In this document: piece by piece, positions 1 to 60,419 of the stretch
Layout: each line of letters starts with the position of its first letter
Position numbering within the stretch: position 1 is the first letter of the stretch
DNA from: Candidatus Omnitrophota bacterium
GTDB lineage: Bacteria > Omnitrophota > Gorgyraeia > Zapsychrales > JANLHA01
Reading direction: 5' to 3'
Assembly: GCA_020632555.1 (NCBI GenBank)
Contig: JACKFI010000010.1
Span: forward strand, 1 to 60,419
DNA length: 60,419 nucleotides
Notes under the pieces: model-generated
Database searches by the model: none
Seen by the model: the letters and a program-made list of their open reading frames with translations, nothing else
What the model was told of the DNA's origin: nothing
Program-made: the position numbers and the translations under genes

Positions 1-900
1 TTCGATATTGACTTGAGTGACATGCGCGTTTTGGGCGATGCAGTTAAAGAAGCTATAGCTTTTACCAAAAGCGTGTTGGGCAATATAGGGCGCGACCAGC
101 AAGACCATAATCAGTAAAATCACAGCTGGAATACAATAGATAAGAATATTTTGGACGCAGGTTTTGATATTGGGAAAGGTCAAGCGATAAGGTAAAAAGA
201 AGCGAATGTGCCAAACAATCGGTAAAACAAAACAAAACGTTGCCATTTCATCGAGGAATAAAGACGCGGTCAATAAAGGAATAATGCCCCAGATCATACT
301 TCGATTAAAAAGCGGATTGATTTGATTCGCTGGGGCCGGTGGTTGGTTTTTTGCTAGCAGATAAAGAATTGCAATGATCACGACATTAAGCAGAGGTTTG
401 CCCGGGTGCATGAACATAGTTCCGGAGAATAAGTATCCGCAGGTGGAAATATAAACGGCAACGCCAGCGCAAGCGGCGGTTGAGTTTTTAAGAATGATTT
501 TTAGATATTTATAAAAAAGCCATGGCGCTAAGAGCAAAGTAAAAAGCCAAAGAAATGATAGCGTCGGATGCGGACGGAAAAAGTTCCAGAGCAGTAATCG
601 GGTTTTGACGGCGAGAATGTAAGATGTGTAAGATAGAAAGCGCGGACGATTCCAGCCATTATCCAAACCCCAGACATTAAAAATATTAACAAAGTCATGA
701 GTTGAGAATGCAGTTCCATGATCAAGTACCGCTGGGGTAAAACTGATAACGGATTCAGCCTCTTGATAACAATTGGCATAATTGTTGAGAATCACAATAA
801 CGGTGATGATGGCGCACAGCAGAATACCAGCGATATAGAGATCGATGGGATGTTTGTTTTTTTTATGAATCAGATTGGTTAGCGTGGCGCGTATTGTCAT
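1..900 (-). CDS. polytopic integral membrane protein, C-terminus beyond window edge (function unknown)
   Basis: My own minus-strand translation from the ATG at 900-898 (MTIRATLTNLIHKKNKHPIDLYIAGILLCAIITVIVIL...WNRPRFLSYTSYILAV...) stays open to base 1 and has many hydrophobic helices. It is absent from the ORF track because there is no stop in the window. The listed 528..779 ORF is an off-frame artefact inside it. Confidence 0.55.
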   Translation of the reverse strand, partial: MTIRATLTNLIHKKNKHPIDLYIAGILLCAIITVIVILNNYANCYQEAESVISFTPAVLDHGTAFSTHDFVNIFNVWGLDNGWNRPRFLSYTSYILAVKTRLLLWNFFRPHPTLSFLWLFTLLLAPWLFYKYLKIILKNSTAACAGVAVYISTCGYLFSGTMFMHPGKPLLNVVIIAILYLLAKNQPPAPANQINPLFNRSMIWGIIPLLTASLFLDEMATFCFVLPIVWHIRFFLPYRLTFPNIKTCVQNILIYCIPAVILLIMVLLVAPYIAQHAFGKSYSFFNCIAQNAHVTQVNIE

Positions 901-930
901 CGTGAGTTTATGGTGCGCGGACATGCCCGC

Positions 931-1482
931 CTATCTTTTTTGCAATATCAATTGGTTCTTGTCTGAGTCGATTTGAAAAACAAAGTGTTTTAGAAACGAC
1001 ATGCCTAATAAGCCGTCGTAACTGCCACCTGTTTCTCGTTCGAGGACAACAGCAGGGATATTGGTCGCGCTGGCTCTTCCGATGCGCAGTTCTTTGAGGA
1101 TAATCACTCGGGCGGCCACGACATTGCCATTAGCGAGTTTGGCTTGGATGCGTTTGGCGGAATTTAAATCATAGCCAAGTTTGATGGCGACGCGTTTAGA
1201 GACTGTGACATTGCTGGCGCCGGTATCGACAATCAGATGAGCATGCATCTTTCGGTTGATGTGTGTATCAGCTAAATAACTGTTACCGACGCGTTTGAGT
1301 TTTACGACTTGTTTGCCTTGGGCAATACGGACAACGCCGCGGACAGCAATTCCTGTTAATTTTGCGGCTTCCCAGGTGACATCGGTGGCAAAATCAATAA
1401 CAGTGCAACCGGTGATTGTGACAAGCGTAAACAGAAGAATAAAAAATGACGAAGAGAAATTGTGTTTAGCCATAAAGACCAT
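931..1482 (-). CDS. retropepsin-like (clan AA) aspartic protease, probable lipoprotein
   Basis: Has the catalytic motif LIVDTGASNVTVS and a distal GLLGMSFL element typical of bacterial retropepsin-like proteases. The N-terminal signal has a lipobox-like LVTITGC. Confidence 0.7.
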   Translation of the reverse strand: MVFMAKHNFSSSFFILLFTLVTITGCTVIDFATDVTWEAAKLTGIAVRGVVRIAQGKQVVKLKRVGNSYLADTHINRKMHAHLIVDTGASNVTVSKRVAIKLGYDLNSAKRIQAKLANGNVVAARVIILKELRIGRASATNIPAVVLERETGGSYDGLLGMSFLKHFVFQIDSDKNQLILQKR

Positions 1483-1494
1483 TTTTTGTTAATC

Positions 1495-1544
1495 CCAAAT
1501 TTTGCTTGGCCTTGCAGAGGCGAGGCTAATGCAAAATCCGGGTT
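1495..1544. repeat. 50-bp nested palindromic element, copy 1 (ATTTTGC..GCCTTGC-agag-GCGAGGC..GCAAAAT)
   Basis: Identical at 49 of 50 positions to 16257..16306, in the same orientation. It lies 13 nt upstream of the protease gene start. Confidence 0.85.
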
Positions 1545-1619
1545 AATAATATGGCATTATACGTTAAACTTTTGTTTTTATTAAACTTTTTGCGATTTTA
1601 TACTGTGATGGCATGCGTT

Positions 1620-1643
1620 CTGGGGACACGATTGTGTCCCCAG
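1620..1643 (-). terminator. strong stem-loop downstream of the giant gene (possible terminator or mRNA stabiliser)
   Basis: CTGGGGACAC-gatt-GTGTCCCCAG is a perfect 10-bp stem, 27 nt after the stop at 1670. No clear U-tract follows, so an intrinsic-terminator call is tentative. Confidence 0.4.
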
Positions 1644-1669
1644 ATTCGTATGGTATATCCGATTGTCAA

Positions 1670-4600
1670 TTAGTGCGGGGAAACCCTGATTTGCGTATGA
1701 GTTTTTTGTTTATTCCCTGAACGGTCGGTGGCGGTATAACGGAATATGTACACACGTTTGGGGTTTTGCGCTTTGAGCAAGATTTGACCGTTGTTATCAA
1801 TAATGATGTTTTTGGTTTTTATAGGATGTTTGGGATCAAAGATGGTAGTTTCTTTATTATCAATCATTACTATTGATTCTAATTCAACCTTAGGATTAGC
1901 ATCACAAACATCGGTAACGGTAATACTTGGGGTGACTTTGACCATTTTATTGTTTGGCGGCCAAAGGGAATGTGGTGTTATTTCAACTTTCAAGCCAGGA
2001 GCTATGGTGTCAATAATCTTGACCTTGATTTTGTCTGAATCTTCTGCTCCATAAGGATCTTTGACTGTTAATGTGAATTGATGTTTGCCCAGCGGCAAAA
2101 TCAGTCTTTGTGTTGGTGTCGAAATGGTGCCATTGGGTCCAAACCAGCGAAAACTAAGAGGATCTTGGTCAGGATCAGCTGATTTTGAACCGTCAAGTAT
2201 TACACGACTGCCACGAGGGTTATGACATTGTACTTTTTGATTCATCCCGGCATTGGCGATTGGCGCATGATTCAAATGCGCTGTTTTGCCCGGTAGAATA
2301 GTGGTCAGTGTTCCTTTGAAAATAATACTTATGGGATTTGTTCCGGTATTGATATAAGTCAGGGTATCGGGATAAAAAATAATTTTATCCTTGGTTTGCA
2401 GAACCGCGGTTGCTGTTGTATTGATTTTTGAAATAAACGTAACTTCAATAGGCCCGGATATCACCTGGGTTGATACGCTTCCACACGTGACGTTGAGGAT
2501 ATCACCCGCTGTTAAAGTATAGGTGGCAGATCCAGAACAGACACTCACATAAGCCGGGTTCGATCCACCGCTGGCAGCCGCGCTGATTGTTACCCCTTGA
2601 TTGGGATCTGGATCATCTGTGATTGAGAGATATTGATCACCGCGGTTGAGGATTGTTCCGGTTGTCGGCACAACAGATCGATGATCATTGAAGTCAGCAG
2701 AATATATGGCTGGGTTGACATCCACTTCGTCTGATAACCCATCATTATCATAATCCGTGCGATTTAAGTTTTCAGTAATCGTCTGAATAAGAGTTTGATT
2801 CGGCGCATGATGGGTGGCAGTATCGTATTTTTGCAGTTTCCTTTCTAAGTTGGATGGATTGTCATTTTCAAAATCAGGCAAATCTTCATCATAATAGCTT
2901 TGGTTAAACAGGCCCCAATTCCCGGAGGCATAAGTTTTGTATGACCATAGTGACCAGTTATATTTTTGTGCGTTAAATTGCGTTAAATAGTAAGCCCAAA
3001 CATCTTTGATATCAAATCCATTAAACTCCCCGATAAGCACTGGGACATTGTCAATCTGTTGACGGGAATCGCTAACTTTTTTGTTGATGAAAGCAATATG
3101 AGATGCTGTGACGTCAGATAATGTGATTCCTTGATATCGCCCCGGGTCATAACCATAGCATGTTTCGCCGGCGATGGGGGTCTCTCCTGCTTTGGGTTGC
3201 CAGCAATAGTAGTGAAATTGATACATCACATTATCCCACCCTTTGGTCTGTGGATTGGGAAGACTGTCCCAATTCCAAGCGCCTTCCATCACAATGACAT
3301 GATGATTATCGCCGACGGTATTTCGGATGGTGCTATAAAGATCGGTGTAAATGCCGTGCAAAAGAGAAAAGTCGCCCACATTGGAGTAAGCTTCAAATCC
3401 GGTGGGTTCATTGAGCAGATCATAGCCGACGACGGTGGTATTGTTGAAATAGTGTTGGGCAATCTTTTCCCATAATTCTTGTGTTCGTTGACGGTATGTT
3501 GGGTTTGCGGGGTTAAAGAGTTGATGTTTGAATCCCGGCGCTGGTTGTTGGTAAGACGAACGGCCCGTGTGAAATTCAGGGCCTTGTGCTCCCGGCGCTC
3601 CATGCAAATCCAAAAGGACATAAATGCCTCGATCTGCACAAGCTTCGACGATACGATCAATTGTTGCAAAATTGAAATTATTTCCGCAGGTCCATAAACC
3701 GTTATCGCTAAGGTCACATATATCGCGGTAATAAATCGGTAAGCGAATAAAATTAAATCCCATGCGCATGATATTGTCTAAGTCATTATTTTTGATGTAG
3801 GCTTGTTGATAAACATCAAGTGTGTGTTGGGCATTGTTGTCGAGATATTTTCTGATTGTCCAATCGTCGTAATATTTTCCTTTGAACGCTTCGGGATCAT
3901 TTCGCCCTTTTGTAAATTCATCTGTCTCCCCCATCATCCAAGGTTCCAAGAGAAGATAATTCCCAAGATTAACACCTTTGAGTTGGACAATATCGCCAAC
4001 GCCTTGCTGTTCTCTTAAATTGGTGCCGGCGGCTTGAACAAATCCGTTGGGGTCATAAAGCAGTGCAGGACTTAAAGCACTCGTATCCTTCGGTCCTACA
4101 GCAGAAACACGGTACCATTTTCCTAAATCTGAGGGTGATAAGGAAATTGTTTTTTGTGGCCCTGTATATATTGGGGTCCATGTTCCGTTACGATGATCAG
4201 CATGTTCAACTTTATATTGCGTGGCCAAAGAATGAGCGGACCACTCCAGTGACCCTTGCATTAAGCGGGAATGTTTGATTAAAATCGGCGGTGTTTGATA
4301 GGCAACAACATCGCTCCATTGAGAAATATAGGCGGCTGGTCCTTGTGGATTTACGGCGGTTTGCCAGCGAACTCGCAGCCATGACGGCATAAAATGATTG
4401 AGCGTCCATGTGGTTTCCGGGCCGTGATAAACGGTTGTCCATGGGCCGTGAGGTCCGGTTGAGCTTTCTTGTAATTCATATTGCCCGGCATCGGTTTGTT
4501 TTGTCCAAGAAACAGTTCCCGACGGTAAGACGTCTTTATCGATGGAACTTGTGGCGCGGGTAGCTCGGATATCATCGATATAATAATTTCCCGGCCAATA

Positions 4601-7051
4601 AAAAAGAAGTTGGATTTTGTTTAAATCATTAAGATGCAGGGTTGGATATTTTTTTAATAAATCTTGAAATAAAATTGTATATTCTGTCCATTGACCGTAT
4701 TCGGCTGTTTTTTTCATCCAGATTTCGGCCTTGGTGTTATCGGTGGCGTGTTGATCGTGGTCATAAAGTTGAATCGCGAGATTATTGTCCATTTTATTGA
4801 TGGATTGGGAGTTAATCTGCAAGGAAAGCCGGTCATTGAGCTGTGGGTTTAAATCGACATGCCAATAGTCTTGAGAAGCGCAGGACGAACTGAATTGACA
4901 GCGGCGTTCTTGTGACATTAACAGGGCGGAAAACCAGACGGATTCTGCATTGATGCTCAGTTTGTAGGAATGCTGTCCTTCATAAACCGGTTCTCCTGCT
5001 TGCGAATAGTGAGCGTCTCCACCTGACCAGAGTAAACCCGGATAGCTGGATGGTGGATTATCAATGGGTGTTAATTCAAAACTTTGATATTGACGGTCGT
5101 TAGATGTGATTTCAATATCATCAAAGTCATAAAGAGCAGAGTGATAATTGACAAACTCAATTTGTGTCACGTGACTCAAATTGAAGTTCGATGGGAGTTG
5201 GGAAAATAACACGGACAGTTGAGTCCATTGCTGAGGTTGTGCTTTTTGTGTTGTCCAAACTTCAAAACCAGAAGCATAAGAGCGGTCATCAAAGAATTTG
5301 ACGGCGACATTGTTGGGTCCTACTGATGGGTGAGGATAAATCCAAAACGTTATCCGGTCATTTCGCAAAGCATCAAAGTCGGCATATCCCAGCGCATTGC
5401 TGGGCTTAATTCTGACACCGCCCCAATTGCCGCCATTGGGGGTTTGCCGGCAGGCGCGAGAGCCTTGGTGAACTAATTCTTGCGAAACATCGGCTGAGGA
5501 ACCATTGATTCCTTCGCAATAATTTCCGATAGTTCCATTCTTTTCTTCAAAATTCTGAAAGATAAAACCATGTGGGTTGACCAAGCCTTTGATGTCTTGT
5601 TGGGTCAAAGCGATATTATAAATTCTCACGTCATCTAGTAAGCCTTTAAAGTCAAGGAATGGAGCGCCGGTTGCTTTTCCCAGCAGTAAGTCTCCGCTTG
5701 TCAGAGGCGTATAACCGGTTAAATTGTTGTTTTGTGCCGCTAACTGTCCGTCTAAATATAATTTTGCGCCGATGGTTTGATCAAAGGTTATTGCCAAATG
5801 ATGCCATTCATTCAAGTTTTGGTCGGCGATGCTAATAACTTTTTTGTCGCGATTGTAATCACAAAGGCCGCCGATGATATTAACGCCGGTTCCTTTGCCG
5901 CCCCATTGAAAGCCGCCGATGTTTATGCCCATTTGAACACCATCACCATATTGGCAGACATAATTGTTGGGAAAATTATCTCGCCAGCCTAAGAGCAAAC
6001 TTTGTACGGGATGAGCGGCTTTATACCAAGCTGCCAAAGTGAATTTTCCACCTGCACCAACGTCTAAAGATTTTGTGCTGCCTGCGGCATTTCTTGGGAT
6101 GAAAATATAATCGTCTATTCCGTCAAATTCCATTGCGCCACCCATTTTGCCTTGCGCTGTAAAGATCGGCCCGTTGGGTTGGATAGACCCATTGTTTTGA
6201 TTGCCGCTATTATCAAAAATAATTCCGTTTTCCGGCGCATTGTCAAACGAGTAATAGGCAACCAATGGGGATGACGAAGTTGTTGGGCCGGTTAATGCCA
6301 AGATTTCTTGTTCAGATAAAGCACGATTATAAATTCGGATTTCATCCAAAAGACCTTTAAAGTCTAAGAATGGAGTGCTTCTTGATTTTCCGATTAGCAA
6401 ATCGCCGGATGTCAATGGGCTATATCCGTTGAGATTGGGTTTTTCAGCGACCAAATGGCCATCTAAATATAATTTTGCCCCGGCATTGTGGTCATAGGTT
6501 AATGCTAAGTGATGCCATTCGTTGAAGTTTTGGTCGGGGACGCTGATAACTTTTTTGTCGCGATTGTAATCACAAAGGCCGCCGATGATGTTAACGCCGG
6601 TTCCCTTGCCCGACCACTGAAACCCATTGATATTAACGCCCATTTGTACGCCATCGCCGTATTGACATGCCGACGCATTGGGAAAGTTGTCTCTCCAGCC
6701 GAGGATTAAACTTTGGATGGGATGTGTGACTTTGTACCAAGCGGCCAGTGTGAAAGCTCCTCCCTTGGCAACATCCAGAGATGCCGCACCATTGGCATTG
6801 GTTCGTGGAACGAAAATATAATCATCAGCCCCGTCAAATTCTAAGGCGCCCCCTTGTTTGCCATCGGTTTTAAAAACAGGACCGTTGATTTGAATGGCTC
6901 CATTATTGGCATTGCCGCTGGCATCAAGAATAATGCCGTTTTGCGGCGCATTGTCAAAGGGGAAATACAGAACCAGTCCATCATCTGCGTAAAGTGTTGA
7001 ACATGAAAGAATGAGTAATGCTCCTAAAATGAACGAAATCGATTTCTTCAT
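1670..7051 (-). CDS. giant secreted multidomain glycoside hydrolase: 2x LamG, 2x CBM-like beta-sandwich, 2x FN3-like, GH5 catalytic domain, PKD-like and Ig-like C-terminus
   Basis: Signal peptide MKKSISFILGALLILSC. Two 237-aa LamG_3-type repeats end in GLLDEIRIYNRALSEQEI and GLLDDVRIYNIALTQQDI. GH5 hallmarks are present: NLGNYLLLEPWM, GFNFIRLPIYY, LLDLHGAPG, YDLLNEP (acid/base) and LIGEFNG (nucleophile). Also has a Ca-binding-like DYDNDGLSDEVD, a PKD-like ILDGSKSADPDQDPLSFRW and a C-terminal Ig/HYR-like segment. Confidence 0.85.
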   Translation of the reverse strand: MKKSISFILGALLILSCSTLYADDGLVLYFPFDNAPQNGIILDASGNANNGAIQINGPVFKTDGKQGGALEFDGADDYIFVPRTNANGAASLDVAKGGAFTLAAWYKVTHPIQSLILGWRDNFPNASACQYGDGVQMGVNINGFQWSGKGTGVNIIGGLCDYNRDKKVISVPDQNFNEWHHLALTYDHNAGAKLYLDGHLVAEKPNLNGYSPLTSGDLLIGKSRSTPFLDFKGLLDEIRIYNRALSEQEILALTGPTTSSSPLVAYYSFDNAPENGIIFDNSGNQNNGSIQPNGPIFTAQGKMGGAMEFDGIDDYIFIPRNAAGSTKSLDVGAGGKFTLAAWYKAAHPVQSLLLGWRDNFPNNYVCQYGDGVQMGINIGGFQWGGKGTGVNIIGGLCDYNRDKKVISIADQNLNEWHHLAITFDQTIGAKLYLDGQLAAQNNNLTGYTPLTSGDLLLGKATGAPFLDFKGLLDDVRIYNIALTQQDIKGLVNPHGFIFQNFEEKNGTIGNYCEGINGSSADVSQELVHQGSRACRQTPNGGNWGGVRIKPSNALGYADFDALRNDRITFWIYPHPSVGPNNVAVKFFDDRSYASGFEVWTTQKAQPQQWTQLSVLFSQLPSNFNLSHVTQIEFVNYHSALYDFDDIEITSNDRQYQSFELTPIDNPPSSYPGLLWSGGDAHYSQAGEPVYEGQHSYKLSINAESVWFSALLMSQERRCQFSSSCASQDYWHVDLNPQLNDRLSLQINSQSINKMDNNLAIQLYDHDQHATDNTKAEIWMKKTAEYGQWTEYTILFQDLLKKYPTLHLNDLNKIQLLFYWPGNYYIDDIRATRATSSIDKDVLPSGTVSWTKQTDAGQYELQESSTGPHGPWTTVYHGPETTWTLNHFMPSWLRVRWQTAVNPQGPAAYISQWSDVVAYQTPPILIKHSRLMQGSLEWSAHSLATQYKVEHADHRNGTWTPIYTGPQKTISLSPSDLGKWYRVSAVGPKDTSALSPALLYDPNGFVQAAGTNLREQQGVGDIVQLKGVNLGNYLLLEPWMMGETDEFTKGRNDPEAFKGKYYDDWTIRKYLDNNAQHTLDVYQQAYIKNNDLDNIMRMGFNFIRLPIYYRDICDLSDNGLWTCGNNFNFATIDRIVEACADRGIYVLLDLHGAPGAQGPEFHTGRSSYQQPAPGFKHQLFNPANPTYRQRTQELWEKIAQHYFNNTTVVGYDLLNEPTGFEAYSNVGDFSLLHGIYTDLYSTIRNTVGDNHHVIVMEGAWNWDSLPNPQTKGWDNVMYQFHYYCWQPKAGETPIAGETCYGYDPGRYQGITLSDVTASHIAFINKKVSDSRQQIDNVPVLIGEFNGFDIKDVWAYYLTQFNAQKYNWSLWSYKTYASGNWGLFNQSYYDEDLPDFENDNPSNLERKLQKYDTATHHAPNQTLIQTITENLNRTDYDNDGLSDEVDVNPAIYSADFNDHRSVVPTTGTILNRGDQYLSITDDPDPNQGVTISAAASGGSNPAYVSVCSGSATYTLTAGDILNVTCGSVSTQVISGPIEVTFISKINTTATAVLQTKDKIIFYPDTLTYINTGTNPISIIFKGTLTTILPGKTAHLNHAPIANAGMNQKVQCHNPRGSRVILDGSKSADPDQDPLSFRWFGPNGTISTPTQRLILPLGKHQFTLTVKDPYGAEDSDKIKVKIIDTIAPGLKVEITPHSLWPPNNKMVKVTPSITVTDVCDANPKVELESIVMIDNKETTIFDPKHPIKTKNIIIDNNGQILLKAQNPKRVYIFRYTATDRSGNKQKTHTQIRVSPH
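5561..6982 (-). repeat. in-frame 711-bp tandem duplication encoding the two LamG domains
   Basis: Protein repeats at aa 24-260 and 261-497 look roughly 70 percent identical by eye. At the DNA level a 42-nt block (aacttttttgtcgcgattgtaatcacaaaggccgccgatgat) is identical at 5837..5878 and 6548..6589, an offset of exactly 711 bp. Confidence 0.9.
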
Positions 7052-7103
7052 GCGTCTTTTCTCCGATTGTTTTGCTGCAAGTTAAGGTTAGGGGTACGTA
7101 ACA

Positions 7104-7131
7104 TAAGACAAACACGGGCGCAAAATCTTAC
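7104..7131 (-). promoter_or_regulatory. candidate ECF-type promoter of the giant GH5 gene (GTAAGA-N16-GTCTTA)
   Basis: The minus strand reads TTGTAAGATTT-tgcgcccgtg-TTTGTCTTATGT in the 96-bp CHAT/GH5 intergenic region, about 53 nt upstream of the ATG. The same motif with the same spacing occurs at 11238..11265. Confidence 0.5.
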
Positions 7132-7147
7132 AAAATATTTTTGTTGA

Positions 7148-9130
7148 TCATTGAGCATGGTCATTTAAGGTATCGGTTAATTGTTTATGAAGAGTTTGGG
7201 CTTGGGAGGCAAAATGACTGTTGGCGTAGCGGCTCAGAGCCAAATTTTGAATAAAAAAATCATATTTTCGCAAGGTGAAAAGCTTTAAATCCTTCCCGTG
7301 GTCATCGGTATCTTTAATAGCTATTAAGTAAGACTTGATTTTTAGGAGCATTGCTTCTGCTTTAATAAAATCCAAATTATTCAGGGCGTATAATTGGGCT
7401 AGATCAATGGATGTGATGATCAGAGAAAAATAATCTGATTCTTGTTTTGATTTTATTGAGGAGAGTGATTCCATGGCTTTTTCATAATCGAGTATGGCGC
7501 TGTGATATTCTTTTCGCCAGCGATTCACACCGGCGGATGCTTGTAAGGCATGTGCCGCTAGACGATGATCTTGAATGTTGTCAGCATATTGCCAGCAGGC
7601 ATGATAGCAATTTAATATCTTAAAATAAGAATCGGGTATTGATACTTGAGATTCCTGGATGGTGGACTCTCTTGGGGTAAAGATTAGGCGCTCAAGCAAT
7701 ATTTCGTTTGATTTGTCCGCGAGCGTGCAGAAACTTTGTGCCAGGAGTTTGGGATTGTTGGTTTTTTGGGCTTGCGCAAGGTGTTGTTTTAACGATGTTA
7801 TTTCTAAAGAATCATCTGGCGATGGGATGGTTAATTGTGTCAGGTGATTTTGTTTATTTGCAGGATAGACTTGTGTGGTTAGTTTTTGAGTTGAGGTAAA
7901 ATTGTCAACCAAGGTTATCGAATGAGGCCGGCGAATATTTTTAGATTTCAATAAGATGAATCCTGTGAGCAACACAATTCCTAACAGTCCGATTATGAGT
8001 AAAAGAATATTCTTTGTGGTGATCTTGCTCCAAGCCGATTTCTTTAAAGAAGATTTTAATCCTCTGGGAAATGGCGAATATTTGGGATCGCCGTAGAGAA
8101 CGTAACCAGCCCAGACGATATTTTCTTCGCCAAATTCTTTCATTGCTTTAAGTCTGGCTTGGCGCAAAGCCTCTCCAATGGCAGCTCCCTTTTGGATGTA
8201 TTTGTAAAATTCGCTGGCGATGATAAGCCCAACAGAATCCGGAATTTCCCAGAGTGTTCCTACATAATGGCGGATGCCAGCAGTGAGGAAAGCATGAACG
8301 AGCCCAAAACATTTTTGTTCATAATCGTCACTAATATTTACGGAAGCAATATGCGCGGATTGGCAGGAATTTAGAAAAATAAATAATGGAAAGGCAGATC
8401 CTCCCTGCATGTTCTGAATTTCCTTGGGAGAAAATAGGCCGTCGGATAGTCGACAGCCTCCTAAGGATTGTTGGTTCTCGATTGGATCGGTGTGTCCGGC
8501 AAAATGGACAAAATCATAATCGCGGATGTTGCGCGTTACGTAATCAACAGTGATTTCTCCGGTTTTAGTCGACACAGCCAGGATTTCCCGGTTGCAATCC
8601 AGATGTTCACGAATCAGTTGAATTTCCTTTCGTGCGCCGGGTAGATCACCGGTCGCATCAGCCAGCAGTAACATTTTTAGGGGAAATCGGGGTTGACGTT
8701 GAGCTTGATCGATTAATGGTTGTGTTGTGATGACGCGGCGCCCTACATTGAATGCTAAACAGAGAAAGTTTTCCCCGTTAAAAAGCAGTTCCCAGGGAAT
8801 AAAAACCAGTGGTTCATCAAGTCGGATCACCAGATTTTCACAGGTGGTTTTTTTTATTTGATCTTTGACTCGTCTTGTGAGCAGGCGATCATAAAGAATG
8901 TGACAGATTTGCTTTAATTCTTGGAGTAATCCAGAAGATAATCGTCCTAAGGTATTGGACTTGTTTAAGAGGAGCCGGACTTCGCAGCAAAGATTTTCAA
9001 TTTCTTTGAAATTAAAAGAAATTTCTTCTGATTGATAAAAGGGAGTATTTTCATCAGAAATGCTGATGATCAGCATATTTTGTTTGCTGGAAATATCCAG
9101 AAATAAGGATGTTGAAGGGGTTTTTATCAT
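7148..9130 (-). CDS. membrane-anchored CHAT-domain (caspase-like) protease with C-terminal helical-repeat domain
   Basis: CHAT hallmarks are IPWELL, the His motif FVHFAGH (H213) and the Cys motif FIFLNSCQSA (C256). A single TM helix ILLLIIGLLGIVLLTGFILL spans about aa 375-394. The following roughly 265 aa are helical and TPR-like. There is no signal peptide. The start overlaps the upstream stop (TAATG). Confidence 0.8.
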   Translation of the reverse strand: MIKTPSTSLFLDISSKQNMLIISISDENTPFYQSEEISFNFKEIENLCCEVRLLLNKSNTLGRLSSGLLQELKQICHILYDRLLTRRVKDQIKKTTCENLVIRLDEPLVFIPWELLFNGENFLCLAFNVGRRVITTQPLIDQAQRQPRFPLKMLLLADATGDLPGARKEIQLIREHLDCNREILAVSTKTGEITVDYVTRNIRDYDFVHFAGHTDPIENQQSLGGCRLSDGLFSPKEIQNMQGGSAFPLFIFLNSCQSAHIASVNISDDYEQKCFGLVHAFLTAGIRHYVGTLWEIPDSVGLIIASEFYKYIQKGAAIGEALRQARLKAMKEFGEENIVWAGYVLYGDPKYSPFPRGLKSSLKKSAWSKITTKNILLLIIGLLGIVLLTGFILLKSKNIRRPHSITLVDNFTSTQKLTTQVYPANKQNHLTQLTIPSPDDSLEITSLKQHLAQAQKTNNPKLLAQSFCTLADKSNEILLERLIFTPRESTIQESQVSIPDSYFKILNCYHACWQYADNIQDHRLAAHALQASAGVNRWRKEYHSAILDYEKAMESLSSIKSKQESDYFSLIITSIDLAQLYALNNLDFIKAEAMLLKIKSYLIAIKDTDDHGKDLKLFTLRKYDFFIQNLALSRYANSHFASQAQTLHKQLTDTLNDHAQ

Positions 9131-9789
9131 TATTCTTGATACAGTTCTAAGCTAATTCTGGCAATTGGATGATGCGTCGCGGTGATGTCGACAACATACC
9201 GTCCATCGCGCATGTTTTCAAAGTTGGTTTTGCCTTTATCGGTGATATGGGATTCTAACTCCATATCGTTTTCCAAAAGAGTGATGCGAAAATCATTGAC
9301 GGGGGTATGTGTTTTGAGATCTTGCGCGCAAATGACAATTCGGTTTGTTGAATTTTGGGCACGTTCGATTTCCACTTGAATACCAACCGCGCTAAAATCT
9401 TTCTTGATCAGAATAGTTTTGGGGTTCTGGGCAGTCTGACCTCGCAAAGGTTGTGCATAAGACAGGATCGGATTAACAAAAACACCATCGGATTTGAACA
9501 TTTTAACTGCGTCTTTGGTAAAGTGAACCACCAAACTCCAAACGCGTGTTCCAAATGGTTGATGGACCAGGTTTTTGGCGTTTTGAATCACATGTTTTGG
9601 CACAGTTGGCAGATTTTCAGGTGTAATAAGTTTTGCGATCTCTTTTTGAATTCGAACTTCTTCTTGTAGGGCAAGATCATCTTTGATCAAATGGGCAATT
9701 GCTTTTTGTTCTTTGACGGACAATAATCCTTCCGCAAAATATCCGAGCAATTCATCTTGATTCTTATTCCAACACAATTTCTTAGTCAT
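9130..9789 (-). CDS. soluble anti-sigma-factor-like protein (hypothetical)
   Basis: Sits immediately after the ECF sigma gene. The ATG at 9789 is preceded by GAGGG with 5-6 nt spacing and overlaps the sigma stop (ATGACTAA); the longest ORF would start at 9834. The N-terminus (CWNKNQDELLGYFAEGLLSVKEQKAIAHL) resembles a ZAS-type anti-sigma helix but lacks the CxxC. No TM helix. The C-terminus is beta-rich (GRYVVDI, CarboxypepD_reg-like). Confidence 0.4.
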   Translation of the reverse strand: MTKKLCWNKNQDELLGYFAEGLLSVKEQKAIAHLIKDDLALQEEVRIQKEIAKLITPENLPTVPKHVIQNAKNLVHQPFGTRVWSLVVHFTKDAVKMFKSDGVFVNPILSYAQPLRGQTAQNPKTILIKKDFSAVGIQVEIERAQNSTNRIVICAQDLKTHTPVNDFRITLLENDMELESHITDKGKTNFENMRDGRYVVDITATHHPIARISLELYQE

Positions 9790-10402
9790 GATTTCCCTCA
9801 TTGCTGATTGGGTTAAGCTGTTGGATATCAGCATAATTTCTTAATTTATTTAAAACTCGATTTTTTCGGACATAAAGGGTATCAACGGAAATGAGAAATT
9901 TATCTGATATTTCCTGGGCAGACAAATGATCAAAATAGCACATTTCCAGAATCTTTCGTTCGTCGGTCGACAATTGTGCTAATAAAGCTTTAAGCTGTTC
10001 AGCGGTGTCGATTCTTTCTTGTTCACTTTTGGGACAGGTTATTTCCATGTCTTGGATCAAGCGGGTGTAGGGACCGTTTTCCATGAGAACATCATCGATT
10101 CCGATATATTTATTGCTTTTCTTTAAATAATTAATGGTATGACAAACAGCTATTCTCCGCAGATAGGCCAATAGACAGGGTTTGTTGTCGCCTTTGAATT
10201 GTTTTAATCCTTTGTCCAGAAGAATAACAAAGACATCCTGACACAATTCGTCGGTATCATTCGAATTTATGCGGCGTCCATACCCATGCGCGGTACGCAG
10301 AATGCAATGATAAATCCAGCGGGAATAGTCATCGACGAATGTATCCCATGCGATTTTGTTGTTTGAAAGACATTGTTTGATTAATTCTGATGTTTGATCC
10401 AT
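9782..10402 (-). CDS. ECF-type RNA polymerase sigma-70 family factor
   Basis: Region 2 (ELCQDVFVILLDKGLKQF...AYLRRIAVCHTINYLKK) and the region 4.2 HTH (LSAQEISDKFLISVDTLYVRKNRVLNKLR) are present. At 206 aa it has no region 1 or 3. Confidence 0.85.
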   Translation of the reverse strand: MDQTSELIKQCLSNNKIAWDTFVDDYSRWIYHCILRTAHGYGRRINSNDTDELCQDVFVILLDKGLKQFKGDNKPCLLAYLRRIAVCHTINYLKKSNKYIGIDDVLMENGPYTRLIQDMEITCPKSEQERIDTAEQLKALLAQLSTDERKILEMCYFDHLSAQEISDKFLISVDTLYVRKNRVLNKLRNYADIQQLNPISNEGNHD

Positions 10403-10407
10403 AAGAT

Positions 10408-11166
10408 TTATTCTCGGTGATTTGTGAATGCGGTGGCTTTTAACTGGATAAGGTCTAAAGCGTATTCACCTTTTTCATCAAAGATTGAAACACAATTCTT
10501 TTGGTTTACGGAGTCATTATTATGTGAGCAAATCATGAATTTTTGCTTACATAAACATTCTTTCTCTTGTTGGCGGGAATTTCCGGACGCCAGGAGAATA
10601 TCATCATAATAATAGGTTCCGTCCCAGTAATTGAAAAATTCAATTTTAGTCACGTGTTTGAGATCAAAATCTTGCGGTAAATCGTTGAAATAAATTTCTA
10701 AGCGGGTCCATTCTCTGTATTTGGCGCGTTGATTTTCTTTTGTCCAGATGCCGACGCCAGTATCTTGATACTGCCCTTGATCGAAGAATTTGAGCATAAC
10801 GGTGTGGTCGCCCACCTGTGAGGGATCAGACCAGATCCAGAATGATATTCGGTCATAACAGTATTCGATGAAATTCATATTGAAGCTTTGTGTTGCAGAA
10901 ATAATTGCTGTGCCGGCGTGAACCTTGGGACCTTGCGGAACGGTTACCGCCCAGGAATAGGTTCCGCTGTGCACCGGTTCTCCGGGGGCTGACCGTTGGA
11001 CAACCGCTTCGTTAAAGCCCCAGCCATATTCTATTGGCAATGAGTCGCGATTGTCCCGATGAGGGGTCCCATTATTATTTTCAAAATTCTGGTATATTGT
11101 TTCGGAAAAACAGCTAGCTGACAGTATTTGGAAAAAAAATAGAATAGTACTTATTAAAACACGCAT
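10408..11166 (-). CDS. secreted CBM-like beta-sandwich protein, paralogous to two modules of the giant GH5 protein
   Basis: Signal peptide MRVLISTILFFFQILSASC. Shares an ordered motif set with giant-protein aa ~498-650 and ~655-830: FENNNGT / GEPVHSG.YSW / RISFWIW / VMLKFFD / W.......W / DLPQDFDLKHVTKIEFFNYWDGTYYYDDI. The stop is 5 nt before the sigma gene start. Confidence 0.6.
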   Translation of the reverse strand: MRVLISTILFFFQILSASCFSETIYQNFENNNGTPHRDNRDSLPIEYGWGFNEAVVQRSAPGEPVHSGTYSWAVTVPQGPKVHAGTAIISATQSFNMNFIEYCYDRISFWIWSDPSQVGDHTVMLKFFDQGQYQDTGVGIWTKENQRAKYREWTRLEIYFNDLPQDFDLKHVTKIEFFNYWDGTYYYDDILLASGNSRQQEKECLCKQKFMICSHNNDSVNQKNCVSIFDEKGEYALDLIQLKATAFTNHRE

Positions 11167-11237
11167 AGGGTTTATCTTAAAATAGTATTTCTGTTAACAG
11201 ATCTTTTGGTCGTAAGTATATTAGTGTATTTGCTACA

Positions 11238-11265
11238 TTAGACAAAATTGTTGGGGAAATCTTAC
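11238..11265 (-). promoter_or_regulatory. candidate ECF-type (autoregulatory) promoter of the beta-sandwich/sigma/anti-sigma/CHAT operon (GTAAGA-N16-GTCTAA)
   Basis: The minus strand reads TTGTAAGATTT-ccccaacaat-TTTGTCTAATGT, about 72 nt upstream of the ATG at 11166. It matches the motif at 7104..7131 in both half-sites and in spacing. Confidence 0.5.
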
Positions 11266-11364
11266 AAGTATTTTTTTATCAAAAATTCTTGAGTTTATTT
11301 GTTTAGGGTGAGGCGCCTCACAATGTTGGTGATTATAAAGATTTTTAAGCTCAAAGGCAATGGC

Positions 11365-11380
11365 AAAGATTGCTACAATT
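11365..11380. repeat. 16-bp direct repeat flanking the IS, left copy (AAAGATTGCTACAATT)
   Basis: Perfect copy of 12869..12884, directly abutting the IS left end. Confidence 0.85.
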
Positions 11381-12868
11381 TGGGAATGATACCATTGATC
11401 CTTACCCCCTGATCCCTGCGGAGGCGACGAAAATTTTATGCATCACAGACTCAGTTTTTCAAACCATCAAACAGCAATATCTGGCATTTTGCCAAGGTCT
11501 CAGGACACGTCCCAAAATAAAATCTTTCGCTACAGGTCAATTACGAAAGAAATATTCACTAAAAAATCAACCCATGGCCCAATCTCAACATTTTTCGGCC
11601 TACGAGCCCAGCACAGCCATCACCGTCAATGAATGTGATTACCGCCGTTGGTGCCGCGTTGCCGAATGGTTTAACCAATACGGACCTGATGCCGAATATT
11701 AAAAAAAATCTGTTGATCAAATAGAAATGGACACATAATGGCTCCAAGAATCCGTCGCAGGATTAGAAAGGAGTCCAATAACTTATGTGTCCGTATAAAT
11801 ATTATCATGTTATGAGACAAAGCAAAGATAAAAAACAGTGGCGTTACCAGATGGTTCAAAAGGCTCTGGAGATCGGTATCAAGCCTACAGCCAGACTTTT
11901 TGCAACCTTCCCATCGGTGGTACGCAAATGGGTCAAACGCTTCGAGGTCGAAGGTTATGCCGGCCTGGAAGATCGCTCTCACAAACCCCACTACTGCCCC
12001 GGCACCACACCAGAATCTATGAAAAAATTCATCGTCAATCTAAAAAGCAAATACAAGCGTTTGGGTGCAGAACATATCCGGGACTTAGAAGGTTTAACTT
12101 GCGCCCCCAAGACCATGCGCAAAATATGGAAAGAGGCCGGCATCCCCTCGAGAAAACGACCCAAAAAACATGTCACAAAGAACAACCTGCGTGCTGTAAA
12201 AATGCTCTTTGAACTCTTCGAGCAATCCATGGAGGACACCAAAGACCTCATGGATATTCCCGAATACTTCCTCCAAGCTAAATTGCTTAATCTGCCCAAA
12301 GTTCAATACACCTTCCGGGAAGTCTCCTGCGGCATTCTTTTCACAGGCTTTGCCAATAATCTCTCGCTAACACATTCGCAACTATTTGCCGTCTATATTA
12401 ACCACTTCCTCAAGAAATTTAACGCCCTACCGGAATCAGCCATGCGACAAACTGATAACGGCAGCGAATTTATCGGCTCATGGAATGCTAAACAATCTTC
12501 TGCCTATACCAAAACCATTGAATCCATCCCAGGCCAATGGCATAACACCATTTTCCCCGGCGCACATCGCATGCAATCTGACGTCGAGACGATTCACAAT
12601 CTCATGGAGATGGAATTCTTTGAGATTGAACAATTCAAGAATAGGGCGGACTTCTTTAACAAAGCCACGTCCTATCAATTATTCTTCAACCTGCATCGCA
12701 CAAACTCTTACAAAGAACACAAAACACCTTGGCAACTGGCTCAAGAAAAGAAACCAGACTTGGACAAGCGTTTGCTTATGGTTCCTCCGGTCGATCTCGA
12801 TAAACTTCTGAGCTGGAAAATATCTCTTACTCAATCAAAGGGGGGTAACGATCACTTGACCGTTCCCT
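11381..12868 (+). mobile_element. insertion sequence, rve/DDE transposase type (IS481-like; subfamily uncertain), 1488 bp
   Basis: Imperfect terminal inverted repeats: left end tGGGAATGATACCATTGATCCTTACCCCC against the reverse complement of the right end aGGGAACGGTCAAGTGATCGTTACCCCC (about 22 of 28 positions). It is bracketed by a perfect 16-bp direct repeat and carries one transposase ORF. Confidence 0.75.
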
Positions 12869-12870
12869 AA
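11785..12870 (+). CDS. DDE (rve) transposase, IS481-like
   Basis: N-terminal HTH plus AGLEDRSHKPHYCP (IS481-type DRSxxPH motif). The rve core has QTDNGSEF and SDVETIHNLME (the E of the DDE triad). The stop codon TAA (12868-12870) spans the IS/flank junction. Confidence 0.8.
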   Translation: MCPYKYYHVMRQSKDKKQWRYQMVQKALEIGIKPTARLFATFPSVVRKWVKRFEVEGYAGLEDRSHKPHYCPGTTPESMKKFIVNLKSKYKRLGAEHIRDLEGLTCAPKTMRKIWKEAGIPSRKRPKKHVTKNNLRAVKMLFELFEQSMEDTKDLMDIPEYFLQAKLLNLPKVQYTFREVSCGILFTGFANNLSLTHSQLFAVYINHFLKKFNALPESAMRQTDNGSEFIGSWNAKQSSAYTKTIESIPGQWHNTIFPGAHRMQSDVETIHNLMEMEFFEIEQFKNRADFFNKATSYQLFFNLHRTNSYKEHKTPWQLAQEKKPDLDKRLLMVPPVDLDKLLSWKISLTQSKGGNDHLTVP

Positions 12871-12884
12871 AGATTGCTACAATT
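12869..12884. repeat. 16-bp direct repeat flanking the IS, right copy
   Basis: AAAGATTGCTACAATT, identical to 11365..11380. Confidence 0.85.
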
Positions 12885-12948
12885 CGTCTCTTCCCTATTA
12901 GGGTCTTATTTGCTATGATGGACAGCAAATTTTGTAAAGGGTTCTCAA

Positions 12949-14634
12949 ATGTTAACACAACTGACAATTGAAAATTTTGGTTTGATTGAACGGGTGACGG
13001 TTGAATTTGTCGAAAAATTAAATATTTTGACAGGTTCTACTGGTGCGGGAAAGTCTATTCTGATTGATGGGCTACGTTTTGCTCTGGGGGAAAGGCTTAA
13101 TTCCGCACAAATTCGTGATGCGAATAAACCTTGCCTGATTGAAATTGTTTTTGAATTACGTGATCCTAAATTACGAGCCAATGACGTGATTAAGGAATAT
13201 TTGACGGATGAGGATCAGCAATTGATTATTAATCGGCAATATTTGCCGGATGGCCGGACGAAGATTAAGGTCAATGGTTTTAATATTACAGTTGCCCAGT
13301 TAAAAGTTCTGGGAAATTTTTTGATTGATTTTCATGGGGCGCATGATCATCAACTTCTTTTGGCGCAAGAACAGCATATTGGGGTTTTGGATCAATTGAC
13401 AGATTTTGGTTCGGCGCAGGATGTTTATCGAGTTGAGTATCAGAAATATTTGCAGATTAAGAAAGAATTGGCGGGTTTGGAAGAGTTATCAGCGTCGCGG
13501 GATCGTGATCTTGAACTTGTCTCTCATCAAGTCAAAGAATTAGAGCAAGTTGTTTTAACGCAGGAAGCGTATCAAAAAGTTTGTGAAGAACAATCTCGAA
13601 TCAATAATGCTGAGAAATTGTATGGCCATGCGGCCGCGCTTTTGCAAATTCTTGAAGGCGATGATGGCAGTTTGGCGGATATTGTTCGCCGCTCATTCTC
13701 CCCTTTGCGCAGTTTAATGGCGGTTGATGCTAAGACCAGTGTGTTTGAAGAGTATTTGAATAATATTCAGGAGAACAGCGAACAATTATTAAGTGAATTG
13801 CGGGATTATTTGGAGCGGCTTTCTTTTGAACCGGCAGAAGCCGCGCAAATCAGTCAAAAGTATGATATCTATGACGATATTAAACGCAAATATGGACCTT
13901 CTATAGAAGATGTGGCTGCGTTTTTTTCTGATGTAAAAGAAAAATATCATGCGCTGCTTAATTTCGAGGAAAATGATGCTCAATTGCGTCAAAATTTAAA
14001 TGATGCTCAAAAAGAATTAAAGAAGTTGGCTCAGAAGTTGACCACCGCTCGTAAAAAAAGTGCGGGGCTTTTAAAAGCAACGATTGAAAAAGAACTCAAA
14101 GATTTGGGCATTGATCATGTTTCTTTTGAGGCCCGTATTTTACTGGATGATTTTCATGCGAGTGGTTGTGATCAAGTTGTTTTTTATATCAGCCCGAATG
14201 CGGGTGAAGATTTGAAGCCTTTAGCGGAAATTGTTTCTTCGGGCGAAGCGGCGCGGCTGATGTTGGCTTTAAAGAAAGCCTTGATCAAAGTCGATCCGAT
14301 TCCGGTTTTGATCTTTGATGAAATTGACGCGCAAATCGGCGGGCGTTTGGGCACGATTACAGGTAAAAAATTAAAAGAATTGTCAGAGCATCGGCAAGTG
14401 ATTTTGATCACTCACCTGCCGCAAATCGCGTCTTTCGCGGACAGCCATTTTAAAGTTATCAAAAAAGTCAGCGGCGGGCGGACTATCACAACGGTTAATT
14501 TATTGGATAAAGCAGCGCGGGTTGAAGAATTAGCTGAAATGATGAGTGGCAAGCCTTCTGCGGACAGTAAATCGCAGAGCGATATATCTCTGTCACATGC
14601 GCAGGCGATGTTAAGCAGCGCAAAGAAACAATAA
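12949..14634 (+). CDS. recN: DNA repair protein RecN
   Basis: N-terminus LTIENFGLIERVTVEFVEKLNILTGSTGAGKSILIDGL (Walker A), a long coiled coil, and C-terminal SGGEAARLMLALK / LIFDEIDAQIGG (signature and Walker B). 561 aa. Confidence 0.9.
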   Translation: MLTQLTIENFGLIERVTVEFVEKLNILTGSTGAGKSILIDGLRFALGERLNSAQIRDANKPCLIEIVFELRDPKLRANDVIKEYLTDEDQQLIINRQYLPDGRTKIKVNGFNITVAQLKVLGNFLIDFHGAHDHQLLLAQEQHIGVLDQLTDFGSAQDVYRVEYQKYLQIKKELAGLEELSASRDRDLELVSHQVKELEQVVLTQEAYQKVCEEQSRINNAEKLYGHAAALLQILEGDDGSLADIVRRSFSPLRSLMAVDAKTSVFEEYLNNIQENSEQLLSELRDYLERLSFEPAEAAQISQKYDIYDDIKRKYGPSIEDVAAFFSDVKEKYHALLNFEENDAQLRQNLNDAQKELKKLAQKLTTARKKSAGLLKATIEKELKDLGIDHVSFEARILLDDFHASGCDQVVFYISPNAGEDLKPLAEIVSSGEAARLMLALKKALIKVDPIPVLIFDEIDAQIGGRLGTITGKKLKELSEHRQVILITHLPQIASFADSHFKVIKKVSGGRTITTVNLLDKAARVEELAEMMSGKPSADSKSQSDISLSHAQAMLSSAKKQ

Positions 14635-14652
14635 AATTATTAACTTATATTT

Positions 14653-14787
14653 GTCATTGCGAACGAAGCGTCAACCATCAAGGTTGACGCGAGAGTGCAG
14701 AAGTTAGGAAACTTCTGACGAAGCGTCAACCATCAAGGTTGACGCGAGAGTGCAGAAGTTAGGAAACTTCTGCCGCAGTGAAGCAAT
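14653..14787. repeat. nested palindromic element (GTCATTGCGA...GAAGCAATC ends) carrying a perfect 55-bp tandem duplication
   Basis: The units 14663..14717 and 14718..14772 are identical. Each holds two hairpins, GCGTCAACC-atcaa-GGTTGACGC and GCAGAAGTT-aggaa-AACTTCTGC. Confidence 0.9.
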
Positions 14788-14803
14788 CTTTTTTAAATTT
14801 GTT

Positions 14804-14949
14804 ATCCCCGAAGGCTACTGTCGGGGATCCACTTATAAATAATGGATTCCCTTTAAAAGCCCACCACAAAACATTGGGGGGTAAAATTACGGGGATGACA
14901 GTAAGGATAGGATTGCTTCGTCGCCCTTGAAAGGGCTTCTCGCAACGAC
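14804..14949. repeat. cluster of three short palindromic modules
   Basis: Three modules: ATCCCCG-n11-CGGGGAT (14804..14828), GGATTCCC...GGGGATGAC (14844..14899) and GATTGCTTC-g-TCGCCCTTgaaAGGGCttc-TCGCAACGAC (14911..14949). The same module types recur at 58034..58223. Confidence 0.8.
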
Positions 14950-14973
14950 ATATAACAAGACAAGGAGTAAGAC

Positions 14974-16179
14974 ATGAAGAAAATTGCAGTTTTAACCAGT
15001 GGTGGCGATTGCGGTGGATTAAACGCGGTGATCAAAGGCGCGGCTTTGATGGCTAATCAAAAAGGTGTTGCCTGCTATGTGATTCCCAACGGTTATGCGG
15101 GGCTTTATAATTTGGTTGATTTTGAAAGTTTGGTGGAATTAACGCCCGAACGGTTGGACAAAATTGATTTGAACATGGCTGGTTCTGACGCCGGACATTC
15201 ACGTGTGAAAATCAGAAAGATTGATGATGAAAAAAAATATGACCGCATTAAAGCGGGGTTGAAAAAGTTTGCTATTGACGGTTTGGTGATCAGCGGTGGT
15301 GATGATTCTGGCAGTGTCATGGTGGATTTGGCAGCGGAAGGTATCAAATGCGTACACGCGCCCAAAACGATGGATTTGGATTTGCAGTCTTATTCCGTCG
15401 GGGGAGATTCGACGATTGGCCGTATCGCCGCTTTTGTGGAAGATTTGAAAACAACGGCGTATACACATAACCGCATTTTGGTTATGGAAGTTTTTGGCCG
15501 TTATGCGGGACATACTGCTTTTCGTGGCGGGGTTGCGGCCGACGCTGATGCGGTTTTGATTCCAGAGGTGCCGGTTGATTTTGAGGCTTTATACGAAGAT
15601 TGTAAAAATAAATATATGGACCGGGTTAAAAATAGCGACGTGAATGCGGGATCATACTTGATTGTGGTTGCGGAAGGACTAAAGAATGCCAATGGTGAAG
15701 AATTGGTGGATGAGTCGGCGCCGGCTGATTCTTTTGGACATAAGCGCTTGGCAGGTTCGGGGAATTATGTAGCGCAACAATTGGGTAAACGATTTAAGGC
15801 GGATCCAGCGGTCAAAGAATTTATGATTAAGCATGGCTTGTATGTCAAAGGAGCCAATGAAGCGCCGGAAGTGCGCGCGATTGTTCCGGGCCACTTGGTT
15901 CGCTGTGGCCATACCTCCCCTATCGATGCTAATTTTGGGAAAGAAGTTGGTTCTGGCGCGGCCTTGCTTCTTCTGGGGGGCATGAGTGGTGTTACGGTTG
16001 TGGGTGTCACGGGACAGGACGTAAAATACATGGATACCGCTGAGGCGATTAAACAGCGTTTTGTGGCGCCGGCTTTGATTGCGTATCATGAACAATTGGG
16101 TATGTGCTTTGGTCGTAAGCCTGTGACGGTTAAAGTAGATTTTAAGAAAGTGACTGGTCACGTTGAGCGGCCGTTATAA
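14974..16179 (+). CDS. pfp: 6-phosphofructokinase, signature residues suggest the PPi-dependent type
   Basis: PFK N-terminus KKIAVLTSGGDCGGLNAVIKG. GGDDSGS replaces the ATP-type GGDGS, and PKTMDLD replaces PGTIDND. 401 aa. Confidence 0.8.
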   Translation: MKKIAVLTSGGDCGGLNAVIKGAALMANQKGVACYVIPNGYAGLYNLVDFESLVELTPERLDKIDLNMAGSDAGHSRVKIRKIDDEKKYDRIKAGLKKFAIDGLVISGGDDSGSVMVDLAAEGIKCVHAPKTMDLDLQSYSVGGDSTIGRIAAFVEDLKTTAYTHNRILVMEVFGRYAGHTAFRGGVAADADAVLIPEVPVDFEALYEDCKNKYMDRVKNSDVNAGSYLIVVAEGLKNANGEELVDESAPADSFGHKRLAGSGNYVAQQLGKRFKADPAVKEFMIKHGLYVKGANEAPEVRAIVPGHLVRCGHTSPIDANFGKEVGSGAALLLLGGMSGVTVVGVTGQDVKYMDTAEAIKQRFVAPALIAYHEQLGMCFGRKPVTVKVDFKKVTGHVERPL

Positions 16180-16224
16180 ATGAAATAGTGTGGTTTTTGT
16201 GAATATTGATGAGGTATAAAAAAA

Positions 16225-16254
16225 GGAACGAACATTGGGTCGTTCTTTTTTTTA
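16225..16254 (+). terminator. rho-independent terminator of pfp
   Basis: Stem GGAACGA / TCGTTCT (one G:U pair), loop acattggg, followed by a T8 run, about 45 nt after the pfp stop. Confidence 0.6.
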
Positions 16255-16256
16255 TT

Positions 16257-16306
16257 CCAAATTTTGCTTGGCCTCGCAGAGGCGAGGCTAATGCAAAATC
16301 CGGGTT
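16257..16306. repeat. 50-bp nested palindromic element, copy 2
   Basis: Identical at 49 of 50 positions to 1495..1544. It lies between the convergent pfp and HAD genes and touches the HAD stop codon. Confidence 0.85.
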
Positions 16307-16899
16307 TATAGTGTCCGAAAAGGTTTGTAGTGAAATTCTGTGGCGATAGTTTTTAACGGTAAATCTCCCCTGCTATCGCCATAGGCGTAAATAGTAGAGA
16401 CATTTTTCAAATTGAAGACTTGATTGATGCGGCGAACTTTCTCATCTCCGTAACAATTGGGTGAAGCAAATTGTCCGGTCAGCTTGCCTTCTTTAATTTC
16501 GACTTGTGTGGCGATCAGGTCAATGCCCATATTCTTACACCAAACATTTAGGTAATTCTCAAATGATGCAGAAACGACGACAATGGTGTGACCTTGTTTT
16601 TTATGCCAGGCGATTCGCTCCAGTGCTTTAGGGCGAAGAATTCTGAGCAAACGTTGTTGGACGTATTGAACAGCTAGGGTGTTAAAGCGTTTCTCCTCCC
16701 ACCCGCCATAGAAATGGGCGAAGATTTTTTGTTTGGCTTGCTCATTGGAGATGATCTTCAACAGATATAAAACCAAGATGGGACTATTGATTAATATTCC
16801 TAGAACCGTTTTCGTAAAACCATGTGTAAAAAAAATGAAATCCTCAAAGCTGTCTTTGCTTGAGATGGTTCCGTCAAAATCGAAAATGGCGAGGGTCAT
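16306..16899 (-). CDS. HAD-superfamily hydrolase (subfamily IB-like phosphatase)
   Basis: Motif I LAIFDFDGTIS, motif II VVVSAS, motif IV YGDSRGD. 197 aa. Confidence 0.75.
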   Translation of the reverse strand: MTLAIFDFDGTISSKDSFEDFIFFTHGFTKTVLGILINSPILVLYLLKIISNEQAKQKIFAHFYGGWEEKRFNTLAVQYVQQRLLRILRPKALERIAWHKKQGHTIVVVSASFENYLNVWCKNMGIDLIATQVEIKEGKLTGQFASPNCYGDEKVRRINQVFNLKNVSTIYAYGDSRGDLPLKTIATEFHYKPFRTL

Positions 16900-17252
16900 G
16901 GGATGGGGTGTTGATTTAATAACATATGGTAAATAGATAATAATTTTGGATAATTAACTGAATCTTTTGGGGTCATTTCCAATGCTCGAATTGCGGTTAT
17001 ATGTGCATTCTGGGGATCATTGTTGGTGAGGTGGCTGTTTATTAGATCAGACCAAACTGTGATATCGGAGGGGTCGATTCTGCTTAAATAATCATAATAA
17101 ACAATTGCGGCGGGGATATCTTTTCCTTTCCCGGGGTTATGGTAAATATGCCAAAGAAATCCTACGCGTTGCAGATGAATGACATCAACATTTATTCGAA
17201 ACAAAAAGATTGCAAAGATTGAATAAAAGAAAAATGATCGTTTAAGTAGCAT
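16896..17252 (-). CDS. small membrane-anchored protein with TPR-like helical region (hypothetical)
   Basis: One N-terminal TM helix (FFFYSIFAIFLF) and a helical remainder. The stop overlaps the HAD start (ATGA). Confidence 0.4.
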   Translation of the reverse strand: MLLKRSFFFYSIFAIFLFRINVDVIHLQRVGFLWHIYHNPGKGKDIPAAIVYYDYLSRIDPSDITVWSDLINSHLTNNDPQNAHITAIRALEMTPKDSVNYPKLLSIYHMLLNQHPIP

Positions 17253-19328
17253 TTAATTTCTTCTTGAGTTAGGCTGCCGGTATAAAAAACCGAGTATACA
17301 AAATGCAACGGCCATTGTTATTAAAACAAAAACATATATCCCCTGTCCGCCTGGGGGTTGATAGCGAAATTGAACAATATTCTCCCCTGCTGGGAGGTGG
17401 ATTCCTTTAAAGGCACCATGAGCTCGTGTAATTTTGGTCTCTTTGCCATTTATAAATGCCTTCCAAAAGATAGAATACGCGTCATGATAAATTAAGAATT
17501 TCTCGGAAGAAAAGTTTGTTTGGAATTTTAATGAATTGACATCAAAATGTAAGATTTTAAATTCCTTGATATTTTGTGTTATTTTGAGAGGCGTCTCCTC
17601 TTTAATGCCTCCTGCCGGCTCAGAGTTGTAAATTATAATTTTGTTTTTGATGTATTCGTCTTTCTGTAACGATGGGGCATTGTAAAAATCAAAAACATAG
17701 CTGTTGAGAAAATCCGGTTGAAAATTTACTTTACCTGAGCTGTCCTGAAAGTCGCCTAAATGAACAAACATTGAATACAGCGAATCCCCAAATTGAGTTG
17801 GAATATCGTGGCCGGGTCGCAAATATTCAAAGCGTGGCTCATTATGGGTTTGCGGTAATTGATAAATAGCGGATGATGTATTATTGCGATAGCAAATAAA
17901 AACATAAATTGGTTCTATAACAATAAGTACTGTTAAGAATAGGAGTAATAACTGAGGTTTTTTTGTAAAGAATCTTAAGGTCAAGAGGATAAAGAATAAT
18001 AAACTTAATAGGACTGTTGTATATGTTGCTGGGATGATATTGCCTTGAGTCTGCAGAAACAGCAAGATGAGTATGTGGCTGAAGATAATAAATAGAAAGA
18101 ATAATGCTTTATGCTTTGTGCTTGAGAGTTGTTCTATTGAGCTCTTGAGTTGGGCGACGGTGAACAAAATGAATAAAGGTATTAAGAAAGCACTATAAAA
18201 GAATAAATTTCGAAAATATTTAAATATGAAAATATGCTCGAAAAGTATTTTATAAAGCGGTGTTGCTCCCCCTAAAGAAATAAGAAATATGGTGCAAAAG
18301 GTACTAAAAATAATCAATCGTTTGCGGTCCATGATTGTGAACATAGCGAGAAATAGAACAATGAAACTAAATGAGGAAACATAAATAAAGCTGTCATCAT
18401 TATAATTGAATTTATCTAGGTGTGAAAAAAGTCTCCCGCCTGCAAAACGCTCTCCAAAGGAGCCATCGAAGGCTACTTCTTTAAATTGCATTTCAGCTCG
18501 ATTTTGGCATTGTTCTGTAATTGAACAAGCATGCCGAGCGGGAGAAAGGATTTCATCGGTGTTATTGACTGTTTTAAATAAGAGTGTTGGAATCAATGCG
18601 ATTAAAATAAACAAAGCGCCTAACGAAGTAATAACTGGATGCCGTCTTATAAAATACAAAGTATTCAATAGTTTCTTGAGAAACAAGCTCTGCAATATGA
18701 GCATGGTGCATATTAAAAATATACAGAATAGGCATATGAAATAAAAAGGGATGTAGGAAAAAGCAAGGATCATTAAGCAACAGATCATTCCCCAAAATTG
18801 CTTGATTTTCAACTTATTAAGAAATTTTAGAAAGAATATGAAGAACCAAAGGGCTGGAACAAATAACAGAAGAATGAAAACTTGGTTAAAAATCATAACT
18901 GGCAAGCCGGAAAACATTAAAAAACAAACAGCAATTAAGGCATAACTATCGTTGTGTAGGATGATCTTATTTAATTGAAAGAAACCGAAAATTCCGAGTA
19001 AAAGATAGGATGTTAGGTATATGAGATATAAGTGATAATAATTAATGCCGACAAAATGCAGCAGGTATATGGGGAAAATAAGGATGTTCAGGACACCCGT
19101 TACCGCTAAATGAATATGAGGGCGACCTAAATAGACATATGGTTCCCATAGAGGGATTACTCCGTTGAATAAATTATTAAAGAAATATTTAAAAGTTCCA
19201 TAAGTGGAATAGGAATCAATGTTGACTACGATAGTGTTGTTTAGAAAGTCGCGAAAGATGAATAGCCATACAGCGTAGAGTACGACAATGAGGGAGTAAA
19301 CAAAAGGTTTGTTGAGTTTAGGGTGCAT
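17253..19328 (-). CDS. YfhO-like GT-C fold membrane glycosyltransferase (putative)
   Basis: 691 aa with more than 10 TM helices. The N-terminal loop ...NIDSYSTYGTFKYFFNNLFNGVIPLWEPYVYLGRP and the C-terminal beta domain plus final TM (GENIVQFRYQPPGG...) match my recollection of the YfhO architecture. Confidence 0.5.
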   Translation of the reverse strand: MHPKLNKPFVYSLIVVLYAVWLFIFRDFLNNTIVVNIDSYSTYGTFKYFFNNLFNGVIPLWEPYVYLGRPHIHLAVTGVLNILIFPIYLLHFVGINYYHLYLIYLTSYLLLGIFGFFQLNKIILHNDSYALIAVCFLMFSGLPVMIFNQVFILLLFVPALWFFIFFLKFLNKLKIKQFWGMICCLMILAFSYIPFYFICLFCIFLICTMLILQSLFLKKLLNTLYFIRRHPVITSLGALFILIALIPTLLFKTVNNTDEILSPARHACSITEQCQNRAEMQFKEVAFDGSFGERFAGGRLFSHLDKFNYNDDSFIYVSSFSFIVLFLAMFTIMDRKRLIIFSTFCTIFLISLGGATPLYKILFEHIFIFKYFRNLFFYSAFLIPLFILFTVAQLKSSIEQLSSTKHKALFFLFIIFSHILILLFLQTQGNIIPATYTTVLLSLLFFILLTLRFFTKKPQLLLLFLTVLIVIEPIYVFICYRNNTSSAIYQLPQTHNEPRFEYLRPGHDIPTQFGDSLYSMFVHLGDFQDSSGKVNFQPDFLNSYVFDFYNAPSLQKDEYIKNKIIIYNSEPAGGIKEETPLKITQNIKEFKILHFDVNSLKFQTNFSSEKFLIYHDAYSIFWKAFINGKETKITRAHGAFKGIHLPAGENIVQFRYQPPGGQGIYVFVLITMAVAFCILGFLYRQPNSRRN

Positions 19329-19329
19329 T

Positions 19330-19980
19330 TTAAAGGTTTATTTTTGTTTTTTTCCCTGTGCAAAGTAAGTAGGTGTGGTGGATTTGTAAAGTTTTTTGTG
19401 TGAAAATTATAAACTCTTTTTGAATCATTGACATAAGCATTTCTTGGCTTTTGGGATAGCTACCTCTGTCCATGGACCATAGAAATCTTCCCTTCCAGGA
19501 TTGTGGAAGCCAAATAGCATCGGCAAAAAAGAAAATTCCTGTATCTTTTAATACACGTGAACTTTCTGAAATTAACATAATAAGCTGATTTTCTGTTAGA
19601 TGATGCGACATCATGGTGCATTGAATAATATCTACGCTTTGGTTTTTTAACGGAATATTTGTCGCATCGGCCAGCAGAGGAATTCCATGAACTATAGATT
19701 TGTGAGTAAATCCAATGAGTTTTTGGATGTCATTATCCAGACACATATAGAGTTTGACATCTTCCCAGATGTTTTGGTAAATTCCGGTTCCACCACCGAG
19801 ATCAATAATAATCTTTGATTTAGTTTGTGATTTAGCCATTTCCGCAAGATTTTTATATATGATTTTGGAACCAACAAGTTTCTGAACAGAATCATAAAAG
19901 GCAGGATGTTCCATGAATTTGTGCAGGATATTCTTGATGAGATTAGGTATCATAATTTTTAAAGAGTTAAGTTGTTTCAA
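19330..19980 (-). CDS. class I SAM-dependent methyltransferase
   Basis: SAM motif I IIIDLGGGTGIY. 216 aa. Overlaps the aminotransferase gene's 3' end. Confidence 0.7.
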   Translation of the reverse strand: MKQLNSLKIMIPNLIKNILHKFMEHPAFYDSVQKLVGSKIIYKNLAEMAKSQTKSKIIIDLGGGTGIYQNIWEDVKLYMCLDNDIQKLIGFTHKSIVHGIPLLADATNIPLKNQSVDIIQCTMMSHHLTENQLIMLISESSRVLKDTGIFFFADAIWLPQSWKGRFLWSMDRGSYPKSQEMLMSMIQKEFIIFTQKTLQIHHTYLLCTGKKTKINL

Positions 19981-21097
19981 CGGTTTTCAAAACAGAATCA
20001 ATGATGTAGTCCGTTTCAATGGATGTGAGTTTTGGATATAACGGAAGCGTAATGGTGCGATTTCCAATAGATTCCGCAATGGGAAAGTCATTCTCTTTGA
20101 AATTAAGATTTTCTCGGTAATATTTTAATAAATGAATGACGCGGAAATTAACAGCGACACCAATACCTTTATCTTGAAGCCCCTTTAAAATGAGATCTCT
20201 CTTGTCTGCTGGTACCCAAATTGTAAAAATATGTCGAGCGGATTTGGAATTGGCAAGAACTTTTGGAAAATCTAAGTTTGGTTGATTGCCGAAAGCTTGT
20301 TCATATTTCTCGCAAATGGCTTGTTTGGCTTTCCAATGATCTTCAATTTTCTTAAGTTGAGGAATTAAAAGGGCGGCTTGGATATCAAACATATTTGCTT
20401 TATAACCTAAAACGCTCATATCCCAGTGTCGGTATAATCCTGTGTAGCGATCTATTGCAGATCGATCCATGCCATGCAACCGAAGTAACAAAAGTTTTTC
20501 ATAAAGTTCCTGATGATTTGTTGCGATCATCCCTCCTTCCCCGGAAGCAATATTTTTTGTAGCATAAAAACTAAATACAGCTGCATCACCTAATTGCCCC
20601 GGTTTAATTGAATCACGTGCTCCTTCAATACAATGTGCGCAGTCTTCAAGAATTTTAAGATTGTGTTTGTCTGCTATTTTACGCAATGATTTCATGTCGA
20701 CCATTTGGCCGTATAAATGCACGGGAATGATTGCTTTTGTTTGTAAGGTGATTGCTTGTTCAACAAGATTTATATCTAAATTTCCTGTTGTGGGGTCCAC
20801 GTCAACAAAAATTGGTTTAGCTCCGACTTGAAGAATAACATTGGCCGTGGCACAAAAGCTAAGAGGCGTAGTGATTATTTCATCTTCCGGGCCAATTCCC
20901 CAAGCTTTTAAAACCAAAAAAGCTCCCGTAGTCCATGATGTTACACCTGTAGCGTAGTTCGTCCCAAGATAAGTTCTAAAATCAGACTCAAATTGAGTTG
21001 TTTTGGGACCGGTGGTTAGAAAAATCGAATCCAAAGTTTCGAGCAGAGAATTTTTCTCTTCAGTACCAATATTATGTTTATAGAATTCGATTTTCAT
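19967..21097 (-). CDS. DegT/DnrJ/EryC1/StrS-family PLP-dependent sugar aminotransferase
   Basis: Conserved FSFYATKNIASGEGG (PLP lysine), HGMDR, and an N-terminal ...FESDFRTYLG. 376 aa. Confidence 0.85.
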   Translation of the reverse strand: MKIEFYKHNIGTEEKNSLLETLDSIFLTTGPKTTQFESDFRTYLGTNYATGVTSWTTGAFLVLKAWGIGPEDEIITTPLSFCATANVILQVGAKPIFVDVDPTTGNLDINLVEQAITLQTKAIIPVHLYGQMVDMKSLRKIADKHNLKILEDCAHCIEGARDSIKPGQLGDAAVFSFYATKNIASGEGGMIATNHQELYEKLLLLRLHGMDRSAIDRYTGLYRHWDMSVLGYKANMFDIQAALLIPQLKKIEDHWKAKQAICEKYEQAFGNQPNLDFPKVLANSKSARHIFTIWVPADKRDLILKGLQDKGIGVAVNFRVIHLLKYYRENLNFKENDFPIAESIGNRTITLPLYPKLTSIETDYIIDSVLKTVETT

Positions 21098-21115
21098 AGG
21101 TTATTTGATATCTTT

Positions 21116-22147
21116 TTAATGAAGCTCGATTTTTCCGGTTTTTGTTCGAATTTTGATATTTCTCATCCATTCAATTTTTTCCCACCATTTTTTATTATTT
21201 TTATACCAGGTAACGGTGGATTTAATGCCTTCTTGAAAAGATCGTCCGGGTTTTATGTTTAGAATTTCTTCCATTTTGTTAGTTGAAGAGATATGCACAT
21301 CTACCTGACCTGGTCGGTCTCCAATATGTTCAATCAAAGATAACGGTTTGCCTAGTGTTTTTAGAATGATTTTAGCTACATCAAGGACAGAAATAGATTC
21401 GCCGGAGCCAATGTTGAATACTTCTCCTCGTGTTTTTGAATTGGGAGCATGGATAATCGTATCTATTCTTTGGCAGGTATCTTGAACGTAAAGCCAATCT
21501 CTTTTAGCTTCTCCAGTACCGTGGATTGTTAAGGGTGCGTTATGTAATGCTGAAGTGATGAACCGGGGAACGACTTTTTCAAGGTGTTGGAATGGCCCAT
21601 AATTATTGAAAGGCCTGATAATTGTAGCTGGAATATCATATGTTTTCATAAATGAGTAAATCAAACGATCGGCTCCACATTTTGCGGCGGCGTAGGGACT
21701 ACAAGGATTCATAGGGTGATTCTCGTCCATGGGCTCATATTCGGCAGTTCCGTACACTTCGGATGTGGATATATGAATGAATTTTTTAACTTTTTTATAA
21801 TGCTTTAATACGGCAGTCGCCATCGCGTGGGTTCCCATGACATCAGTCTCAAAAAAGATTTTGTTATCAAAAATCGATCTCGCCACATGAGATTCTGCGG
21901 CAAAATGCACGACGATGTCAGATTTTCCAACTAAATTATCGACCAATTCGCCATTACAAACATTCCCATACCAAAATTCATAGCCGTTTTTTTGTTCTCT
22001 AATTTCTTTTGGTAAATTCTCGGGATTTCCTGCGTAGGTCAAATTGTCAAGAACGAGTATTCGGTCTTTAGGATATTTTTTACACCAAAGATTAACGAAA
22101 TTGCTGCCAATAAAACCAGCCCCACCAGTGATTAAAATTGTTTGCAT
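21116..22147 (-). CDS. rfbB: dTDP-glucose 4,6-dehydratase
   Basis: ILITGGAGFIGSNF, VLDNLTYAGN (RfbB signature), STSEVYG, SPYAAAKCGAD (YxxxK). 343 aa. Confidence 0.85.
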   Translation of the reverse strand: MQTILITGGAGFIGSNFVNLWCKKYPKDRILVLDNLTYAGNPENLPKEIREQKNGYEFWYGNVCNGELVDNLVGKSDIVVHFAAESHVARSIFDNKIFFETDVMGTHAMATAVLKHYKKVKKFIHISTSEVYGTAEYEPMDENHPMNPCSPYAAAKCGADRLIYSFMKTYDIPATIIRPFNNYGPFQHLEKVVPRFITSALHNAPLTIHGTGEAKRDWLYVQDTCQRIDTIIHAPNSKTRGEVFNIGSGESISVLDVAKIILKTLGKPLSLIEHIGDRPGQVDVHISSTNKMEEILNIKPGRSFQEGIKSTVTWYKNNKKWWEKIEWMRNIKIRTKTGKIELH

Positions 22148-22204
22148 GGAATATCTCCCAGATTTTGTGAATACATTAACATGTTAATAATGTGCGGAGT
22201 TCAT

Positions 22205-22969
22205 TCAGTGTTTCTTGATAATATAGGCTTGTTGAATCCCGAATCCTCCTCCAGACATTTTATTCTCAAGATCAAAGAAAACTTTATTCAAGGGATTAAC
22301 GAATCCTTTAATGTCCAGTAATTCTCGCAAAAAACGTGATCCTAAATAATAGATTGAAGAAAAGTCTTCAATTTGAAATGAAAGACCTTTGTTTTCTAAT
22401 AGCTTGTTTAAATTTTTCATTTTCATATAACGATTAAAACTTTGTTCTTTCATGGGTTCAAGCTCTTTAACGGCACGTAAGGCATTTAAAGTTTGTAGAG
22501 GTTCCTGAAATGCCTCAGAAAGAATTAATTTGCCTCCTGGTTTTGTGACGCGAAGACACTCTTCTATTGCTAAAGTTTGTTCTTCCCAATTTGGTAAATT
22601 GATGAGCATTCGTACGGAAAATACTACGTCGAAACAATTAGTATCAAATGGGAGGTTTCGTGAGTCGGCGGTCTGGAATCGAACGCTAGTAAGGTTTTTC
22701 TGAATTTTTAGACAATTAGCTTGCTCAATCATTTTTTCAGAAAAGTCTACCCCAAACATAGTCTTGATATTATGGCGAGAAAAAAGTTCAAGGGTTGCGT
22801 GACCATTGGCACAGCCTACGTCTAGAACTTGGTCTTGATTTTGAAGATATGGACCAATAGTCAGCAATTCGAGTTCAATCATATACTGATCTGCCCAGGA
22901 AGCTTCTGGGGAGGTGTGATATTTTTCAGCTTGACTCTGCCAATATTCTTTGACGAAATCTTTTTTCAT
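22205..22969 (-). CDS. class I SAM-dependent methyltransferase
   Basis: Motif I VLDVGCANGHAT and post-I VDFSEKMI. 254 aa. Confidence 0.7.
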   Translation of the reverse strand: MKKDFVKEYWQSQAEKYHTSPEASWADQYMIELELLTIGPYLQNQDQVLDVGCANGHATLELFSRHNIKTMFGVDFSEKMIEQANCLKIQKNLTSVRFQTADSRNLPFDTNCFDVVFSVRMLINLPNWEEQTLAIEECLRVTKPGGKLILSEAFQEPLQTLNALRAVKELEPMKEQSFNRYMKMKNLNKLLENKGLSFQIEDFSSIYYLGSRFLRELLDIKGFVNPLNKVFFDLENKMSGGGFGIQQAYIIKKH

Positions 22970-23038
22970 AATAAAACCTTTAGTGAATGAGTTAATAGAT
23001 AGATTTAAGGATGTTTTTTCTAGTGAACATAACGCAGA

Positions 23039-23965
23039 TTATTTAATTTTTTTAATATCCTCAATAATATAGAGTGGCCGATGTTGGCTTTCGGCATAAT
23101 TGCGCCCAACGTATTCCCCTAAGATTCCTAAAAGGAGCATTTGTATGCCCCCCATAAATAATATTAAAACCATAATGGACGTCCATCCTGAGAATATGAC
23201 ACCGAAAGTGATTTTAAGGAAAATGAGATAAATGATTGCTAAAAAGCTGACCCCTGATATGAACGTTCCCAGAAGGCTGGCAAGTTGCAGCGGTTTTGAG
23301 GAAAAAGACGTAACGGTGTTGATTGCCAATTTGAATAATTTGAACCAAGAATATTTTGTTTCACCAGCATAGCGCTGACCATGGATAACCTCAATCCCAA
23401 CTTGTTTAAAACCGATGTAACTGATTAAACCGGTAATGAAGCGATCTCGTTCTCTGAGTTTGTTCAAATGATCAACCACCCGACGACTCATAATTCTAAA
23501 AATATGGCTATTAATTGGAACTTCTGTGCCAATAACTTTGTTAATAAAATAAATAAATAATTTTGATGTGAAAACCTTGAGAAAGGAGTGGCGGCGTTCT
23601 TTTCGAACTCCAAAGACAACATCAAACCCTTTTAGAAAATGGGAATAAAGCTTTTGAATTTCTTCTGGCTGGTCTTGGAGGTCGCCATCCATAAGAATGA
23701 CTGCGTCCCCGCTGGCGTAATCCATGCCAGCCGTAATGGCAATGTGATGACCAAAATTTCTGGAGAATTTTATTGCTTTGATATGGGGATCATTTTGGGA
23801 TAGTTCGGTCATAATTTCCCAAGAACGATCTTTGCTGCCATCATCAATCAAAAGAACTTCATAGTCGTCGATGGCTAATTGTAGCAAGGCGTTGGTTAAA
23901 CGACGATGAAGCTCGTTGAGGGTGCCTTCTTCATTGTATATTGGGATAACAATTGAAATTTTCAT
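23039..23965 (-). CDS. GT2 polyprenyl-phosphate glycosyltransferase (GtrB/ArnC/CsbB-like)
   Basis: ISIVIPIYNEEGTL, LIDDGSKDRS, MDGDLQD (DxD) and two C-terminal TM helices. I prefer the ATG at 23965 (MKISIV...); the ORF track's longer form starts with GTG at 23992. Confidence 0.8.
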   Translation of the reverse strand: MKISIVIPIYNEEGTLNELHRRLTNALLQLAIDDYEVLLIDDGSKDRSWEIMTELSQNDPHIKAIKFSRNFGHHIAITAGMDYASGDAVILMDGDLQDQPEEIQKLYSHFLKGFDVVFGVRKERRHSFLKVFTSKLFIYFINKVIGTEVPINSHIFRIMSRRVVDHLNKLRERDRFITGLISYIGFKQVGIEVIHGQRYAGETKYSWFKLFKLAINTVTSFSSKPLQLASLLGTFISGVSFLAIIYLIFLKITFGVIFSGWTSIMVLILFMGGIQMLLLGILGEYVGRNYAESQHRPLYIIEDIKKIK

Positions 23966-23975
23966 AAGTATAATA

Positions 23976-24809
23976 TTATGGTTTAATAACACGGGCTGCT
24001 ACTAAGCAACTACCTCCCAATAATAGCCTTTTTTTGTTTAAAATAAAATTGGTTTCTAATTTAAATATTTTGTTGACTAATGATTCTAGGAATTTATTTT
24101 TAATGGTATGATCGCGGGATAAATTCTGTTGAGCTGGTTTTTTTATGATATGAAGAATATAGGGTAGACTGCGAAATAAGAAAATAAAAATTGGTAAAAA
24201 TGAAAAGATGTACGTGTCGTAAACAATTTCAAAACCAGCTTCTTTAAGGAGTTTACGCAAATTGTTTAGTGTATATCTTCGAAAGTGCCCTGCGACTTTG
24301 TCTTCGTTAGACCATAGAAATTGATAAGCAGGAACCGTGAGATAAATCATGCCGTTAAACTCCAATAGATTCTTTATTAAAGTCAAGAACTTGATATCGT
24401 CTTCAATATGTTCTAATACGTCAAATACGCCAACTGCTGGCAATGAATTCTGAGGGATATTGGCTGAGTCTATTGTTGCGCATATCAGATGCTTTAGGCC
24501 TCGTTGTTTGGCGTTGAGAACGCCTTGTAATCCCGGTTCAATTAGCGCGGTGGTAAACCCCTGCTTTTCCAAAGCATGGGATACTTGTCCATTGCCACCG
24601 CCAATGTCAAATATCATTCCGTTGGGTGGAAAATTCTTGATGAGTTGAACAATCGCATTAGCCCGATGAGTAAACCAAAAACTCGAATCTTCAATTTGAA
24701 AATATTGGTTATTAGCCTCTGATGGGTACGATATCTTTGAATTATTTTCAACAAAGAATATTTTGTCATTTAGGGTTAAGTTTTTAGTAATTTCTTGCCA
24801 AGATGTCAT
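23976..24809 (-). CDS. class I SAM-dependent methyltransferase
   Basis: Motif I IFDIGGGNGQVS and VFDVLEHI. 277 aa. Confidence 0.7.
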   Translation of the reverse strand: MTSWQEITKNLTLNDKIFFVENNSKISYPSEANNQYFQIEDSSFWFTHRANAIVQLIKNFPPNGMIFDIGGGNGQVSHALEKQGFTTALIEPGLQGVLNAKQRGLKHLICATIDSANIPQNSLPAVGVFDVLEHIEDDIKFLTLIKNLLEFNGMIYLTVPAYQFLWSNEDKVAGHFRRYTLNNLRKLLKEAGFEIVYDTYIFSFLPIFIFLFRSLPYILHIIKKPAQQNLSRDHTIKNKFLESLVNKIFKLETNFILNKKRLLLGGSCLVAARVIKP

Positions 24810-24854
24810 TAGATAGTCTCAATCAAACTTAAAAGTAATATTAGAGAATTTATT

Positions 24855-26498
24855 TTATTTCATGAGATTCAACTTTTCTAGTTGTTTAATATATTGAGAA
24901 TAACCATCTGTCAATTTAAAGCCGTACTCATATTCCCCAAAGTTTTTTGAGTAATTCCACTCACCTCCTTGAGCGGAATCACGAATTAATTTAGTGTGTA
25001 GATTCTGGGATTTACGCATATCAAATATTAAAGTGGAATTATCAATGGGAAACTCGAGCATTCGTGGGTAGAGGATAAAGTGACTGATGAGTGCTCGATT
25101 AGCAATTTTATGGCTTTCTTGTAAAGCGGCTTGAATAACAAGTATGGGATCATATAAAGATGACATTTGGCCAAAGTCATCATATCGGCCAAAAATAGAA
25201 TAATATGGTTGTATGATACAGATTTTATTGAATTTGATTAAATCATTTCTTTTGAAGACCTCAGTAGCATAATCCAGTTCAATTTGATTTGGTAAAACTA
25301 TGTAGAGGTATAAATTTTTAAAGCATTGATAAGAACCAAAGCTTAGTGTGATTAATAAAATCAGTGTTAACATTGAGGATTGAATTTTCGAAGGTAAGAA
25401 TGACAGCAAATTTTGAATATTCCATAGCCAAAGTAATATGAGGAGTGTTGAAAGACTTAAGTATGTTCTATAAAACGCAACAGGATAGACATGGAGCAAG
25501 TTTGGCGAATAACTTAATATGATAAATACAAGAAAAATGAATATAATGCGGAATATATTAAAGAAATGTTTAGTGCTAACTTTTTTTTGATACAGGCGTA
25601 TTGTTGAGAGCAGCAGTGATAATAAAAAAAAGGTTATAGTAACGATGACCCAATTTTTATGTGGAAAGATATTCCAAAGATTAACAACGTTAAACAATGG
25701 TTCATGAATAAACCAAATTATTTTTTTGAAAAGGTGAAAATCAAGGACGTGGGGATTATAGATACCACTCAAATCTTTGTTATAGGTTTGAGCTGTGATT
25801 TTTAATAAAACCATATAAATTGCCATTGAAGATAGCCCAATTATTAGAAAATGTAACATGGCCCTTCGCCGTGAATTATGTTTTGTTTCAGGAGGACTCA
25901 ATAACAGCAGAAAAGCAGGCATGGTCCAATAGAACATTGCCGCGGGTTGATAAATTAAAAGAGCTAATAGGAGAAATCCTATCGCATAAAACAAGTATAG
26001 CCAACGGAATTGGGTACTTGTTTGATAAATTTTAGATGTACAATGTCCTGCAATAATTGACAGTAACATCGCGAGGCTTATTGCGGTAGCGACGGCTCGG
26101 CCAACAATGGATTGAAATGGTGGGAGAGTAAATAAGATTGCAGTAAAAAGCCATGCGTTTATTTTATGCGTAAAATATGGTCGGACCCAATTAAACAATA
26201 ATAATGCACAGACGGCATAGCTTATTGTACACAATAACCGTATAAAATTAAGGTCGGAGATAGTATAAACCATGTGCTGAAAACCTAATGTGATTATTGC
26301 GCCAAATCCACGGCCAATTGATGTTAGGATTTTGAACAAGGGTAATAATTCGCCAGATGGTCCCTTGTACCAGAGGGAATAGTCATCATGGTAAGCATAA
26401 TGTTCAAAAACTGCTGGAGCATACGAGGATATTAAAAACAGTAAGAATATTGTAAAGATAAGAAAATGTTTGGGTTGATTTGATTTTTGTTTTGACAT
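24855..26498 (-). CDS. polytopic membrane protein, GT-C-like (putative glycosyltransferase)
   Basis: 547 aa with about 12 TM helices. The first loop carries an acidic motif, YAYHDDYSLWY. The C-terminal domain is soluble. Confidence 0.4.
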   Translation of the reverse strand: MSKQKSNQPKHFLIFTIFLLFLISSYAPAVFEHYAYHDDYSLWYKGPSGELLPLFKILTSIGRGFGAIITLGFQHMVYTISDLNFIRLLCTISYAVCALLLFNWVRPYFTHKINAWLFTAILFTLPPFQSIVGRAVATAISLAMLLSIIAGHCTSKIYQTSTQFRWLYLFYAIGFLLLALLIYQPAAMFYWTMPAFLLLLSPPETKHNSRRRAMLHFLIIGLSSMAIYMVLLKITAQTYNKDLSGIYNPHVLDFHLFKKIIWFIHEPLFNVVNLWNIFPHKNWVIVTITFFLLSLLLSTIRLYQKKVSTKHFFNIFRIIFIFLVFIILSYSPNLLHVYPVAFYRTYLSLSTLLILLWLWNIQNLLSFLPSKIQSSMLTLILLITLSFGSYQCFKNLYLYIVLPNQIELDYATEVFKRNDLIKFNKICIIQPYYSIFGRYDDFGQMSSLYDPILVIQAALQESHKIANRALISHFILYPRMLEFPIDNSTLIFDMRKSQNLHTKLIRDSAQGGEWNYSKNFGEYEYGFKLTDGYSQYIKQLEKLNLMK

Positions 26499-26521
26499 AT
26501 CTATTTTATTGTTCGTTTAGT

Positions 26522-28927
26522 TTAAGTAAAATCATGTTTTAGTAAATTAGGATCTCTGGTGCATATTCTTAAAGCTAAATAAATAGTCCCCCCTACCCAA
26601 CATAATGAAATCCAGCACCAAAACCATTGAAAGAAATTAAGCAGTGGCGAAAAGAACTTAAAAGTAATTTTGTTCTTTCCAGGCATTAGTTGAATTGCTT
26701 TATAAGCTAAATTTGCTCGCTCTAATTGGATTTGGTGCCCATTATTGAAAGCTTTCCAATTAGGATGCCAGACATCACTATACATAAGCCACACGTTTTT
26801 GTTATTGGGAACATTCATTTCTAGTTCAAGTGTGTTTGATGAAAAGTTTTTGATATCAAACGGGATTGCTAGCCGCTCATTGTCTTGAAGAAATCCTTTG
26901 GGTTTGTGTGACCTAGAATTATTCTTTTGGGGTTGTAAATTATTGTGTGCCGATAGGAAAAGGATATCACCAGCATAGGTATCATTACTTATCAATGTAG
27001 CAATTCTTTGAGGATCATATATTAAATGAGCGTCAGAAAAGAATTGTATTTTAGGATAAGTCGCTGCTGCAAATTTTCCTGCGGCAACATGACCTGATGG
27101 AAAACTCAAATGATAGTAATAAAAAAGTCCTTTGGGTTTAATTTTTAGGTTGTCAATTGGTTGTTTCCAGTAGGCTCGCATAAAATTGTCTAATGGCAAT
27201 AACCAATGATCAGTTCGAAAAGCGCTTCCAACATCATCAAAAAATGCAAAAGAACTATTTGACCAATACTGTTGACCGGGTGTTGGCAAGTGAGTTACTA
27301 AATCATAACGTGCATTATTATCTGGATAGGCGGTTTCACGAAATTTAGAAAACGGCATGGGTTGAAACTTTGTAAGTTCAATTTGTGAATCTGTTAATGA
27401 AAGTGTACGCAAAGATGCTTCTGAGAATTTGTAAGAATAAATATCCCAGGTGTGAAAAGTTAATAAAAAAATTATTCCAAGTACTCCGAGATTTTTTCTG
27501 TGTAAGATGTAACTACAGAAAATAACCAGGATAAATACTGCTGCGATCATAAATGAGCGTTCAATTCTGAGTATTTGAAATGTTGGATGTCTTGTTTTCA
27601 TGAGAATTGGCAATTCAGAAGAGGTTGAAACGACGTTAGTTAAATGATCGTTAAAATTATTTTGGAGGTTTAGTAGTGTCAGTAATATTGAAAATATAAT
27701 CAAGGCACTTAGAATAAGTAAATATTTTCTATGTTTAACATTATTGATCAGTGCATCGAATCCAAAGCCAGCTAGAAAGCACAGGAGTAATTTGATAATG
27801 GGGGAAATTAATGTTAAATGGCGGTAGAACTTCATGAGTGGCCAGATGTAATAAAATAATGCGGCTACTTTACTGCCAACGCTGATGGATATAAGAATGA
27901 GAATTAAAAAAACAAAATGGAAATTTCTACGTTGAGCATTAATCACTAACCCAAAGATAATCATTGGAATAATAAACAGACCACCGTATAAAGTAAAATC
28001 TAAGGCGGGAGATATTCCAATAAAAAGTTCTTCCCATTTGTGGAGATTAAAATTGCCTGCATAAGATAAGAATCCATCTATCGTTGTGCTGATATCTAGT
28101 TCTCTGCCGTAGTTGTAGTTTACAATTTGATCAGTGCCAGAGCTTAACACAACATAAACGCCGACGAGAGATGAAAGTATTCCTAATATACAGAGAATTG
28201 TTTTGAAATTCCAAGTGATTCTTTTGAGTTGATTTAGAATTAAATCAAATTGAAAAAGTCCGTAGAATATGAAATATAGAAAAATAACCAGTGAAATAAG
28301 TGGTAGGAAATATGGGAGATTTCCTAACATTTGTATTGTTAGTAAATTCCCTGCAAAAAAGAAATATCGCCAACGACCTGTTTCCAAGAAGCGATGCCCG
28401 AAGTGTAAAATCAAAGGGATCGCATAGTAAAAGTGAAAGTTGTACCAAGGTTGAGTCATCCATACACAGGAACTTAAGATTGAAGCAACTGTGAAAAATA
28501 GTGCTAAAGGCGATTGCAAGAAGCGTCGAGCTAGCAGCCAACTGCCAATCATCAAAAGTAATTCGTCAACAAACATCCCGGCGTTAAAACAAATCATGAA
28601 ATTAATAGATTTGAGCAGTCCGTGTGCAAGCATTAGGGTGTTTTGAAAAAGACTGGCTTGAACAAAATACCACCAACTGGCGACTGTCCCTTGAGTCATA
28701 AAGGGCATCCATTGAGGAATTTCTCCAGAAATGACAGTGTCATTTAAGAAATAATATTGTAAAACAAAGTATTGAAATCCGTCATGCCCTCCGGGAATAC
28801 GTTTTGAGAAAATTAGCCAACTAAAGAAAAAGATTTGCAAAATAAGAAGAATAGAAAAAAGAAACACTTCAGCGGACAAACCATCTTGAAGTTTTATTAA
28901 AGATTTCTTTAGATTATTTTTGTGCAT
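26522..28927 (-). CDS. YfhO-like GT-C fold membrane glycosyltransferase (putative)
   Basis: 801 aa. N-terminal loop PGGHDGFQYFVLQYYFLNDTVISGEIPQWMPFMTQG, many TM helices, and a C-terminal beta domain followed by a last TM (KNKITFKFFSPLL...). Confidence 0.5.
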   Translation of the reverse strand: MHKNNLKKSLIKLQDGLSAEVFLFSILLILQIFFFSWLIFSKRIPGGHDGFQYFVLQYYFLNDTVISGEIPQWMPFMTQGTVASWWYFVQASLFQNTLMLAHGLLKSINFMICFNAGMFVDELLLMIGSWLLARRFLQSPLALFFTVASILSSCVWMTQPWYNFHFYYAIPLILHFGHRFLETGRWRYFFFAGNLLTIQMLGNLPYFLPLISLVIFLYFIFYGLFQFDLILNQLKRITWNFKTILCILGILSSLVGVYVVLSSGTDQIVNYNYGRELDISTTIDGFLSYAGNFNLHKWEELFIGISPALDFTLYGGLFIIPMIIFGLVINAQRRNFHFVFLILILISISVGSKVAALFYYIWPLMKFYRHLTLISPIIKLLLCFLAGFGFDALINNVKHRKYLLILSALIIFSILLTLLNLQNNFNDHLTNVVSTSSELPILMKTRHPTFQILRIERSFMIAAVFILVIFCSYILHRKNLGVLGIIFLLTFHTWDIYSYKFSEASLRTLSLTDSQIELTKFQPMPFSKFRETAYPDNNARYDLVTHLPTPGQQYWSNSSFAFFDDVGSAFRTDHWLLPLDNFMRAYWKQPIDNLKIKPKGLFYYYHLSFPSGHVAAGKFAAATYPKIQFFSDAHLIYDPQRIATLISNDTYAGDILFLSAHNNLQPQKNNSRSHKPKGFLQDNERLAIPFDIKNFSSNTLELEMNVPNNKNVWLMYSDVWHPNWKAFNNGHQIQLERANLAYKAIQLMPGKNKITFKFFSPLLNFFQWFWCWISLCWVGGTIYLALRICTRDPNLLKHDFT

Positions 28928-28996
28928 GATTTTCTGGATATTTATTAAGCAGTTTAGTTATAGAAGCAGGATATCACAATAGTTAGTATATTTGAT

Positions 28997-30493
28997 TTAA
29001 CGCAATAATAAAATTGTTCGTTTAGTTCTTCCGATTATTTTCCAAAGGGAATCTTTATAAAAATTATCAATTCGGCCTAAAGTATTTTGTTCTTTTTGAG
29101 CGGTTCTGTCTAATAACCAGGCATCATCTAGATTAATTAGTGCATAGTGAACATCCTCTGGGAGGGTGAAAGCTTTTAATGTGTTTAATTCGGAGTGTTT
29201 AATTTGAGCTGGTTCCTGAAAAGCTTTGTCATAAACTTTATGAAATGAGTACAGTTTTTCTCGAGTTGACAGCGGTGCAAGATAATTAAATGTCGCGATA
29301 ACTGCGGCATCAGTCGGGATCTTATTGATCAATTGCCAGCGGGCGATGGTTTCTTGAGTATCGCTATTTATATTGAGCCTGTTTTTTATATCAGGAGCGT
29401 ATGTACATAAAGAAAATATGGCAAGGATATAAAATCCATTTAAAAGAGCTTTGGACCAGCGAACATGAGTTGGGATAATAATTTTCTTAAATGTTTTCAT
29501 GGAAGCTAAAAATATAAATGGTGAGATGGTGGGGATATAATGATAAAAAATGGTGTGCTCGGGATAATGAATTGAGAGCATATGTTGAATGATTAGGGGT
29601 GTAACTGGCAATAGTCTTGTTAGTGATAAAATTGCTGGAATTAAAAGATAATCAAATAAATTGATCAAATAGGAATAGTTTATTGGATTAAAAATTGCTG
29701 TAAAGAACTTTTGAGTGTGTAAGATTGGGCTTAATAGCAAATCAGCGGGGCTTTCTCCAAGATTGCCGTACCGAACGAGAAAGGCATGTTGGGGCAAATT
29801 GCGAAATAAGGGAATGAGTTTAAAAATCAAGAACAAAAAAATTCCGCTGTAAAGGATTGTCAAAATAATCCAAGGGTTGCGATTTTCTTTGGGTGATTTT
29901 GAGAATCCATAAAGGCTTAGCATGATTGAGAGTAGCAACATGTTTTCTTTAATAGATGCGAGAAGAAAACTCCACATGAGAAACTGTATGAATCTCCCCT
30001 TCGTTGCAGCATACCAGGATAGAAAGATCAAAGGAGGTGCAAATGCTTCAGGATTAAACTCATATAAAAGACCAAAGATATTGCCGGGGAAAAGAAAATA
30101 CAAGATCATGAAATAGAGAGCTGGTGTTTCTCCGATCTCTTCGACAGCGATACGGTAGAGCAAAAACCCGGAGATGGCAAAAGCGATAACTTTCAAATAA
30201 AGTAATGTGAGGGCTGATGGCGCAAGATAAAAAATTGGTAAAATGATGAAGGTAAAGAAATAGCTGTGATCTCCAAAATAATTAATCCCAACCAATGAAA
30301 CGAAAGATTTGCCATGCAAAAGATTCCAGGTTGCTTGAGTGAAAAAAGCTAAATCCCAGTCATAATAACCAAATGTATAAAACTTTTTGGTTAAAACAAA
30401 AACCCAAAATAAAGCAGTTGTTATGGAAATCGTTTTTGCGATAGGGATTTTAGGTAGCCTTTTAAGGAAATCCCATCCTAGTCGTTGATTCAT
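28997..30493 (-). CDS. DUF2079-like polytopic membrane protein (GT-C-like)
   Basis: 498 aa. First loop [21 protein letters not shown], about 11 TM helices, and a C-terminal soluble domain. Confidence 0.45.
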
Positions 30494-31155
30494 TTGCTAT
30501 GCCTCGATGAGAAATGCGAATGTTTGGTATTTTTAATCGCTTCTCTTCCCTGCTTAATCCGCCAGTGATTGGCGTCGCGTAGAGAATAAGCGCAACCGCA
30601 GTATTCTTGACGATAAAAGTTTTCGCATTGTGTGATTTCGCACATGCGTTCAACTCCGCCATTCTTGCGCCAATTGTTCGCCCAGTAAGTTAGCTGTGGA
30701 TAGCGTTGCGCTGCCTTTTGACCGCTGGCCATCACCTGATCCAAATCTTTGCAGCGGGCAATACCCAGACTGCTGGCAAAAACTTTGAAATTATTCTCAT
30801 GAGCATAAAGCGCTGTTCGTTCAAAACGCATATCAAAACAAACGCTGCAACGCTGGCCTCTCTCTGGTTCCATGCTTAGTCCCTTCACGCGCGCAAACCA
30901 AGTATCGCGATCATAATCCGCGTCGATAAAAGGAATATTCATCTTTTGTGCAAAACGCATATTTTCAAATTTGCGGATTTCATATTCGCGTTGCGGGTGA
31001 ATATTGGGATTATAAAAAAAGATTGTAAAATTAATTTTGGCCAAAGATAAACGCTCAATCAGTGATCCTGAACAAGGCGCGCAACAGGAATGCAGCAAAA
31101 GTTTATCAGCGGCATTGGGTAAGCTAAGGTCAGAATATTTTTGTTGATTGATCAT
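30490..31155 (-). CDS. queH: epoxyqueuosine reductase QueH (DUF208)
   Basis: [11 protein letters not shown] plus later Cys motifs (CSVC, YCGC). 221 aa. Confidence 0.8.
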
Positions 31156-32021
31156 TTTTTAGTCAGTTGAATCTGCTTTTTTAACGCTAAAGGGATTTTC
31201 TCAATAATATCGGTGGCAATCAAGGATATTGCTGTTTTTTCTTTGGCGGCTAAATCTCCGGCCAGTCCGTGCAAGTAGACGCCCAATCGCGCGGCATCAT
31301 AAGCTGCAAGTCCTTGCGCTAAAAAAGCGGCAATCATGCCGGTCAAAACATCGCCACTGCCGGCGGTGGCCATACCCACATTGCCGGTTGAATTGACGGA
31401 CAGTTCTCCTTTGACTGAAGCGACAATGCTTTGATGACCTTTGAGAACCAATGTGCAATGATAATTTCTTGCAAAATCGCCGGCAATTTTTTTTCGGGAG
31501 TTCTCGATAAAATCTTTTTTATAACCTGTCAAACGAGCCATTTCGCCAGGATGCGGAGTTAATATTTTTGGAGAGGTGTTTTTTTGCAAAACAGAAATAT
31601 CTTGTGCCAGTGCTGTGAGCGCATCTGCGTCGATGACCATCGGTAAAGGACAGTTAGCGATGATTCTTAAAATCAAATTTTGAGTTGTTGGGTCGCCGGA
31701 TAATCCCGGCCCTAAAGCCAGCACTTGAACGTTTTTGAGTTTGGACATGATTGTGGCATAAGCAGTTTTTGACAAAGTCCCTTCTTTTGTTTCCGGTAAT
31801 GGTAAAGTCATGATGACGGGCGAAATCTTTTGTTGAAGTGACGGATTTAAACTTTTTGGAATACCAATGGTTGTTAATCCTGCGCCGCAGCGCATGGCGG
31901 CTAGTCCGACTAAGGCGGCGGCTCCCAACATCGACGATGAGCCAGCCAAGATCAATACGTGGCCGAAATCATTTTTGTGGCGGTGGGGTTTATTCCTCAA
32001 TAATGGCAAAGGCAGTTGCAT
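31152..32021 (-). CDS. nnrD: ADP-dependent NAD(P)H-hydrate dehydratase (YjeF C-terminal domain only)
   Basis: [38 protein letters not shown]. At 289 aa it has no N-terminal epimerase domain. Confidence 0.8.
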
Positions 32022-32340
32022 ATTTATTCGTGTGTGAAATTGAAATATGAATGGATTGTTTTAAGTTTTTATGCGCGACGGTGCAGCGTGGTTTGCCGCT
32101 GGCATCATTGATAATTTGAATATCGGTCCATTGTAAGTCTTTAATATCAGCCAAGGCCTTGATCACGGCTTCTTTGGCAGCAAAGCGTCCGGCAAAATTT
32201 TGAGCTGGGAATTTATGACGCAGGCAATAAGCAATTTCATCTTTGGTAAAAACATGATTAAGAAAGTGTTGGCCCCAGCGCTTAGTGGCCTTAGCGATGC
32301 GCGAGACTTCGATAATATCAGTTCCAATGCCGGTAATCAT
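31990..32340 (-). CDS. acpS: holo-[acyl-carrier-protein] synthase
   Basis: GIGTDIIEVSRI, FAAKEAVIKAL, ISISH. 116 aa. Confidence 0.9.
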   Translation of the reverse strand: MITGIGTDIIEVSRIAKATKRWGQHFLNHVFTKDEIAYCLRHKFPAQNFAGRFAAKEAVIKALADIKDLQWTDIQIINDASGKPRCTVAHKNLKQSIHISISHTNKYATAFAIIEE

Positions 32341-33059
32341 TTCTTGCCTTTGATAATACGCAACATGTTCTTAACGGCATTTTCTAGTCCGATAAAAACA
32401 GCTTCACTGATAATGGAATGTCCGATATTGAGTTCCTCAAGTCCATTGATTTGCGTGATGGCTGCAGTGTTATTGTAATGAAGTCCGTGTCCGGCGCTGA
32501 CTTTTAAACCTAATGCGTGCGCGTATTGGGTTGCTGTGAGAATTTTTTTTAGTTCTTTTGTTTGAGTTAAAGGACTTTTTGCTTCCGCATAAGCGCCGGT
32601 ATGCAGCTCAATGATGGTCGCGCCGCTTTTGCAAGCTTGTTCAATGTGCTGTTTAATCGGCGCGATAAAAAGACTCACTGCAATGCCTTTGCCTTGTAAA
32701 GTATGCACAGTCCTAGAAATTTTCTTGAAATGTTTGACAATGTCTAGCCCTCCCTCTGTCGTGATTTCCTGACGGCGTTCAGGAACGATGGTGGCGATAT
32801 CCGGTTTGATTTTTTCTGTGATTTTAATAATTTCAGGATTGAGAGACATCTCTAAATTTAAACGCGTTGTAATGGTTTTGCGCAAAGCCAAGACATCACG
32901 GTCTTGAATATGACGACGATCTTCCCGCAAGTGGCAGACAATGGAATCCGCGCCGGCTTGTTCACAAATGCGCGCGGCGGTAATTGGGTCAGGATAGGAT
33001 ATGCCACGGGCTTGTCGCAATGTCGCGACATGATCAATGTTAACGCCGAGTTTTAACAT
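32337..33059 (-). CDS. pdxJ: pyridoxine 5'-phosphate synthase
   Basis: LGVNIDHVATLRQARG, CHLREDRRHI, VSLFI, ELHTG, AGHGL. 240 aa. Confidence 0.92.
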   Translation of the reverse strand: MLKLGVNIDHVATLRQARGISYPDPITAARICEQAGADSIVCHLREDRRHIQDRDVLALRKTITTRLNLEMSLNPEIIKITEKIKPDIATIVPERRQEITTEGGLDIVKHFKKISRTVHTLQGKGIAVSLFIAPIKQHIEQACKSGATIIELHTGAYAEAKSPLTQTKELKKILTATQYAHALGLKVSAGHGLHYNNTAAITQINGLEELNIGHSIISEAVFIGLENAVKNMLRIIKGKK

Positions 33060-33071
33060 AGGGCTGGAGTA

Positions 33072-33170
33072 TCATTTTAATGATTCACCGCTGACATAAT
33101 ACCATGTGAGAATGGCCAGTGCCAAAGCGATCAGTTTGAAAGCAATATTGTGCGTTAACCAGTTTTTCAT
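33072..33170 (-). CDS. 32-codon ORF resembling only the N-terminal TM anchor of CdaR/YbbR (mini-protein or gene remnant)
   Basis: My own translation is MKNWLTHNIAFKLIALALAILTWYYVSGESLK. The start overlaps the cdaA stop (ATGA). The pattern N..a.KliAL.lAilLW..V resembles the start of YbbR-family proteins. It is too short for the ORF track. Confidence 0.35.
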   Translation of the reverse strand: MKNWLTHNIAFKLIALALAILTWYYVSGESLK

Positions 33171-33940
33171 TTTTTCTTTTTGCCGTTGGGTTTAACCAAA
33201 ATATTTTTTAAAGTTTCAATGAGCTTTTCTTTGGTTTCGATACGAGTGAATTTTCCATTGAGCGCGATAGAAACATGGCTGGTTTCTTCAGAGACTAAAA
33301 TAATAACAGCGTCGGTGTTTTCACTTAATCCTAAGGCAGCGCGATGACGGGTGCCGATAATTTTGCTAAAGGTTGGATTATCTGATAAAGGAAAAAGACA
33401 AGCAGATGCTAAAATTCGGTCAGCGCGGATGACAACGCCGCCATCGTGCATGGGTGACGGTGGTGTAAAGATGGTCGTTAAAATTTCGCTGGATACTTTG
33501 GCATCCAGTTCCAACCCGCTTTCAATGAATGTTTTGAGTTTGGTTTCGCGTTCGATCGCAATGATGCAGCCGATGCCAGCGGCGGACATTTTAAAGACAG
33601 CGTTGGTGACTCTTTCAATAACATCAATAATTTCGTTTTCTTCCAAACCGACATTAAAAAGATGCTGCTGGCCCAGTCGAGCCAGCCCATGCCGTAACTC
33701 TTGCTGAAAAAGGATCAAAATTGCTAAAATGGAAAGTCCAAAAAGTTTTGTTAACAACCATGTGAGTCTGTCAAACCCCAGCAGTTGCGAGATTAGAAAG
33801 GCACCAATGATATAGATAATGCCCGTAAGAACTTGCAAAGAGCGTGTTCCTTCAAAGAAAACAAAAATACGATAATAAACAATCCAGAGAATAAGGATTT
33901 CAAAAAACGGCTTGATGGTTTCCCAGAGAGTGATATTCAT
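33167..33940 (-). CDS. cdaA: diadenylate cyclase CdaA (DisA_N), membrane-anchored
   Basis: Three N-terminal TM helices, then PMHDGGVVIR and GTRHRAALGLSE. 257 aa. Confidence 0.9.
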   Translation of the reverse strand: MNITLWETIKPFFEILILWIVYYRIFVFFEGTRSLQVLTGIIYIIGAFLISQLLGFDRLTWLLTKLFGLSILAILILFQQELRHGLARLGQQHLFNVGLEENEIIDVIERVTNAVFKMSAAGIGCIIAIERETKLKTFIESGLELDAKVSSEILTTIFTPPSPMHDGGVVIRADRILASACLFPLSDNPTFSKIIGTRHRAALGLSENTDAVIILVSEETSHVSIALNGKFTRIETKEKLIETLKNILVKPNGKKKK

Positions 33941-34843
33941 TTAGTTTGCCAATGGTATCTGTTCACTTTTGATCGCATCAACGACTCTAACAGCTTGTTT
34001 TAATGCGCGCACATCATGAACTCTTAAAATATGAGCACCATGAAGAACGGCCAGTATGCAACTGCTGATGGTTCCCGCTAATCGGTCACACGTATCATCA
34101 TGTAAAATTTTCCCAATAAAGGATTTGCGTGACGTTCCAATCAGTAAGGGGTGTTTTAAGACTTGAAATCTTTGCAAATGATTTAGAATTGTAAGATTTT
34201 GCTCTGCCGTTTTGGCAAATCCAATACCAGGGTCGATAATGATATTACTTGATTTGATGCCGATGTCCAAACAATTTTCTATCGCGGTTCTTAATGGAGT
34301 GATGATTTCGGCCAGAAGATTTTTATAGTTTGTATTCTTTTGCATGGTGGCCGCGGTGCCGCGCATGTGCATGATAATGATTCCAGCTTTGTAGTTTGCG
34401 ACCATTTTTAGAAGACTCTTTGGGGCATTCAGCCCTTGGATATTGTTGATGATGCTGGCTCCCGCATCCAATGCGTGGCAAGCGGTCAGACCCTTATAAG
34501 TATCAACGGAAATTGGGGTTTTAGCAACCTTTGTTAGTTTTTTTATTACCGGGACAATACGTTGGATTTCTTCGGTGGCTGATGTCCTTTGTGCGCCTGG
34601 TCGCGATGATTCTCCCCCGATGTCAATGATATCTGCTCCATCGCGAATGTGTTGGACGGCTAAGCGCAAGGCGGTATCGCTAAATTTTTTATTCTTTAAA
34701 AGACCATCGCCGCTAAAAGAATCGGGCGTGACATTGACGATGCCCATGATTTTTGTTTTGTGACCCAGGGAAATGGAAAAGTCGCGGGCATTAAAAAGAT
34801 AGCTGGGTCTGGAAGCAGTCAGGAATAATTTTTTAGTGGTCAC
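33941..34843 (-). CDS. folP: dihydropteroate synthase
   Basis: IMGIVNVTPDSFSGDG, DIGGESSRPG, SVDT, DPGIGFAKT, LIGTSRKSF. 300 aa. Confidence 0.9.
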   Translation of the reverse strand: MTTKKLFLTASRPSYLFNARDFSISLGHKTKIMGIVNVTPDSFSGDGLLKNKKFSDTALRLAVQHIRDGADIIDIGGESSRPGAQRTSATEEIQRIVPVIKKLTKVAKTPISVDTYKGLTACHALDAGASIINNIQGLNAPKSLLKMVANYKAGIIIMHMRGTAATMQKNTNYKNLLAEIITPLRTAIENCLDIGIKSSNIIIDPGIGFAKTAEQNLTILNHLQRFQVLKHPLLIGTSRKSFIGKILHDDTCDRLAGTISSCILAVLHGAHILRVHDVRALKQAVRVVDAIKSEQIPLAN

Positions 34844-34878
34844 GCGTGTATTTTGCTGTTTTTAAAACTATTCGTTAT

Positions 34879-36885
34879 TTACGCTGCGGGTGCAGAGTCT
34901 GTACTGGTGGCGGTTGGTGTTGTATTATAATCTTTGCGCAATTTGACGGGATTCATCCCGTCGGGAATGCCCAAAAGCGCGCGTGTTTCATCAATACTGA
35001 TAATTTCTTTTTCAATTAGCCTTTGCGCGATGATTTCTAATTTATCACGGTTTTCTGTTAATAATGTTTTTGCTCGTTGGTAGGCGGTATCAACGAGTTT
35101 TTTAACTTCATTATCAATATTCTTTGCGGTTTCTTCGCTGTAATCTTTATTTTCCAGCATATCGCGCCCGAGAAAATGTTGTTTTTGTCTTTGTCCAAAA
35201 GCCATACGGCCCAAGTTGTCATTCATGCCAAATTCACATATCATGGCTTTGGCAATGGACGCAACGCGTTCCAAGTCATTGGAGACACCGGTGGTGCTGT
35301 CATTCATATAAATTTCTTCGCCGACCATGCCGCCTAACAGCACAATCAATGAGCCGAACAATTCTTTTTTATTGTGATAATGACGATCTTCCGTCGGTGG
35401 TGTTAAGGTATAACCGCCGGCCATGCCGCGGGGAATAATCGAAACTTTTGTGAAGGTGTCCACTTCTTCAACTAACAGTGACAATAATGCGTGGCCAGCT
35501 TCGTGATAAGCGGTTTGTTCTTTTTCTTTTTTGGAAATGGTGCGGCTCTTTTTCTCTGGCCCCATGGTGACGCGTTCAATTGCTGCCAAAAAGTCTTCGT
35601 CGTCAACAAATTCTTTATTTTTGCGGGCGGCCAACAGGGCCGCTTCATTGCACACATTAGCTAAATCGGCGCCAGAAAAGTAAACGGTTAGCTGGGCGAT
35701 ACGGGCAAAATCAACATTAGCTGCCACCTTGATATCCTGTGTGTGCACACGTAGGATGCCTTCGCGTCCCTTGATATCCGGCAGTGTCACCACAATTTGA
35801 CGGTCAAAGCGGCCAGGTCGCAAAAGAGCGGGATCCAGCGTATCCGGCCGATTGGTCGCGGCGATAATAATAACGCCGCTTTGTGGTGCGAATCCGTCCA
35901 TTTCCACTAAGAGCGCGTTTAACGTTTGTTCGCGTTCATCATTGCCGCCGCCAATGCCGGAAAATCGCAAACGACCTACGGCATCAATTTCGTCAATAAA
36001 AACGATGGCGCCTTTGCCAGAAACGGTGGATGCTTTACGGGCTTGCTCAAAAAGATCACGCACGCGGGATGCCCCAACACCGACGAACATTTCCACAAAG
36101 TCTGAACCGCTTAAAGAGAAAAAAGGAACTTCAGCTTCACCGGCAACGGCTTTAGCTAGTAGGGTTTTTCCGGTTCCGGGATGTCCGACCAGTAAAACGC
36201 CTTTAGGGATTTTGCCGCCCAAACGCTGAAACTTCTTGGGGTCTTTTAAAAATTCAATGATTTCTTGCAATTCTTCTTTGGCTTCATCGACGCCAGCAAC
36301 ATTCTTGAAAGTGATTTTGTGAGTGTCTTTGTTATTGACTTTGGCTCGGGATTTTCCAAAAGACCAGATTTTATTGCCCATTTGATTTCCGCGATTGGCG
36401 AAAAACCAAATCAGGCCGACGATTAGCAAAATCGGTAAAATGTTAAGTGCCAGTGGAATTAAAGGTGACGGAGTTTTGACTGAAAAGTTGCTGACATTTT
36501 CACGAATGGCGGTTAAGAGCCCTTCATCTTTGCTGGGGATAATCAGTTTGAACTCTTCTCCGGTCTTTAATTTCCCGCTCAATCGACTTTCGGGCCCTTC
36601 ATACAATTCGAGTTTTTCAATGGTCGCCGCGCTTTCTTTGTCTTTGACCAGCGAATAAAGTTGGCTATAACTTAATACTTTTTCTTTGCCTGAGGAAACA
36701 GTGTTCTCATTTTGGACAAGTGCCATCAATACCAGCAGGCCTAAAACAACCCAAAAGAAAAAGTTATTGTTCATTCCTTTTTGTTTTAGATGCGGCGGTA
36801 TGCCACGTGACGGTTTGCGCGATTTTAGCGGTGGCGCTTTTTGCTTATTATTTTCTGTCATATATTCTCCGTGTAAGTGCTTCAT
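34879..36885 (-). CDS. ftsH: ATP-dependent zinc metalloprotease FtsH
   Basis: Two TM helices, AAA+ Walker [18 protein letters not shown], Walker [31 protein letters not shown], and the zinc motif HEAGHA. Confidence 0.95.
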
Positions 36886-36907
36886 TATACAGATGAAAGC
36901 ACCAAAT

Positions 36908-37909
36908 TCAAGTCTTTCGGAAATATTGGAAAAGGTTTAATGTGGTTTTTGTTTTGACAGCGCGCAGATCGTTGGGAAGATCGACGATAGCGCCGGTTGG
37001 TCGATGGGTAATCAGATCGGCCAGTTCATTGTAATGGGTCAAAGTCAACGCGCGGGGATGGCCTTTGATTTTTTCAATGGCTAGTTTTAGAAGCATTCGT
37101 TGTATGGCCAGGGGCTGTTGATTAAATTTTGTCAGTGTGAAACTGATATTTTCTTTGTGTCGACGCGCAAGTTTTGGCAAGATTTGAAGTGTTTGTTGAC
37201 GCAAATAATCGTAATCTTCTGCTGAAGTTAGTGCCAAATGGCTGAGAATGTGTTTGATGTTTTTTTGATAGTTTTTTTCCAGCAAGGGCAAAAGTTCCAA
37301 GCGGATTTTATTGCGAAAGAAGCGGGTTTGGGTATTGGTTGGATCGGTTCGAAATTTGATTTTGTTTTTTTTAAGATAACTTTCGATTTGCGCGCGAGAC
37401 ACGTCTAAGAGGGGCCGAATAAAAACGGTACCGTTGATTTTGCGATACGGCAAGATCGCTTGCAAACCTTGCAGGCCAGTACCTCGCAAAATTCGCATCA
37501 AAACGGTTTCGGCCAAATCATCATTGTGATGCGCCAGCGCGACGGCATGGGCGTGGACTTTCTTTGCGATTTGACTGAGAGCTTTTAGTCGCGCTGTTCT
37601 GGCGATTTCTTCGATGGACCCTCCCTGTTGGATGTCTTTCATAAGATTAAGATCAAGGCAGGTGCAGGATACGTTTAAGGAAGCGCAAATTTTTTCAACG
37701 AAGCGTTGGTCAGTTAAAGCGGTTTTGCGCAAATGATGATTGATGTGGCCGACATGAATTTGAAAGCCAATTTTGGTTTTGAGTTGATTGAGAATCAAAA
37801 GCAAGGCGATGGAATCGGCTCCGCCAGAGACGCCAATCAAAATTGTGTCGCCGGCTTGGATTAATTTTTGACGGTCAAGATTTTTTAAGACGCTTTCTTC
37901 CATCGGCAT
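36908..37909 (-). CDS. tilS: tRNA(Ile)-lysidine synthase
   Basis: PP-loop ILIGVSGGADSIALL, then AHHNDDLAETVLMRILRG. 333 aa. Confidence 0.9.
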   Translation of the reverse strand: MPMEESVLKNLDRQKLIQAGDTILIGVSGGADSIALLLILNQLKTKIGFQIHVGHINHHLRKTALTDQRFVEKICASLNVSCTCLDLNLMKDIQQGGSIEEIARTARLKALSQIAKKVHAHAVALAHHNDDLAETVLMRILRGTGLQGLQAILPYRKINGTVFIRPLLDVSRAQIESYLKKNKIKFRTDPTNTQTRFFRNKIRLELLPLLEKNYQKNIKHILSHLALTSAEDYDYLRQQTLQILPKLARRHKENISFTLTKFNQQPLAIQRMLLKLAIEKIKGHPRALTLTHYNELADLITHRPTGAIVDLPNDLRAVKTKTTLNLFQYFRKT

Positions 37910-38004
37910 GATAACTAGAATTGGTCAAACCAGCGGGAGCCATAAACGGCAACCAAGGTTAGTAATAGTATTGTTATTAGGATAATCGGGAAGGACATAA
38001 AAGA

Positions 38005-38550
38005 TTATTGGTTTTGTAACCCGCGCTTCTCTCGTCGGGCTTCTTTGTAGGCATCTCGCAATTGATCTTGATATTTAAAATTAGGAGGCTGAATCTGCAA
38101 GTCTGCGTAGCCCCAACGTAAAATTTCGGCATTGACTAAGATATTGTTGTCAACTAAAAACACGTAAGCGATGGTTGCGAAATGATCGTCTGTTCTGGTT
38201 TCATCGAATTCTAAGCGGACTTTTTTGCCCACTAACAGTTTGTGAGCAAAGGCATAGGCTTTTTCTTCAAAAGTGTTTTCGGGTAGAACAACGTTTTCAA
38301 TGGGCAAGCCGTTCTTGTCGTATTCAACTTTAGGTCGTCGTGGAGCGTCAGGAGCTTTGAGGCCAATCAGCTTAATCTTTTTCCCATCTTCTAAGACAAT
38401 TGTGTCCGCGCTGATGATTCGTTCGACTAAAACATTTTTGAGAATTGTTTGGCTTTGCAGGCTGGGAAACAGGATGTCGGGTTGTGCGGTAAAGCCAAAA
38501 GTTTGAAAGATTAAGATGCCTAGAATGGAAAGAATGCAGCAATTTTTCAT
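38005..38550 (-). CDS. secreted thermonuclease (SNase-like) family protein
   Basis: Signal peptide, then a ...TIVLEDGKKIKLIGLKAPD... OB-fold pattern and VNAEILRWGYA typical of staphylococcal-nuclease homologues. 181 aa. Confidence 0.6.
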   Translation of the reverse strand: MKNCCILSILGILIFQTFGFTAQPDILFPSLQSQTILKNVLVERIISADTIVLEDGKKIKLIGLKAPDAPRRPKVEYDKNGLPIENVVLPENTFEEKAYAFAHKLLVGKKVRLEFDETRTDDHFATIAYVFLVDNNILVNAEILRWGYADLQIQPPNFKYQDQLRDAYKEARREKRGLQNQ

Positions 38551-38559
38551 AAGAAAAAG

Positions 38560-38632
38560 TGGCGGCGAGTGGATTTAAACCACCGACCGATCGGGTATGA
38601 ACCGATTGCTCTATCAACTGAGCTACACCGCC
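38560..38632 (-). tRNA. tRNA with CAU anticodon (elongator Met type; tRNA-Ile2/lysidine substrate not excluded)
   Basis: The reverse complement GGCGGTGTAGCTCAGTTGATAGAGCAATCGGTTCATACCCGATCGGTCGGTGGTTTAAATCCACTCGCCGCCA folds as a cloverleaf: 7-bp acceptor with G1-C72 (so not an initiator), D arm GCTC/GAGC, anticodon stem ATCGG/CCGAT with loop TTCATAC, and T arm GGTGG/CCACT. No CCA is encoded. Confidence 0.9.
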
Positions 38633-38685
38633 ATATATTGTTTCAATTCATTAATTGTGGAGTTAACAGGCAAAAAAGATTCTCA

Positions 38686-38714
38686 ATCTTACGTCAAGGA
38701 TTAATAAATGTCAA
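38686..38714 (-). promoter_or_regulatory. candidate sigma-70 promoter for the tRNA (TTGACA-N17-TAAGAT)
   Basis: The minus strand reads cTTGACAtttattaatccttgacgTAAGATtg. The -10 element lies about 54 nt upstream of the tRNA 5' end. Confidence 0.4.
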
Positions 38715-38794
38715 GCGCCCCAATTATTCAAAACGGCCTGATTGTTTGCAAAATTTCGACAAAGGTTTGCGGGGCTGGCGTTTTAATGGTGTGC

Positions 38795-39196
38795 TTAATA
38801 CTTCCAGTTGACCAATTTGTCATTCTCTAGGTAAAGCAGGATTGGCGCAGTTGTTGTGTCAGCAAGCTTGTCTTTTTTGATGTTGTATGTCCACACTTGA
38901 AAACTGCTGAGGCCTGAGCCGGAATAAAAGATGTTGTCTGGCGGCCCGTATTTGGTTTTTAAATCTTCAGACAAAGCCCCGTTGCGCAGTGTTCGGGTTG
39001 AGACAGCTTGTTTTAAAGCCAGAAAATTGTTTTTTTTAAGATTGATTTCAGATTGTTTTGTTTGCTTTTTTATTTGATGGTTTTTCAGTGTTGAACAACC
39101 CAGAGGAAACCCCGATAATAGAACAATTAAAAACCAGGATAAGTGTTTTTGGAATGTCATAAAAAATATCCTATTTTTGAAAAATAATGAAGACAA
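38795..39196 (-). CDS. small lipoprotein (BamE/SmpA-like fold possible)
   Basis: Lipobox LLSGFPLGCST. The likely true start is the internal MTFQKH... (about 39160). The C-terminal pattern is ...KYGPPDNIFYSG...FQVWTY...LENDKLVNW. Confidence 0.45.
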   Translation of the reverse strand: MSSLFFKNRIFFMTFQKHLSWFLIVLLSGFPLGCSTLKNHQIKKQTKQSEINLKKNNFLALKQAVSTRTLRNGALSEDLKTKYGPPDNIFYSGSGLSSFQVWTYNIKKDKLADTTTAPILLYLENDKLVNWKY

Positions 39197-39473
39197 GAAT
39201 GGTGATAATTCCCAGGCAAATCAGATAAAAATCATTGAAATAAAAGAAATCGCGGATGCGTTCGGCGACAGAATAGGGATGAATAATCAGTTCAGTAACA
39301 ATTTTCCCGGTATTTTTGAGTTCATTGACTTCATTTTTTTTCAAGCGAAGGAATTGATTGGCGATTTTGTAAGCGTGCAACTTTCCCTCTTCAATGAGAT
39401 CCATGACCTTCTTTTCGGTGATGCCCAGCATTTGCGCTGTTTCGCGCACAGAAATGTATTGGTTGTCAGTCAT
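39171..39473 (-). CDS. excisionase-family (MerR-like) HTH protein with C-terminal TM anchor
   Basis: ISVRETAQMLGITEKKVMDLIEEGKLHAYKI matches the HTH_17/excisionase pattern. C-terminal TM helix FYLICLGIITILVFIIF. 100 aa. Confidence 0.6.
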   Translation of the reverse strand: MTDNQYISVRETAQMLGITEKKVMDLIEEGKLHAYKIANQFLRLKKNEVNELKNTGKIVTELIIHPYSVAERIRDFFYFNDFYLICLGIITILVFIIFQK

Positions 39474-39518
39474 TTTTCTTAGAACTAGGGGTTTTAGTTA
39501 AAATCATGCAAGGTTTTA

Positions 39519-40040
39519 TTATTTTATTCTTCCTGCGGCGGCCCAGTTGTCAATTTTTGAACGTTCAAAACTCCAGTTTTCACCATTTTTTATGCCGGGA
39601 ATTTTGCCTTCATCGGCGAGCTCTAATATGGTCGGAACTTCGATTTCAAGGTACGTGGAGACTTCGTTAATATCAAGGACATCTTCGATCATTTGGCATT
39701 TGCCCTGAAAAATCGCCCCTTCAACAATGGTTAGCTTAGGTGTGGAGATATTTCCGCTTAAAACCGCCGTTGGCATAAGCACTAACATTTTGTGCGCGAT
39801 GACATCGCCTCTGATTTTTCCGGCGATGACAATATTGTCGCCTGTGATATGGGCTTCAACAAAAGCTGAATTCCCAATGGTCAGCGTCCCTTTGCATTCG
39901 AGGGTGCCGTTAAAATTACCGTTGACTTTGAGATTGACCGGATCTTTGAAAGAAAGCGTGCCTTGCATTTGGGCATTGATTTCAATTGTTTTTTCATCTG
40001 ACTCTGCAACTGGTGTTGCGCGGCGCGACAAAAGGGCCAT
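39519..40040 (-). CDS. bactofilin fused to a C-terminal excisionase-type HTH
   Basis: The bactofilin beta-helix repeat pattern is present (GTLSFKDPVNLKVNGNFNGTLECKGTLTIGNSAFVEAHITGDNIVIAGKIRGDV...). The C-terminus VSTYLEIEVPTILELADEGKIPGIKNGENWSFERSKIDNW looks like an HTH. Start chosen at 40040 (GGAGG 7 nt upstream); the longest ORF reaches 40076. Confidence 0.7.
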   Translation of the reverse strand: MALLSRRATPVAESDEKTIEINAQMQGTLSFKDPVNLKVNGNFNGTLECKGTLTIGNSAFVEAHITGDNIVIAGKIRGDVIAHKMLVLMPTAVLSGNISTPKLTIVEGAIFQGKCQMIEDVLDINEVSTYLEIEVPTILELADEGKIPGIKNGENWSFERSKIDNWAAAGRIK

Positions 40041-40188
40041 GGTCATTCCTCCCTGCGGTATATTTTTAAAGATCAAAAAGCTTGTTTGCGATCAGTGATT
40101 CTTTTTTGAAAGTCCTGACGATACAAGCGGATTTATTCTAGAGGAGAAATGTCTTTATTGGAAATGAAAAGTTTATAAATTTTAAAAC

Positions 40189-41214
40189 TTAGCTTTTTGT
40201 GGATTTTTGGGATTTTAACCAATGGTAGCCGCATCCGGCGATCATTGCGGCATTATCCAGACATAAGCTCATCGGAGGAAGAAAAATTTTGATACCGTAT
40301 TTTTGGCCTTCAGCGGTGAGTTTTTGCCGTAAAGCGGAGTTGGCCGCGACACCCCCGCCTAAAAGTAAAGTTTTAATTTTTCTTTCTAAACAAGCAGCAA
40401 TGCTTTTTTTAACTAAGATTGAGACAACGCTGTCCTGAAAGCTATAGGCGATTTGCGCTAAGTCCGTTGGTGTGGCATTGGGATTTCTTTGATGATGATG
40501 AAGCACCGCGGTTTTGATGCCGCTAAAACTAAAATCATGGGTCCCTTCCATTTGCGCGCATGAAAAACGCAGTGGACTGTCGGTTTGTGTCTTGGCTAGC
40601 CGATCAATGGCCGGTCCACCCGGATAGCCCAGTCCAAGGATACGGCTGACTTTGTCAAATGCTTCGCCGGCAGCATCGTCGCGCGTTTGTCCTAAGAGCT
40701 GATAATCGATCGGGGACTTCATTAAATATAAACTGGTGTGCCCGCCGGAAACGATCAGGCCGATAGCTGGTAGTTTTGGTGGCTTGGGAACATTTCCAAA
40801 AGTGCCGGGTTTGCGGTGTTGAACTTGGCACTTTGGGAAGTGTTCCGAATATAGAAAATTGGCATACAGATGCGCTTTAATATGATCAATTTCGATCAAT
40901 GGTTTTTGGGTGGCAAAACTCAAAGCCCGCGCGTAAGAAATACCCACTAGCAAAGAGCCAATTAATCCGGGAGATTTGGTCACGGCAATGGCGTTGATAT
41001 CGTTTAGTGTGACATTGGCTTTTTCAAGACTTGATTGGGTGACAGCATTAATCAATTCCAATTGTCGGCGCGAAGCAATCTCGGGAATGATGCCGCCAAA
41101 CTTGCGGTGTTCTTTAAGACTGGTAGCAATGACATTGGAAAGAATCAGCCGTCCGTTTTTGACGACGGCACAGGCAGTTTCATCACAGGAAGTTTCAAAG
41201 CCGAGAATTAGCAT
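40189..41214 (-). CDS. tsaD: tRNA N6-adenosine threonylcarbamoyltransferase
   Basis: ILGFETSCDETA, the HxxxH motif IDHIKAHLY, VSGGHT, GGVAAN. 341 aa. Confidence 0.92.
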   Translation of the reverse strand: MLILGFETSCDETACAVVKNGRLILSNVIATSLKEHRKFGGIIPEIASRRQLELINAVTQSSLEKANVTLNDINAIAVTKSPGLIGSLLVGISYARALSFATQKPLIEIDHIKAHLYANFLYSEHFPKCQVQHRKPGTFGNVPKPPKLPAIGLIVSGGHTSLYLMKSPIDYQLLGQTRDDAAGEAFDKVSRILGLGYPGGPAIDRLAKTQTDSPLRFSCAQMEGTHDFSFSGIKTAVLHHHQRNPNATPTDLAQIAYSFQDSVVSILVKKSIAACLERKIKTLLLGGGVAANSALRQKLTAEGQKYGIKIFLPPMSLCLDNAAMIAGCGYHWLKSQKSTKS

Positions 41215-41215
41215 A

Positions 41216-42139
41216 TTATTGATCTTGAGAAATCAGCTGTTGTACGGTGATAAATTCATAACCTTGGGCGGTGAGTTTTTTGATTTGTTCGGTCATGACA
41301 ACCCACGATAATGGGCGGGCATGTCCGATGGCAACAGCCACACCATGATCCGTGGATTTTTTCGCGAGTTCTTCAAATTGTTTTTCAATTTCTTCTCGTT
41401 TGTTGATATTGTCCAGAAAAACATCGCGGCTGGCAAACGGCAGGTTTAGTTTGTCTGCCAGGTTTTTGCAAATGGATTTGCTGGTCACGCGACTGTCGAC
41501 GAAAAAGACTTTCTTTTTGATGAACTCTTTAAAAAGAATATACATCACACGGCTGTCTTCGGTGGCTTTGGATCCTTCGTGATTATTGACACCGACAACG
41601 TGGGGAACGCTTTTTAGGGCTTCGGTAAAACGGTTAATAATTTTTGTAGAAGTCATGGCCGTTCGAATGAAATAATTAGCGGGGTATTCTTCACGAAAAA
41701 CATGTGGTTCCAACGGCAGATGCAGCATCACCTCTTTGCCTTGAGCGTGGGCGCATTCTGCGATTTCTCTGGAGTGAGCCAGTTGCGGTAAAATCGATAT
41801 TGTGACAGGAACATCAATAGCGGCCAAAGAACTGCAATCTCGGCTATTATAGCCGCTATCATCAATAATGAGTACGATTTGTCCCGCGGTTGTTGGCGGC
41901 GGCGAAGGCAGTGCAGATTTTCGCGATACCGGCGGTAAAACTTTGGGAATAGATTTGCTTGGGACCGCAACGGTGAGTTTTTGTCTGTTAACACTGGCGG
42001 TTTTTCCCGCGGGCAGATAAGCCCGAACAAGAAAGTACGCTTGTACAGCAATAATGACCAATAAAACAAAAACGCCAAGACTTGGTCGAGATGTCTTGCC
42101 GTTTTTGTTGAATATGTTTGTGTTGTTGAGCGGGAACAT
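41216..42139 (-). CDS. divergent polysaccharide deacetylase (YibQ-like)
   Basis: N-terminal TM helix, then IVLIIDDSGYN, VTISILP, MLHLPLEP, VGVNNHEGS. Start placed at 42139 (TAAaATG after the ctpA stop); the longest ORF reaches 42217. Confidence 0.65.
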   Translation of the reverse strand: MFPLNNTNIFNKNGKTSRPSLGVFVLLVIIAVQAYFLVRAYLPAGKTASVNRQKLTVAVPSKSIPKVLPPVSRKSALPSPPPTTAGQIVLIIDDSGYNSRDCSSLAAIDVPVTISILPQLAHSREIAECAHAQGKEVMLHLPLEPHVFREEYPANYFIRTAMTSTKIINRFTEALKSVPHVVGVNNHEGSKATEDSRVMYILFKEFIKKKVFFVDSRVTSKSICKNLADKLNLPFASRDVFLDNINKREEIEKQFEELAKKSTDHGVAVAIGHARPLSWVVMTEQIKKLTAQGYEFITVQQLISQDQ

Positions 42140-42140
42140 T

Positions 42141-43517
42141 TTACTCAGTGACGCTAAACTTTTTATAAATCCGTATTCCTTTGATCGCAGTGATAGCTGC
42201 CTGTACTTGATTGTCATTCATTAGCCGGGTGTGCGCTTCTTTTTCTTTTTGTGTCATTTCTATCTTTTCGGGATTCTCGGATTTTTTGAGTTCAACATTA
42301 TTAAAAATTTCTTCTAGGTCTTTTTGCTTTTTGGCCAAAGCTTTTTCATCTTCGGTTTCTTCTTTGGGAAATTTGCGTTCGATGACGATATCCGGCGTGA
42401 TTCCCTTGCCATGAATGGACCGGCCTGAGGGTGTAAAATACTTGCTGGTAGTGAGTCTTAAACCTGAACCGTCGGGCAAAGGAATAACCGATTGTACGGA
42501 ACCTTTACCAAAAGATTGTTCTCCGAGGATAACAGCGCGTTTATTATCTTGCAAGGCACCGGCTAAAATTTCGCTGCCGGAAGCACTGCCTTGATTAATC
42601 AAAACGACGACCGGGATATCGGTGACTTTTCCCTGTGTGTTTTTGGAATAGGTTTCAATGTCTTGCGCGGCATGACGTCCTTTGGTCGAGACAATCAATT
42701 GTCCCGGGACTAGAAAGTCTTCGCTGATTTTGATAGCCACGTTGAGCAATCCGCCGGGGTTATTGCGTAAATCCACAATCAAGCTATCCATGCCGTCTTT
42801 GCGCAGTTTGTCGAGGGCTTTGTGCATTTCGTTAAACGATTCTTCGCGAAATTCTGCCAGTCGAACATAACCGATATGATCGTCTAAAATCATCACGTTT
42901 TTAACGTCTTGGATTTGAATGATTTCCCGTTTGATGGTAAAGTCCAAAAGTTTGAAATCATCTTCACGCAAGACCGTGATTTTGACATCAGTGCCGGGTT
43001 CACCGCGCAAAAGTTTCACAGCATCATTTAAACTCATGTCCTTGGTTAATTCTTTTTCGATTTTAACGATACGGTCACCGGCTTTGAGCCCGGCTTTGTA
43101 GGCGGGCGTGTCATCGATAGGTGTCACAACAGTCAATAAACCGTCTTTGATCGAAATTTCAATACCCAAACCACCAAACTTGCCTTGTGTTTCGCTTTTG
43201 AGTTCCTTGTAATCTTCAGGGGTCAAAAATTGACTGTGGGGATCCAAGGAGCCTAGCATACCTTTTAGTGAGCCGTAAATCAGTTCTTGGGGTGTTTTAA
43301 CGTCGACATATTCACTTTGAATGGTTGTTAAGGCGTAGCTGAAGAGTTCGATTTGCGCATAAATATCATTAGCGGCCGCATCGGCTTTTTTTTCGATATC
43401 GGTTTTGGCTGTTGTTTTAACGGCGGGCGTTGTTTTGCTTGTTTGTCCTTGCGAAACAGCTGACAAAGTCAAAACAAAAACGGTCGCTAACAGAATATTG
43501 AAAGTATTTTTACGCAT
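42141..43517 (-). CDS. ctpA: carboxy-terminal processing protease (S41)
   Basis: PDZ segment GGLGIEISIKDGLLTVVTPIDDTPAYKAGLKAGDRIVKI, catalytic GSASGSEILAGAL and FGKGSVQ. 458 aa. Confidence 0.9.
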   Translation of the reverse strand: MRKNTFNILLATVFVLTLSAVSQGQTSKTTPAVKTTAKTDIEKKADAAANDIYAQIELFSYALTTIQSEYVDVKTPQELIYGSLKGMLGSLDPHSQFLTPEDYKELKSETQGKFGGLGIEISIKDGLLTVVTPIDDTPAYKAGLKAGDRIVKIEKELTKDMSLNDAVKLLRGEPGTDVKITVLREDDFKLLDFTIKREIIQIQDVKNVMILDDHIGYVRLAEFREESFNEMHKALDKLRKDGMDSLIVDLRNNPGGLLNVAIKISEDFLVPGQLIVSTKGRHAAQDIETYSKNTQGKVTDIPVVVLINQGSASGSEILAGALQDNKRAVILGEQSFGKGSVQSVIPLPDGSGLRLTTSKYFTPSGRSIHGKGITPDIVIERKFPKEETEDEKALAKKQKDLEEIFNNVELKKSENPEKIEMTQKEKEAHTRLMNDNQVQAAITAIKGIRIYKKFSVTE

Positions 43518-44961
43518 TCAAAAGCCTCCTTGTAATCATTTCACCGAGTTTTTTGGGATTGGCCTTGCCTTGAGTTTTTTTCATAGCTTGTCCGACGAGA
43601 AATCCTTTGGCGCTGTCTTTGCCTTCTTTGATTTGCGCAACAACGCCGGGATTGGCGGCTAAAATTTCATCAATCACTTTTTCCAAAGCGCTGTCATCAG
43701 AAACCTGTGCCAGCCCTTTTTCCGCAATGATTATATCCGCGCTTTGCCCGGAGTCAATCATCATTGTGAGAATATCTTTAGCCACGAGATTGCTGACCAC
43801 TCCATTTTCAACTTTCGCAATTAAGGCGGTTAAATTTTGGGGCGAAATTTTGAGCTGGACAATGTCATTGTTGCGAGAATTGATTTCGGCGGCAATAGCA
43901 CCGGTTAACCAATTGCAAATCTTTTTAGGTTCCTGATAAATTTTGCAGCAATCTTCAAAGAAGTTGGCAATGGCTTTCTCTTGTACTAAAACATTGGCAT
44001 CATAGTCGTTTAAGCCATATTGATTTTTGAGACGATTCAATTTAGCTTCAGGAAATTCGGGCAAGGTTTGGCGGATCTCGTCGATTTGCTCCGTACTAAC
44101 AATAAACGGAACCAGATCAGGTTCAGGAAAATAGCGGTAATCATGCGCTTGTTCTTTGCTGCGCATGGTCACGGTCATTTGTTTAATTTCATTCCACAGA
44201 CGTGTTTCTTGGGTGATAGTTTCTCCCGCCAAATAAACTGCGCGATGGCGGGCTTCTTCAAATTCGAGAGCGATTTTGACCGCTTTAAAAGAATTCATGT
44301 TTTTTAACTCAGTTTTGGTGCGCAAAATGGTTTCGCCGACTTCACGAACCGAAATATTGGCGTCACAGCGCAAGCTGCCCTTTTCCATGTCGCAGTCGGA
44401 AACGTCAAGGTATTTCAAAATCAGTTTTAGTGTCGTCAGATAATCATAGGCTTCTTGGGGTGAACGCAAGTCCGGTTCAGTGACGATTTCCATCAGTGGT
44501 GTACCGGTGCGATTGTAATCAACCAAGCTAGCTTTGATATCGCTGTCGTGAATGATTTTGCCGGCGTCCTCTTCTAAATGAGCGCGGTGAATGCCAATAC
44601 GTTTTTCACTGCTGGCTGTTGGAATCATAATAAATCCGTCGCGGGCAATGGGTTTGTCAAATTGAGAAATTTGATAGCCTTTGGGCAAATCAGGATAATA
44701 ATAATTTTTGCGGTCAAATTTGATGGTAGAGCTGACTTTGGCGTTGAGCGCCAGCGCAACTTTGATAGCGTATTCCAGCGCGGTGCGGTTAAAAACCGGC
44801 AATGTTCCCGGCAAGCCTAAACAAATTGGACAGGTTTGGGTATTGGGTTGATTACCGAACTCATTGGCACAGCCGCAAAAAATTTTAGTCCGGGTCTTAA
44901 ATTGCAAATGCACTTCAAGGCCTATAACTGTTTCAAATTTTTTTTCAGTTTGAGTTGTCAT
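43510..44961 (-). CDS. gatB: Asp/Glu-tRNA amidotransferase subunit B
   Basis: YETVIGLEVH-type N-terminus (FETVIGLEVHLQ), CPICLGLPG, DYNRTGTPLMEIV. 483 aa. Confidence 0.95.
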   Translation of the reverse strand: MTTQTEKKFETVIGLEVHLQFKTRTKIFCGCANEFGNQPNTQTCPICLGLPGTLPVFNRTALEYAIKVALALNAKVSSTIKFDRKNYYYPDLPKGYQISQFDKPIARDGFIMIPTASSEKRIGIHRAHLEEDAGKIIHDSDIKASLVDYNRTGTPLMEIVTEPDLRSPQEAYDYLTTLKLILKYLDVSDCDMEKGSLRCDANISVREVGETILRTKTELKNMNSFKAVKIALEFEEARHRAVYLAGETITQETRLWNEIKQMTVTMRSKEQAHDYRYFPEPDLVPFIVSTEQIDEIRQTLPEFPEAKLNRLKNQYGLNDYDANVLVQEKAIANFFEDCCKIYQEPKKICNWLTGAIAAEINSRNNDIVQLKISPQNLTALIAKVENGVVSNLVAKDILTMMIDSGQSADIIIAEKGLAQVSDDSALEKVIDEILAANPGVVAQIKEGKDSAKGFLVGQAMKKTQGKANPKKLGEMITRRLLNA

Positions 44962-44969
44962 ATTACGCT

Positions 44970-46412
44970 TTAAACTTTCGCAACTTTTTTATGCCAATCC
45001 GTTGCTTGTTCATAGGTGTGCGCAACGCGCAGCATGGTTTCTTCAGCAAAATGTTTGGTGATAATTTGTAAACCAATGGGCAGTCCGGCTTTGGAAAATC
45101 CGCACGGCAAGGACATCGCCGGGATGCCTGCTAAATTAACGGAAATCGTATAAATATCGGACAAATACATCGCCAGCGGATCATCGGTTTTTTCGCCGAT
45201 TTTAAACGCGGTGGTCGGTGCTGTTGGCGTTAAGATCGCGTCACAATCAGCAAAAACGGCATCGAAATCATTTTTAATCAGCGTCCTCACCTTTTGCGCG
45301 CGCAAATAATAGGCATCGTAATAACCCGAGGATAAGGAATAGGTTCCCAGCATAATGCGGCGTTTGGACTCGGCGCCAAAACCAGCATCGCGGGTTTCTT
45401 CAAACATATCAATGATCGGCGCTTTGCGTAAAGTTTTGGCTTGTTCGCGCAGACCGAAACGAACTCCGTCGTAGCGTGCCAAATTTGAGCTGGCCTCGGC
45501 GGTGGCGATAATGTAATACGTGGCTACTGAATATTCGCTGTGTGGCAAAGACACCGTTTTAAACACGGCTCCCTTGGCTTTCAAAACTTCAATAGCTGCT
45601 TCAACGGCTTGCCTGACCTCTGGGTCGAGCCCTTCAATAAAAAATTCTTTGGGAATACCGATTTTGAGGCCACGGACATCGCCGGTTAAAGATTTGGTGT
45701 AGTCAGGAACGGGCTCATTGATTGAGGTGGAATCCATCGGGTCGTAACCACTGATGATGTTCAGTAGTAAAGCCGCGTCGGTGACATCCTTGGTTAGCGG
45801 TCCGATTTGGTCAAGACTGCTGGCAAAAGCGATGAGTCCGAAACGGGAAACACGTCCATACGTCGGTTTAACGCCGACTACCCCGCAAAAGGATGCTGGC
45901 TGACGAATGGAACCGCCGGTATCAGAACCAAGTGCCCAAATGGTTTGATCACTGGCCACCGCGGCCGCTGATCCTCCGCTGGAGCCGCCGGGCACACAAT
46001 CCAAATTCCACGGATTGCGGCTGGGTCCAAAAGCGGAATTTTCCGTCGAAGACCCAAAAGCAAACTCGTCCATATTGGCATTGCCGACAAACAGTGCGCC
46101 GGTCTCTTTGAGTTTTTTAATAACGGTCGCGTCATACGGAGGTTTAAACCCAGCCAGGATTTTTGAGCTGCAGGTTGTCTCATGACCACTGATGCAAATA
46201 TTGTCTTTATTGGTAGTCGGGATTGGGAATTTCGCATCTGCTTTGAGTGTTGCCAAATCAGCATTGTTTTCACAGGTGCGGACATAGGCTTTGACGGCCG
46301 AGTCTTTTTCTCTGACGGCACTGATGACACTTTGATAAACATCGTTTGGAGTAGTTTTTTTGGTTTTGATCAAACCCAAAATTTCGTGGGCGGTTAATTC
46401 GTTTAAGCTCAT
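44970..46412 (-). CDS. gatA: Glu-tRNA(Gln) amidotransferase subunit A
   Basis: Amidase signature [12 protein letters not shown]...[12 protein letters not shown]. 480 aa. Confidence 0.95.
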
Positions 46413-46693
46413 TCGATCACCTGCGGAACTTTGAAAGCGCCATTGTGCTGCTGGGGCGCGTTTTTGAGAGCATCAGATTGACTGAGTGATGGCCGGACGA
46501 CATCATCACGAAAAACATTTTGCACCGGTAAAGCGTGACTGGTTGGCTCAACTTGACTGACATCGAGTTTTTCCAGCTTTTCGATGTAACCCAAAATATC
46601 TTCTAGATTGCCGGTTAATTTTTCGATTTCTTGGTCTTGCAGATGAATGCGTGCCAAACCAGCAATATATTCAACATCTTTTTTGGTAATCAT
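46409..46693 (-). CDS. gatC: Asp/Glu-tRNA amidotransferase subunit C
   Basis: 94 aa, with ...[12 protein letters not shown]...E...L...LE.IL.Y...L..LDV. It is upstream of and overlaps gatA. Confidence 0.9.
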
Positions 46694-46787
46694 AATTTAG
46701 CTTTGTTTCAGGTTTAATAGTGTTTGCGAAAGTTCATAATTTAACATTAAAGTCCAATGGTGGCAAGCAGTAAAACCTTGCCCACCC

Positions 46788-47171
46788 TTATGCCAGCAGC
46801 TTGGCTTTTAAGTCCTCGGGGATTTGGGTTGGTTTAAAGTCGCGGTTTAGGCATGCCAGTGTGACTTCGGCTTCGATCATTAATTGTCCGGTTTTTTTGT
46901 GATGGATTTTTTGTTCAAAGATCAATTGGGCTGCGGTGACTTTGAGCAGTTTGGCGTCGCAAACAATGATATCGCCGTAACGAGCTGGACTGCGATAAGT
47001 GACATTGCATTTGCGTACTGCGTAAACCATGCCTCGCTGGTGAAACATTTCGACACTCATGCCTCGTTTGTCCAAAAATTCGGTGCGGGCTTCTTCCAAA
47101 TATTTTAAATAATTGGCATAATACACAACGCCGCCGGAATCTGTATCGTGGTAAAATATGCGCTTTTCCAT
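46788..47171 (-). CDS. acyl-CoA thioesterase, YbgC/4HBT family
   Basis: FYHDTDSGGVVYYANYLKYLEEARTEFL (hotdog fold with catalytic Asp). 127 aa. Confidence 0.8.
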   Translation of the reverse strand: MEKRIFYHDTDSGGVVYYANYLKYLEEARTEFLDKRGMSVEMFHQRGMVYAVRKCNVTYRSPARYGDIIVCDAKLLKVTAAQLIFEQKIHHKKTGQLMIEAEVTLACLNRDFKPTQIPEDLKAKLLA

Positions 47172-47183
47172 AAAAGTCCTTTG

Positions 47184-47615
47184 TTATTTTTTAACTGGGT
47201 AATTTTTTTTCATGACCAGCAGAGTTAAACGGCTGATATCGATTTTTTGATTGCGCACCGCGCGAAAAGCGACATTCGAAAAATCCGCCACTTCCCGGCT
47301 GAATTCGAGCAAGGTGACATCATAGCCGCGTCTTTGCACAAGGCGCCAGGATTGTACCAAGGCGGTGACTACAGTCTTGGGCGGATTGGGACAGCGATTG
47401 CGAAAAGTTTCTAAAATCCACTCAAATTCGCGGACAGTTGCATTATCAGGGTTTATCGTTTTTTTCAAAAGAACATCTTGGGGATTTTGGGTGCGTTCGT
47501 CTAACATCGCCATTTGATAACCGTAGGACGAATCATCAGCCAAAGCTGTCAGTGCAATGGTTAAAAGACCAAGAATCAACACAAATCGTTGGAATATGTT
47601 TGTCAATGTCGTCAT
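47184..47615 (-). CDS. secreted hypothetical protein
   Basis: Signal peptide FVLILGLLTIALTALA. No recognisable motifs. 143 aa. Confidence 0.4.
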   Translation of the reverse strand: MTTLTNIFQRFVLILGLLTIALTALADDSSYGYQMAMLDERTQNPQDVLLKKTINPDNATVREFEWILETFRNRCPNPPKTVVTALVQSWRLVQRRGYDVTLLEFSREVADFSNVAFRAVRNQKIDISRLTLLVMKKNYPVKK

Positions 47616-47754
47616 AAAAGTGACTTCTTTTTATCATTCTTCAACCGTCGTGTCAATGTCCAACATTGTGGATTTTTTCTATTGAAAAATTTTGCTTTAT
47701 GTTATATTAAAGCCGCTTGGTTAAGGTGTGTAACCGACAGCTGGAGGCTAATTT

Positions 47755-48162
47755 ATGACATCTCAAAATCATGGTGCTGCCGCATCTTCCAGTTCTTATT
47801 CTGATCTGAGATATTTCCCTCGTTGGCAAGTTCGAAATCGTATTGTTTATCGTTTGCAAGGCGAAACCGCTTTGCACGAAGGGCGCAGCCATGATTTGAG
47901 TTGTGCCGGCGTTTCGATGATCAGTCGCTTTCCGTTGTCCAAAGATCAAAAGTTAAAGCTACGGATTTATTTATTTGAAGACAAAAGTATTGAGGCCGAC
48001 GGGCAACCGGTGTGGGTTCGAGAAGTTGATCAAGGGTATATGGCGGGAATCGCGTTTTGTAATATGTCAACCAAGATTCAGAATGAAATTCTGCAATACG
48101 CTTTTGAAGTTAAAAAAAGTGATGTGGTTAATCATTGGTTTGAAGGTTGGCCGCAAAAGTAA
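47755..48162 (+). CDS. PilZ-domain protein (putative c-di-GMP receptor)
   Basis: RxxxR (RYFPR) followed by D.SxxG (HDLSCAGVS) at PilZ-typical spacing. 135 aa. Confidence 0.65.
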   Translation: MTSQNHGAAASSSSYSDLRYFPRWQVRNRIVYRLQGETALHEGRSHDLSCAGVSMISRFPLSKDQKLKLRIYLFEDKSIEADGQPVWVREVDQGYMAGIAFCNMSTKIQNEILQYAFEVKKSDVVNHWFEGWPQK

Positions 48163-48928
48163 TCAAATCGACGTAGTTTTTTAAGCTCAAATTCTCTGCG
48201 CGTTCCTCTCCTGTTAATCGACAATGTTTTAAAATTTCAAGAGTGTTTTTTTCAAAAATTGGTTTGAGCGAGTTCGAAATGCGTTTGCGTCTTTGGCCAA
48301 AAGCTGTGCGAATCAGTGTGAACAATTTATCTTCATTGTTAACTTTAAACGGCGGCGGACGAAAATTCAGTCTCATAAAACAGGACGTCACCTTGGGTGC
48401 GGGTTTAAAACTGGACGGCGGTAGTTTGAAAAGAATTTCGATGTCAGCGTAATATTGCACGAAACATGACAAAGACCCGTAATTCTTGTGATTGGGTTTG
48501 GCGGCCAGTCTTTGCGCGAATTCTTGTTGGACGGTAAAAAAACATTGCGGAAATAAGTTTTGATAGCCAATCAACTTTTCAATGATGGGTGTGGAAATGT
48601 AATACGGTAAGTTGCCGATGACTTTTAAACCCGGCGGCAGTGTTGTGAAATCAAATTTGAGAACATCGGCGTCAAATACCGTGAATTTCTCTGCTGGAAA
48701 TTTTTTGGTCAATTGTTCACAGAAGCGGGGATCTTTTTCAATGGCGTAAATTTTTTTAACAAAAGGCAAAATCAATTCAGTTAAATGGCCTAATCCGGGG
48801 CCAATTTCGATGACTTCTTCGTCGGCTTGTAATTGACAGGCAGCCAAGATCCGCTGTTGCGCTTTGGGGTCAACCAAAAAGTTTTGGCCTAAATGTTTGC
48901 GTGGTGCCAGCGGTGGTCGTGGTTTCAT
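48128..48928 (-). CDS. rsmA: 16S rRNA (adenine1518/1519-N6)-dimethyltransferase
   Basis: LGQNFLVD, EIGPGLGHLT, GNLPYYISTPI. 266 aa. Confidence 0.92.
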   Translation of the reverse strand: MKPRPPLAPRKHLGQNFLVDPKAQQRILAACQLQADEEVIEIGPGLGHLTELILPFVKKIYAIEKDPRFCEQLTKKFPAEKFTVFDADVLKFDFTTLPPGLKVIGNLPYYISTPIIEKLIGYQNLFPQCFFTVQQEFAQRLAAKPNHKNYGSLSCFVQYYADIEILFKLPPSSFKPAPKVTSCFMRLNFRPPPFKVNNEDKLFTLIRTAFGQRRKRISNSLKPIFEKNTLEILKHCRLTGEERAENLSLKNYVDLITFAANLQTND

Positions 48929-48951
48929 AGTTTTTAATTGTAACTTTATAT

Positions 48952-50613
48952 TTATTCGCGGCCTATTTGTACAACGTAAGCATCACCCGTGTGCAGTGAT
49001 TCTTTGAATTCAAAAACATCTTTTGAAATCTTTTGGAGTTTTTTGAATTGACTTTTTTGGACGATCGCATAAGTTGTCCCCTGTTTATTTAAGAACCTTG
49101 CAATATCTTGATCGGTCGATACGTTCTCAATCGGATGCGGGCTAAAAAATTGGTCACCGATGAGAGCGATATCCTGATCGGTGAAATATCGGACACCTCG
49201 GACAAACATTTTGGAACACAAGATTTTATTTTCTACGTGATAATTCTTTAGCAAATACTCGCTGACCGATTGGCTGGAAATATAGTTTTCAAATTTGTCT
49301 TTTGATATCAGACCAAACATTAAAATCAGGGGAACTTGTAAGGCCAGAATGGTGAGACATTGCTTTTGTTTCTTTGTGATCATTGCAAATATAAGCGCGG
49401 CTGTTAAGGCCAGCAAAAGGATTAATAATTCGATAACAAACTTTTCGTCGGGTAAATATTGGTAATATTTAAAATCAATCGGTAGAAGTCCTGACGCGAT
49501 GAAAAAGAGTCCCAAGGATAATCCGACCAGCAGCAGTGAGGAAAGCATGATCATGATTAGGAGAGATTTGTTTTTTTTATTTTTGAGCAGCATAAAAATA
49601 TAATCGCCGGTAATGATTGCCAGTGCCGGCATCAGCGGAAAGATATAGCTGGCGAGTTTGGAGTGAGCCATTTGAAAGATGACAAAGACCACCAAAATCC
49701 AGCTGGCTAAAAAATGGTACACCGGATCAATGCTTTTTTCTCGACAAAGGCGGATCAACCATGCCAATGAACTGATCAAAAATATGGTCCACGGTAGCAT
49801 GCCTAAGGTCATTGTTATGGGATAAAAATACCAAGTGTCACTGCTGGAATGTTCAGCTTCGAGAATACGACGGATATGGTCATTGTAAAAAAATTCATTC
49901 ATGAAACTCTGCCCGAAGTGTTTGATCATAAAAACGTACCAAGGCAATGCCAAAATCAGAAAAACAATCGAACCCCAGAAGGTCGTTTGTGTTTTTAAAA
50001 ATTGCAAGTTTTTTTGCATGACCAAAAACGCAACGACGATGAGAATCGGTAATCCCACTCCCAGCAAACCTTTGGTCAATACGGCCAAGGCAGAGAAAAT
50101 AAAAAATAACAAGATGCCTTTGGTTTTGTGCTTGGGGTTGATATACCCGGTGTAAAACGAGGCCAAGGACATCAGGATAAGAATAGAAAAAATCATGTCG
50201 GTTAACAAAAATCGGGCCAGACCGATGTAAAGACCCGAGGACATCAAAATCAAAGCGCAGAGAAAAGATTTGTCTTTATTCTTATATGCGATTTGGCAGA
50301 AATAATAAACCGTCAGGCATCCTAGCATGGCAAATAAGGCCGGCGGGAATCTTGCGGCAAAACTGGTTATTCCAAAAAAAGAAAAACTTAATCGCAACAA
50401 CCAGAATGTCAGAATCGGTTTTTCAAACTGTGGCTGACCGAACATTTGCGGAACCAGCCATGTTTTTTGCTGGATCATTTCTTTGGCGGACAAACTGTAA
50501 AATACTTCGTCGGGGTTGGTTAAGGTCAGGATATTGTTGCCCAACATGAAGAAAACAAAAGAAATGCAGATTAACAAAAAGATGTTTTTTAAATGACTGC
50601 GTTCTTTAATCAT
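48952..50613 (-). CDS. ArnT/PMT-family (GT83/GT39-like, GT-C) membrane glycosyltransferase
   Basis: First loop NPDEVFYSLSAKEMIQQKTWLVPQMFGQPQFEKPILTFW, about 12 TM helices and a C-terminal soluble domain. 553 aa. Confidence 0.7.
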   Translation of the reverse strand: MIKERSHLKNIFLLICISFVFFMLGNNILTLTNPDEVFYSLSAKEMIQQKTWLVPQMFGQPQFEKPILTFWLLRLSFSFFGITSFAARFPPALFAMLGCLTVYYFCQIAYKNKDKSFLCALILMSSGLYIGLARFLLTDMIFSILILMSLASFYTGYINPKHKTKGILLFFIFSALAVLTKGLLGVGLPILIVVAFLVMQKNLQFLKTQTTFWGSIVFLILALPWYVFMIKHFGQSFMNEFFYNDHIRRILEAEHSSSDTWYFYPITMTLGMLPWTIFLISSLAWLIRLCREKSIDPVYHFLASWILVVFVIFQMAHSKLASYIFPLMPALAIITGDYIFMLLKNKKNKSLLIMIMLSSLLLVGLSLGLFFIASGLLPIDFKYYQYLPDEKFVIELLILLLALTAALIFAMITKKQKQCLTILALQVPLILMFGLISKDKFENYISSQSVSEYLLKNYHVENKILCSKMFVRGVRYFTDQDIALIGDQFFSPHPIENVSTDQDIARFLNKQGTTYAIVQKSQFKKLQKISKDVFEFKESLHTGDAYVVQIGRE

Positions 50614-50759
50614 GTCAATTTGCCGGGAATGGGGGGTTGCACATTACATCCTTACCGCGTGGGTGTGTTCTAATGATAAATTGTTTAAAAAAATCAGTTC
50701 AGGTTTGGTGTAGAGATTGTGCGTTTTTTGCAAAGCTGTCGTTTTAGTGGGCATGATTT

Positions 50760-51701
50760 TTACGTATACCTCGCACAGAATTTGATGGCTTCGATCATCG
50801 ACGATGGATCGGCCTTATTTTTTCCGGCAATGTCAAACGCGGTGCCGTGGCTAGGCGAGGTGCGGATAAACGGCAGACCGAGAGTGACATTGACCAGTTG
50901 ATTAAAATACAGAGCTTTCAGGGGTGCCAAACCTTGATCATGATACATGGCAATAAAAAGATCGTACTTTTTAAAATTCTTTTTAGAAAACATAGTGTCG
51001 GCGGCAAAGGGCCCGAAAGCGCAAATTCCCTCCTCTTTGGCATCATTAATAGCTGGGATGATCACCGATTGTTCTTCTTGCCCTAGCATTCCTCCCTCGC
51101 CGGCATGCGGATTAAGGCCAGCTAAAGCGATGCGGGGTTTTTTGATGTTAAAAAGTTTCTTCAAAGATTGATTGGCCAGTCGCAATGTTCTTAAGATTTG
51201 TGTCTGGGAAATCATTTCGGGAATGTCCTTTAACGGTAAATGGCGTGTGGCGATAATCAGTTTGAGATCGGGAGCGTGAAACATCATTTCAAAATTGGTA
51301 ATGCCAAAATTGTCTGCCAAAAATTCAGTGTGACCACTGAAAGGCACGCCTAAGGCGGAAATCGCTTCTTTAGAGACCGGTCCGGTGACCAGCCCGTCGA
51401 GTTTATTCTCTTTAAATAGCCCAACCGCGGTTTCCAGATAAGCCAAAGACGAAGCGGCACCCGCGCAACGGGCATCTTTAAAAGCAAAATCAAAAGGATG
51501 AATCTTATTGCTGTTAATCAGCTGACACATTGGAGTTTGGGGAAACCGGAACTTTTTAAAAATTATTTCATCGCCAATGATTTTAAAATGGGCTAATCTT
51601 CGGATCGCTGGATTTTGTAGAGCCTTCGCGACCACTTCTGGTCCAATACCTCCGGGGTCGCCCAAGGTGATGCCAATGATTTTCTTTTTTGGTTTTTTCA
51701 T
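50760..51701 (-). CDS. pdxA: 4-hydroxythreonine-4-phosphate dehydrogenase
   Basis: IGITLGDPGGIGPEV, GHTEFLA, AGLNPHAGEGG, MYHDQGL, TSPSHGTAFDIAG. 313 aa. Confidence 0.92.
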   Translation of the reverse strand: MKKPKKKIIGITLGDPGGIGPEVVAKALQNPAIRRLAHFKIIGDEIIFKKFRFPQTPMCQLINSNKIHPFDFAFKDARCAGAASSLAYLETAVGLFKENKLDGLVTGPVSKEAISALGVPFSGHTEFLADNFGITNFEMMFHAPDLKLIIATRHLPLKDIPEMISQTQILRTLRLANQSLKKLFNIKKPRIALAGLNPHAGEGGMLGQEEQSVIIPAINDAKEEGICAFGPFAADTMFSKKNFKKYDLFIAMYHDQGLAPLKALYFNQLVNVTLGLPFIRTSPSHGTAFDIAGKNKADPSSMIEAIKFCARYT

Positions 51702-52690
51702 AAGTTTTTTTTAATATCCACAAAAGCTTCTTTTTTAAGTTTATTGAGCCATTGGTCGAATTTTTCCAGGAATTTGGTTTCAAAAATTTTGTTGGTGATG
51801 CTGTCTTTGACTTCGTCGAGCGAGGATAATTCTTCTTTGGCGTGGCCGATCAATCGGAAAATATAATACCCATTATCTACTTCGCAAACCGGCGATGTTT
51901 CATTGACAGATAGATTAAACACAATTCTTTCAATTTCCGGCAACGCTTGTCCTTTATGAATAATGCCAATGGGCGGAGATTGAGAATACTGTTTGGCTAA
52001 AGTTTTGAAGTCTTCACCGTTTTTAATTTTCTCGTGAATCTCATCAGCTTGTGTTTTGGCTTTAAGAGGGTCATCTTTTTTGGCGATAAAAATTGAGTCC
52101 AAATTGACACGTTCTGGTTTTTTAAAATTTTCAAAATGATTTTTGTAAAATGTTGTGACCTCTTGCGGATTGACATAAATTTTGGAACGAATTTCTTGGT
52201 CAACCAAGCGTTTGGTTTTGATTTGATTGCGGATTCGATTGCGGACATCAGTGACGGATGCACCTTGGTCAAGTAAGGCATTTAAGAATTCGATTTCACT
52301 TTTATATTGGGACTTGATCTGTGCCAGACGCATGTCAACCATGGCTTCAATCTCATTATTGCGGGGTTCTTCACCTTTGGGGTCGGATTGGTTTAAAGCA
52401 ATTTCATTTTTATTGGCGGCATTCAAGAGAATTTTGTCATCAATGAGTTTGTCCAATCCGTTTTTGGCCATATCATTCATAAATTGTTGAATGTCGCCGG
52501 ATTTTGTACCTTCTAATCGCATTTGAGTGGTCAGCATTTCAATATAGTCTTTAAGATCATTTAACGTGATCACCTCTTCATTGACCACGGCGACAATGGC
52601 GTCTTCAATGGCCGCGTGTGTCGGGACAGTGGCAAAAAGTGTAAAAAACAATACGAAAAAAATAAATTTATAATGTTTGGGCATTGACAC
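51698..52690 (-). CDS. surA: SurA-like periplasmic chaperone / parvulin PPIase
   Basis: Signal peptide, a SurA_N-like helical domain and one rotamase-like domain (...EDFKTLAKQYSQSP...GYYIFRL). The operon context with pdxA and rsmA fits. Confidence 0.7.
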   Translation of the reverse strand: MSMPKHYKFIFFVLFFTLFATVPTHAAIEDAIVAVVNEEVITLNDLKDYIEMLTTQMRLEGTKSGDIQQFMNDMAKNGLDKLIDDKILLNAANKNEIALNQSDPKGEEPRNNEIEAMVDMRLAQIKSQYKSEIEFLNALLDQGASVTDVRNRIRNQIKTKRLVDQEIRSKIYVNPQEVTTFYKNHFENFKKPERVNLDSIFIAKKDDPLKAKTQADEIHEKIKNGEDFKTLAKQYSQSPPIGIIHKGQALPEIERIVFNLSVNETSPVCEVDNGYYIFRLIGHAKEELSSLDEVKDSITNKIFETKFLEKFDQWLNKLKKEAFVDIKKNL

Positions 52691-54572
52691 TTGGCTCCTT
52701 AGAATTTTTTAAATGTTCGACAGATTCTTTTAAAAGTCTGCAATACAGATCAAATCCGACAGTGGCAATGTAACCGCTTTGTTCTTCTCCCAGAAGATTG
52801 CCACCCCCACGGATTTGTAAATCTTCAAACGCGACTTGAAAGCCCGCTCCCAGCTCACTGTATTTGCCCAAGGCTTGCATACGCGCCTTGGTGATTTTTG
52901 TTAAAGTTTGTTGTGGCGGCGTAATAAAATACGCGTAAGCCTGATTCGTTGCTCGGCCAACCCGTCCGCGCAGTTGATGTAATTCGCTCAAACCAAAACG
53001 ATCCGCACGATTTACGATTAAAGTGTTGGCGTTAGGAATATCAATGCCTGATTCAATAATCGTGGTGCAAATCAAAACATTGACTTGACCGGTCAGGAAT
53101 TTTAGCATAATTTCTTCCAAAAGTCTTGAGGGCATTTGTCCATGTCCTACCGCGATGCGCGCCTGCGGCACCAATCGAGTGATGATTTTAGCAATTTGAT
53201 CAATATCTTGCACGCGATTATGTAAAAAAAAGACTTGTCCCTCTCTTCTGAGTTCTCGTTCGATGGCATCCGCAATCAATTCTTCATCAAACTCAACAAT
53301 ATGGGTGACGACCGGAATTCGGTTTTGTGGCGGGGTAGAAATCACGGACATATCTTTGACGCCGGAAATCGCCATGTACAATGTTCGGGGTATGGGTGTG
53401 GCGCTCATCGATAAAACATCGACCAAGAGTTTAAGATGCTTGAGCCGTTCTTTGGCGCGGACGCCAAAATGTTGTTCTTCGTCGACAACAATCAGGCCTA
53501 AATCTTTGAAAGAAATATCTTTTGATAATAGCCGGTGAGTACCGATGACTACATCAACGGTTCCATTATGCAATTCTTTAATGGTTTGAATTTGTTCACG
53601 GTGTGTACGAAAACGGCTGAGCATGGCAATTCGAATTGGAAAATTTTTCATGCGCAAAGTGAAATTGTAAAAATGCTGTTCAGCCAGAATGGTTGTTGGA
53701 ACCAGTACAGCAACTTGTTTATTATCCATCACGGCTTTAAAAATAGCGCGCAGGGCGACTTCGGTTTTGCCAAACCCGACATCTCCGCACAAGAGCCGGT
53801 CCATGGGTTGTTCGCATTCCATATCTTTTTTGATTTCTTGCGTTGAGCGAATTTGATCAGGGGTGTCAGCGAAGGGAAATTGGGCTTCAAATTCTTTTTG
53901 CCACGGTGTGTCGGTTGAGAATTTGGTTCCTTTGACCGTTGCGCGCAAGGCCTGGATTCGTAACAGCTCTGCGGCAAAACGCCGCAAACGTTCTTCAATG
54001 CCGGCACGAACTTTTTGCCATTCTTTGCTGCCCAGTTTATAAAGGCGCGGCGGCTTTTTTTGAAAACTGATATATTTTTGTATCAGATTCATATCGTGCT
54101 GCGGGATAAAGAGTTTGTCCCCGCCGGCATATTCAATGACCAAAAGATCGCGCTTTTCTTTATTGATTTCCAAATGCGACAGTCCCAAGAAACGTCCGAT
54201 ACCGTGATGATTGTGAACGACATAATCGCCTTTTTGAATATCAACGAAAGCGTTTAAAGGTGTGTCAGAAGAAAATGGTGATGTGTTGGCAGGGGTTTTG
54301 TACGGCAAAATAATCGCGATTTTATGCTGCCAAATTGCTTTACCGGACTTGATATTAAAACTGGCAATGGATTGAATTTGGGTATCGTTTAAGGCAATGC
54401 GGATCGGACCGTCAAAATTGCTGGGAAAGATGTCGAGAATCTCACCGCGCTGGCAGAAGTCGCCTTCCTGAATCACCTCTTTGGCATGGCGATAATGAAA
54501 AGCAACCAAATCAGCGATGATTTGTTCGACGTCAATAGTTTGCTCAACATAAAGTTTGAGCGAACGAAACAT
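52668..54572 (-). CDS. mfd: transcription-repair coupling factor, unusually short form (634 aa)
   Basis: Has a D2-like segment (GDFCQRGEILDIFP), a CarD/RID segment (GDYVVHNHHGIGRFLGL) and an SF2 translocase (GDVGFGKTEVA, VVDEEQHFG, HQLRGRVGR). It ends at GFDLYCRLLKESVEHLK, so the D1a, D1b/D3 and D7 equivalents are absent. Confidence 0.85.
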   Translation of the reverse strand: MFRSLKLYVEQTIDVEQIIADLVAFHYRHAKEVIQEGDFCQRGEILDIFPSNFDGPIRIALNDTQIQSIASFNIKSGKAIWQHKIAIILPYKTPANTSPFSSDTPLNAFVDIQKGDYVVHNHHGIGRFLGLSHLEINKEKRDLLVIEYAGGDKLFIPQHDMNLIQKYISFQKKPPRLYKLGSKEWQKVRAGIEERLRRFAAELLRIQALRATVKGTKFSTDTPWQKEFEAQFPFADTPDQIRSTQEIKKDMECEQPMDRLLCGDVGFGKTEVALRAIFKAVMDNKQVAVLVPTTILAEQHFYNFTLRMKNFPIRIAMLSRFRTHREQIQTIKELHNGTVDVVIGTHRLLSKDISFKDLGLIVVDEEQHFGVRAKERLKHLKLLVDVLSMSATPIPRTLYMAISGVKDMSVISTPPQNRIPVVTHIVEFDEELIADAIERELRREGQVFFLHNRVQDIDQIAKIITRLVPQARIAVGHGQMPSRLLEEIMLKFLTGQVNVLICTTIIESGIDIPNANTLIVNRADRFGLSELHQLRGRVGRATNQAYAYFITPPQQTLTKITKARMQALGKYSELGAGFQVAFEDLQIRGGGNLLGEEQSGYIATVGFDLYCRLLKESVEHLKNSKEPSVNAQTL

Positions 54573-54581
54573 TGATGAGCC

Positions 54582-56810
54582 TTATTTTTTTCTTTTTTCC
54601 CAAAACAAAACCAGCGGCGCGGCAACATAAATGCTGGAATAAACGCCGGTCGCAAACCCAATAAGCAAGCACAGTGAAAAGGCGTGCAAAACTTCCCCGC
54701 CGTACATAAATAGCGGAATAACGACCAGAAAAACAGTCAGCGACGTTAATATTGTTCTGGCCAAGGTTTGGTTGATGCTCAGATTAATGATTTCTCGCAG
54801 ATCATAGCGTTTGGCTTTGCCCATGTTTTCACGAATTCGATCATAGACTATGATGGTGTCATTGATCGAGTAACCGGCAATGGTCAGCAAGGCGGTGACG
54901 ATGAGCAAATCAATTTGATAACCAAAAAACACCAACAGGCCTAAGCCGACCAAAACATCGTGCAAAAGCGCAATGACCGCCGCGATGGCAAAGTCCCAGT
55001 GTCTGAAACGATAAGCAATGTAGAGCAACATGCCCCCCATTGCATAAATAATCGCCAGAAACGCTTGTTGGCGAAGATGCTTTCCAACAATGGGGCCAAC
55101 TTTTTCGATACGCATTAATTTGTTGGGATTGTCTTTTAAATTTTCGTTTAAAGCTTTTTCAACGACATTAAACGTGTCGTCAGAGGTGCGAATAATAACG
55201 TTTTGCGGTGTTTGATCTAAACGTTGAATGACCGCTTCTTTAACATCAGCAGTTTTAAGAATTTCACGAATCGTTTCTGAGGTAATGGGTTTTTCAAAGT
55301 GATATTCTTGAATTTGTCCGCCAGCAAAATCAATACCGTAAGCGGACTCTTTTTTTGCGTTTAAGGCAATCAAGCCGCCAAGGGTAACAACCAATGATAG
55401 AATAAAACAAAAATAACGGATGCGAATAAAATCAAATTTTGTATTGGAAAAAATTCTCAACATGGGCAGACTTTTGATCCAATTAAAATGCAGGAAAATC
55501 ATCATGATCGTTCGGGTGACGTAGAGTGCTGTAAACATACTGGCCACCAGCCCCAGTGTCAAAGTGATGGCAAAGCCTTTGATCGGCCCCGAACCAAATT
55601 GAAAAAGCATCACGGCGGCGATAATGCTGGTGACATTCGAGTCCACAATGGCTCTTAGCGCGCGGGCATAGCCATTGGCGATGGCTGTCGAAAGTTGTTT
55701 GCCCAGTTCTAGTTCTTCGCGGATGCGTTCATTGATCAAAACATTGGCGTCAACGGCCATACCCAAGGTCAAAATAATACCGGCGATGCCCGGCAAAGTT
55801 AAGGTCACCGCTGATCCTCCAACCGAAGCATTGAGCAGTCCCAGTGTTCCCAAAACCAAGACGAGATTAAACATCAGCGCGATAACAGAAACCAGCCCGG
55901 CAAAAAGATAATAGATAATCATAAAAGCCAGAACCAATGCGAGTCCAATGATCGCGGATTTGATGCCGGCATCAATGGAATCTTTTCCTAAGAGTGGGCC
56001 GATGGTTCTTTCTTCTTCAACATGCATTGGTGCCGGCAGAGAACCCGACCGCAAAGATAAAGCCAAGAGTGACGCTTCATCAAAAGTAAATTGACCAGTG
56101 ATTTGCGCATGACCATCCAAAATAGCTTCGTTAATATTAGGGTAGGATTGAACAACATCATCTAAAACAATAGCTAATTGACGACCGACATTTTTACGGG
56201 TTAAATCGGCAAACTCTTTGGCCCCTTTGGCACTAAAGGTTAAGGAAATGTAGGATCCTGAAAATCCGGTTGAATCTATTTCAACTCGGGCATCTTTTAT
56301 TGCCTCGCCTTTCATGGAAGCTTTGGTTTCAACAAGAATAGGCATGTTTTTATCTTTTACTTTTTTTAAGGTATAGCCGTCGGGAATATTCCCATCCAAA
56401 GCTTGTTTGAGCATTTCGGGGGCATCATTGACTAATGAAAATTCCAATTGTGCCACCGTCCCGATAATGTGTAGTGCTTTTTCCCGGTCTGTGATTCCGG
56501 GTAGCTGGATGATAATCTGATTCTCCCCTTGTCGCTGAATAACCGTTTCACCAGCACCCAAACTATCAATACGGTTGCGTAAAATTTCAATGGCGCGAAC
56601 GACGGCGTCTTTTTTGGCTTCTTCGGGAAGTTTTTCTAAATCAACGTTAAGAACAAGATGCATACCGCCTTTAAGATCGAGGCCCAAATTGATGCGTTTC
56701 TCCAGCGGAAAGGCAAAATAAACAGACACGGCCAAGACAGCTAAAATGATCAGAATTCTTAATTGCAGTTTTTTGTTCATGCTCTCTTCCTTTATATATA
56801 AATTGACCAA
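54582..56810 (-). CDS. secDF: fused protein-export membrane protein SecDF
   Basis: 742 aa. The SecD part has GLDLKGGMHLVL and a periplasmic P1 domain plus 6 TM helices. The SecF part has GIDFAGG and a second TM bundle. Confidence 0.9.
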   Translation of the reverse strand: MVNLYIKEESMNKKLQLRILIILAVLAVSVYFAFPLEKRINLGLDLKGGMHLVLNVDLEKLPEEAKKDAVVRAIEILRNRIDSLGAGETVIQRQGENQIIIQLPGITDREKALHIIGTVAQLEFSLVNDAPEMLKQALDGNIPDGYTLKKVKDKNMPILVETKASMKGEAIKDARVEIDSTGFSGSYISLTFSAKGAKEFADLTRKNVGRQLAIVLDDVVQSYPNINEAILDGHAQITGQFTFDEASLLALSLRSGSLPAPMHVEEERTIGPLLGKDSIDAGIKSAIIGLALVLAFMIIYYLFAGLVSVIALMFNLVLVLGTLGLLNASVGGSAVTLTLPGIAGIILTLGMAVDANVLINERIREELELGKQLSTAIANGYARALRAIVDSNVTSIIAAVMLFQFGSGPIKGFAITLTLGLVASMFTALYVTRTIMMIFLHFNWIKSLPMLRIFSNTKFDFIRIRYFCFILSLVVTLGGLIALNAKKESAYGIDFAGGQIQEYHFEKPITSETIREILKTADVKEAVIQRLDQTPQNVIIRTSDDTFNVVEKALNENLKDNPNKLMRIEKVGPIVGKHLRQQAFLAIIYAMGGMLLYIAYRFRHWDFAIAAVIALLHDVLVGLGLLVFFGYQIDLLIVTALLTIAGYSINDTIIVYDRIRENMGKAKRYDLREIINLSINQTLARTILTSLTVFLVVIPLFMYGGEVLHAFSLCLLIGFATGVYSSIYVAAPLVLFWEKRKK

Positions 56811-56837
56811 GATGTTTTTGCAGATGAAAATATTTTC

Positions 56838-57125
56838 TTAATCTTTATTTTTTGCGTTAATGGTCGTAATGGCTTCGCGATCTACTTCGATTTTGACATT
56901 GTCATCAATACGCAAAATCAGTGTTTTTTCTTTGATGTTGACCACAGTGGCGTGAATTCCGCCGGCGGTGACAACTGTATCGTTTTTTTGTAATTTAGCG
57001 ATGCTTTGATTGTGCGCTTCTTTTTTCTTTTTTTCCGGTAAGAGGACGATAAAGTAAAAAATAAGTCCCATTAAAGCAAAAGGAATCATTTGATTTAAGG
57101 GATTGCCTGCTTGTGCTGGAACCAT
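56838..57125 (-). CDS. yajC: preprotein translocase subunit YajC
   Basis: One TM helix, then LPEKKKKEAHNQSIAKLQKNDTVVTAGGIHATV. 95 aa. Confidence 0.85.
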   Translation of the reverse strand: MVPAQAGNPLNQMIPFALMGLIFYFIVLLPEKKKKEAHNQSIAKLQKNDTVVTAGGIHATVVNIKEKTLILRIDDNVKIEVDREAITTINAKNKD

Positions 57126-57204
57126 ACGATTGTCCTCTCAATAGCTGTATTAAAAATGTTAAAAAATAATCTGTTTTGGGTTTTTGAATCCCGAGAACAA
57201 GAGA

Positions 57205-57462
57205 TTATTTGACTGCGGCTTTTTTATTTTTTTTAACCAATGATTTGACGGTGTCAGTCATTTGGGCGCCTTTGTCAATCCATGTTTGCAATTTATCTTC
57301 TTTGATGGACAGGGCGGCTGGCTTTTTAGCTGGATCGTAATAGCCAAGTGTTTCTAAATTGCGACCTTGACGTGCGGACGCGCGGCTGATGGCCACAATG
57401 CGGTAATTGTAACGTTTGCTGGCTGACTTGCCGGCTTTTTGTAAGCGAATACGAACTTCCAT
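57205..57462 (-). CDS. rpsP: 30S ribosomal protein S16
   Basis: VRIRLQKAGKSASKRYNYRIVAISRASARQGRNLETLGYYDP. 85 aa. Confidence 0.92.
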   Translation of the reverse strand: MEVRIRLQKAGKSASKRYNYRIVAISRASARQGRNLETLGYYDPAKKPAALSIKEDKLQTWIDKGAQMTDTVKSLVKKNKKAAVK

Positions 57463-57515
57463 TAAATGTGTTCCTTTCTCTACATTACCTGAGTTTGGGT
57501 TTTAGATAAGGCAGT

Positions 57516-57544
57516 AATATACTAAATTTTTGCCATTTTAGCAA
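57516..57544 (-). promoter_or_regulatory. candidate sigma-70 promoter for rpsP (TTGCTA-N17-TATATT)
   Basis: The minus strand reads TTGCTAaaatggcaaaaatttagTATATT, about 55 nt upstream of the rpsP ATG. An AGGA SD precedes the ATG. Confidence 0.4.
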
Positions 57545-57612
57545 ATTCTAATTTCTAAGCTGTGAAAAAAAATAATTTCTCCTTTATTCCTATTTTTTGG
57601 AGACAAAAATTC

Positions 57613-58005
57613 TTATCTGAGAAAAAGAAAGTAAAAGACAACCAGAATAATGATTAGCGGAGGAATAAAGATTAGTAATGTTCCAAGTGTGACAAATATA
57701 CTTCTTTGGGGGTTACTAGATGGTTGTTCATAAGGACTTGTTGCGGGATGTGGTTCTGCCACTCTGTTTAATTCGTCATTCGATAAAGGTTGATCAAGCG
57801 TTTCTAGAATGATTTTAGCTTGCTCAACATCGGTTTGTTTGACCAGCAAACGGTTATTGCCGGTTCCAAGACTCAAATGAGGTCGGTAACCGCCGCAGTC
57901 GTCGGCTGAAATCATGGACTCAATGCCATTGTCTTTGAGCAGTCCCTGAACAATTTGGGCTTCGTATTTATGGTAGAACGCGCGTATGGGGATCAATTCA
58001 CTCAT
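57613..58005 (-). CDS. DUF2007-like small protein with C-terminal TM anchor
   Basis: N-terminus IPIRAFYHKYEAQIVQGLLKDNGIESMI (pattern of the putative signal-transducing DUF2007 family). C-terminal TM helix LLIFIPPLIIILVVFYFLFL. Confidence 0.4.
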   Translation of the reverse strand: MSELIPIRAFYHKYEAQIVQGLLKDNGIESMISADDCGGYRPHLSLGTGNNRLLVKQTDVEQAKIILETLDQPLSNDELNRVAEPHPATSPYEQPSSNPQRSIFVTLGTLLIFIPPLIIILVVFYFLFLR

Positions 58006-58033
58006 AATTTTTGGAGTATAACATAACAGGTGT

Positions 58034-58223
58034 GTCTTTGCGAGCCCTGAAGGGGCGCGGCAATCTTGATTAAAAAGGATTGCTTCACTTCTTCGTCCAT
58101 AGGATTCACTTTGTTCGCAATGACACGATATTATGGATTCCCGCTAGGAGATTGCGGGAATGACAAACTTAGGTCATCCCCGAGTTCTTTTGGGATTCGT
58201 TACGGGAAGTTGTAAACGGGGAT
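58034..58223. repeat. array of four short palindromic modules between the DUF2007 gene and trpE
   Basis: Four modules: GTCTTTGCGA-GCCCTgaAGGGGC-GCGGCAATC (58034..58065), GATTGCTTC...TCGCAATGAC (58078..58124), GGATTCCCGC-taggagatt-GCGGGAATGAC (58135..58164) and ATCCCCG...CGGGGAT (58176..58223). The same module families occur at 14653..14949. Confidence 0.8.
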
Positions 58224-58227
58224 ATTT

Positions 58228-59751
58228 CTAAGCGAATTCTTTATGCGCTGCTTCGATAGCCAAAATTTGCGCGCGGGCCTTGTTCTGGGTTTCTTCAAAT
58301 TCTTTTTTAGGATTGGAATCGGCTACAATGCCGGCTCCCGCCTGAATATACGCCTTGCCGCCGGTGGCAACAATGGTGCGAATGGTGATGCAGGAGTCGA
58401 GATTTCCGGAAAAACTAAAATAACCAATGCATCCGGCGTAAGGGCCGCGACTGACATTTTCCAATTGATCAATGATTTCCATTGCGCGGATTTTGGGCGC
58501 GCCGGAAACCGTTCCCGCCGGAAAGGTTGCTTGCAAAACATCAAATGAATCCTGTCCTTTTTTTAACCGGCCTTTGACATTGCTAACAATGTGCATCACG
58601 TGTGAATATTTTTCAACAGACATAAATTCTGACAGCTTAATCGATCCTAATTGGCAAACGCGGCCCAAATCATTACGGCCTAAATCCACCAACATAATGT
58701 GTTCGGCTTGTTCCTTTGGGTCGGCCAACAAATCTTTAGCTAGCGCGGCGTCTTGTTTATCGTCCTTGCCCCGTTTACGGGTGCCGGCAATCGGGCGGGT
58801 TTCCACAATACCGTCTTCACAGCGCACCAATAATTCCGGCGAAGAACCGATGATTTGCACGTCGCCATAATGCAGATAATACATATATGGTGACGGATTG
58901 AGCGCGCGCAGCATGCGGTAAATGTGAAAAGGATCGGTGTTGAGCTTGACTGTGAATCTTTGGGACAAGACCACTTGAATAATATCTCCGGCGGTGATTT
59001 TTTTCTTTGCTTCTTGGACAATGCGGCAAAATTCTTTTTCGGTAAAGTTTGATTGAGCCGCGCAAATCGCGGGGCTCTTCTTTTCTCGTGTATCCGCAGT
59101 CAGTGGTTGTTTGAGCTCGACAGCTAATGCTTCGATTTTGGCTACGGCTTTTTTATACGCGGCTTTTTTTTGCGCCTGAGTTGCTTGTTTAGGAATTTCA
59201 ACGCAATGAACAACCTTGATGCGATGATTCAAGTGATCAAAAATAATTAAGGTTTTAGCCAAGACCAAAAGAATGTCAGGAAGCTTTAAATCATCCTCGG
59301 GTTTATTGGGGAGGTTTTCAAAAAACCGCACGCAATCATAACCCATATAGCCGACCATACCACCACAGAACCGAGGTAAGCCGGGGGTATTGACGAATTG
59401 ATACTGCGACATGATTTTGCGCAGCGTGGTCAAGGGTGTTTGTTTGATGGATTGTGTTTCAAACGTCGGAGTTTTTTTATTGAAACGGGTGATTTTTAAG
59501 GTATTGTCTTTGCTTTCAAAAACCAATTCCGGGTCTTTGGCCAAAAACGAATAGCGCGCGACCTTCTCTTCTCCCTCAACGGATTCCAACAGAAAAGAAA
59601 ATGAACTTTGACCAGCGTGCCGCTGATTATTGGTCAGTTTGTAGTAGGCCGAGACCGGCGAATCCAGGTCGCCTAAAATTTCTTTATAAATCGGAATCAG
59701 ATTACCCTTTTGACTTAACTTTAAAAATTCTTTTTCAGTTGGACAAATCAT
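58228..59751 (-). CDS. trpE: anthranilate synthase component I
   Basis: IPIYKEILGDLDSPVSAYYKL, FLLESVEGEEKVARYSF (Trp-regulatory LLES motif), GAGIVADSNPKKEFEET. Start set at 59751 (MICPTEKEF...), 4 nt after the upstream stop; the longest ORF reaches 59799. Confidence 0.88.
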   Translation of the reverse strand: MICPTEKEFLKLSQKGNLIPIYKEILGDLDSPVSAYYKLTNNQRHAGQSSFSFLLESVEGEEKVARYSFLAKDPELVFESKDNTLKITRFNKKTPTFETQSIKQTPLTTLRKIMSQYQFVNTPGLPRFCGGMVGYMGYDCVRFFENLPNKPEDDLKLPDILLVLAKTLIIFDHLNHRIKVVHCVEIPKQATQAQKKAAYKKAVAKIEALAVELKQPLTADTREKKSPAICAAQSNFTEKEFCRIVQEAKKKITAGDIIQVVLSQRFTVKLNTDPFHIYRMLRALNPSPYMYYLHYGDVQIIGSSPELLVRCEDGIVETRPIAGTRKRGKDDKQDAALAKDLLADPKEQAEHIMLVDLGRNDLGRVCQLGSIKLSEFMSVEKYSHVMHIVSNVKGRLKKGQDSFDVLQATFPAGTVSGAPKIRAMEIIDQLENVSRGPYAGCIGYFSFSGNLDSCITIRTIVATGGKAYIQAGAGIVADSNPKKEFEETQNKARAQILAIEAAHKEFA

Positions 59752-59755
59752 AGCT

Positions 59756-60097
59756 TTAAATATCAAAGGTTTTGTTGAAGTAAATATTGAGGTACACAAT
59801 TATAGCTGAAATCAAAAAACTTGTTAACCAGGACAGCGTAAATAATTTAAGCCAAGCCAAGAATCTTTGCGAAATTTGTTGATTACTGATTTTCGCGAAA
59901 TAATAGTATACGCTTAATCCGGCAAAACTTAAAACTAAGAATAAAGGAATAAATTCACGCACACGCGGGGACGCATACGCAATTGTGCGCAGAACAACAG
60001 CAAAAATATTTAAATCTGCTAAATATGTGTACAAAAAAACAGCGACGAGAACAAACAAAAACGCAATTCTTTGTAACGAAAGTTGTCGCTTAGCCAT
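59756..60097 (-). CDS. small integral membrane protein (hypothetical)
   Basis: 113 aa with three or four hydrophobic helices. It is tightly packed between hisI and trpE. Confidence 0.4.
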
Positions 60098-60419
60098 TTT
60101 TGATTTCCCGATAAAAGCAACTGCGCTGCATGGTATGGCAAGCGAAACCGATTTGAATGACTTTGATTAAAAGTGTATCGCAGTCGCAATCATAATAAAT
60201 ATTTTTAACGGTTTGAAAATGGCCGGAGGTTTCGCCTTTGACCCAATATTTTTGACGAGAGCGCGACCAGAAGCAGGTCTTGCCGACTTTGAGTGTTTCC
60301 TTGAGTGAATCGAGATTCATGTAGGCCAGCATCAAAACTTCGCTGTTCTCAATATCCTGCACGATAGCGGGAATGAGTCCTTCTTTATTAAATTTAAGTT
60401 TGTCTAAATTTGCTGCCGT
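60090..60419 (-). CDS. hisI: phosphoribosyl-AMP cyclohydrolase, N-terminus at or beyond window edge
   Basis: [20 protein letters not shown]...[12 protein letters not shown]...CHT...SCFY (HisI zinc motif). The frame stays open upstream of the listed M to base 60419 (..[14 protein letters not shown]..). Confidence 0.85.

Follow-up and report, generated by a model that had tools for sequence, protein, structure and literature searches.

ECF-type promoters predicted before a sigma factor operon and before a neighbouring giant GH5 gene in Omnitrophota

The window, that is, the whole stretch of 60,419 bp of Candidatus Omnitrophota DNA analysed here, carries the same bipartite motif twice on its minus strand, once ahead of an operon which encodes an ECF-type sigma factor and once ahead of the giant gene of a secreted protein with a GH5 cellulase domain. 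Judging from the sequence, it is quite probable that both sites are promoters read by RNA polymerase with the ECF sigma factor of that operon, which we infer to be their reader. The case is well supported but ordinary, being that of a sigma factor which activates itself and a single target gene close by, and the regulatory principle is textbook ECF autoregulation with a small adjacent regulon and no new mechanism.

Omnitrophota are uncultivated and almost nothing is known of gene regulation there; no description of the present module or of its motif was found in the searchable literature. The locus supplies a testable promoter consensus, TTGTWAGATTT-N11-TTGTCT, together with a probable sigma factor, and this pair can be tested heterologously with no need to cultivate the host. 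It also marks a conserved module of five genes (CBM-like protein, ECF sigma factor, anti-sigma-like protein, CHAT protease and giant GH5 protein), which connects the control of a large secreted enzyme of glycan degradation with caspase-like proteolysis and bears on the host-dependent or predatory lifestyle proposed for Omnitrophota.

Two copies of a bipartite motif

On the minus strand, positions 7134..7098 read tTTGTAAGATTTtgcgcccgtgTTTGTCTTATGTtac at the giant-gene site and positions 11268..11232 read cTTGTAAGATTTccccaacaatTTTGTCTAATGTagc at the operon site, and TTGTAAGATTT-N10-TTTGTCTWATGT is common to both (7133..7101 and 11267..11235, respectively). The first-pass annotation, made from the letters of the window, had described here an 11-nt upstream block identical at the two sites, a 12-nt downstream block with a single difference, and a spacer of equal length and unrelated sequence. 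The minus-strand reading confirms all of this: the upstream block is TTGTAAGATTT in either case, the downstream blocks (TTTGTCTTATGT vs TTTGTCTAATGT) differ by one base, and the spacers have 10 nt each and are unrelated in sequence. The distances given there also hold, with 71 nt from GTCTAA to the ATG of the first operon gene (11166), 52 nt from GTCTTA to the ATG of the giant gene (7051), upstream of which a GGAG is found, and a gap of 96 bp from the stop codon of the CHAT gene to the latter ATG, within which the second site lies. One copy is thus located before the first gene of the sigma operon, in the position expected for autoregulation, as had been pointed out. Transcription is predicted to start at about 11232-11230 from the operon promoter and at about 7098-7096 from the giant-gene promoter.

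In the 60-kb window with its approximately 50 genes there is no third copy of the motif. Searching the 60,419 bp for TTGTAAGATTT-N10-TTTGTCTWATGT with up to three mismatches returned 7101-7133 (-) and 11235-11267 (-) only, in agreement with an earlier scan by eye, and the exact matches to the short form GTAAGA-N16-GTCT are the same two sites. A relaxed consensus with up to three mismatches added matches at the chance level only, with five found in the window against 5.1 expected. For TTGTAAGATTT-N10-TTTGTCTWATGT itself, 100 dinucleotide-preserving shuffles contained no match, and the chance expectation is therefore none.

The pair could in principle be a by-product, either a chance match or the remnant of the duplication that made the paralogous CBM-like domains of the locus, given that the first operon gene does have paralogues among the internal domains of the giant gene. 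However, the giant protein has these domains at residues 497-828, and not at the 5' end of its gene, and the spacer and the flanks are unrelated between the two sites. An alignment of the two upstream regions found no similarity beyond the two blocks, which means that they are not a duplicated segment. Together with the shuffles without matches and the conservation of blocks rather than flanks across lineages that is described below, these results make the probability of a by-product practically negligible, and we regard it as ruled out by the shuffles, the upstream-region alignment and the cross-species footprint.

Two other candidates were also rejected. A sigma-70 consensus scan of 6900-11500 (TTGACA-N16-18-TATAAT type) called neither motif site, and this, with two copies among about 50 genes, disposes of a housekeeping sigma-70 promoter. 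A general promoter of Omnitrophota was discarded on the same number of sites among the genes of the window.

Genes of the operon and the giant gene

Read along the minus strand, the genes follow each other in the order CBM-like protein, sigma factor, putative anti-sigma factor, CHAT protease and, after the 96-bp gap, the giant gene (Table 1). The first four are 5 nt apart or overlapping and hence form one operon, in which the putative anti-sigma gene overlaps at its start with the sigma gene and at its end with the CHAT gene. No terminator-like site was found in the 96-bp gap, and read-through from the operon promoter can accordingly reach the giant gene.

Table 1. Genes and predicted promoter elements at the locus, in coordinates of the window
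Feature	Coordinates	Strand	Remarks
CBM-like secreted protein, 252 aa, first operon gene	10408..11166	(-)	beta-sandwich, N-terminal hydrophobic segment
ECF-type sigma factor, 206 aa	9782..10402	(-)	TIGR02937, Sigma70_r4_2
Putative soluble anti-sigma factor, 219-234 aa by start codon	9130..9834	(-)	position, weak profile matches
CHAT (caspase-like) protease, 660 aa	7148..9130	(-)	PF12770 6.4e-36
Giant secreted protein, 1793 aa	1670..7051	(-)	two LamG, two CBM-like, GH5 cellulase, PKD
-35 block TTGTAAGATTT, operon promoter (predicted)	11257..11267	(-)	core GTAAGA 11265..11260
-10 block TTTGTCTAATGT, operon promoter (predicted)	11235..11246	(-)	core GTCTAA 11243..11238
-35 block TTGTAAGATTT, giant-gene promoter (predicted)	7123..7133	(-)	core GTAAGA 7131..7126
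-10 block TTTGTCTTATGT, giant-gene promoter (predicted)	7101..7112	(-)	core GTCTTA 7109..7104
Sigma-70-like promoter TTGCCT-17-TATAAT (candidate)	11332..11360	(-)	about 65 nt upstream of ECF -35

The ECF type that had been assigned to the sigma gene product is upheld by its match to TIGR02937 (sigma70-ECF, NCBIfam) with 69.6 bits, over the cutoff of 42.9; Sigma70_r4_2 is matched at 1.4e-10, and the match in region 2 is weak. The protein of about 220 aa encoded next is a putative anti-sigma factor, a candidate by its position in the operon and by weak profile matches, namely an NCBIfam anti-sigmaE match with an E-value of 0.004 and, in the orthologues at the related loci L018, L019, L026 and L027, weak matches to zf-HC2. 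The window protein itself has no Pfam match and no TM segment. Its AF2 model is poor (pLDDT 61), with four helices at the N-terminus, and the fold search based on this poor model returned generic Ig-like sandwiches only.

The CHAT protein, whose sequence shows the motifs HFAGH and LNSCQS, has its CHAT domain at the N-terminus, followed by one TM helix (about residues 375-393) and by a C-terminal part that is helical. No signal peptide was found in it, and the only TM helix comes after the CHAT domain, which is therefore probably cytoplasmic. In the giant protein, Laminin_G_3 (3.3e-43), Cellulase GH5 (8.2e-29) and PKD are recognized. Two of its domains in tandem, at residues 497-660 and 655-828, are paralogous to the 252-aa protein in BLASTP (E-values of 1e-23 and 8e-12, respectively). 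For the 252-aa protein a Pfam search gave no match, and no sequence link to CBM11 or to PDB sequences was found when such links were looked for. Its AF2 model (pLDDT 79) has CBM11, CBM8, CBM22 and CBM30 among the top PDB fold matches, the single best of which is the flagellar sheath protein FlaA1 with an E-value almost equal to that of CBM11; it is thus by predicted fold only that the protein is tied to CBMs, as resembling them.

Conservation of the motif across Omnitrophota

The order of CBM-like, sigma, anti-sigma-like, CHAT and GH5 genes recurs in many assemblies, and the related contigs carry the annotation Candidatus Omnitrophota. The loci for the conservation test were picked by protein homology, independently of the motif. 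It was found before the operon and/or the GH5 gene in the window and in L001, L003, L014, L016 (identical to L020), L029, L030 and L031, which gives 14 sites in an anchored alignment of eight assemblies including the window, with sigma identities from 90% down to 46%. Among these loci, the operon-proximal copy is present, besides the window, in L001, L003, L014, L016, L029 and L031. The check proposed by the first-pass annotation, namely whether the motif is kept in front of orthologous operons, thus has a positive outcome, for the GH5 genes as well.

The consensus of the 14 sites is the one given above. Their mean pairwise identity amounts to 94% in the core blocks, the values for spacer and flanks being 31% and 32%, respectively, and the spacer length is constant throughout (GTWAGA-N16-GTCT). 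The -35 element is TGTAAGA or TGTTAGA at every site, each position of TTGTCT is matched in at least 12 of the 14, and an A-rich tract lies upstream of the -35 block. The two blocks are consistently unlike each other (WAGATTT vs CTWWT), which makes the site asymmetric in the manner of a -35/-10 pair. The start codon follows the -10 core after 52 to 160 nt, a variation that would be expected for a promoter and not for a translation-linked element. The geometry GTWAGA-N16-GTCT, the position, the conservation and the asymmetry are all consistent with ECF-dependent promoters, which is how the pair had been interpreted from the beginning.

An element acting at the RNA level, such as a leader hairpin, a riboswitch or a processing site in a read-through transcript, would be favoured by the fact that any read-through transcript of the operon would include the giant-gene site. 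The operon-proximal copy, by contrast, lies upstream of any transcript predicted from its own promoter. No stable fold was obtained, the leaders having z-scores of +1.81 and -0.10 relative to shuffles; Rfam had no match in 6800-11800 at E<=1; and the 5-bp stem that can be drawn is without covariation support. Such an element is very improbable in our view, and it was rejected on the folding z-scores and the null result with Rfam.

That 5-bp stem corresponds to the complementarity between TAAGA and TCTTA, which are reverse complements at the giant-gene site, and it raises another reading, namely that the sites are operators of a DNA-binding regulator, bound either by a dimer on an imperfect TAAGA-N15-TCTTA dyad or by a protein on a direct TTGT-N18-TTGT repeat, since each block starts with TTGT and the two are about two helical turns apart. 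But full complementarity over the 5 bp is seen in only 6 of the 14 sites, and the changes in the others are not compensatory, examples being TAAGA/TCTAA at the operon sites of the window, L014 and L031, TTAGA/TCTTA before the giant gene of L016, and TTAGA/TCTCT at the operon site of L029. Repeated half-sites are contradicted by the consistent difference between the block consensuses. Furthermore, the sigma factor is the only transcription factor conserved in the neighbourhood, and outside the phylum, in an unrelated MAG of Eubacteriales, an ECF sigma gene has this motif upstream as well (see below). Taking these together, we consider an operator unlikely and keep to the promoter reading.

Beyond this group the motif is modified or lost. 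In L018/L019 and L027, whose sigma factors have about 28-34% identity, there is no site at the operon, and the GH5-proximal one alone is present; in L018 and L027 the latter is TGTTAGAT-N-CGTCTAAT with a 17-nt spacer, and by its sequence CGTCTAAT is an even more canonical candidate for an ECF -10 element. At the operon of L018/L019 and L027, the motif is replaced by sigma-70-like sequences after a terminator. L022 has diverged variants of the motif at both places, and the motif is absent from the upstream regions of L017, L021, L023, L026 and L028. With the motif missing at the operon in L018/L019 and L027 and altogether in this further clade, autoregulation through it is not family-wide.

Several smaller observations were made at these loci. 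The intrinsic-terminator hairpin upstream of the operon, AAGCCCTTCT...AGAAGGGCTTTTTT, is located at about 9880-9930 in L018/L019 and at about 7880-7920 in L027. Directly before this hairpin L018 has an orphan TGTAAGATT with no matching -10, which from its sequence may be a decayed autoregulatory site. In L017, L021, L023 and L028 a small protein, with Pfam CBM11 in L021 and L028, follows CHAT; in L026 this place is without such a gene. Upstream of their operons, L017 (about 9940-9990), L021 (about 2125-2165), L023 (about 1440-1480) and L028 (about 7930-7970) share another conserved sequence, ...AATTGCTT..N..TTTATAGTTTAAACTAC, which may be the promoter of this sister clade; in L026 neither the motif nor a sequence of the TTTATAGTTTAAACTAC type was found.

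Rarity of the motif and a case in Eubacteriales

In a scan of 596 Gb of species-representative genomes, the strict pattern TGTAAGATT-N11-TTTGTCTWAT matched in ten stretches. Two copies in one genome occur only in the related Omnitrophota MAG JANPFV01, where they are at both homologous places, and the other nine stretches are single matches in unrelated taxa, compared with about nine expected by chance from the information content of the pattern under the assumption of equal base frequencies. The motif is thus not frequent, which had been named as a point to be checked. As to the regulon of two members that had been proposed, it stands for the strict consensus only, and degenerate members may exist elsewhere in the genome.

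At eight of the nine single matches no ECF gene was found nearby, several of these matches being opposite to or inside ORFs, and in view of the chance expectation all eight were treated as chance. The ninth is in an uncultured Eubacteriales MAG (CAYJJU010000025.1, our L010), at 6719-6755 (+), and reads TTGTAAGATTT-N10-TTTGTCTAATAT. An intrinsic terminator precedes it, and the GAGGAGG ribosome-binding site of a gene for a SigM-like ECF sigma factor (6769-7263) follows. As chance would put a site in such a place only very rarely, this match is independent evidence for an ECF-type promoter. When this sigma factor was compared with that of the window, no similarity beyond the family level was found.

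The same case has a second side. With practically the same motif upstream of an unrelated SigM-like ECF gene, several ECF families can evidently use this type of promoter, and our view of the genome is limited to 60 kb; the sites might accordingly be genuine alternative-sigma promoters whose reader is another sigma factor, with its gene in some other part of the genome. Against this, the motif accompanies the sigma gene in eight assemblies, at the head of the operon and/or before GH5, and it degenerates or vanishes once the identity of the sigma factor falls below about 35%. We therefore find a reader encoded elsewhere improbable, and prefer the sigma factor of the operon.

Comparison with known systems

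Autoregulated operons of ECF sigma factors with a small regulon are known from RpoE of E. coli and from SigW, SigX and SigM of B. subtilis. The present locus is similar to them in having a sigma factor with regions 2 and 4 only, in an operon with a presumed anti-sigma factor, in the bipartite promoter (16-17 nt spacer, GTC-containing -10) before its own operon, and in a target gene preceded by the same motif. It differs in that the sigma gene is second, after that of a secreted CBM-like protein, in that the host is an uncultivated member of Omnitrophota, and in that the -35 element is GTWAGA rather than one of the GGAAC/TGAAAC 'AAC' type. The lack of an 'AAC' core is a counter-point to our reading; such a core is typical of many ECF groups and not universal. 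On the other side stand the 16-17 nt spacer, the -10 with its (C/T)GTC core, the copy before the sigma operon and the adjacent gene of an ECF sigma factor.

Coupling of ECF sigma factors with CHAT domains has been described in other contexts. In Myxococcus xanthus, the ECF sigma factor DdvS works with DdvA, a transmembrane anti-sigma factor whose single polypeptide unites a periplasmic TPR-CHAT domain with the TM helix and a zinc-binding anti-sigma domain (PMC11506125). Both systems have an ECF sigma factor genetically coupled to a caspase-like CHAT domain, with proteolytic release being proposed, and sigma-dependent promoters (predicted in our case) before the own gene and before neighbouring outputs. 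Unlike in DdvA, however, the anti-sigma-like protein here lacks a TM segment and has a gene of its own, the CHAT domain, which precedes the only TM helix, is probably located in the cytoplasm and not in the periplasm, and the output is a GH5 enzyme instead of CBASS/CRISPR.

In the type III-E Craspase, the TPR-CHAT protein Csx29 cleaves Csx30, which controls the ECF sigma factor RpoE (PMC10028731; bioRxiv 10.1101/2023.06.23.546230). Common to this system and ours is a cytoplasmic CHAT protease whose proposed action on a sigma-binding protein would modulate an ECF sigma factor. The CHAT protein here, in contrast, is membrane-anchored and lies beside glycan-binding and glycan-degrading genes, and among the called genes of the related loci no cas or CRISPR-associated families were found (no association with Cas7-11 or csx30/csx31). 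Finally, the genomic context of the ECF54 group contains conserved carboxypeptidase, subtilase and CHAT proteins, and the group is described as having no anti-sigma factor (review PMC8999054). The conserved ECF-CHAT neighbourhood and the proposed proteolytic regulation are shared, a likeness known from gene context only, whereas an anti-sigma-like gene is present in our operon.

Proposed mechanism

Under the promoter reading, TGTWAGATT would be the -35 element contacted by region 4 of the sigma factor, and TTGTCT(W)A, which lies 16 nt downstream of it, the -10 element contacted by region 2. From the site at 11267..11235, transcription would run through the genes of the CBM-like protein, the sigma factor, the putative anti-sigma factor and the CHAT protease, amounting to positive autoregulation, and the site at 7133..7101 would drive the giant LamG/CBM/GH5 gene as the output, which may additionally get read-through from the operon promoter. 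Once freed from its partner, the sigma factor would amplify its own module and turn on the glycan-degrading enzyme. By analogy with the systems compared above, it is probably the CHAT protease that inactivates the anti-sigma-like protein and thereby releases the sigma factor proteolytically.

A more far-reaching idea, which we put forward tentatively as possible rather than likely, is that the promoter pair is the output stage of an undescribed glycan-sensing switch found across Omnitrophota. Here the secreted CBM-like protein, being paralogous to the binding modules of the enzyme, would report the substrate; the cytoplasmic CHAT domain of the membrane-anchored protein would then cleave the soluble anti-sigma-like protein, and the freed sigma factor would use the unusual GTWAGA-type -35 to amplify the module and to switch on its output, that is, the giant GH5 enzyme or, in the sister clade, the CBM11 protein. 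If true, such a switch would be an unfused variant of the DdvA/Craspase logic with a cytoplasmic protease, and would serve the degradation of polysaccharides or of prey envelopes.

Neighbouring elements in the window

Besides the predicted ECF promoter, the operon is preceded by the sequence TTGCCT-17-TATAAT (Table 1), which is kept in the close relatives L014 and L031 and suggests a candidate basal promoter of the operon. Just upstream of its -35 hexamer ends an insertion of about 1.5 kb (approximately 11383-12879), which contains the ORF of a 361-aa IS481-like transposase (11785-12870, plus strand) with the domains HTH_32, HTH_28 and LZ_Tnp_IS481. The insertion is flanked by the direct repeat AATTGTAGCAATCTTT and is absent from the syntenic intergenic regions of L031 and L014.

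On the other side of the locus, the giant gene is followed on the minus strand, after 187 nt, by a gene for a retropepsin-like aspartyl protease whose N-terminus is lipoprotein-like (931-1482), and L014 too has a homologue after its giant gene. A terminator-like site separating the two genes of the window was not found, and they may thus share a transcription unit. Farther away, a possible cell-envelope or glycosylation island is seen at about 18000-30000, where the GC content is 0.34-0.37 against about 0.42 elsewhere in the window and where a run of same-strand genes includes one for a YfhO-like membrane protein.

Follow-up and report, generated by a model that had tools for sequence, protein, structure and literature searches.

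A likely trans-membrane signalling module of CHAT protease, soluble anti-sigma factor and ECF sigma factor that appears to activate a giant secreted sugar-cleaving enzyme

The locus and its question

Might the release of an ECF sigma factor be controlled by a caspase-like protease that itself spans the membrane and, if so, what would the freed sigma factor then turn on? The question is raised by a run of minus-strand genes in the window, i.e., the whole stretch of 60,419 nucleotides of Candidatus Omnitrophota DNA that was analysed (Table 1). A sequence-only reading of this DNA had described a CRISPR-independent cassette of CHAT protease, anti-sigma-like protein and ECF sigma factor. All of its sequence-level statements hold on recheck, that is, the gene order, the 5-nt gap (ATCTT) between gene 1 and the sigma gene, the 8-nt overlap of the sigma and anti-sigma genes (ATGACTAA), the overlap of the anti-sigma and CHAT genes (TAATG), the residues H213 and C256, the one transmembrane (TM) helix, and a middle protein lacking CxxC. 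The answer to which we lean, as reasonably probable, is that the trio is a trans-membrane signalling module in which an ECF sigma factor is controlled by cytoplasmic caspase-like proteolysis. This switch seems to activate a giant secreted, sugar-cleaving enzyme. No published description of such a combination, i.e., of sigma factor, soluble inhibitor and membrane CHAT switch, was found in the literature.

Table 1. Positions of genes, domains, residues and promoters in the window
Feature	Position (nt)	Strand	Remarks
Promoter P1	11240..11266	(-)	ECF-type bipartite TGTAAGATTT-N10-TTTGTCT(AAT), 74 nt upstream of gene 1
Gene 1	10408..11166	(-)	252 aa; N-terminal signal peptide; without Pfam match
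ECF (group IV) sigma factor	9782..10402	(-)	206 aa; TIGR02937 and Sigma70_r4_2
Soluble anti-sigma factor (middle protein)	9130..9789	(-)	219 aa; start MTKKL
Class-I anti-sigma domain	9565-9774 (aa ~6-75)	(-)	zinc motif lost
Arg116 codon (QPL-R-GQ), anti-sigma linker	9442..9444	(-)	proposed (inferred) scissile site [VLI]-R|[SG]
Ig-like beta-sandwich of anti-sigma	9142-9417 (aa 125-216)	(-)	AF2 model
CHAT-TM-TPR protein	7148..9130	(-)	660 aa; CHAT PF12770
CHAT (caspase-fold) protease domain	8087..8905	(-)	PF12770; predicted cytoplasmic
Catalytic His213 (HFAGH) codon	8492-8494	(-)	
Catalytic Cys256 (NSC) codon	8363-8365	(-)	
Single TM helix, aa 375-394	7949..8008	(-)	Kyte-Doolittle
Helical-repeat domain (degenerate TPR-like)	7166..7807	(-)	AF2; predicted extracytoplasmic, presumed sensor
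Promoter P2	7106..7132	(-)	P1 bipartite motif again, 54 nt upstream of GH5 gene
GH5 protein, secreted	1670..7051	(-)	1793 aa; signal peptide, 2x LamG-like, 2x gene-1-like module, GH5 catalytic domain, PKD/Ig

Conservation of the trio

The identity of the sigma factor is straightforward, with a match to TIGR02937 (sigma70-ECF) at 69.6 bits, versus a cutoff of 42.9, along with one to Sigma70_r4_2 (1.4e-10). The trio was surveyed in the best 80 of 278 relatives, from species-representative genomes, with hosts being chiefly Candidatus Omnitrophota and also Desulfobacterota. Among these best 80 of 278, the anti-sigma gene is found immediately upstream of the CHAT gene in 75 loci, and in 71 of the 80 a sigma gene is present as well, directly upstream of the anti-sigma gene. 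Four of the five loci without an upstream anti-sigma gene have less than 240 nt of upstream DNA, i.e., the contig ends there. The gap from anti-sigma to CHAT gene has a median of 4 nt over the related loci, and the genes which flank the trio vary from locus to locus. Judged by gene order and sequence, what is seen here is a widespread module, present in many uncultured bacteria and consisting of an ECF sigma factor, a soluble class-I (ZAS-type) anti-sigma factor with Ig-like C-terminal domain, and a CHAT-TM-TPR protein.

The anti-sigma factor

A profile of the middle protein's family, when compared with solved structures, matches the anti-sigma factors RslA (3hug_B; 1e-4) and RsiW (5wuq_C; 2e-4), the anti-sigma domain of DdvA (8rlz; 5e-4), and also ChrR. 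The AF2 model of the protein consists of four N-terminal helices (aa 11-75), a segment predicted to be disordered (aa 93-124, pLDDT <50), and a C-terminal beta-sandwich (pLDDT ~90). No TM helix is seen in the middle protein, for which the KD19 maximum is 0.65, and the zinc-binding motif HxxxCxxC is absent from the window's copy; the motif is kept in 218 of 236 family sequences (92%). By these profile matches the family of the middle protein is the ordinary one of zinc-binding (ZAS) anti-sigma factors, with HxxxCxxC having been lost in the window clade. The sequence-only reading had likened it both to anti-sigma factors and to Csx30, the sigma inhibitor of type III-E CRISPR systems. The first likeness stands, as solved class-I anti-sigma domains are matched, whereas the second was rejected, Csx30 being matched neither in sequence nor in fold. 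The resemblance to type III-E systems therefore lies in the logic and the CHAT fold rather than in whole-module homology.

The most conserved column of the anti-sigma family is an arginine, Arg116 in the window's protein, which is R in 234 of 236 sequences, with the zinc ligands at 92-93%. This arginine sits within the predicted disordered segment, making it, on sequence conservation and the structural model, a candidate cleavage site. A cut at Arg116 would spare all four of the N-terminal helices, however, and therefore either a further degradation step or some role of the C-terminal domain must be assumed.

The CHAT protein and its topology

The match of the CHAT domain to PF12770 (6.4e-36) extends across aa 76-348. 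Both H213 and C256 are invariant in 81 of 81 relatives, sequences which were gathered using search patterns from which the dyad residues had been left out. Among structural matches of the domain, Csx29 (8eey_B) is best (7e-8), followed by SAVED-CHAT, separase and DdvA (8rot). The nearest solved folds (Csx29, SAVED-CHAT and separase), as found with the model, thus are those of signalling proteases, which supports reading the present domain as a protease too.

The protein's one hydrophobic helix reaches 3.05 with a Kyte-Doolittle 19-mer, and its position is conserved across 77 relatives. Lysines and arginines flanking the helix in these 77 average 5.1 on the N-terminal side versus 1.9 on the C-terminal side, with N exceeding C in 67 of the 77, and an N-terminal signal peptide is found in none of the 81 CHAT proteins. 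Because of this charge bias and lack of signal peptides, the protease is predicted to be cytoplasmic and the repeats extracytoplasmic, just as the sequence-only reading had proposed. The window's own protein has four K/R on either side of the helix, i.e., a neutral bias, so that its topology rests on the family trend plus the absent signal peptide. In Desulfobacterota variants, an adenylate cyclase domain is fused N-terminal to CHAT; adenylate cyclase domains of this kind act in the cytoplasm. Beyond the helix, the AF2 model has all-helical repeats (aa 442-655), a region which aligns with the canonical TPRs of ~730-aa relatives and which, by Foldseek, resembles TPR proteins (about 2e-3).

Promoters and putative regulon

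What, then, might the sigma factor control? The motif TGTAAGATTT-N10-TTTGTCT occurs in the whole window only at P1 and P2, even with three mismatches allowed, and the two score 23.7 and 20.8 bits, respectively, with a position weight matrix (PWM). Both are conserved in orthologous loci L001, L003 and L004, down to 46% protein identity, with P1 found there at the same position and P2 kept although the adjoining intergenic sequence diverges. The motif shared by the cassette's own operon and the GH5 gene thus is real, and the wiring of cassette to operon and GH5 gene, as had been claimed from it, gains support.

Over the family as a whole (887 kb), the promoter takes the form TGTTAGATTT-N12-CGTCTATT. 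At a threshold of 18 bits the PWM finds 103 sites on the module strand versus 4 on the opposite strand, and 58 of the 103 are the sites on which it was trained. Of the PWM sites, fifty closely precede anti-sigma genes, 27 precede the gene for a ~520-aa secreted BNR/Sortilin-like protein, and eight precede gene-1 or GH5 genes. The family promoter, that is, marks anti-sigma/CHAT genes along with neighbouring secreted proteins, and the conserved putative regulon of the related loci is made up of secreted proteins that are glycan-active or of BNR type.

The GH5 protein, a presumed regulon target, has Pfam matches to Laminin_G_3 (twice), GH5 Cellulase (8e-29) and PKD, and follows the CHAT gene also in L001, L003, L004, L012 and L013. 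By BLASTP the gene 1 product matches it twice, at aa 497-660 (36% identity, E=1e-23) and at aa 655-828 (28% identity, E=8e-12), so by sequence gene 1 looks to be a stand-alone copy of a module occurring twice in the GH5 protein. A kinship of gene 1 with CBM11 was rejected, no relation being detectable. Gene 1 is found directly upstream of the sigma gene in L001, L003, L004, L011, L012, L013, L018 and L021, and its product possibly serves as a co-sensor or ligand-binding partner.

Proposed mechanism and its alternatives

In the resting state the 219-aa soluble protein would hold the sigma factor by means of its N-terminal class-I anti-sigma domain, while the 660-aa single-pass membrane protein would present its CHAT protease to the cytoplasm and its TPR-like repeats to the periplasm. 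A signal from outside, one probably tied to a polysaccharide substrate and perhaps relayed by the secreted gene 1 protein, would switch on the protease inside. We infer that CHAT then would cut the anti-sigma factor at the invariant Arg116 ([VLI]-R|[SG]) of the disordered linker, with the sigma-bound fragment subsequently lost, presumably to housekeeping proteases. The freed sigma factor would transcribe from TGT(A/T)AGATTT-N12-(C/T)GTCT promoters, its targets in the window being its own operon (gene 1, sigma, anti-sigma and CHAT) and the 1793-aa secreted LamG/GH5 protein.

An anti-sigma factor which is soluble, and which in 92% of its family carries the HxxxCxxC typical of redox-sensing soluble anti-sigma factors, could instead do its own sensing, switching with redox state or zinc as RsrA or ChrR do, with a cytoplasmic cue sufficing and no protease needed. 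CHAT-TM-TPR would then be one of the outputs co-regulated by the sigma factor, e.g., to cleave other substrates in the cytoplasm or to serve as an effector of envelope remodelling or cell fate. CHAT indeed is a regulon member, since in most loci the anti-sigma and CHAT genes are directly preceded by an ECF-type promoter. Anti-sigma genes, however, commonly lie within their own sigma factor's regulon, and such membership therefore is compatible with a regulatory role for CHAT. The Cys ligands, furthermore, have been lost in the window clade, L011, L018, L021, L079 and L080, yet trio, dyad and linker arginine are kept, the arginine being better conserved than the zinc ligands. With anti-sigma and CHAT genes near-obligatorily adjacent and translationally coupled across phyla, as is typical of interacting partners, we hold a self-sensing anti-sigma factor to be unlikely. 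Less probable still is that CHAT-TM-TPR acts without proteolysis, as a membrane tether which binds the anti-sigma/sigma complex via the Ig-like domain, with ligand-driven release or capture (partner switching or sequestration). Such tethering would give a use to a conserved, well-folded Ig-like domain that has no evident function, and would sidestep the problem that cutting at Arg116 alone leaves the sigma-binding helices in place. The catalytic His and Cys and their surrounding motifs, however, are invariant (81 of 81), which argues for retained catalysis, and the invariant arginine is found in a disordered linker rather than at a folded interface.

Given that Csx29 is the top structural match of the CHAT domain, and that certain relatives come from the genus Desulfonema, itself a carrier of type III-E systems (PMC10028731), the cassette might be thought the degraded remnant, or a satellite, of type III-E CRISPR (Craspase) or of some other anti-phage defence. 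This we consider very improbable. The window contains no CRISPR array, an Rfam scan of it returned one tRNA and nothing else, and its only ORF longer than 801 aa is the GH5 protein, leaving none of Cas7-11 size. No cas-type Pfam match was found among the 30 neighbouring ORFs scanned, all of the largest included; these gave housekeeping, glycan-biosynthesis or IS-type matches, or none. The CRISPR independence that had been claimed extends to the flanks of 84 related loci, which are without cas genes or arrays, and a search for CRISPR-like arrays in 88 related loci likewise found none; the flanks in the 80 survey genomes are without a Cas7-11-sized gene; the lone repeat among related loci, in L045, is without unique spacers. 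With PADLOC, the window's CHAT, anti-sigma and gene 1 proteins stayed without a match to any defence model; the few matches obtained were weak or generic (E>=0.003, or models of TPR repeats) and concerned the sigma factors and the CHAT-TPR relative of L007. Nor do an anti-sigma factor unlike Csx30 and a conserved regulon of secreted proteins fit such an origin.

Comparison with known systems

Precedent for a protease-released ECF sigma factor is found in Craspase (Cas7-11, Csx29, Csx30 and CASP-sigma/RpoE), in which Csx29 cleaves the sigma inhibitor Csx30 (PMC10028731). Shared are a CHAT-fold protease gene beside those of a soluble sigma inhibitor and an ECF-type sigma factor, and a proposed logic whereby the inhibitor is cleaved and the sigma factor activates nearby genes, its own locus included. 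The present module differs in being without Cas7-11, crRNA, Csx31 or array; in its proposed trigger, a periplasmic repeat domain acting across a TM helix rather than target RNA; in its domain order, CHAT-TM-TPR versus the TPR-CHAT of Csx29, with identity of the two CHAT domains only about 13%; and in its inhibitor, a canonical class-I/ZAS anti-sigma factor with Ig-like domain. A second precedent is the trio CalpL/CalpT/CalpS, i.e., SAVED-Lon protease, anti-sigma factor and ECF-like sigma factor (bioRxiv 10.1101/2024.05.08.593097). Here too a signal-activated cytoplasmic protease is paired with a soluble anti-sigma factor, but the protease is Lon rather than CHAT, and the signal is cyclic oligoadenylate on a SAVED domain, CRISPR-associated, rather than a proposed envelope signal.

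With classical regulated intramembrane proteolysis (DegS/RseP-RseA-RpoE; RsiW; PMC10028731, PMC11506125) the module shares the sequence of envelope signal, anti-sigma proteolysis and ECF sigma release, as well as a first cut that probably needs a later degradation step. There, the anti-sigma factor is a membrane-spanning protein, which serine and zinc proteases cut first on the outside and afterwards inside the membrane, whereas here it is the protease that spans the membrane and the anti-sigma factor that is soluble. In actinobacterial ECF54, sigma genes are likewise associated with genes for CHAT-domain proteins, neighbours being CHAT, subtilase or carboxypeptidase, and control by proteolysis has been proposed from this genomic association (PMC8999054, PMC7826278). 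ECF54 is described without any anti-sigma factor, while here a clear one lies between sigma and CHAT.

The sequence-only reading's claim that ECF activation by way of a membrane CHAT protease is undescribed is outdated, given ECF54 with its CHAT-domain neighbours (PMC8999054) and given DdvA, a published partial precedent. DdvA combines with its ECF sigma factor a ZAS-type anti-sigma domain, a single TM helix, TPR repeats and CHAT with a His-Cys dyad, and its proposed trigger as well is CHAT-mediated proteolysis. It is, however, one fused polypeptide, in which the anti-sigma domain is on the inside and TPR-CHAT on the outside, rather than having a separate soluble anti-sigma factor, a CHAT predicted to be cytoplasmic, and only the repeats outside. 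Self-cleavage followed by RseP is proposed for DdvA, while no intramembrane protease is required here, and its regulon is a CBASS/CRISPR defence island rather than secreted glycan-active proteins. DdvA-like proteins have been reported from several Myxococcota species and from one Comamonas species.

The cassette and its surroundings

Bacterial signalling has as one of its central themes the freeing of ECF sigma factors by proteolysis of their anti-sigma factors. CHAT (caspase-like) proteases have only recently been linked to sigma control, namely through DdvA and the type III-E CRISPR systems. What is described here would be protease-gated ECF sigma release, with the proteolysis itself inferred, in a new and widespread architecture. 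In the window this takes the form of five minus-strand genes in uninterrupted series (see table): gene 1, which encodes a secreted protein, then the genes for an ECF sigma factor, for a soluble 219-aa protein (the 'middle protein', here considered an anti-sigma), for a CHAT protein which possesses a single transmembrane (TM) helix and TPR repeats, and for a GH5 protein, the last being the sole ORF of the window longer than 801 aa. The junctions, checked in the sequence, are those that the sequence-only reading had described, with a 5-nt gap between gene 1 and the sigma gene, then an 8-nt overlap, ATGACTAA, and then a TAATG overlap between the middle gene and the CHAT gene. As an observation the cassette therefore is real.

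Features of the window and of related loci, with coordinates as within each locus
Feature	Locus	Position	Strand	Remarks
Retropepsin-like aspartyl protease gene	window	931-1482	-	gag-asp_proteas match, 6.5e-20; directly after GH5 gene
GH5 protein, 1793 aa	window	1670-7051	-	two LamG-like domains, GH5 catalytic domain, PKD/Ig domains
Promoter motif P2, TGTAAGATTT-N10-TTTGTCT	window	7106-7132	-	54 nt before GH5 gene
CHAT protein, 660 aa	window	7148-9130	-	CHAT domain aa 76-348, E=6.4e-36
Middle protein (predicted anti-sigma), 219 aa from MTKKL start	window	9130-9789	-	on its own, weak anti-sigma-E match
ECF sigma, 206 aa	window	9782-10402	-	TIGR02937 69.6 bits, cutoff 42.9
Gene 1, 252 aa, secreted	window	10408-11166	-	no match in Pfam or NCBIfam
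Promoter motif P1, TGTAAGATTT-N10-TTTGTCT	window	11240-11266	-	74 nt before gene 1
ORF, 361 aa	window	11785-12870	+	HTH_32, HTH_28 and IS481 leucine-zipper matches
Tandem duplication of 55-bp unit	window	14663-14772		2.0 copies, 100% match
Low-GC block	window	~17000-30500		GC 0.33-0.38
Retropepsin-like gene	L001	13078-13710		after GH5 gene
~520-aa secreted protein	L007	10263-11825		after CHAT gene
Giant CHAT-TM-TPR protein, 1251 aa	L010	3828-7583
Cyclase-bearing CHAT protein	L017	5302-8592
Giant CHAT-TM-TPR protein, 1909 aa	L023	5881-11610
Giant CHAT-TM-TPR protein, 1909 aa	L033	5995-11724
Head-to-head tandem-repeat arrays	L045	7902-9083		immediately after CHAT gene

Thirty neighbouring ORFs, including all of the largest, give by Pfam either housekeeping, glycan-biosynthesis or IS-type matches, or none; FtsH, SecDF, Mfd, GatAB, TsaD, TilS, PdxJ, QueH, PFK and a RecN-like protein are examples. 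An Rfam scan of the window returned one tRNA and nothing else.

Several minor features of these surroundings may be noted. The 361-aa ORF separates the RecN-like gene from the cassette, and as that gene adjoins the cassette without such an ORF in L001 (a related locus from another genome), a recent insertion beside promoter P1 is suggested. Farther on, i.e., between the RecN-like and phosphofructokinase genes, is the perfectly duplicated 55-bp unit, which as judged by eye apparently contains two short inverted repeats. The retropepsin-like gene at the cassette's other end is seen following the GH5 gene also in L001. Lastly, the low-GC block (GC is ~0.42 elsewhere in the window) encodes YfhO-like and DUF2079 membrane proteins, a GT2 glycosyltransferase, methyltransferases, a DegT aminotransferase and a sugar dehydratase, and probably is a surface-glycan biosynthesis island.

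Conservation of the trio

One genome from each of 185,579 species was scanned, which gave 278 relatives of the CHAT protein, and the best 80 of these 278 loci were fetched. Most are from Candidatus Omnitrophota or from bins labelled Planctomycetales, with the remainder from Desulfobacterota (including the complete Desulfonema magnum genome), Binatia and Nitrospirota. As judged using HMMs for the sigma and for the middle proteins, each based on seven sequences, a middle gene stands immediately upstream of the CHAT gene in 75 of these best 80 loci, the median gap between the two being 4 nt, and in 71 of the 80 a sigma gene is present upstream of the middle gene as well, thereby bearing out the expectation that CHAT and ECF sigma genes would co-occur. 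Among the five loci lacking a middle gene, four have less than 240 nt of upstream DNA, with true absence seen in L072 only. Clustering of all flanking ORFs turned up no other family approaching the trio's level of conservation.

Near and more distant relatives display the same arrangement. Three loci (L001, L003 and L004) possess full-length CHAT relatives of 89-46% identity, with all five genes of the cassette again together though the flanks differ, and the more distant CHAT-TM-TPR proteins of ~730 aa from Candidatus Omnitrophota (33-40% identity) too have a gene for a ~200-aa sigma and one for a ~230-aa protein directly upstream. The trio, that is, is a conserved module and not a chance neighbourhood.

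Sigma factor and anti-sigma

The 206-aa sigma factor has the sigma2 plus sigma4 architecture, of ~200 aa, of ECF (group IV) factors. Its TIGR02937 match extends over aa 18-190 and Sigma70_r4_2 reaches 41.1 bits (cutoff 25.7), with Sigma70_r2 at just 18.6 bits, which is below its cutoff of 24.

The middle protein is predicted to be an ordinary ZAS-derived anti-sigma. Taken on its own, the window's protein gives only a weak NF010501 match (0.0037), but a profile of 39 family members matches class-I/ZAS anti-sigma domains, namely RslA (3hug_B, 1e-4), RsiW (2e-4), DdvA (5e-4), ChrR (0.03) and RsrA. An H-x3-C-x2-C zinc motif is present in 218 of 236 family members, with the window's protein instead displaying AHLIKDDLAL at that position. 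The latter thus belongs to a ZAS-derived family but is itself of non-zinc type, the motif having been lost from the window's clade along with a few others. The family itself is large, consisting of 758 clusters at 50% identity (E<=1e-10; full HMMER scan of 1.84 billion representative proteins), nearly all of them 200-240 aa in length.

An AlphaFold2 model of the middle protein (mean pLDDT 70) is based on 19 sequences, as word-indexed protein searching for a deeper alignment returned 5 and then 18 proteins. Helices are modelled at aa 11-19, 25-35, 39-54 and 65-75 (pLDDT 63-81), which is the class-I arrangement of a three-helix bundle plus a fourth helix. There then follow a stretch of pLDDT below 50 (aa 93-124) and an Ig-like beta-sandwich (aa 125-216, pLDDT ~90), and Foldseek with this model found generic Ig/FN3 folds only. 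That the protein would lack a TM helix, as had been claimed, agrees with its hydrophobicity, by which none is seen, and TM helices are essentially absent also from 75 relatives, in which Kyte-Doolittle 19-mer values are below 1.7 except in one (1.76); three marginal hydrophobic segments (1.63-1.76) are found among them. Binding and inhibition of the sigma factor by this protein are predicted from its anti-sigma domain.

The family's most conserved residue is an arginine, Arg116 in the window's numbering (234 of 236 members, versus 92-93% for the zinc ligands), which is located within the predicted disordered linker as part of P-x(0-4)-[VLI]-R-[SG].

The CHAT protein

The 660-aa protein is a predicted CHAT protease, scoring 124.7 bits with PF12770 (cutoff 24), which places it in the CHAT family (clan CD caspase fold). 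The catalytic dyad is found where the sequence-only reading had placed it, with H213 in HFAGH and C256 in NSC, and is invariant in 81 of 81 relatives. These two positions fall outside of the peptide patterns employed in the genome scan; several other invariant CHAT positions were part of those patterns, and their invariance therefore is ascertainment-biased. Also invariant are the acidic residues D105, E114, E169, D206 and D298 which, as a speculation, could form an S1 pocket.

In an AlphaFold2 model (mean pLDDT 76) the CHAT fold takes up aa 1-350 of the protein, with a long TM helix following at 372-398 and then helical repeats over 442-655. The modelled fold is of the caspase/separase type, for which the closest solved structure is Csx29 of type III-E (8eey_B, E=7e-8), followed by SAVED-CHAT, separases and DdvA (to 2e-3), and the model's C-terminal half matches TPR proteins.

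Hydrophobicity likewise points to the single TM helix that had been proposed, i.e., only aa 375-394 form a strongly hydrophobic helix. Adenylate/guanylate cyclase domains of the type that is found N-terminal to the CHAT domain in Desulfobacterota variants act in the cytoplasm. These variants, the absence of an N-terminal signal peptide from 81 of 81 CHAT proteins, and a charge bias about the TM helix (a mean of 5.1 K/R in the 15 residues before the helix versus 1.9 after, with the N-side greater than the C-side in 67 of 77) together argue for the topology suggested previously, that is, with the CHAT domain predicted to be cytoplasmic and the repeats extracytoplasmic. In the window's own protein K/R number 4 versus 4, so its topology rests on the family trend.

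Promoters and secreted outputs

The same bipartite motif precedes both gene 1 (P1) and the GH5 gene (P2), with no further sites in the window even when allowing up to three mismatches. Using a relaxed pattern, L001, L003 and L004 each have exactly two sites, matching the P1 and P2 positions, with the intergenic DNA around those positions diverged. Over all related loci a simple pattern matched the module strand 58 times and the opposite strand 6 times. A two-block weight matrix (threshold >=18 bits, i.e., at least 18; 887 kb scanned), with consensus TGTTAGATTT-N12-CGTCTATT, found 103 versus 4. As the matrix had been trained on the 58 pattern sites, the evidence that is independent consists of the strand asymmetry and of the other 45 sites. 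Fifty of the matrix sites overlap the sigma gene at its 3' end and stand ~20 nt ahead of anti-sigma genes, with others before genes for a ~520-aa protein (27), before gene-1 or GH5 genes (8) and before sigma genes (2).

The motif as a sigma-70 promoter was rejected, since its conserved -10 block is (C/T)GTCT rather than TATAAT. It is read instead as an ECF promoter, i.e., as bipartite, near its own locus and with a GTC-containing -10 element, and also because most relatives have a separate TGnTATAAT before the sigma gene. As the motif in addition travels with the module across phyla, it is best explained as the cognate promoter of the sigma factor, a recognition which would, as had been claimed from P1 and P2, wire the GH5 gene to the cassette. 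In the main Omnitrophota clade TGnTATAAT is found 12-15 nt before the sigma ATG (L007, L025, L028, L030 and about 40 others), such that the sigma mRNA would have little or no leader. Constitutive expression of the sigma factor, together with ECF-dependent feedback expression of anti-sigma and CHAT protein, is indicated for that clade. In the window's clade, by contrast, the ECF-type promoter is predicted to drive the entire operon, including the sigma gene.

The gene-1 protein is paralogous to a module which the GH5 protein contains twice, at aa 497-660 (36% identity to gene 1, E=1e-23) and at aa 655-828. Gene 1 precedes the sigma gene also in five other loci (L011, L012, L013, L018 and L021), in which CHAT is followed by a gene for a GH5 protein (L012, L013) or for one with CBM11 (L018, L021). 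Identification of gene 1 itself as CBM11 was rejected upon hhalign of the two families (probability 0.1) and, given as well no match to Pfam or NCBIfam, gene 1 stays an unclassified module held in common with the GH5 protein. In 33 loci the CHAT gene is followed instead by that of a secreted ~520-aa protein, the N-terminal region of which is of Sortilin-Vps10/BNR type and the C-terminal half uncharacterised, with the family promoter motif before it in 27 loci. This protein seems to stand in for the GH5 protein of the window's clade.

Proposed mechanism and its alternatives

The best-supported reading of the module proceeds from sensor to CHAT protein to anti-sigma cleavage to sigma release. 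An extracytoplasmic signal would be sensed by the repeat domain, resulting in activation of the cytoplasmic CHAT protease. That protease would then cleave the soluble anti-sigma at its invariant linker arginine, with predicted site [VLI]-R|[SG], and the freed sigma factor would transcribe the operon along with the gene for the secreted GH5 enzyme. An Arg at the P1 position of the cleavage site would fit with other clan-CD enzymes. Metacaspases prefer Arg or Lys. Separase cuts after Arg in ExxR (quoted in PMC11506125). As a cut at Arg116 would leave the sigma-binding helices intact, a follow-up degradation step must be assumed, and further degradation after a first cut is needed likewise for RseA and Csx30 (PMC10028731). 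The envelope-triggered proteolytic release of an ECF sigma that the sequence-only reading had put forward has come through every computational test proposed for it that was run, though its proteolytic step stays an inference.

Stated in full, the proposal is of an undescribed, widespread pathway that is inside-out relative to classical anti-sigma proteolysis, in which a periplasmic TPR sensor allosterically activates a cytoplasmic CHAT protease across one TM helix, a soluble ZAS-type anti-sigma is cut at an invariant arginine, and the freed ECF sigma induces secreted glycan-degrading or -binding proteins. We consider the chances of its being correct in its entirety to be evenly balanced. Two rivals retain the same three proteins but assign them different roles. 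In one the anti-sigma is an autonomous redox sensor with the CHAT protein as output, and the zinc motif that most anti-sigma family members have kept could indeed give an independent redox input; the window's own anti-sigma is among the members without that motif. In the other the CHAT protein tethers the anti-sigma without proteolysis; the CHAT dyad, as noted, is invariant across the relatives.

A third alternative, that the cassette is a defence-system remnant, is effectively excluded. No CRISPR array was found in the window, nor any CRISPR-like array in 88 related loci (k-mer array finder), and the type III-E combination of a Cas7-11 (gRAMP) effector and array is absent from both. The GH5 protein is the only ORF above 801 aa in the window, and in the 88 loci the ORFs of at least 900 aa comprise, apart from those for CHAT and GH5-type proteins, just two others. 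The locus therefore is as free of CRISPR and Cas7-11 as had been claimed. PADLOC models did not match the window's CHAT, anti-sigma or gene-1 proteins, with such matches as occurred being weak or generic (sigma factors, and TPR repeats of the L007 relative). A CRISPR or defence context accordingly was rejected, with TRF, Rfam, Pfam of neighbouring ORFs, PADLOC and the array finder (88 loci) all having found nothing of the kind. Rejected too was the middle protein as a Csx30 homologue, since PDB profile searching and Foldseek, against a structure library that included the Csx30-containing 8eey, gave only anti-sigma domains and generic Ig/FN3 folds. The suggestion of a Csx30-like substrate thus gives way to that of an ordinary ZAS-derived anti-sigma.

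Comparison with known systems

A signal-activated cytoplasmic protease acting upon a soluble sigma inhibitor is a logic that the module would share with Craspase/Csx30/CASP-sigma (PMC10028731) and with CalpL/CalpT/CalpS (bioRxiv 10.1101/2024.05.08.593097). It differs from the former, however, in being without Cas7-11, array or Csx30, and from the latter in that its protease is not Lon. With DdvA/DdvS (PMC11506125) the shared parts are the ZAS domain, TM helix, TPR repeats and CHAT. In DdvA, though, anti-sigma, TM helix and periplasmic TPR-CHAT are found in one polypeptide, whereas here the anti-sigma is a separate protein and the CHAT protein, with its CHAT domain N-terminal to the TM helix and no signal peptide, has the opposite predicted topology. 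RIP-controlled anti-sigmas of the RseA/RsiW type span the membrane and the module's anti-sigma does not, so that classical site-1/site-2 proteolysis does not apply. The module, then, is a member of none of these. For ECF54, CHAT neighbours have been noted but no anti-sigma (PMC8999054, PMC7826278), and the module, which has one, is set apart from ECF54 by gene context.

That no ECF route involving a membrane CHAT protease had been described, as the sequence-only reading had it, does not hold, as the CHAT-containing anti-sigma DdvA has been published. A description of the CHAT, anti-sigma and ECF sigma trio was not found in the full-text literature searched, the coverage of which is incomplete. 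What would be new is the geometry, that is, a protease spanning the membrane with a soluble anti-sigma, and the module would show CHAT/anti-sigma/sigma logic to be an ordinary, CRISPR-free envelope-sensing pathway, common in Omnitrophota and found also in Desulfobacterota (278 species genomes matched). Were the proposal correct in full, the CHAT/sigma arm of type III-E would have in the module a free-standing counterpart in the cell, to which it may be related by evolution, and Omnitrophota a main route of environmental sensing. It would offer also a handle on the regulation of polysaccharide attack in largely uncultured, very small bacteria. Testable predictions are the cleavage site, the promoter consensus, and a local regulon consisting of the secreted LamG/GH5 enzyme here and the secreted BNR/Sortilin-like protein in most relatives. 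A compact protease-gated sigma switch could serve in addition as a synthetic-biology part.

Variant architectures

Among the related loci are a number of departures from the window's arrangement. Two tandem-repeat arrays, head-to-head, immediately follow the CHAT gene of L045 (Desulfonema magnum NZ_CP061800, about 1.627 Mb), with units of 61-62 nt (x9.9) and 58 nt (x9.7), each 97-98% identical, and a shared inverted-repeat core; these repeats, the single repeat match of the array finder in the related loci, lack unique spacers and so are not a CRISPR array. Giant CHAT-TM-TPR versions, found in L010, L023 and L033, have dozens of TPR units following the TM helix, with sigma and anti-sigma genes still directly upstream. 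Variants of the Desulfobacterota type have a ~250-aa N-terminal extension before CHAT (L017, L016, L019, L024, L035, L057, L069 and L072), with L072 combining this extended architecture with a lack of sigma and anti-sigma genes. In L017 an adenylate/guanylate cyclase domain (2.3e-24) makes up the extension, with a CsgG-like segment after the TPRs. Such cyclase-bearing variants suggest that, besides the sigma factor, there is an output or input by cyclic nucleotide.
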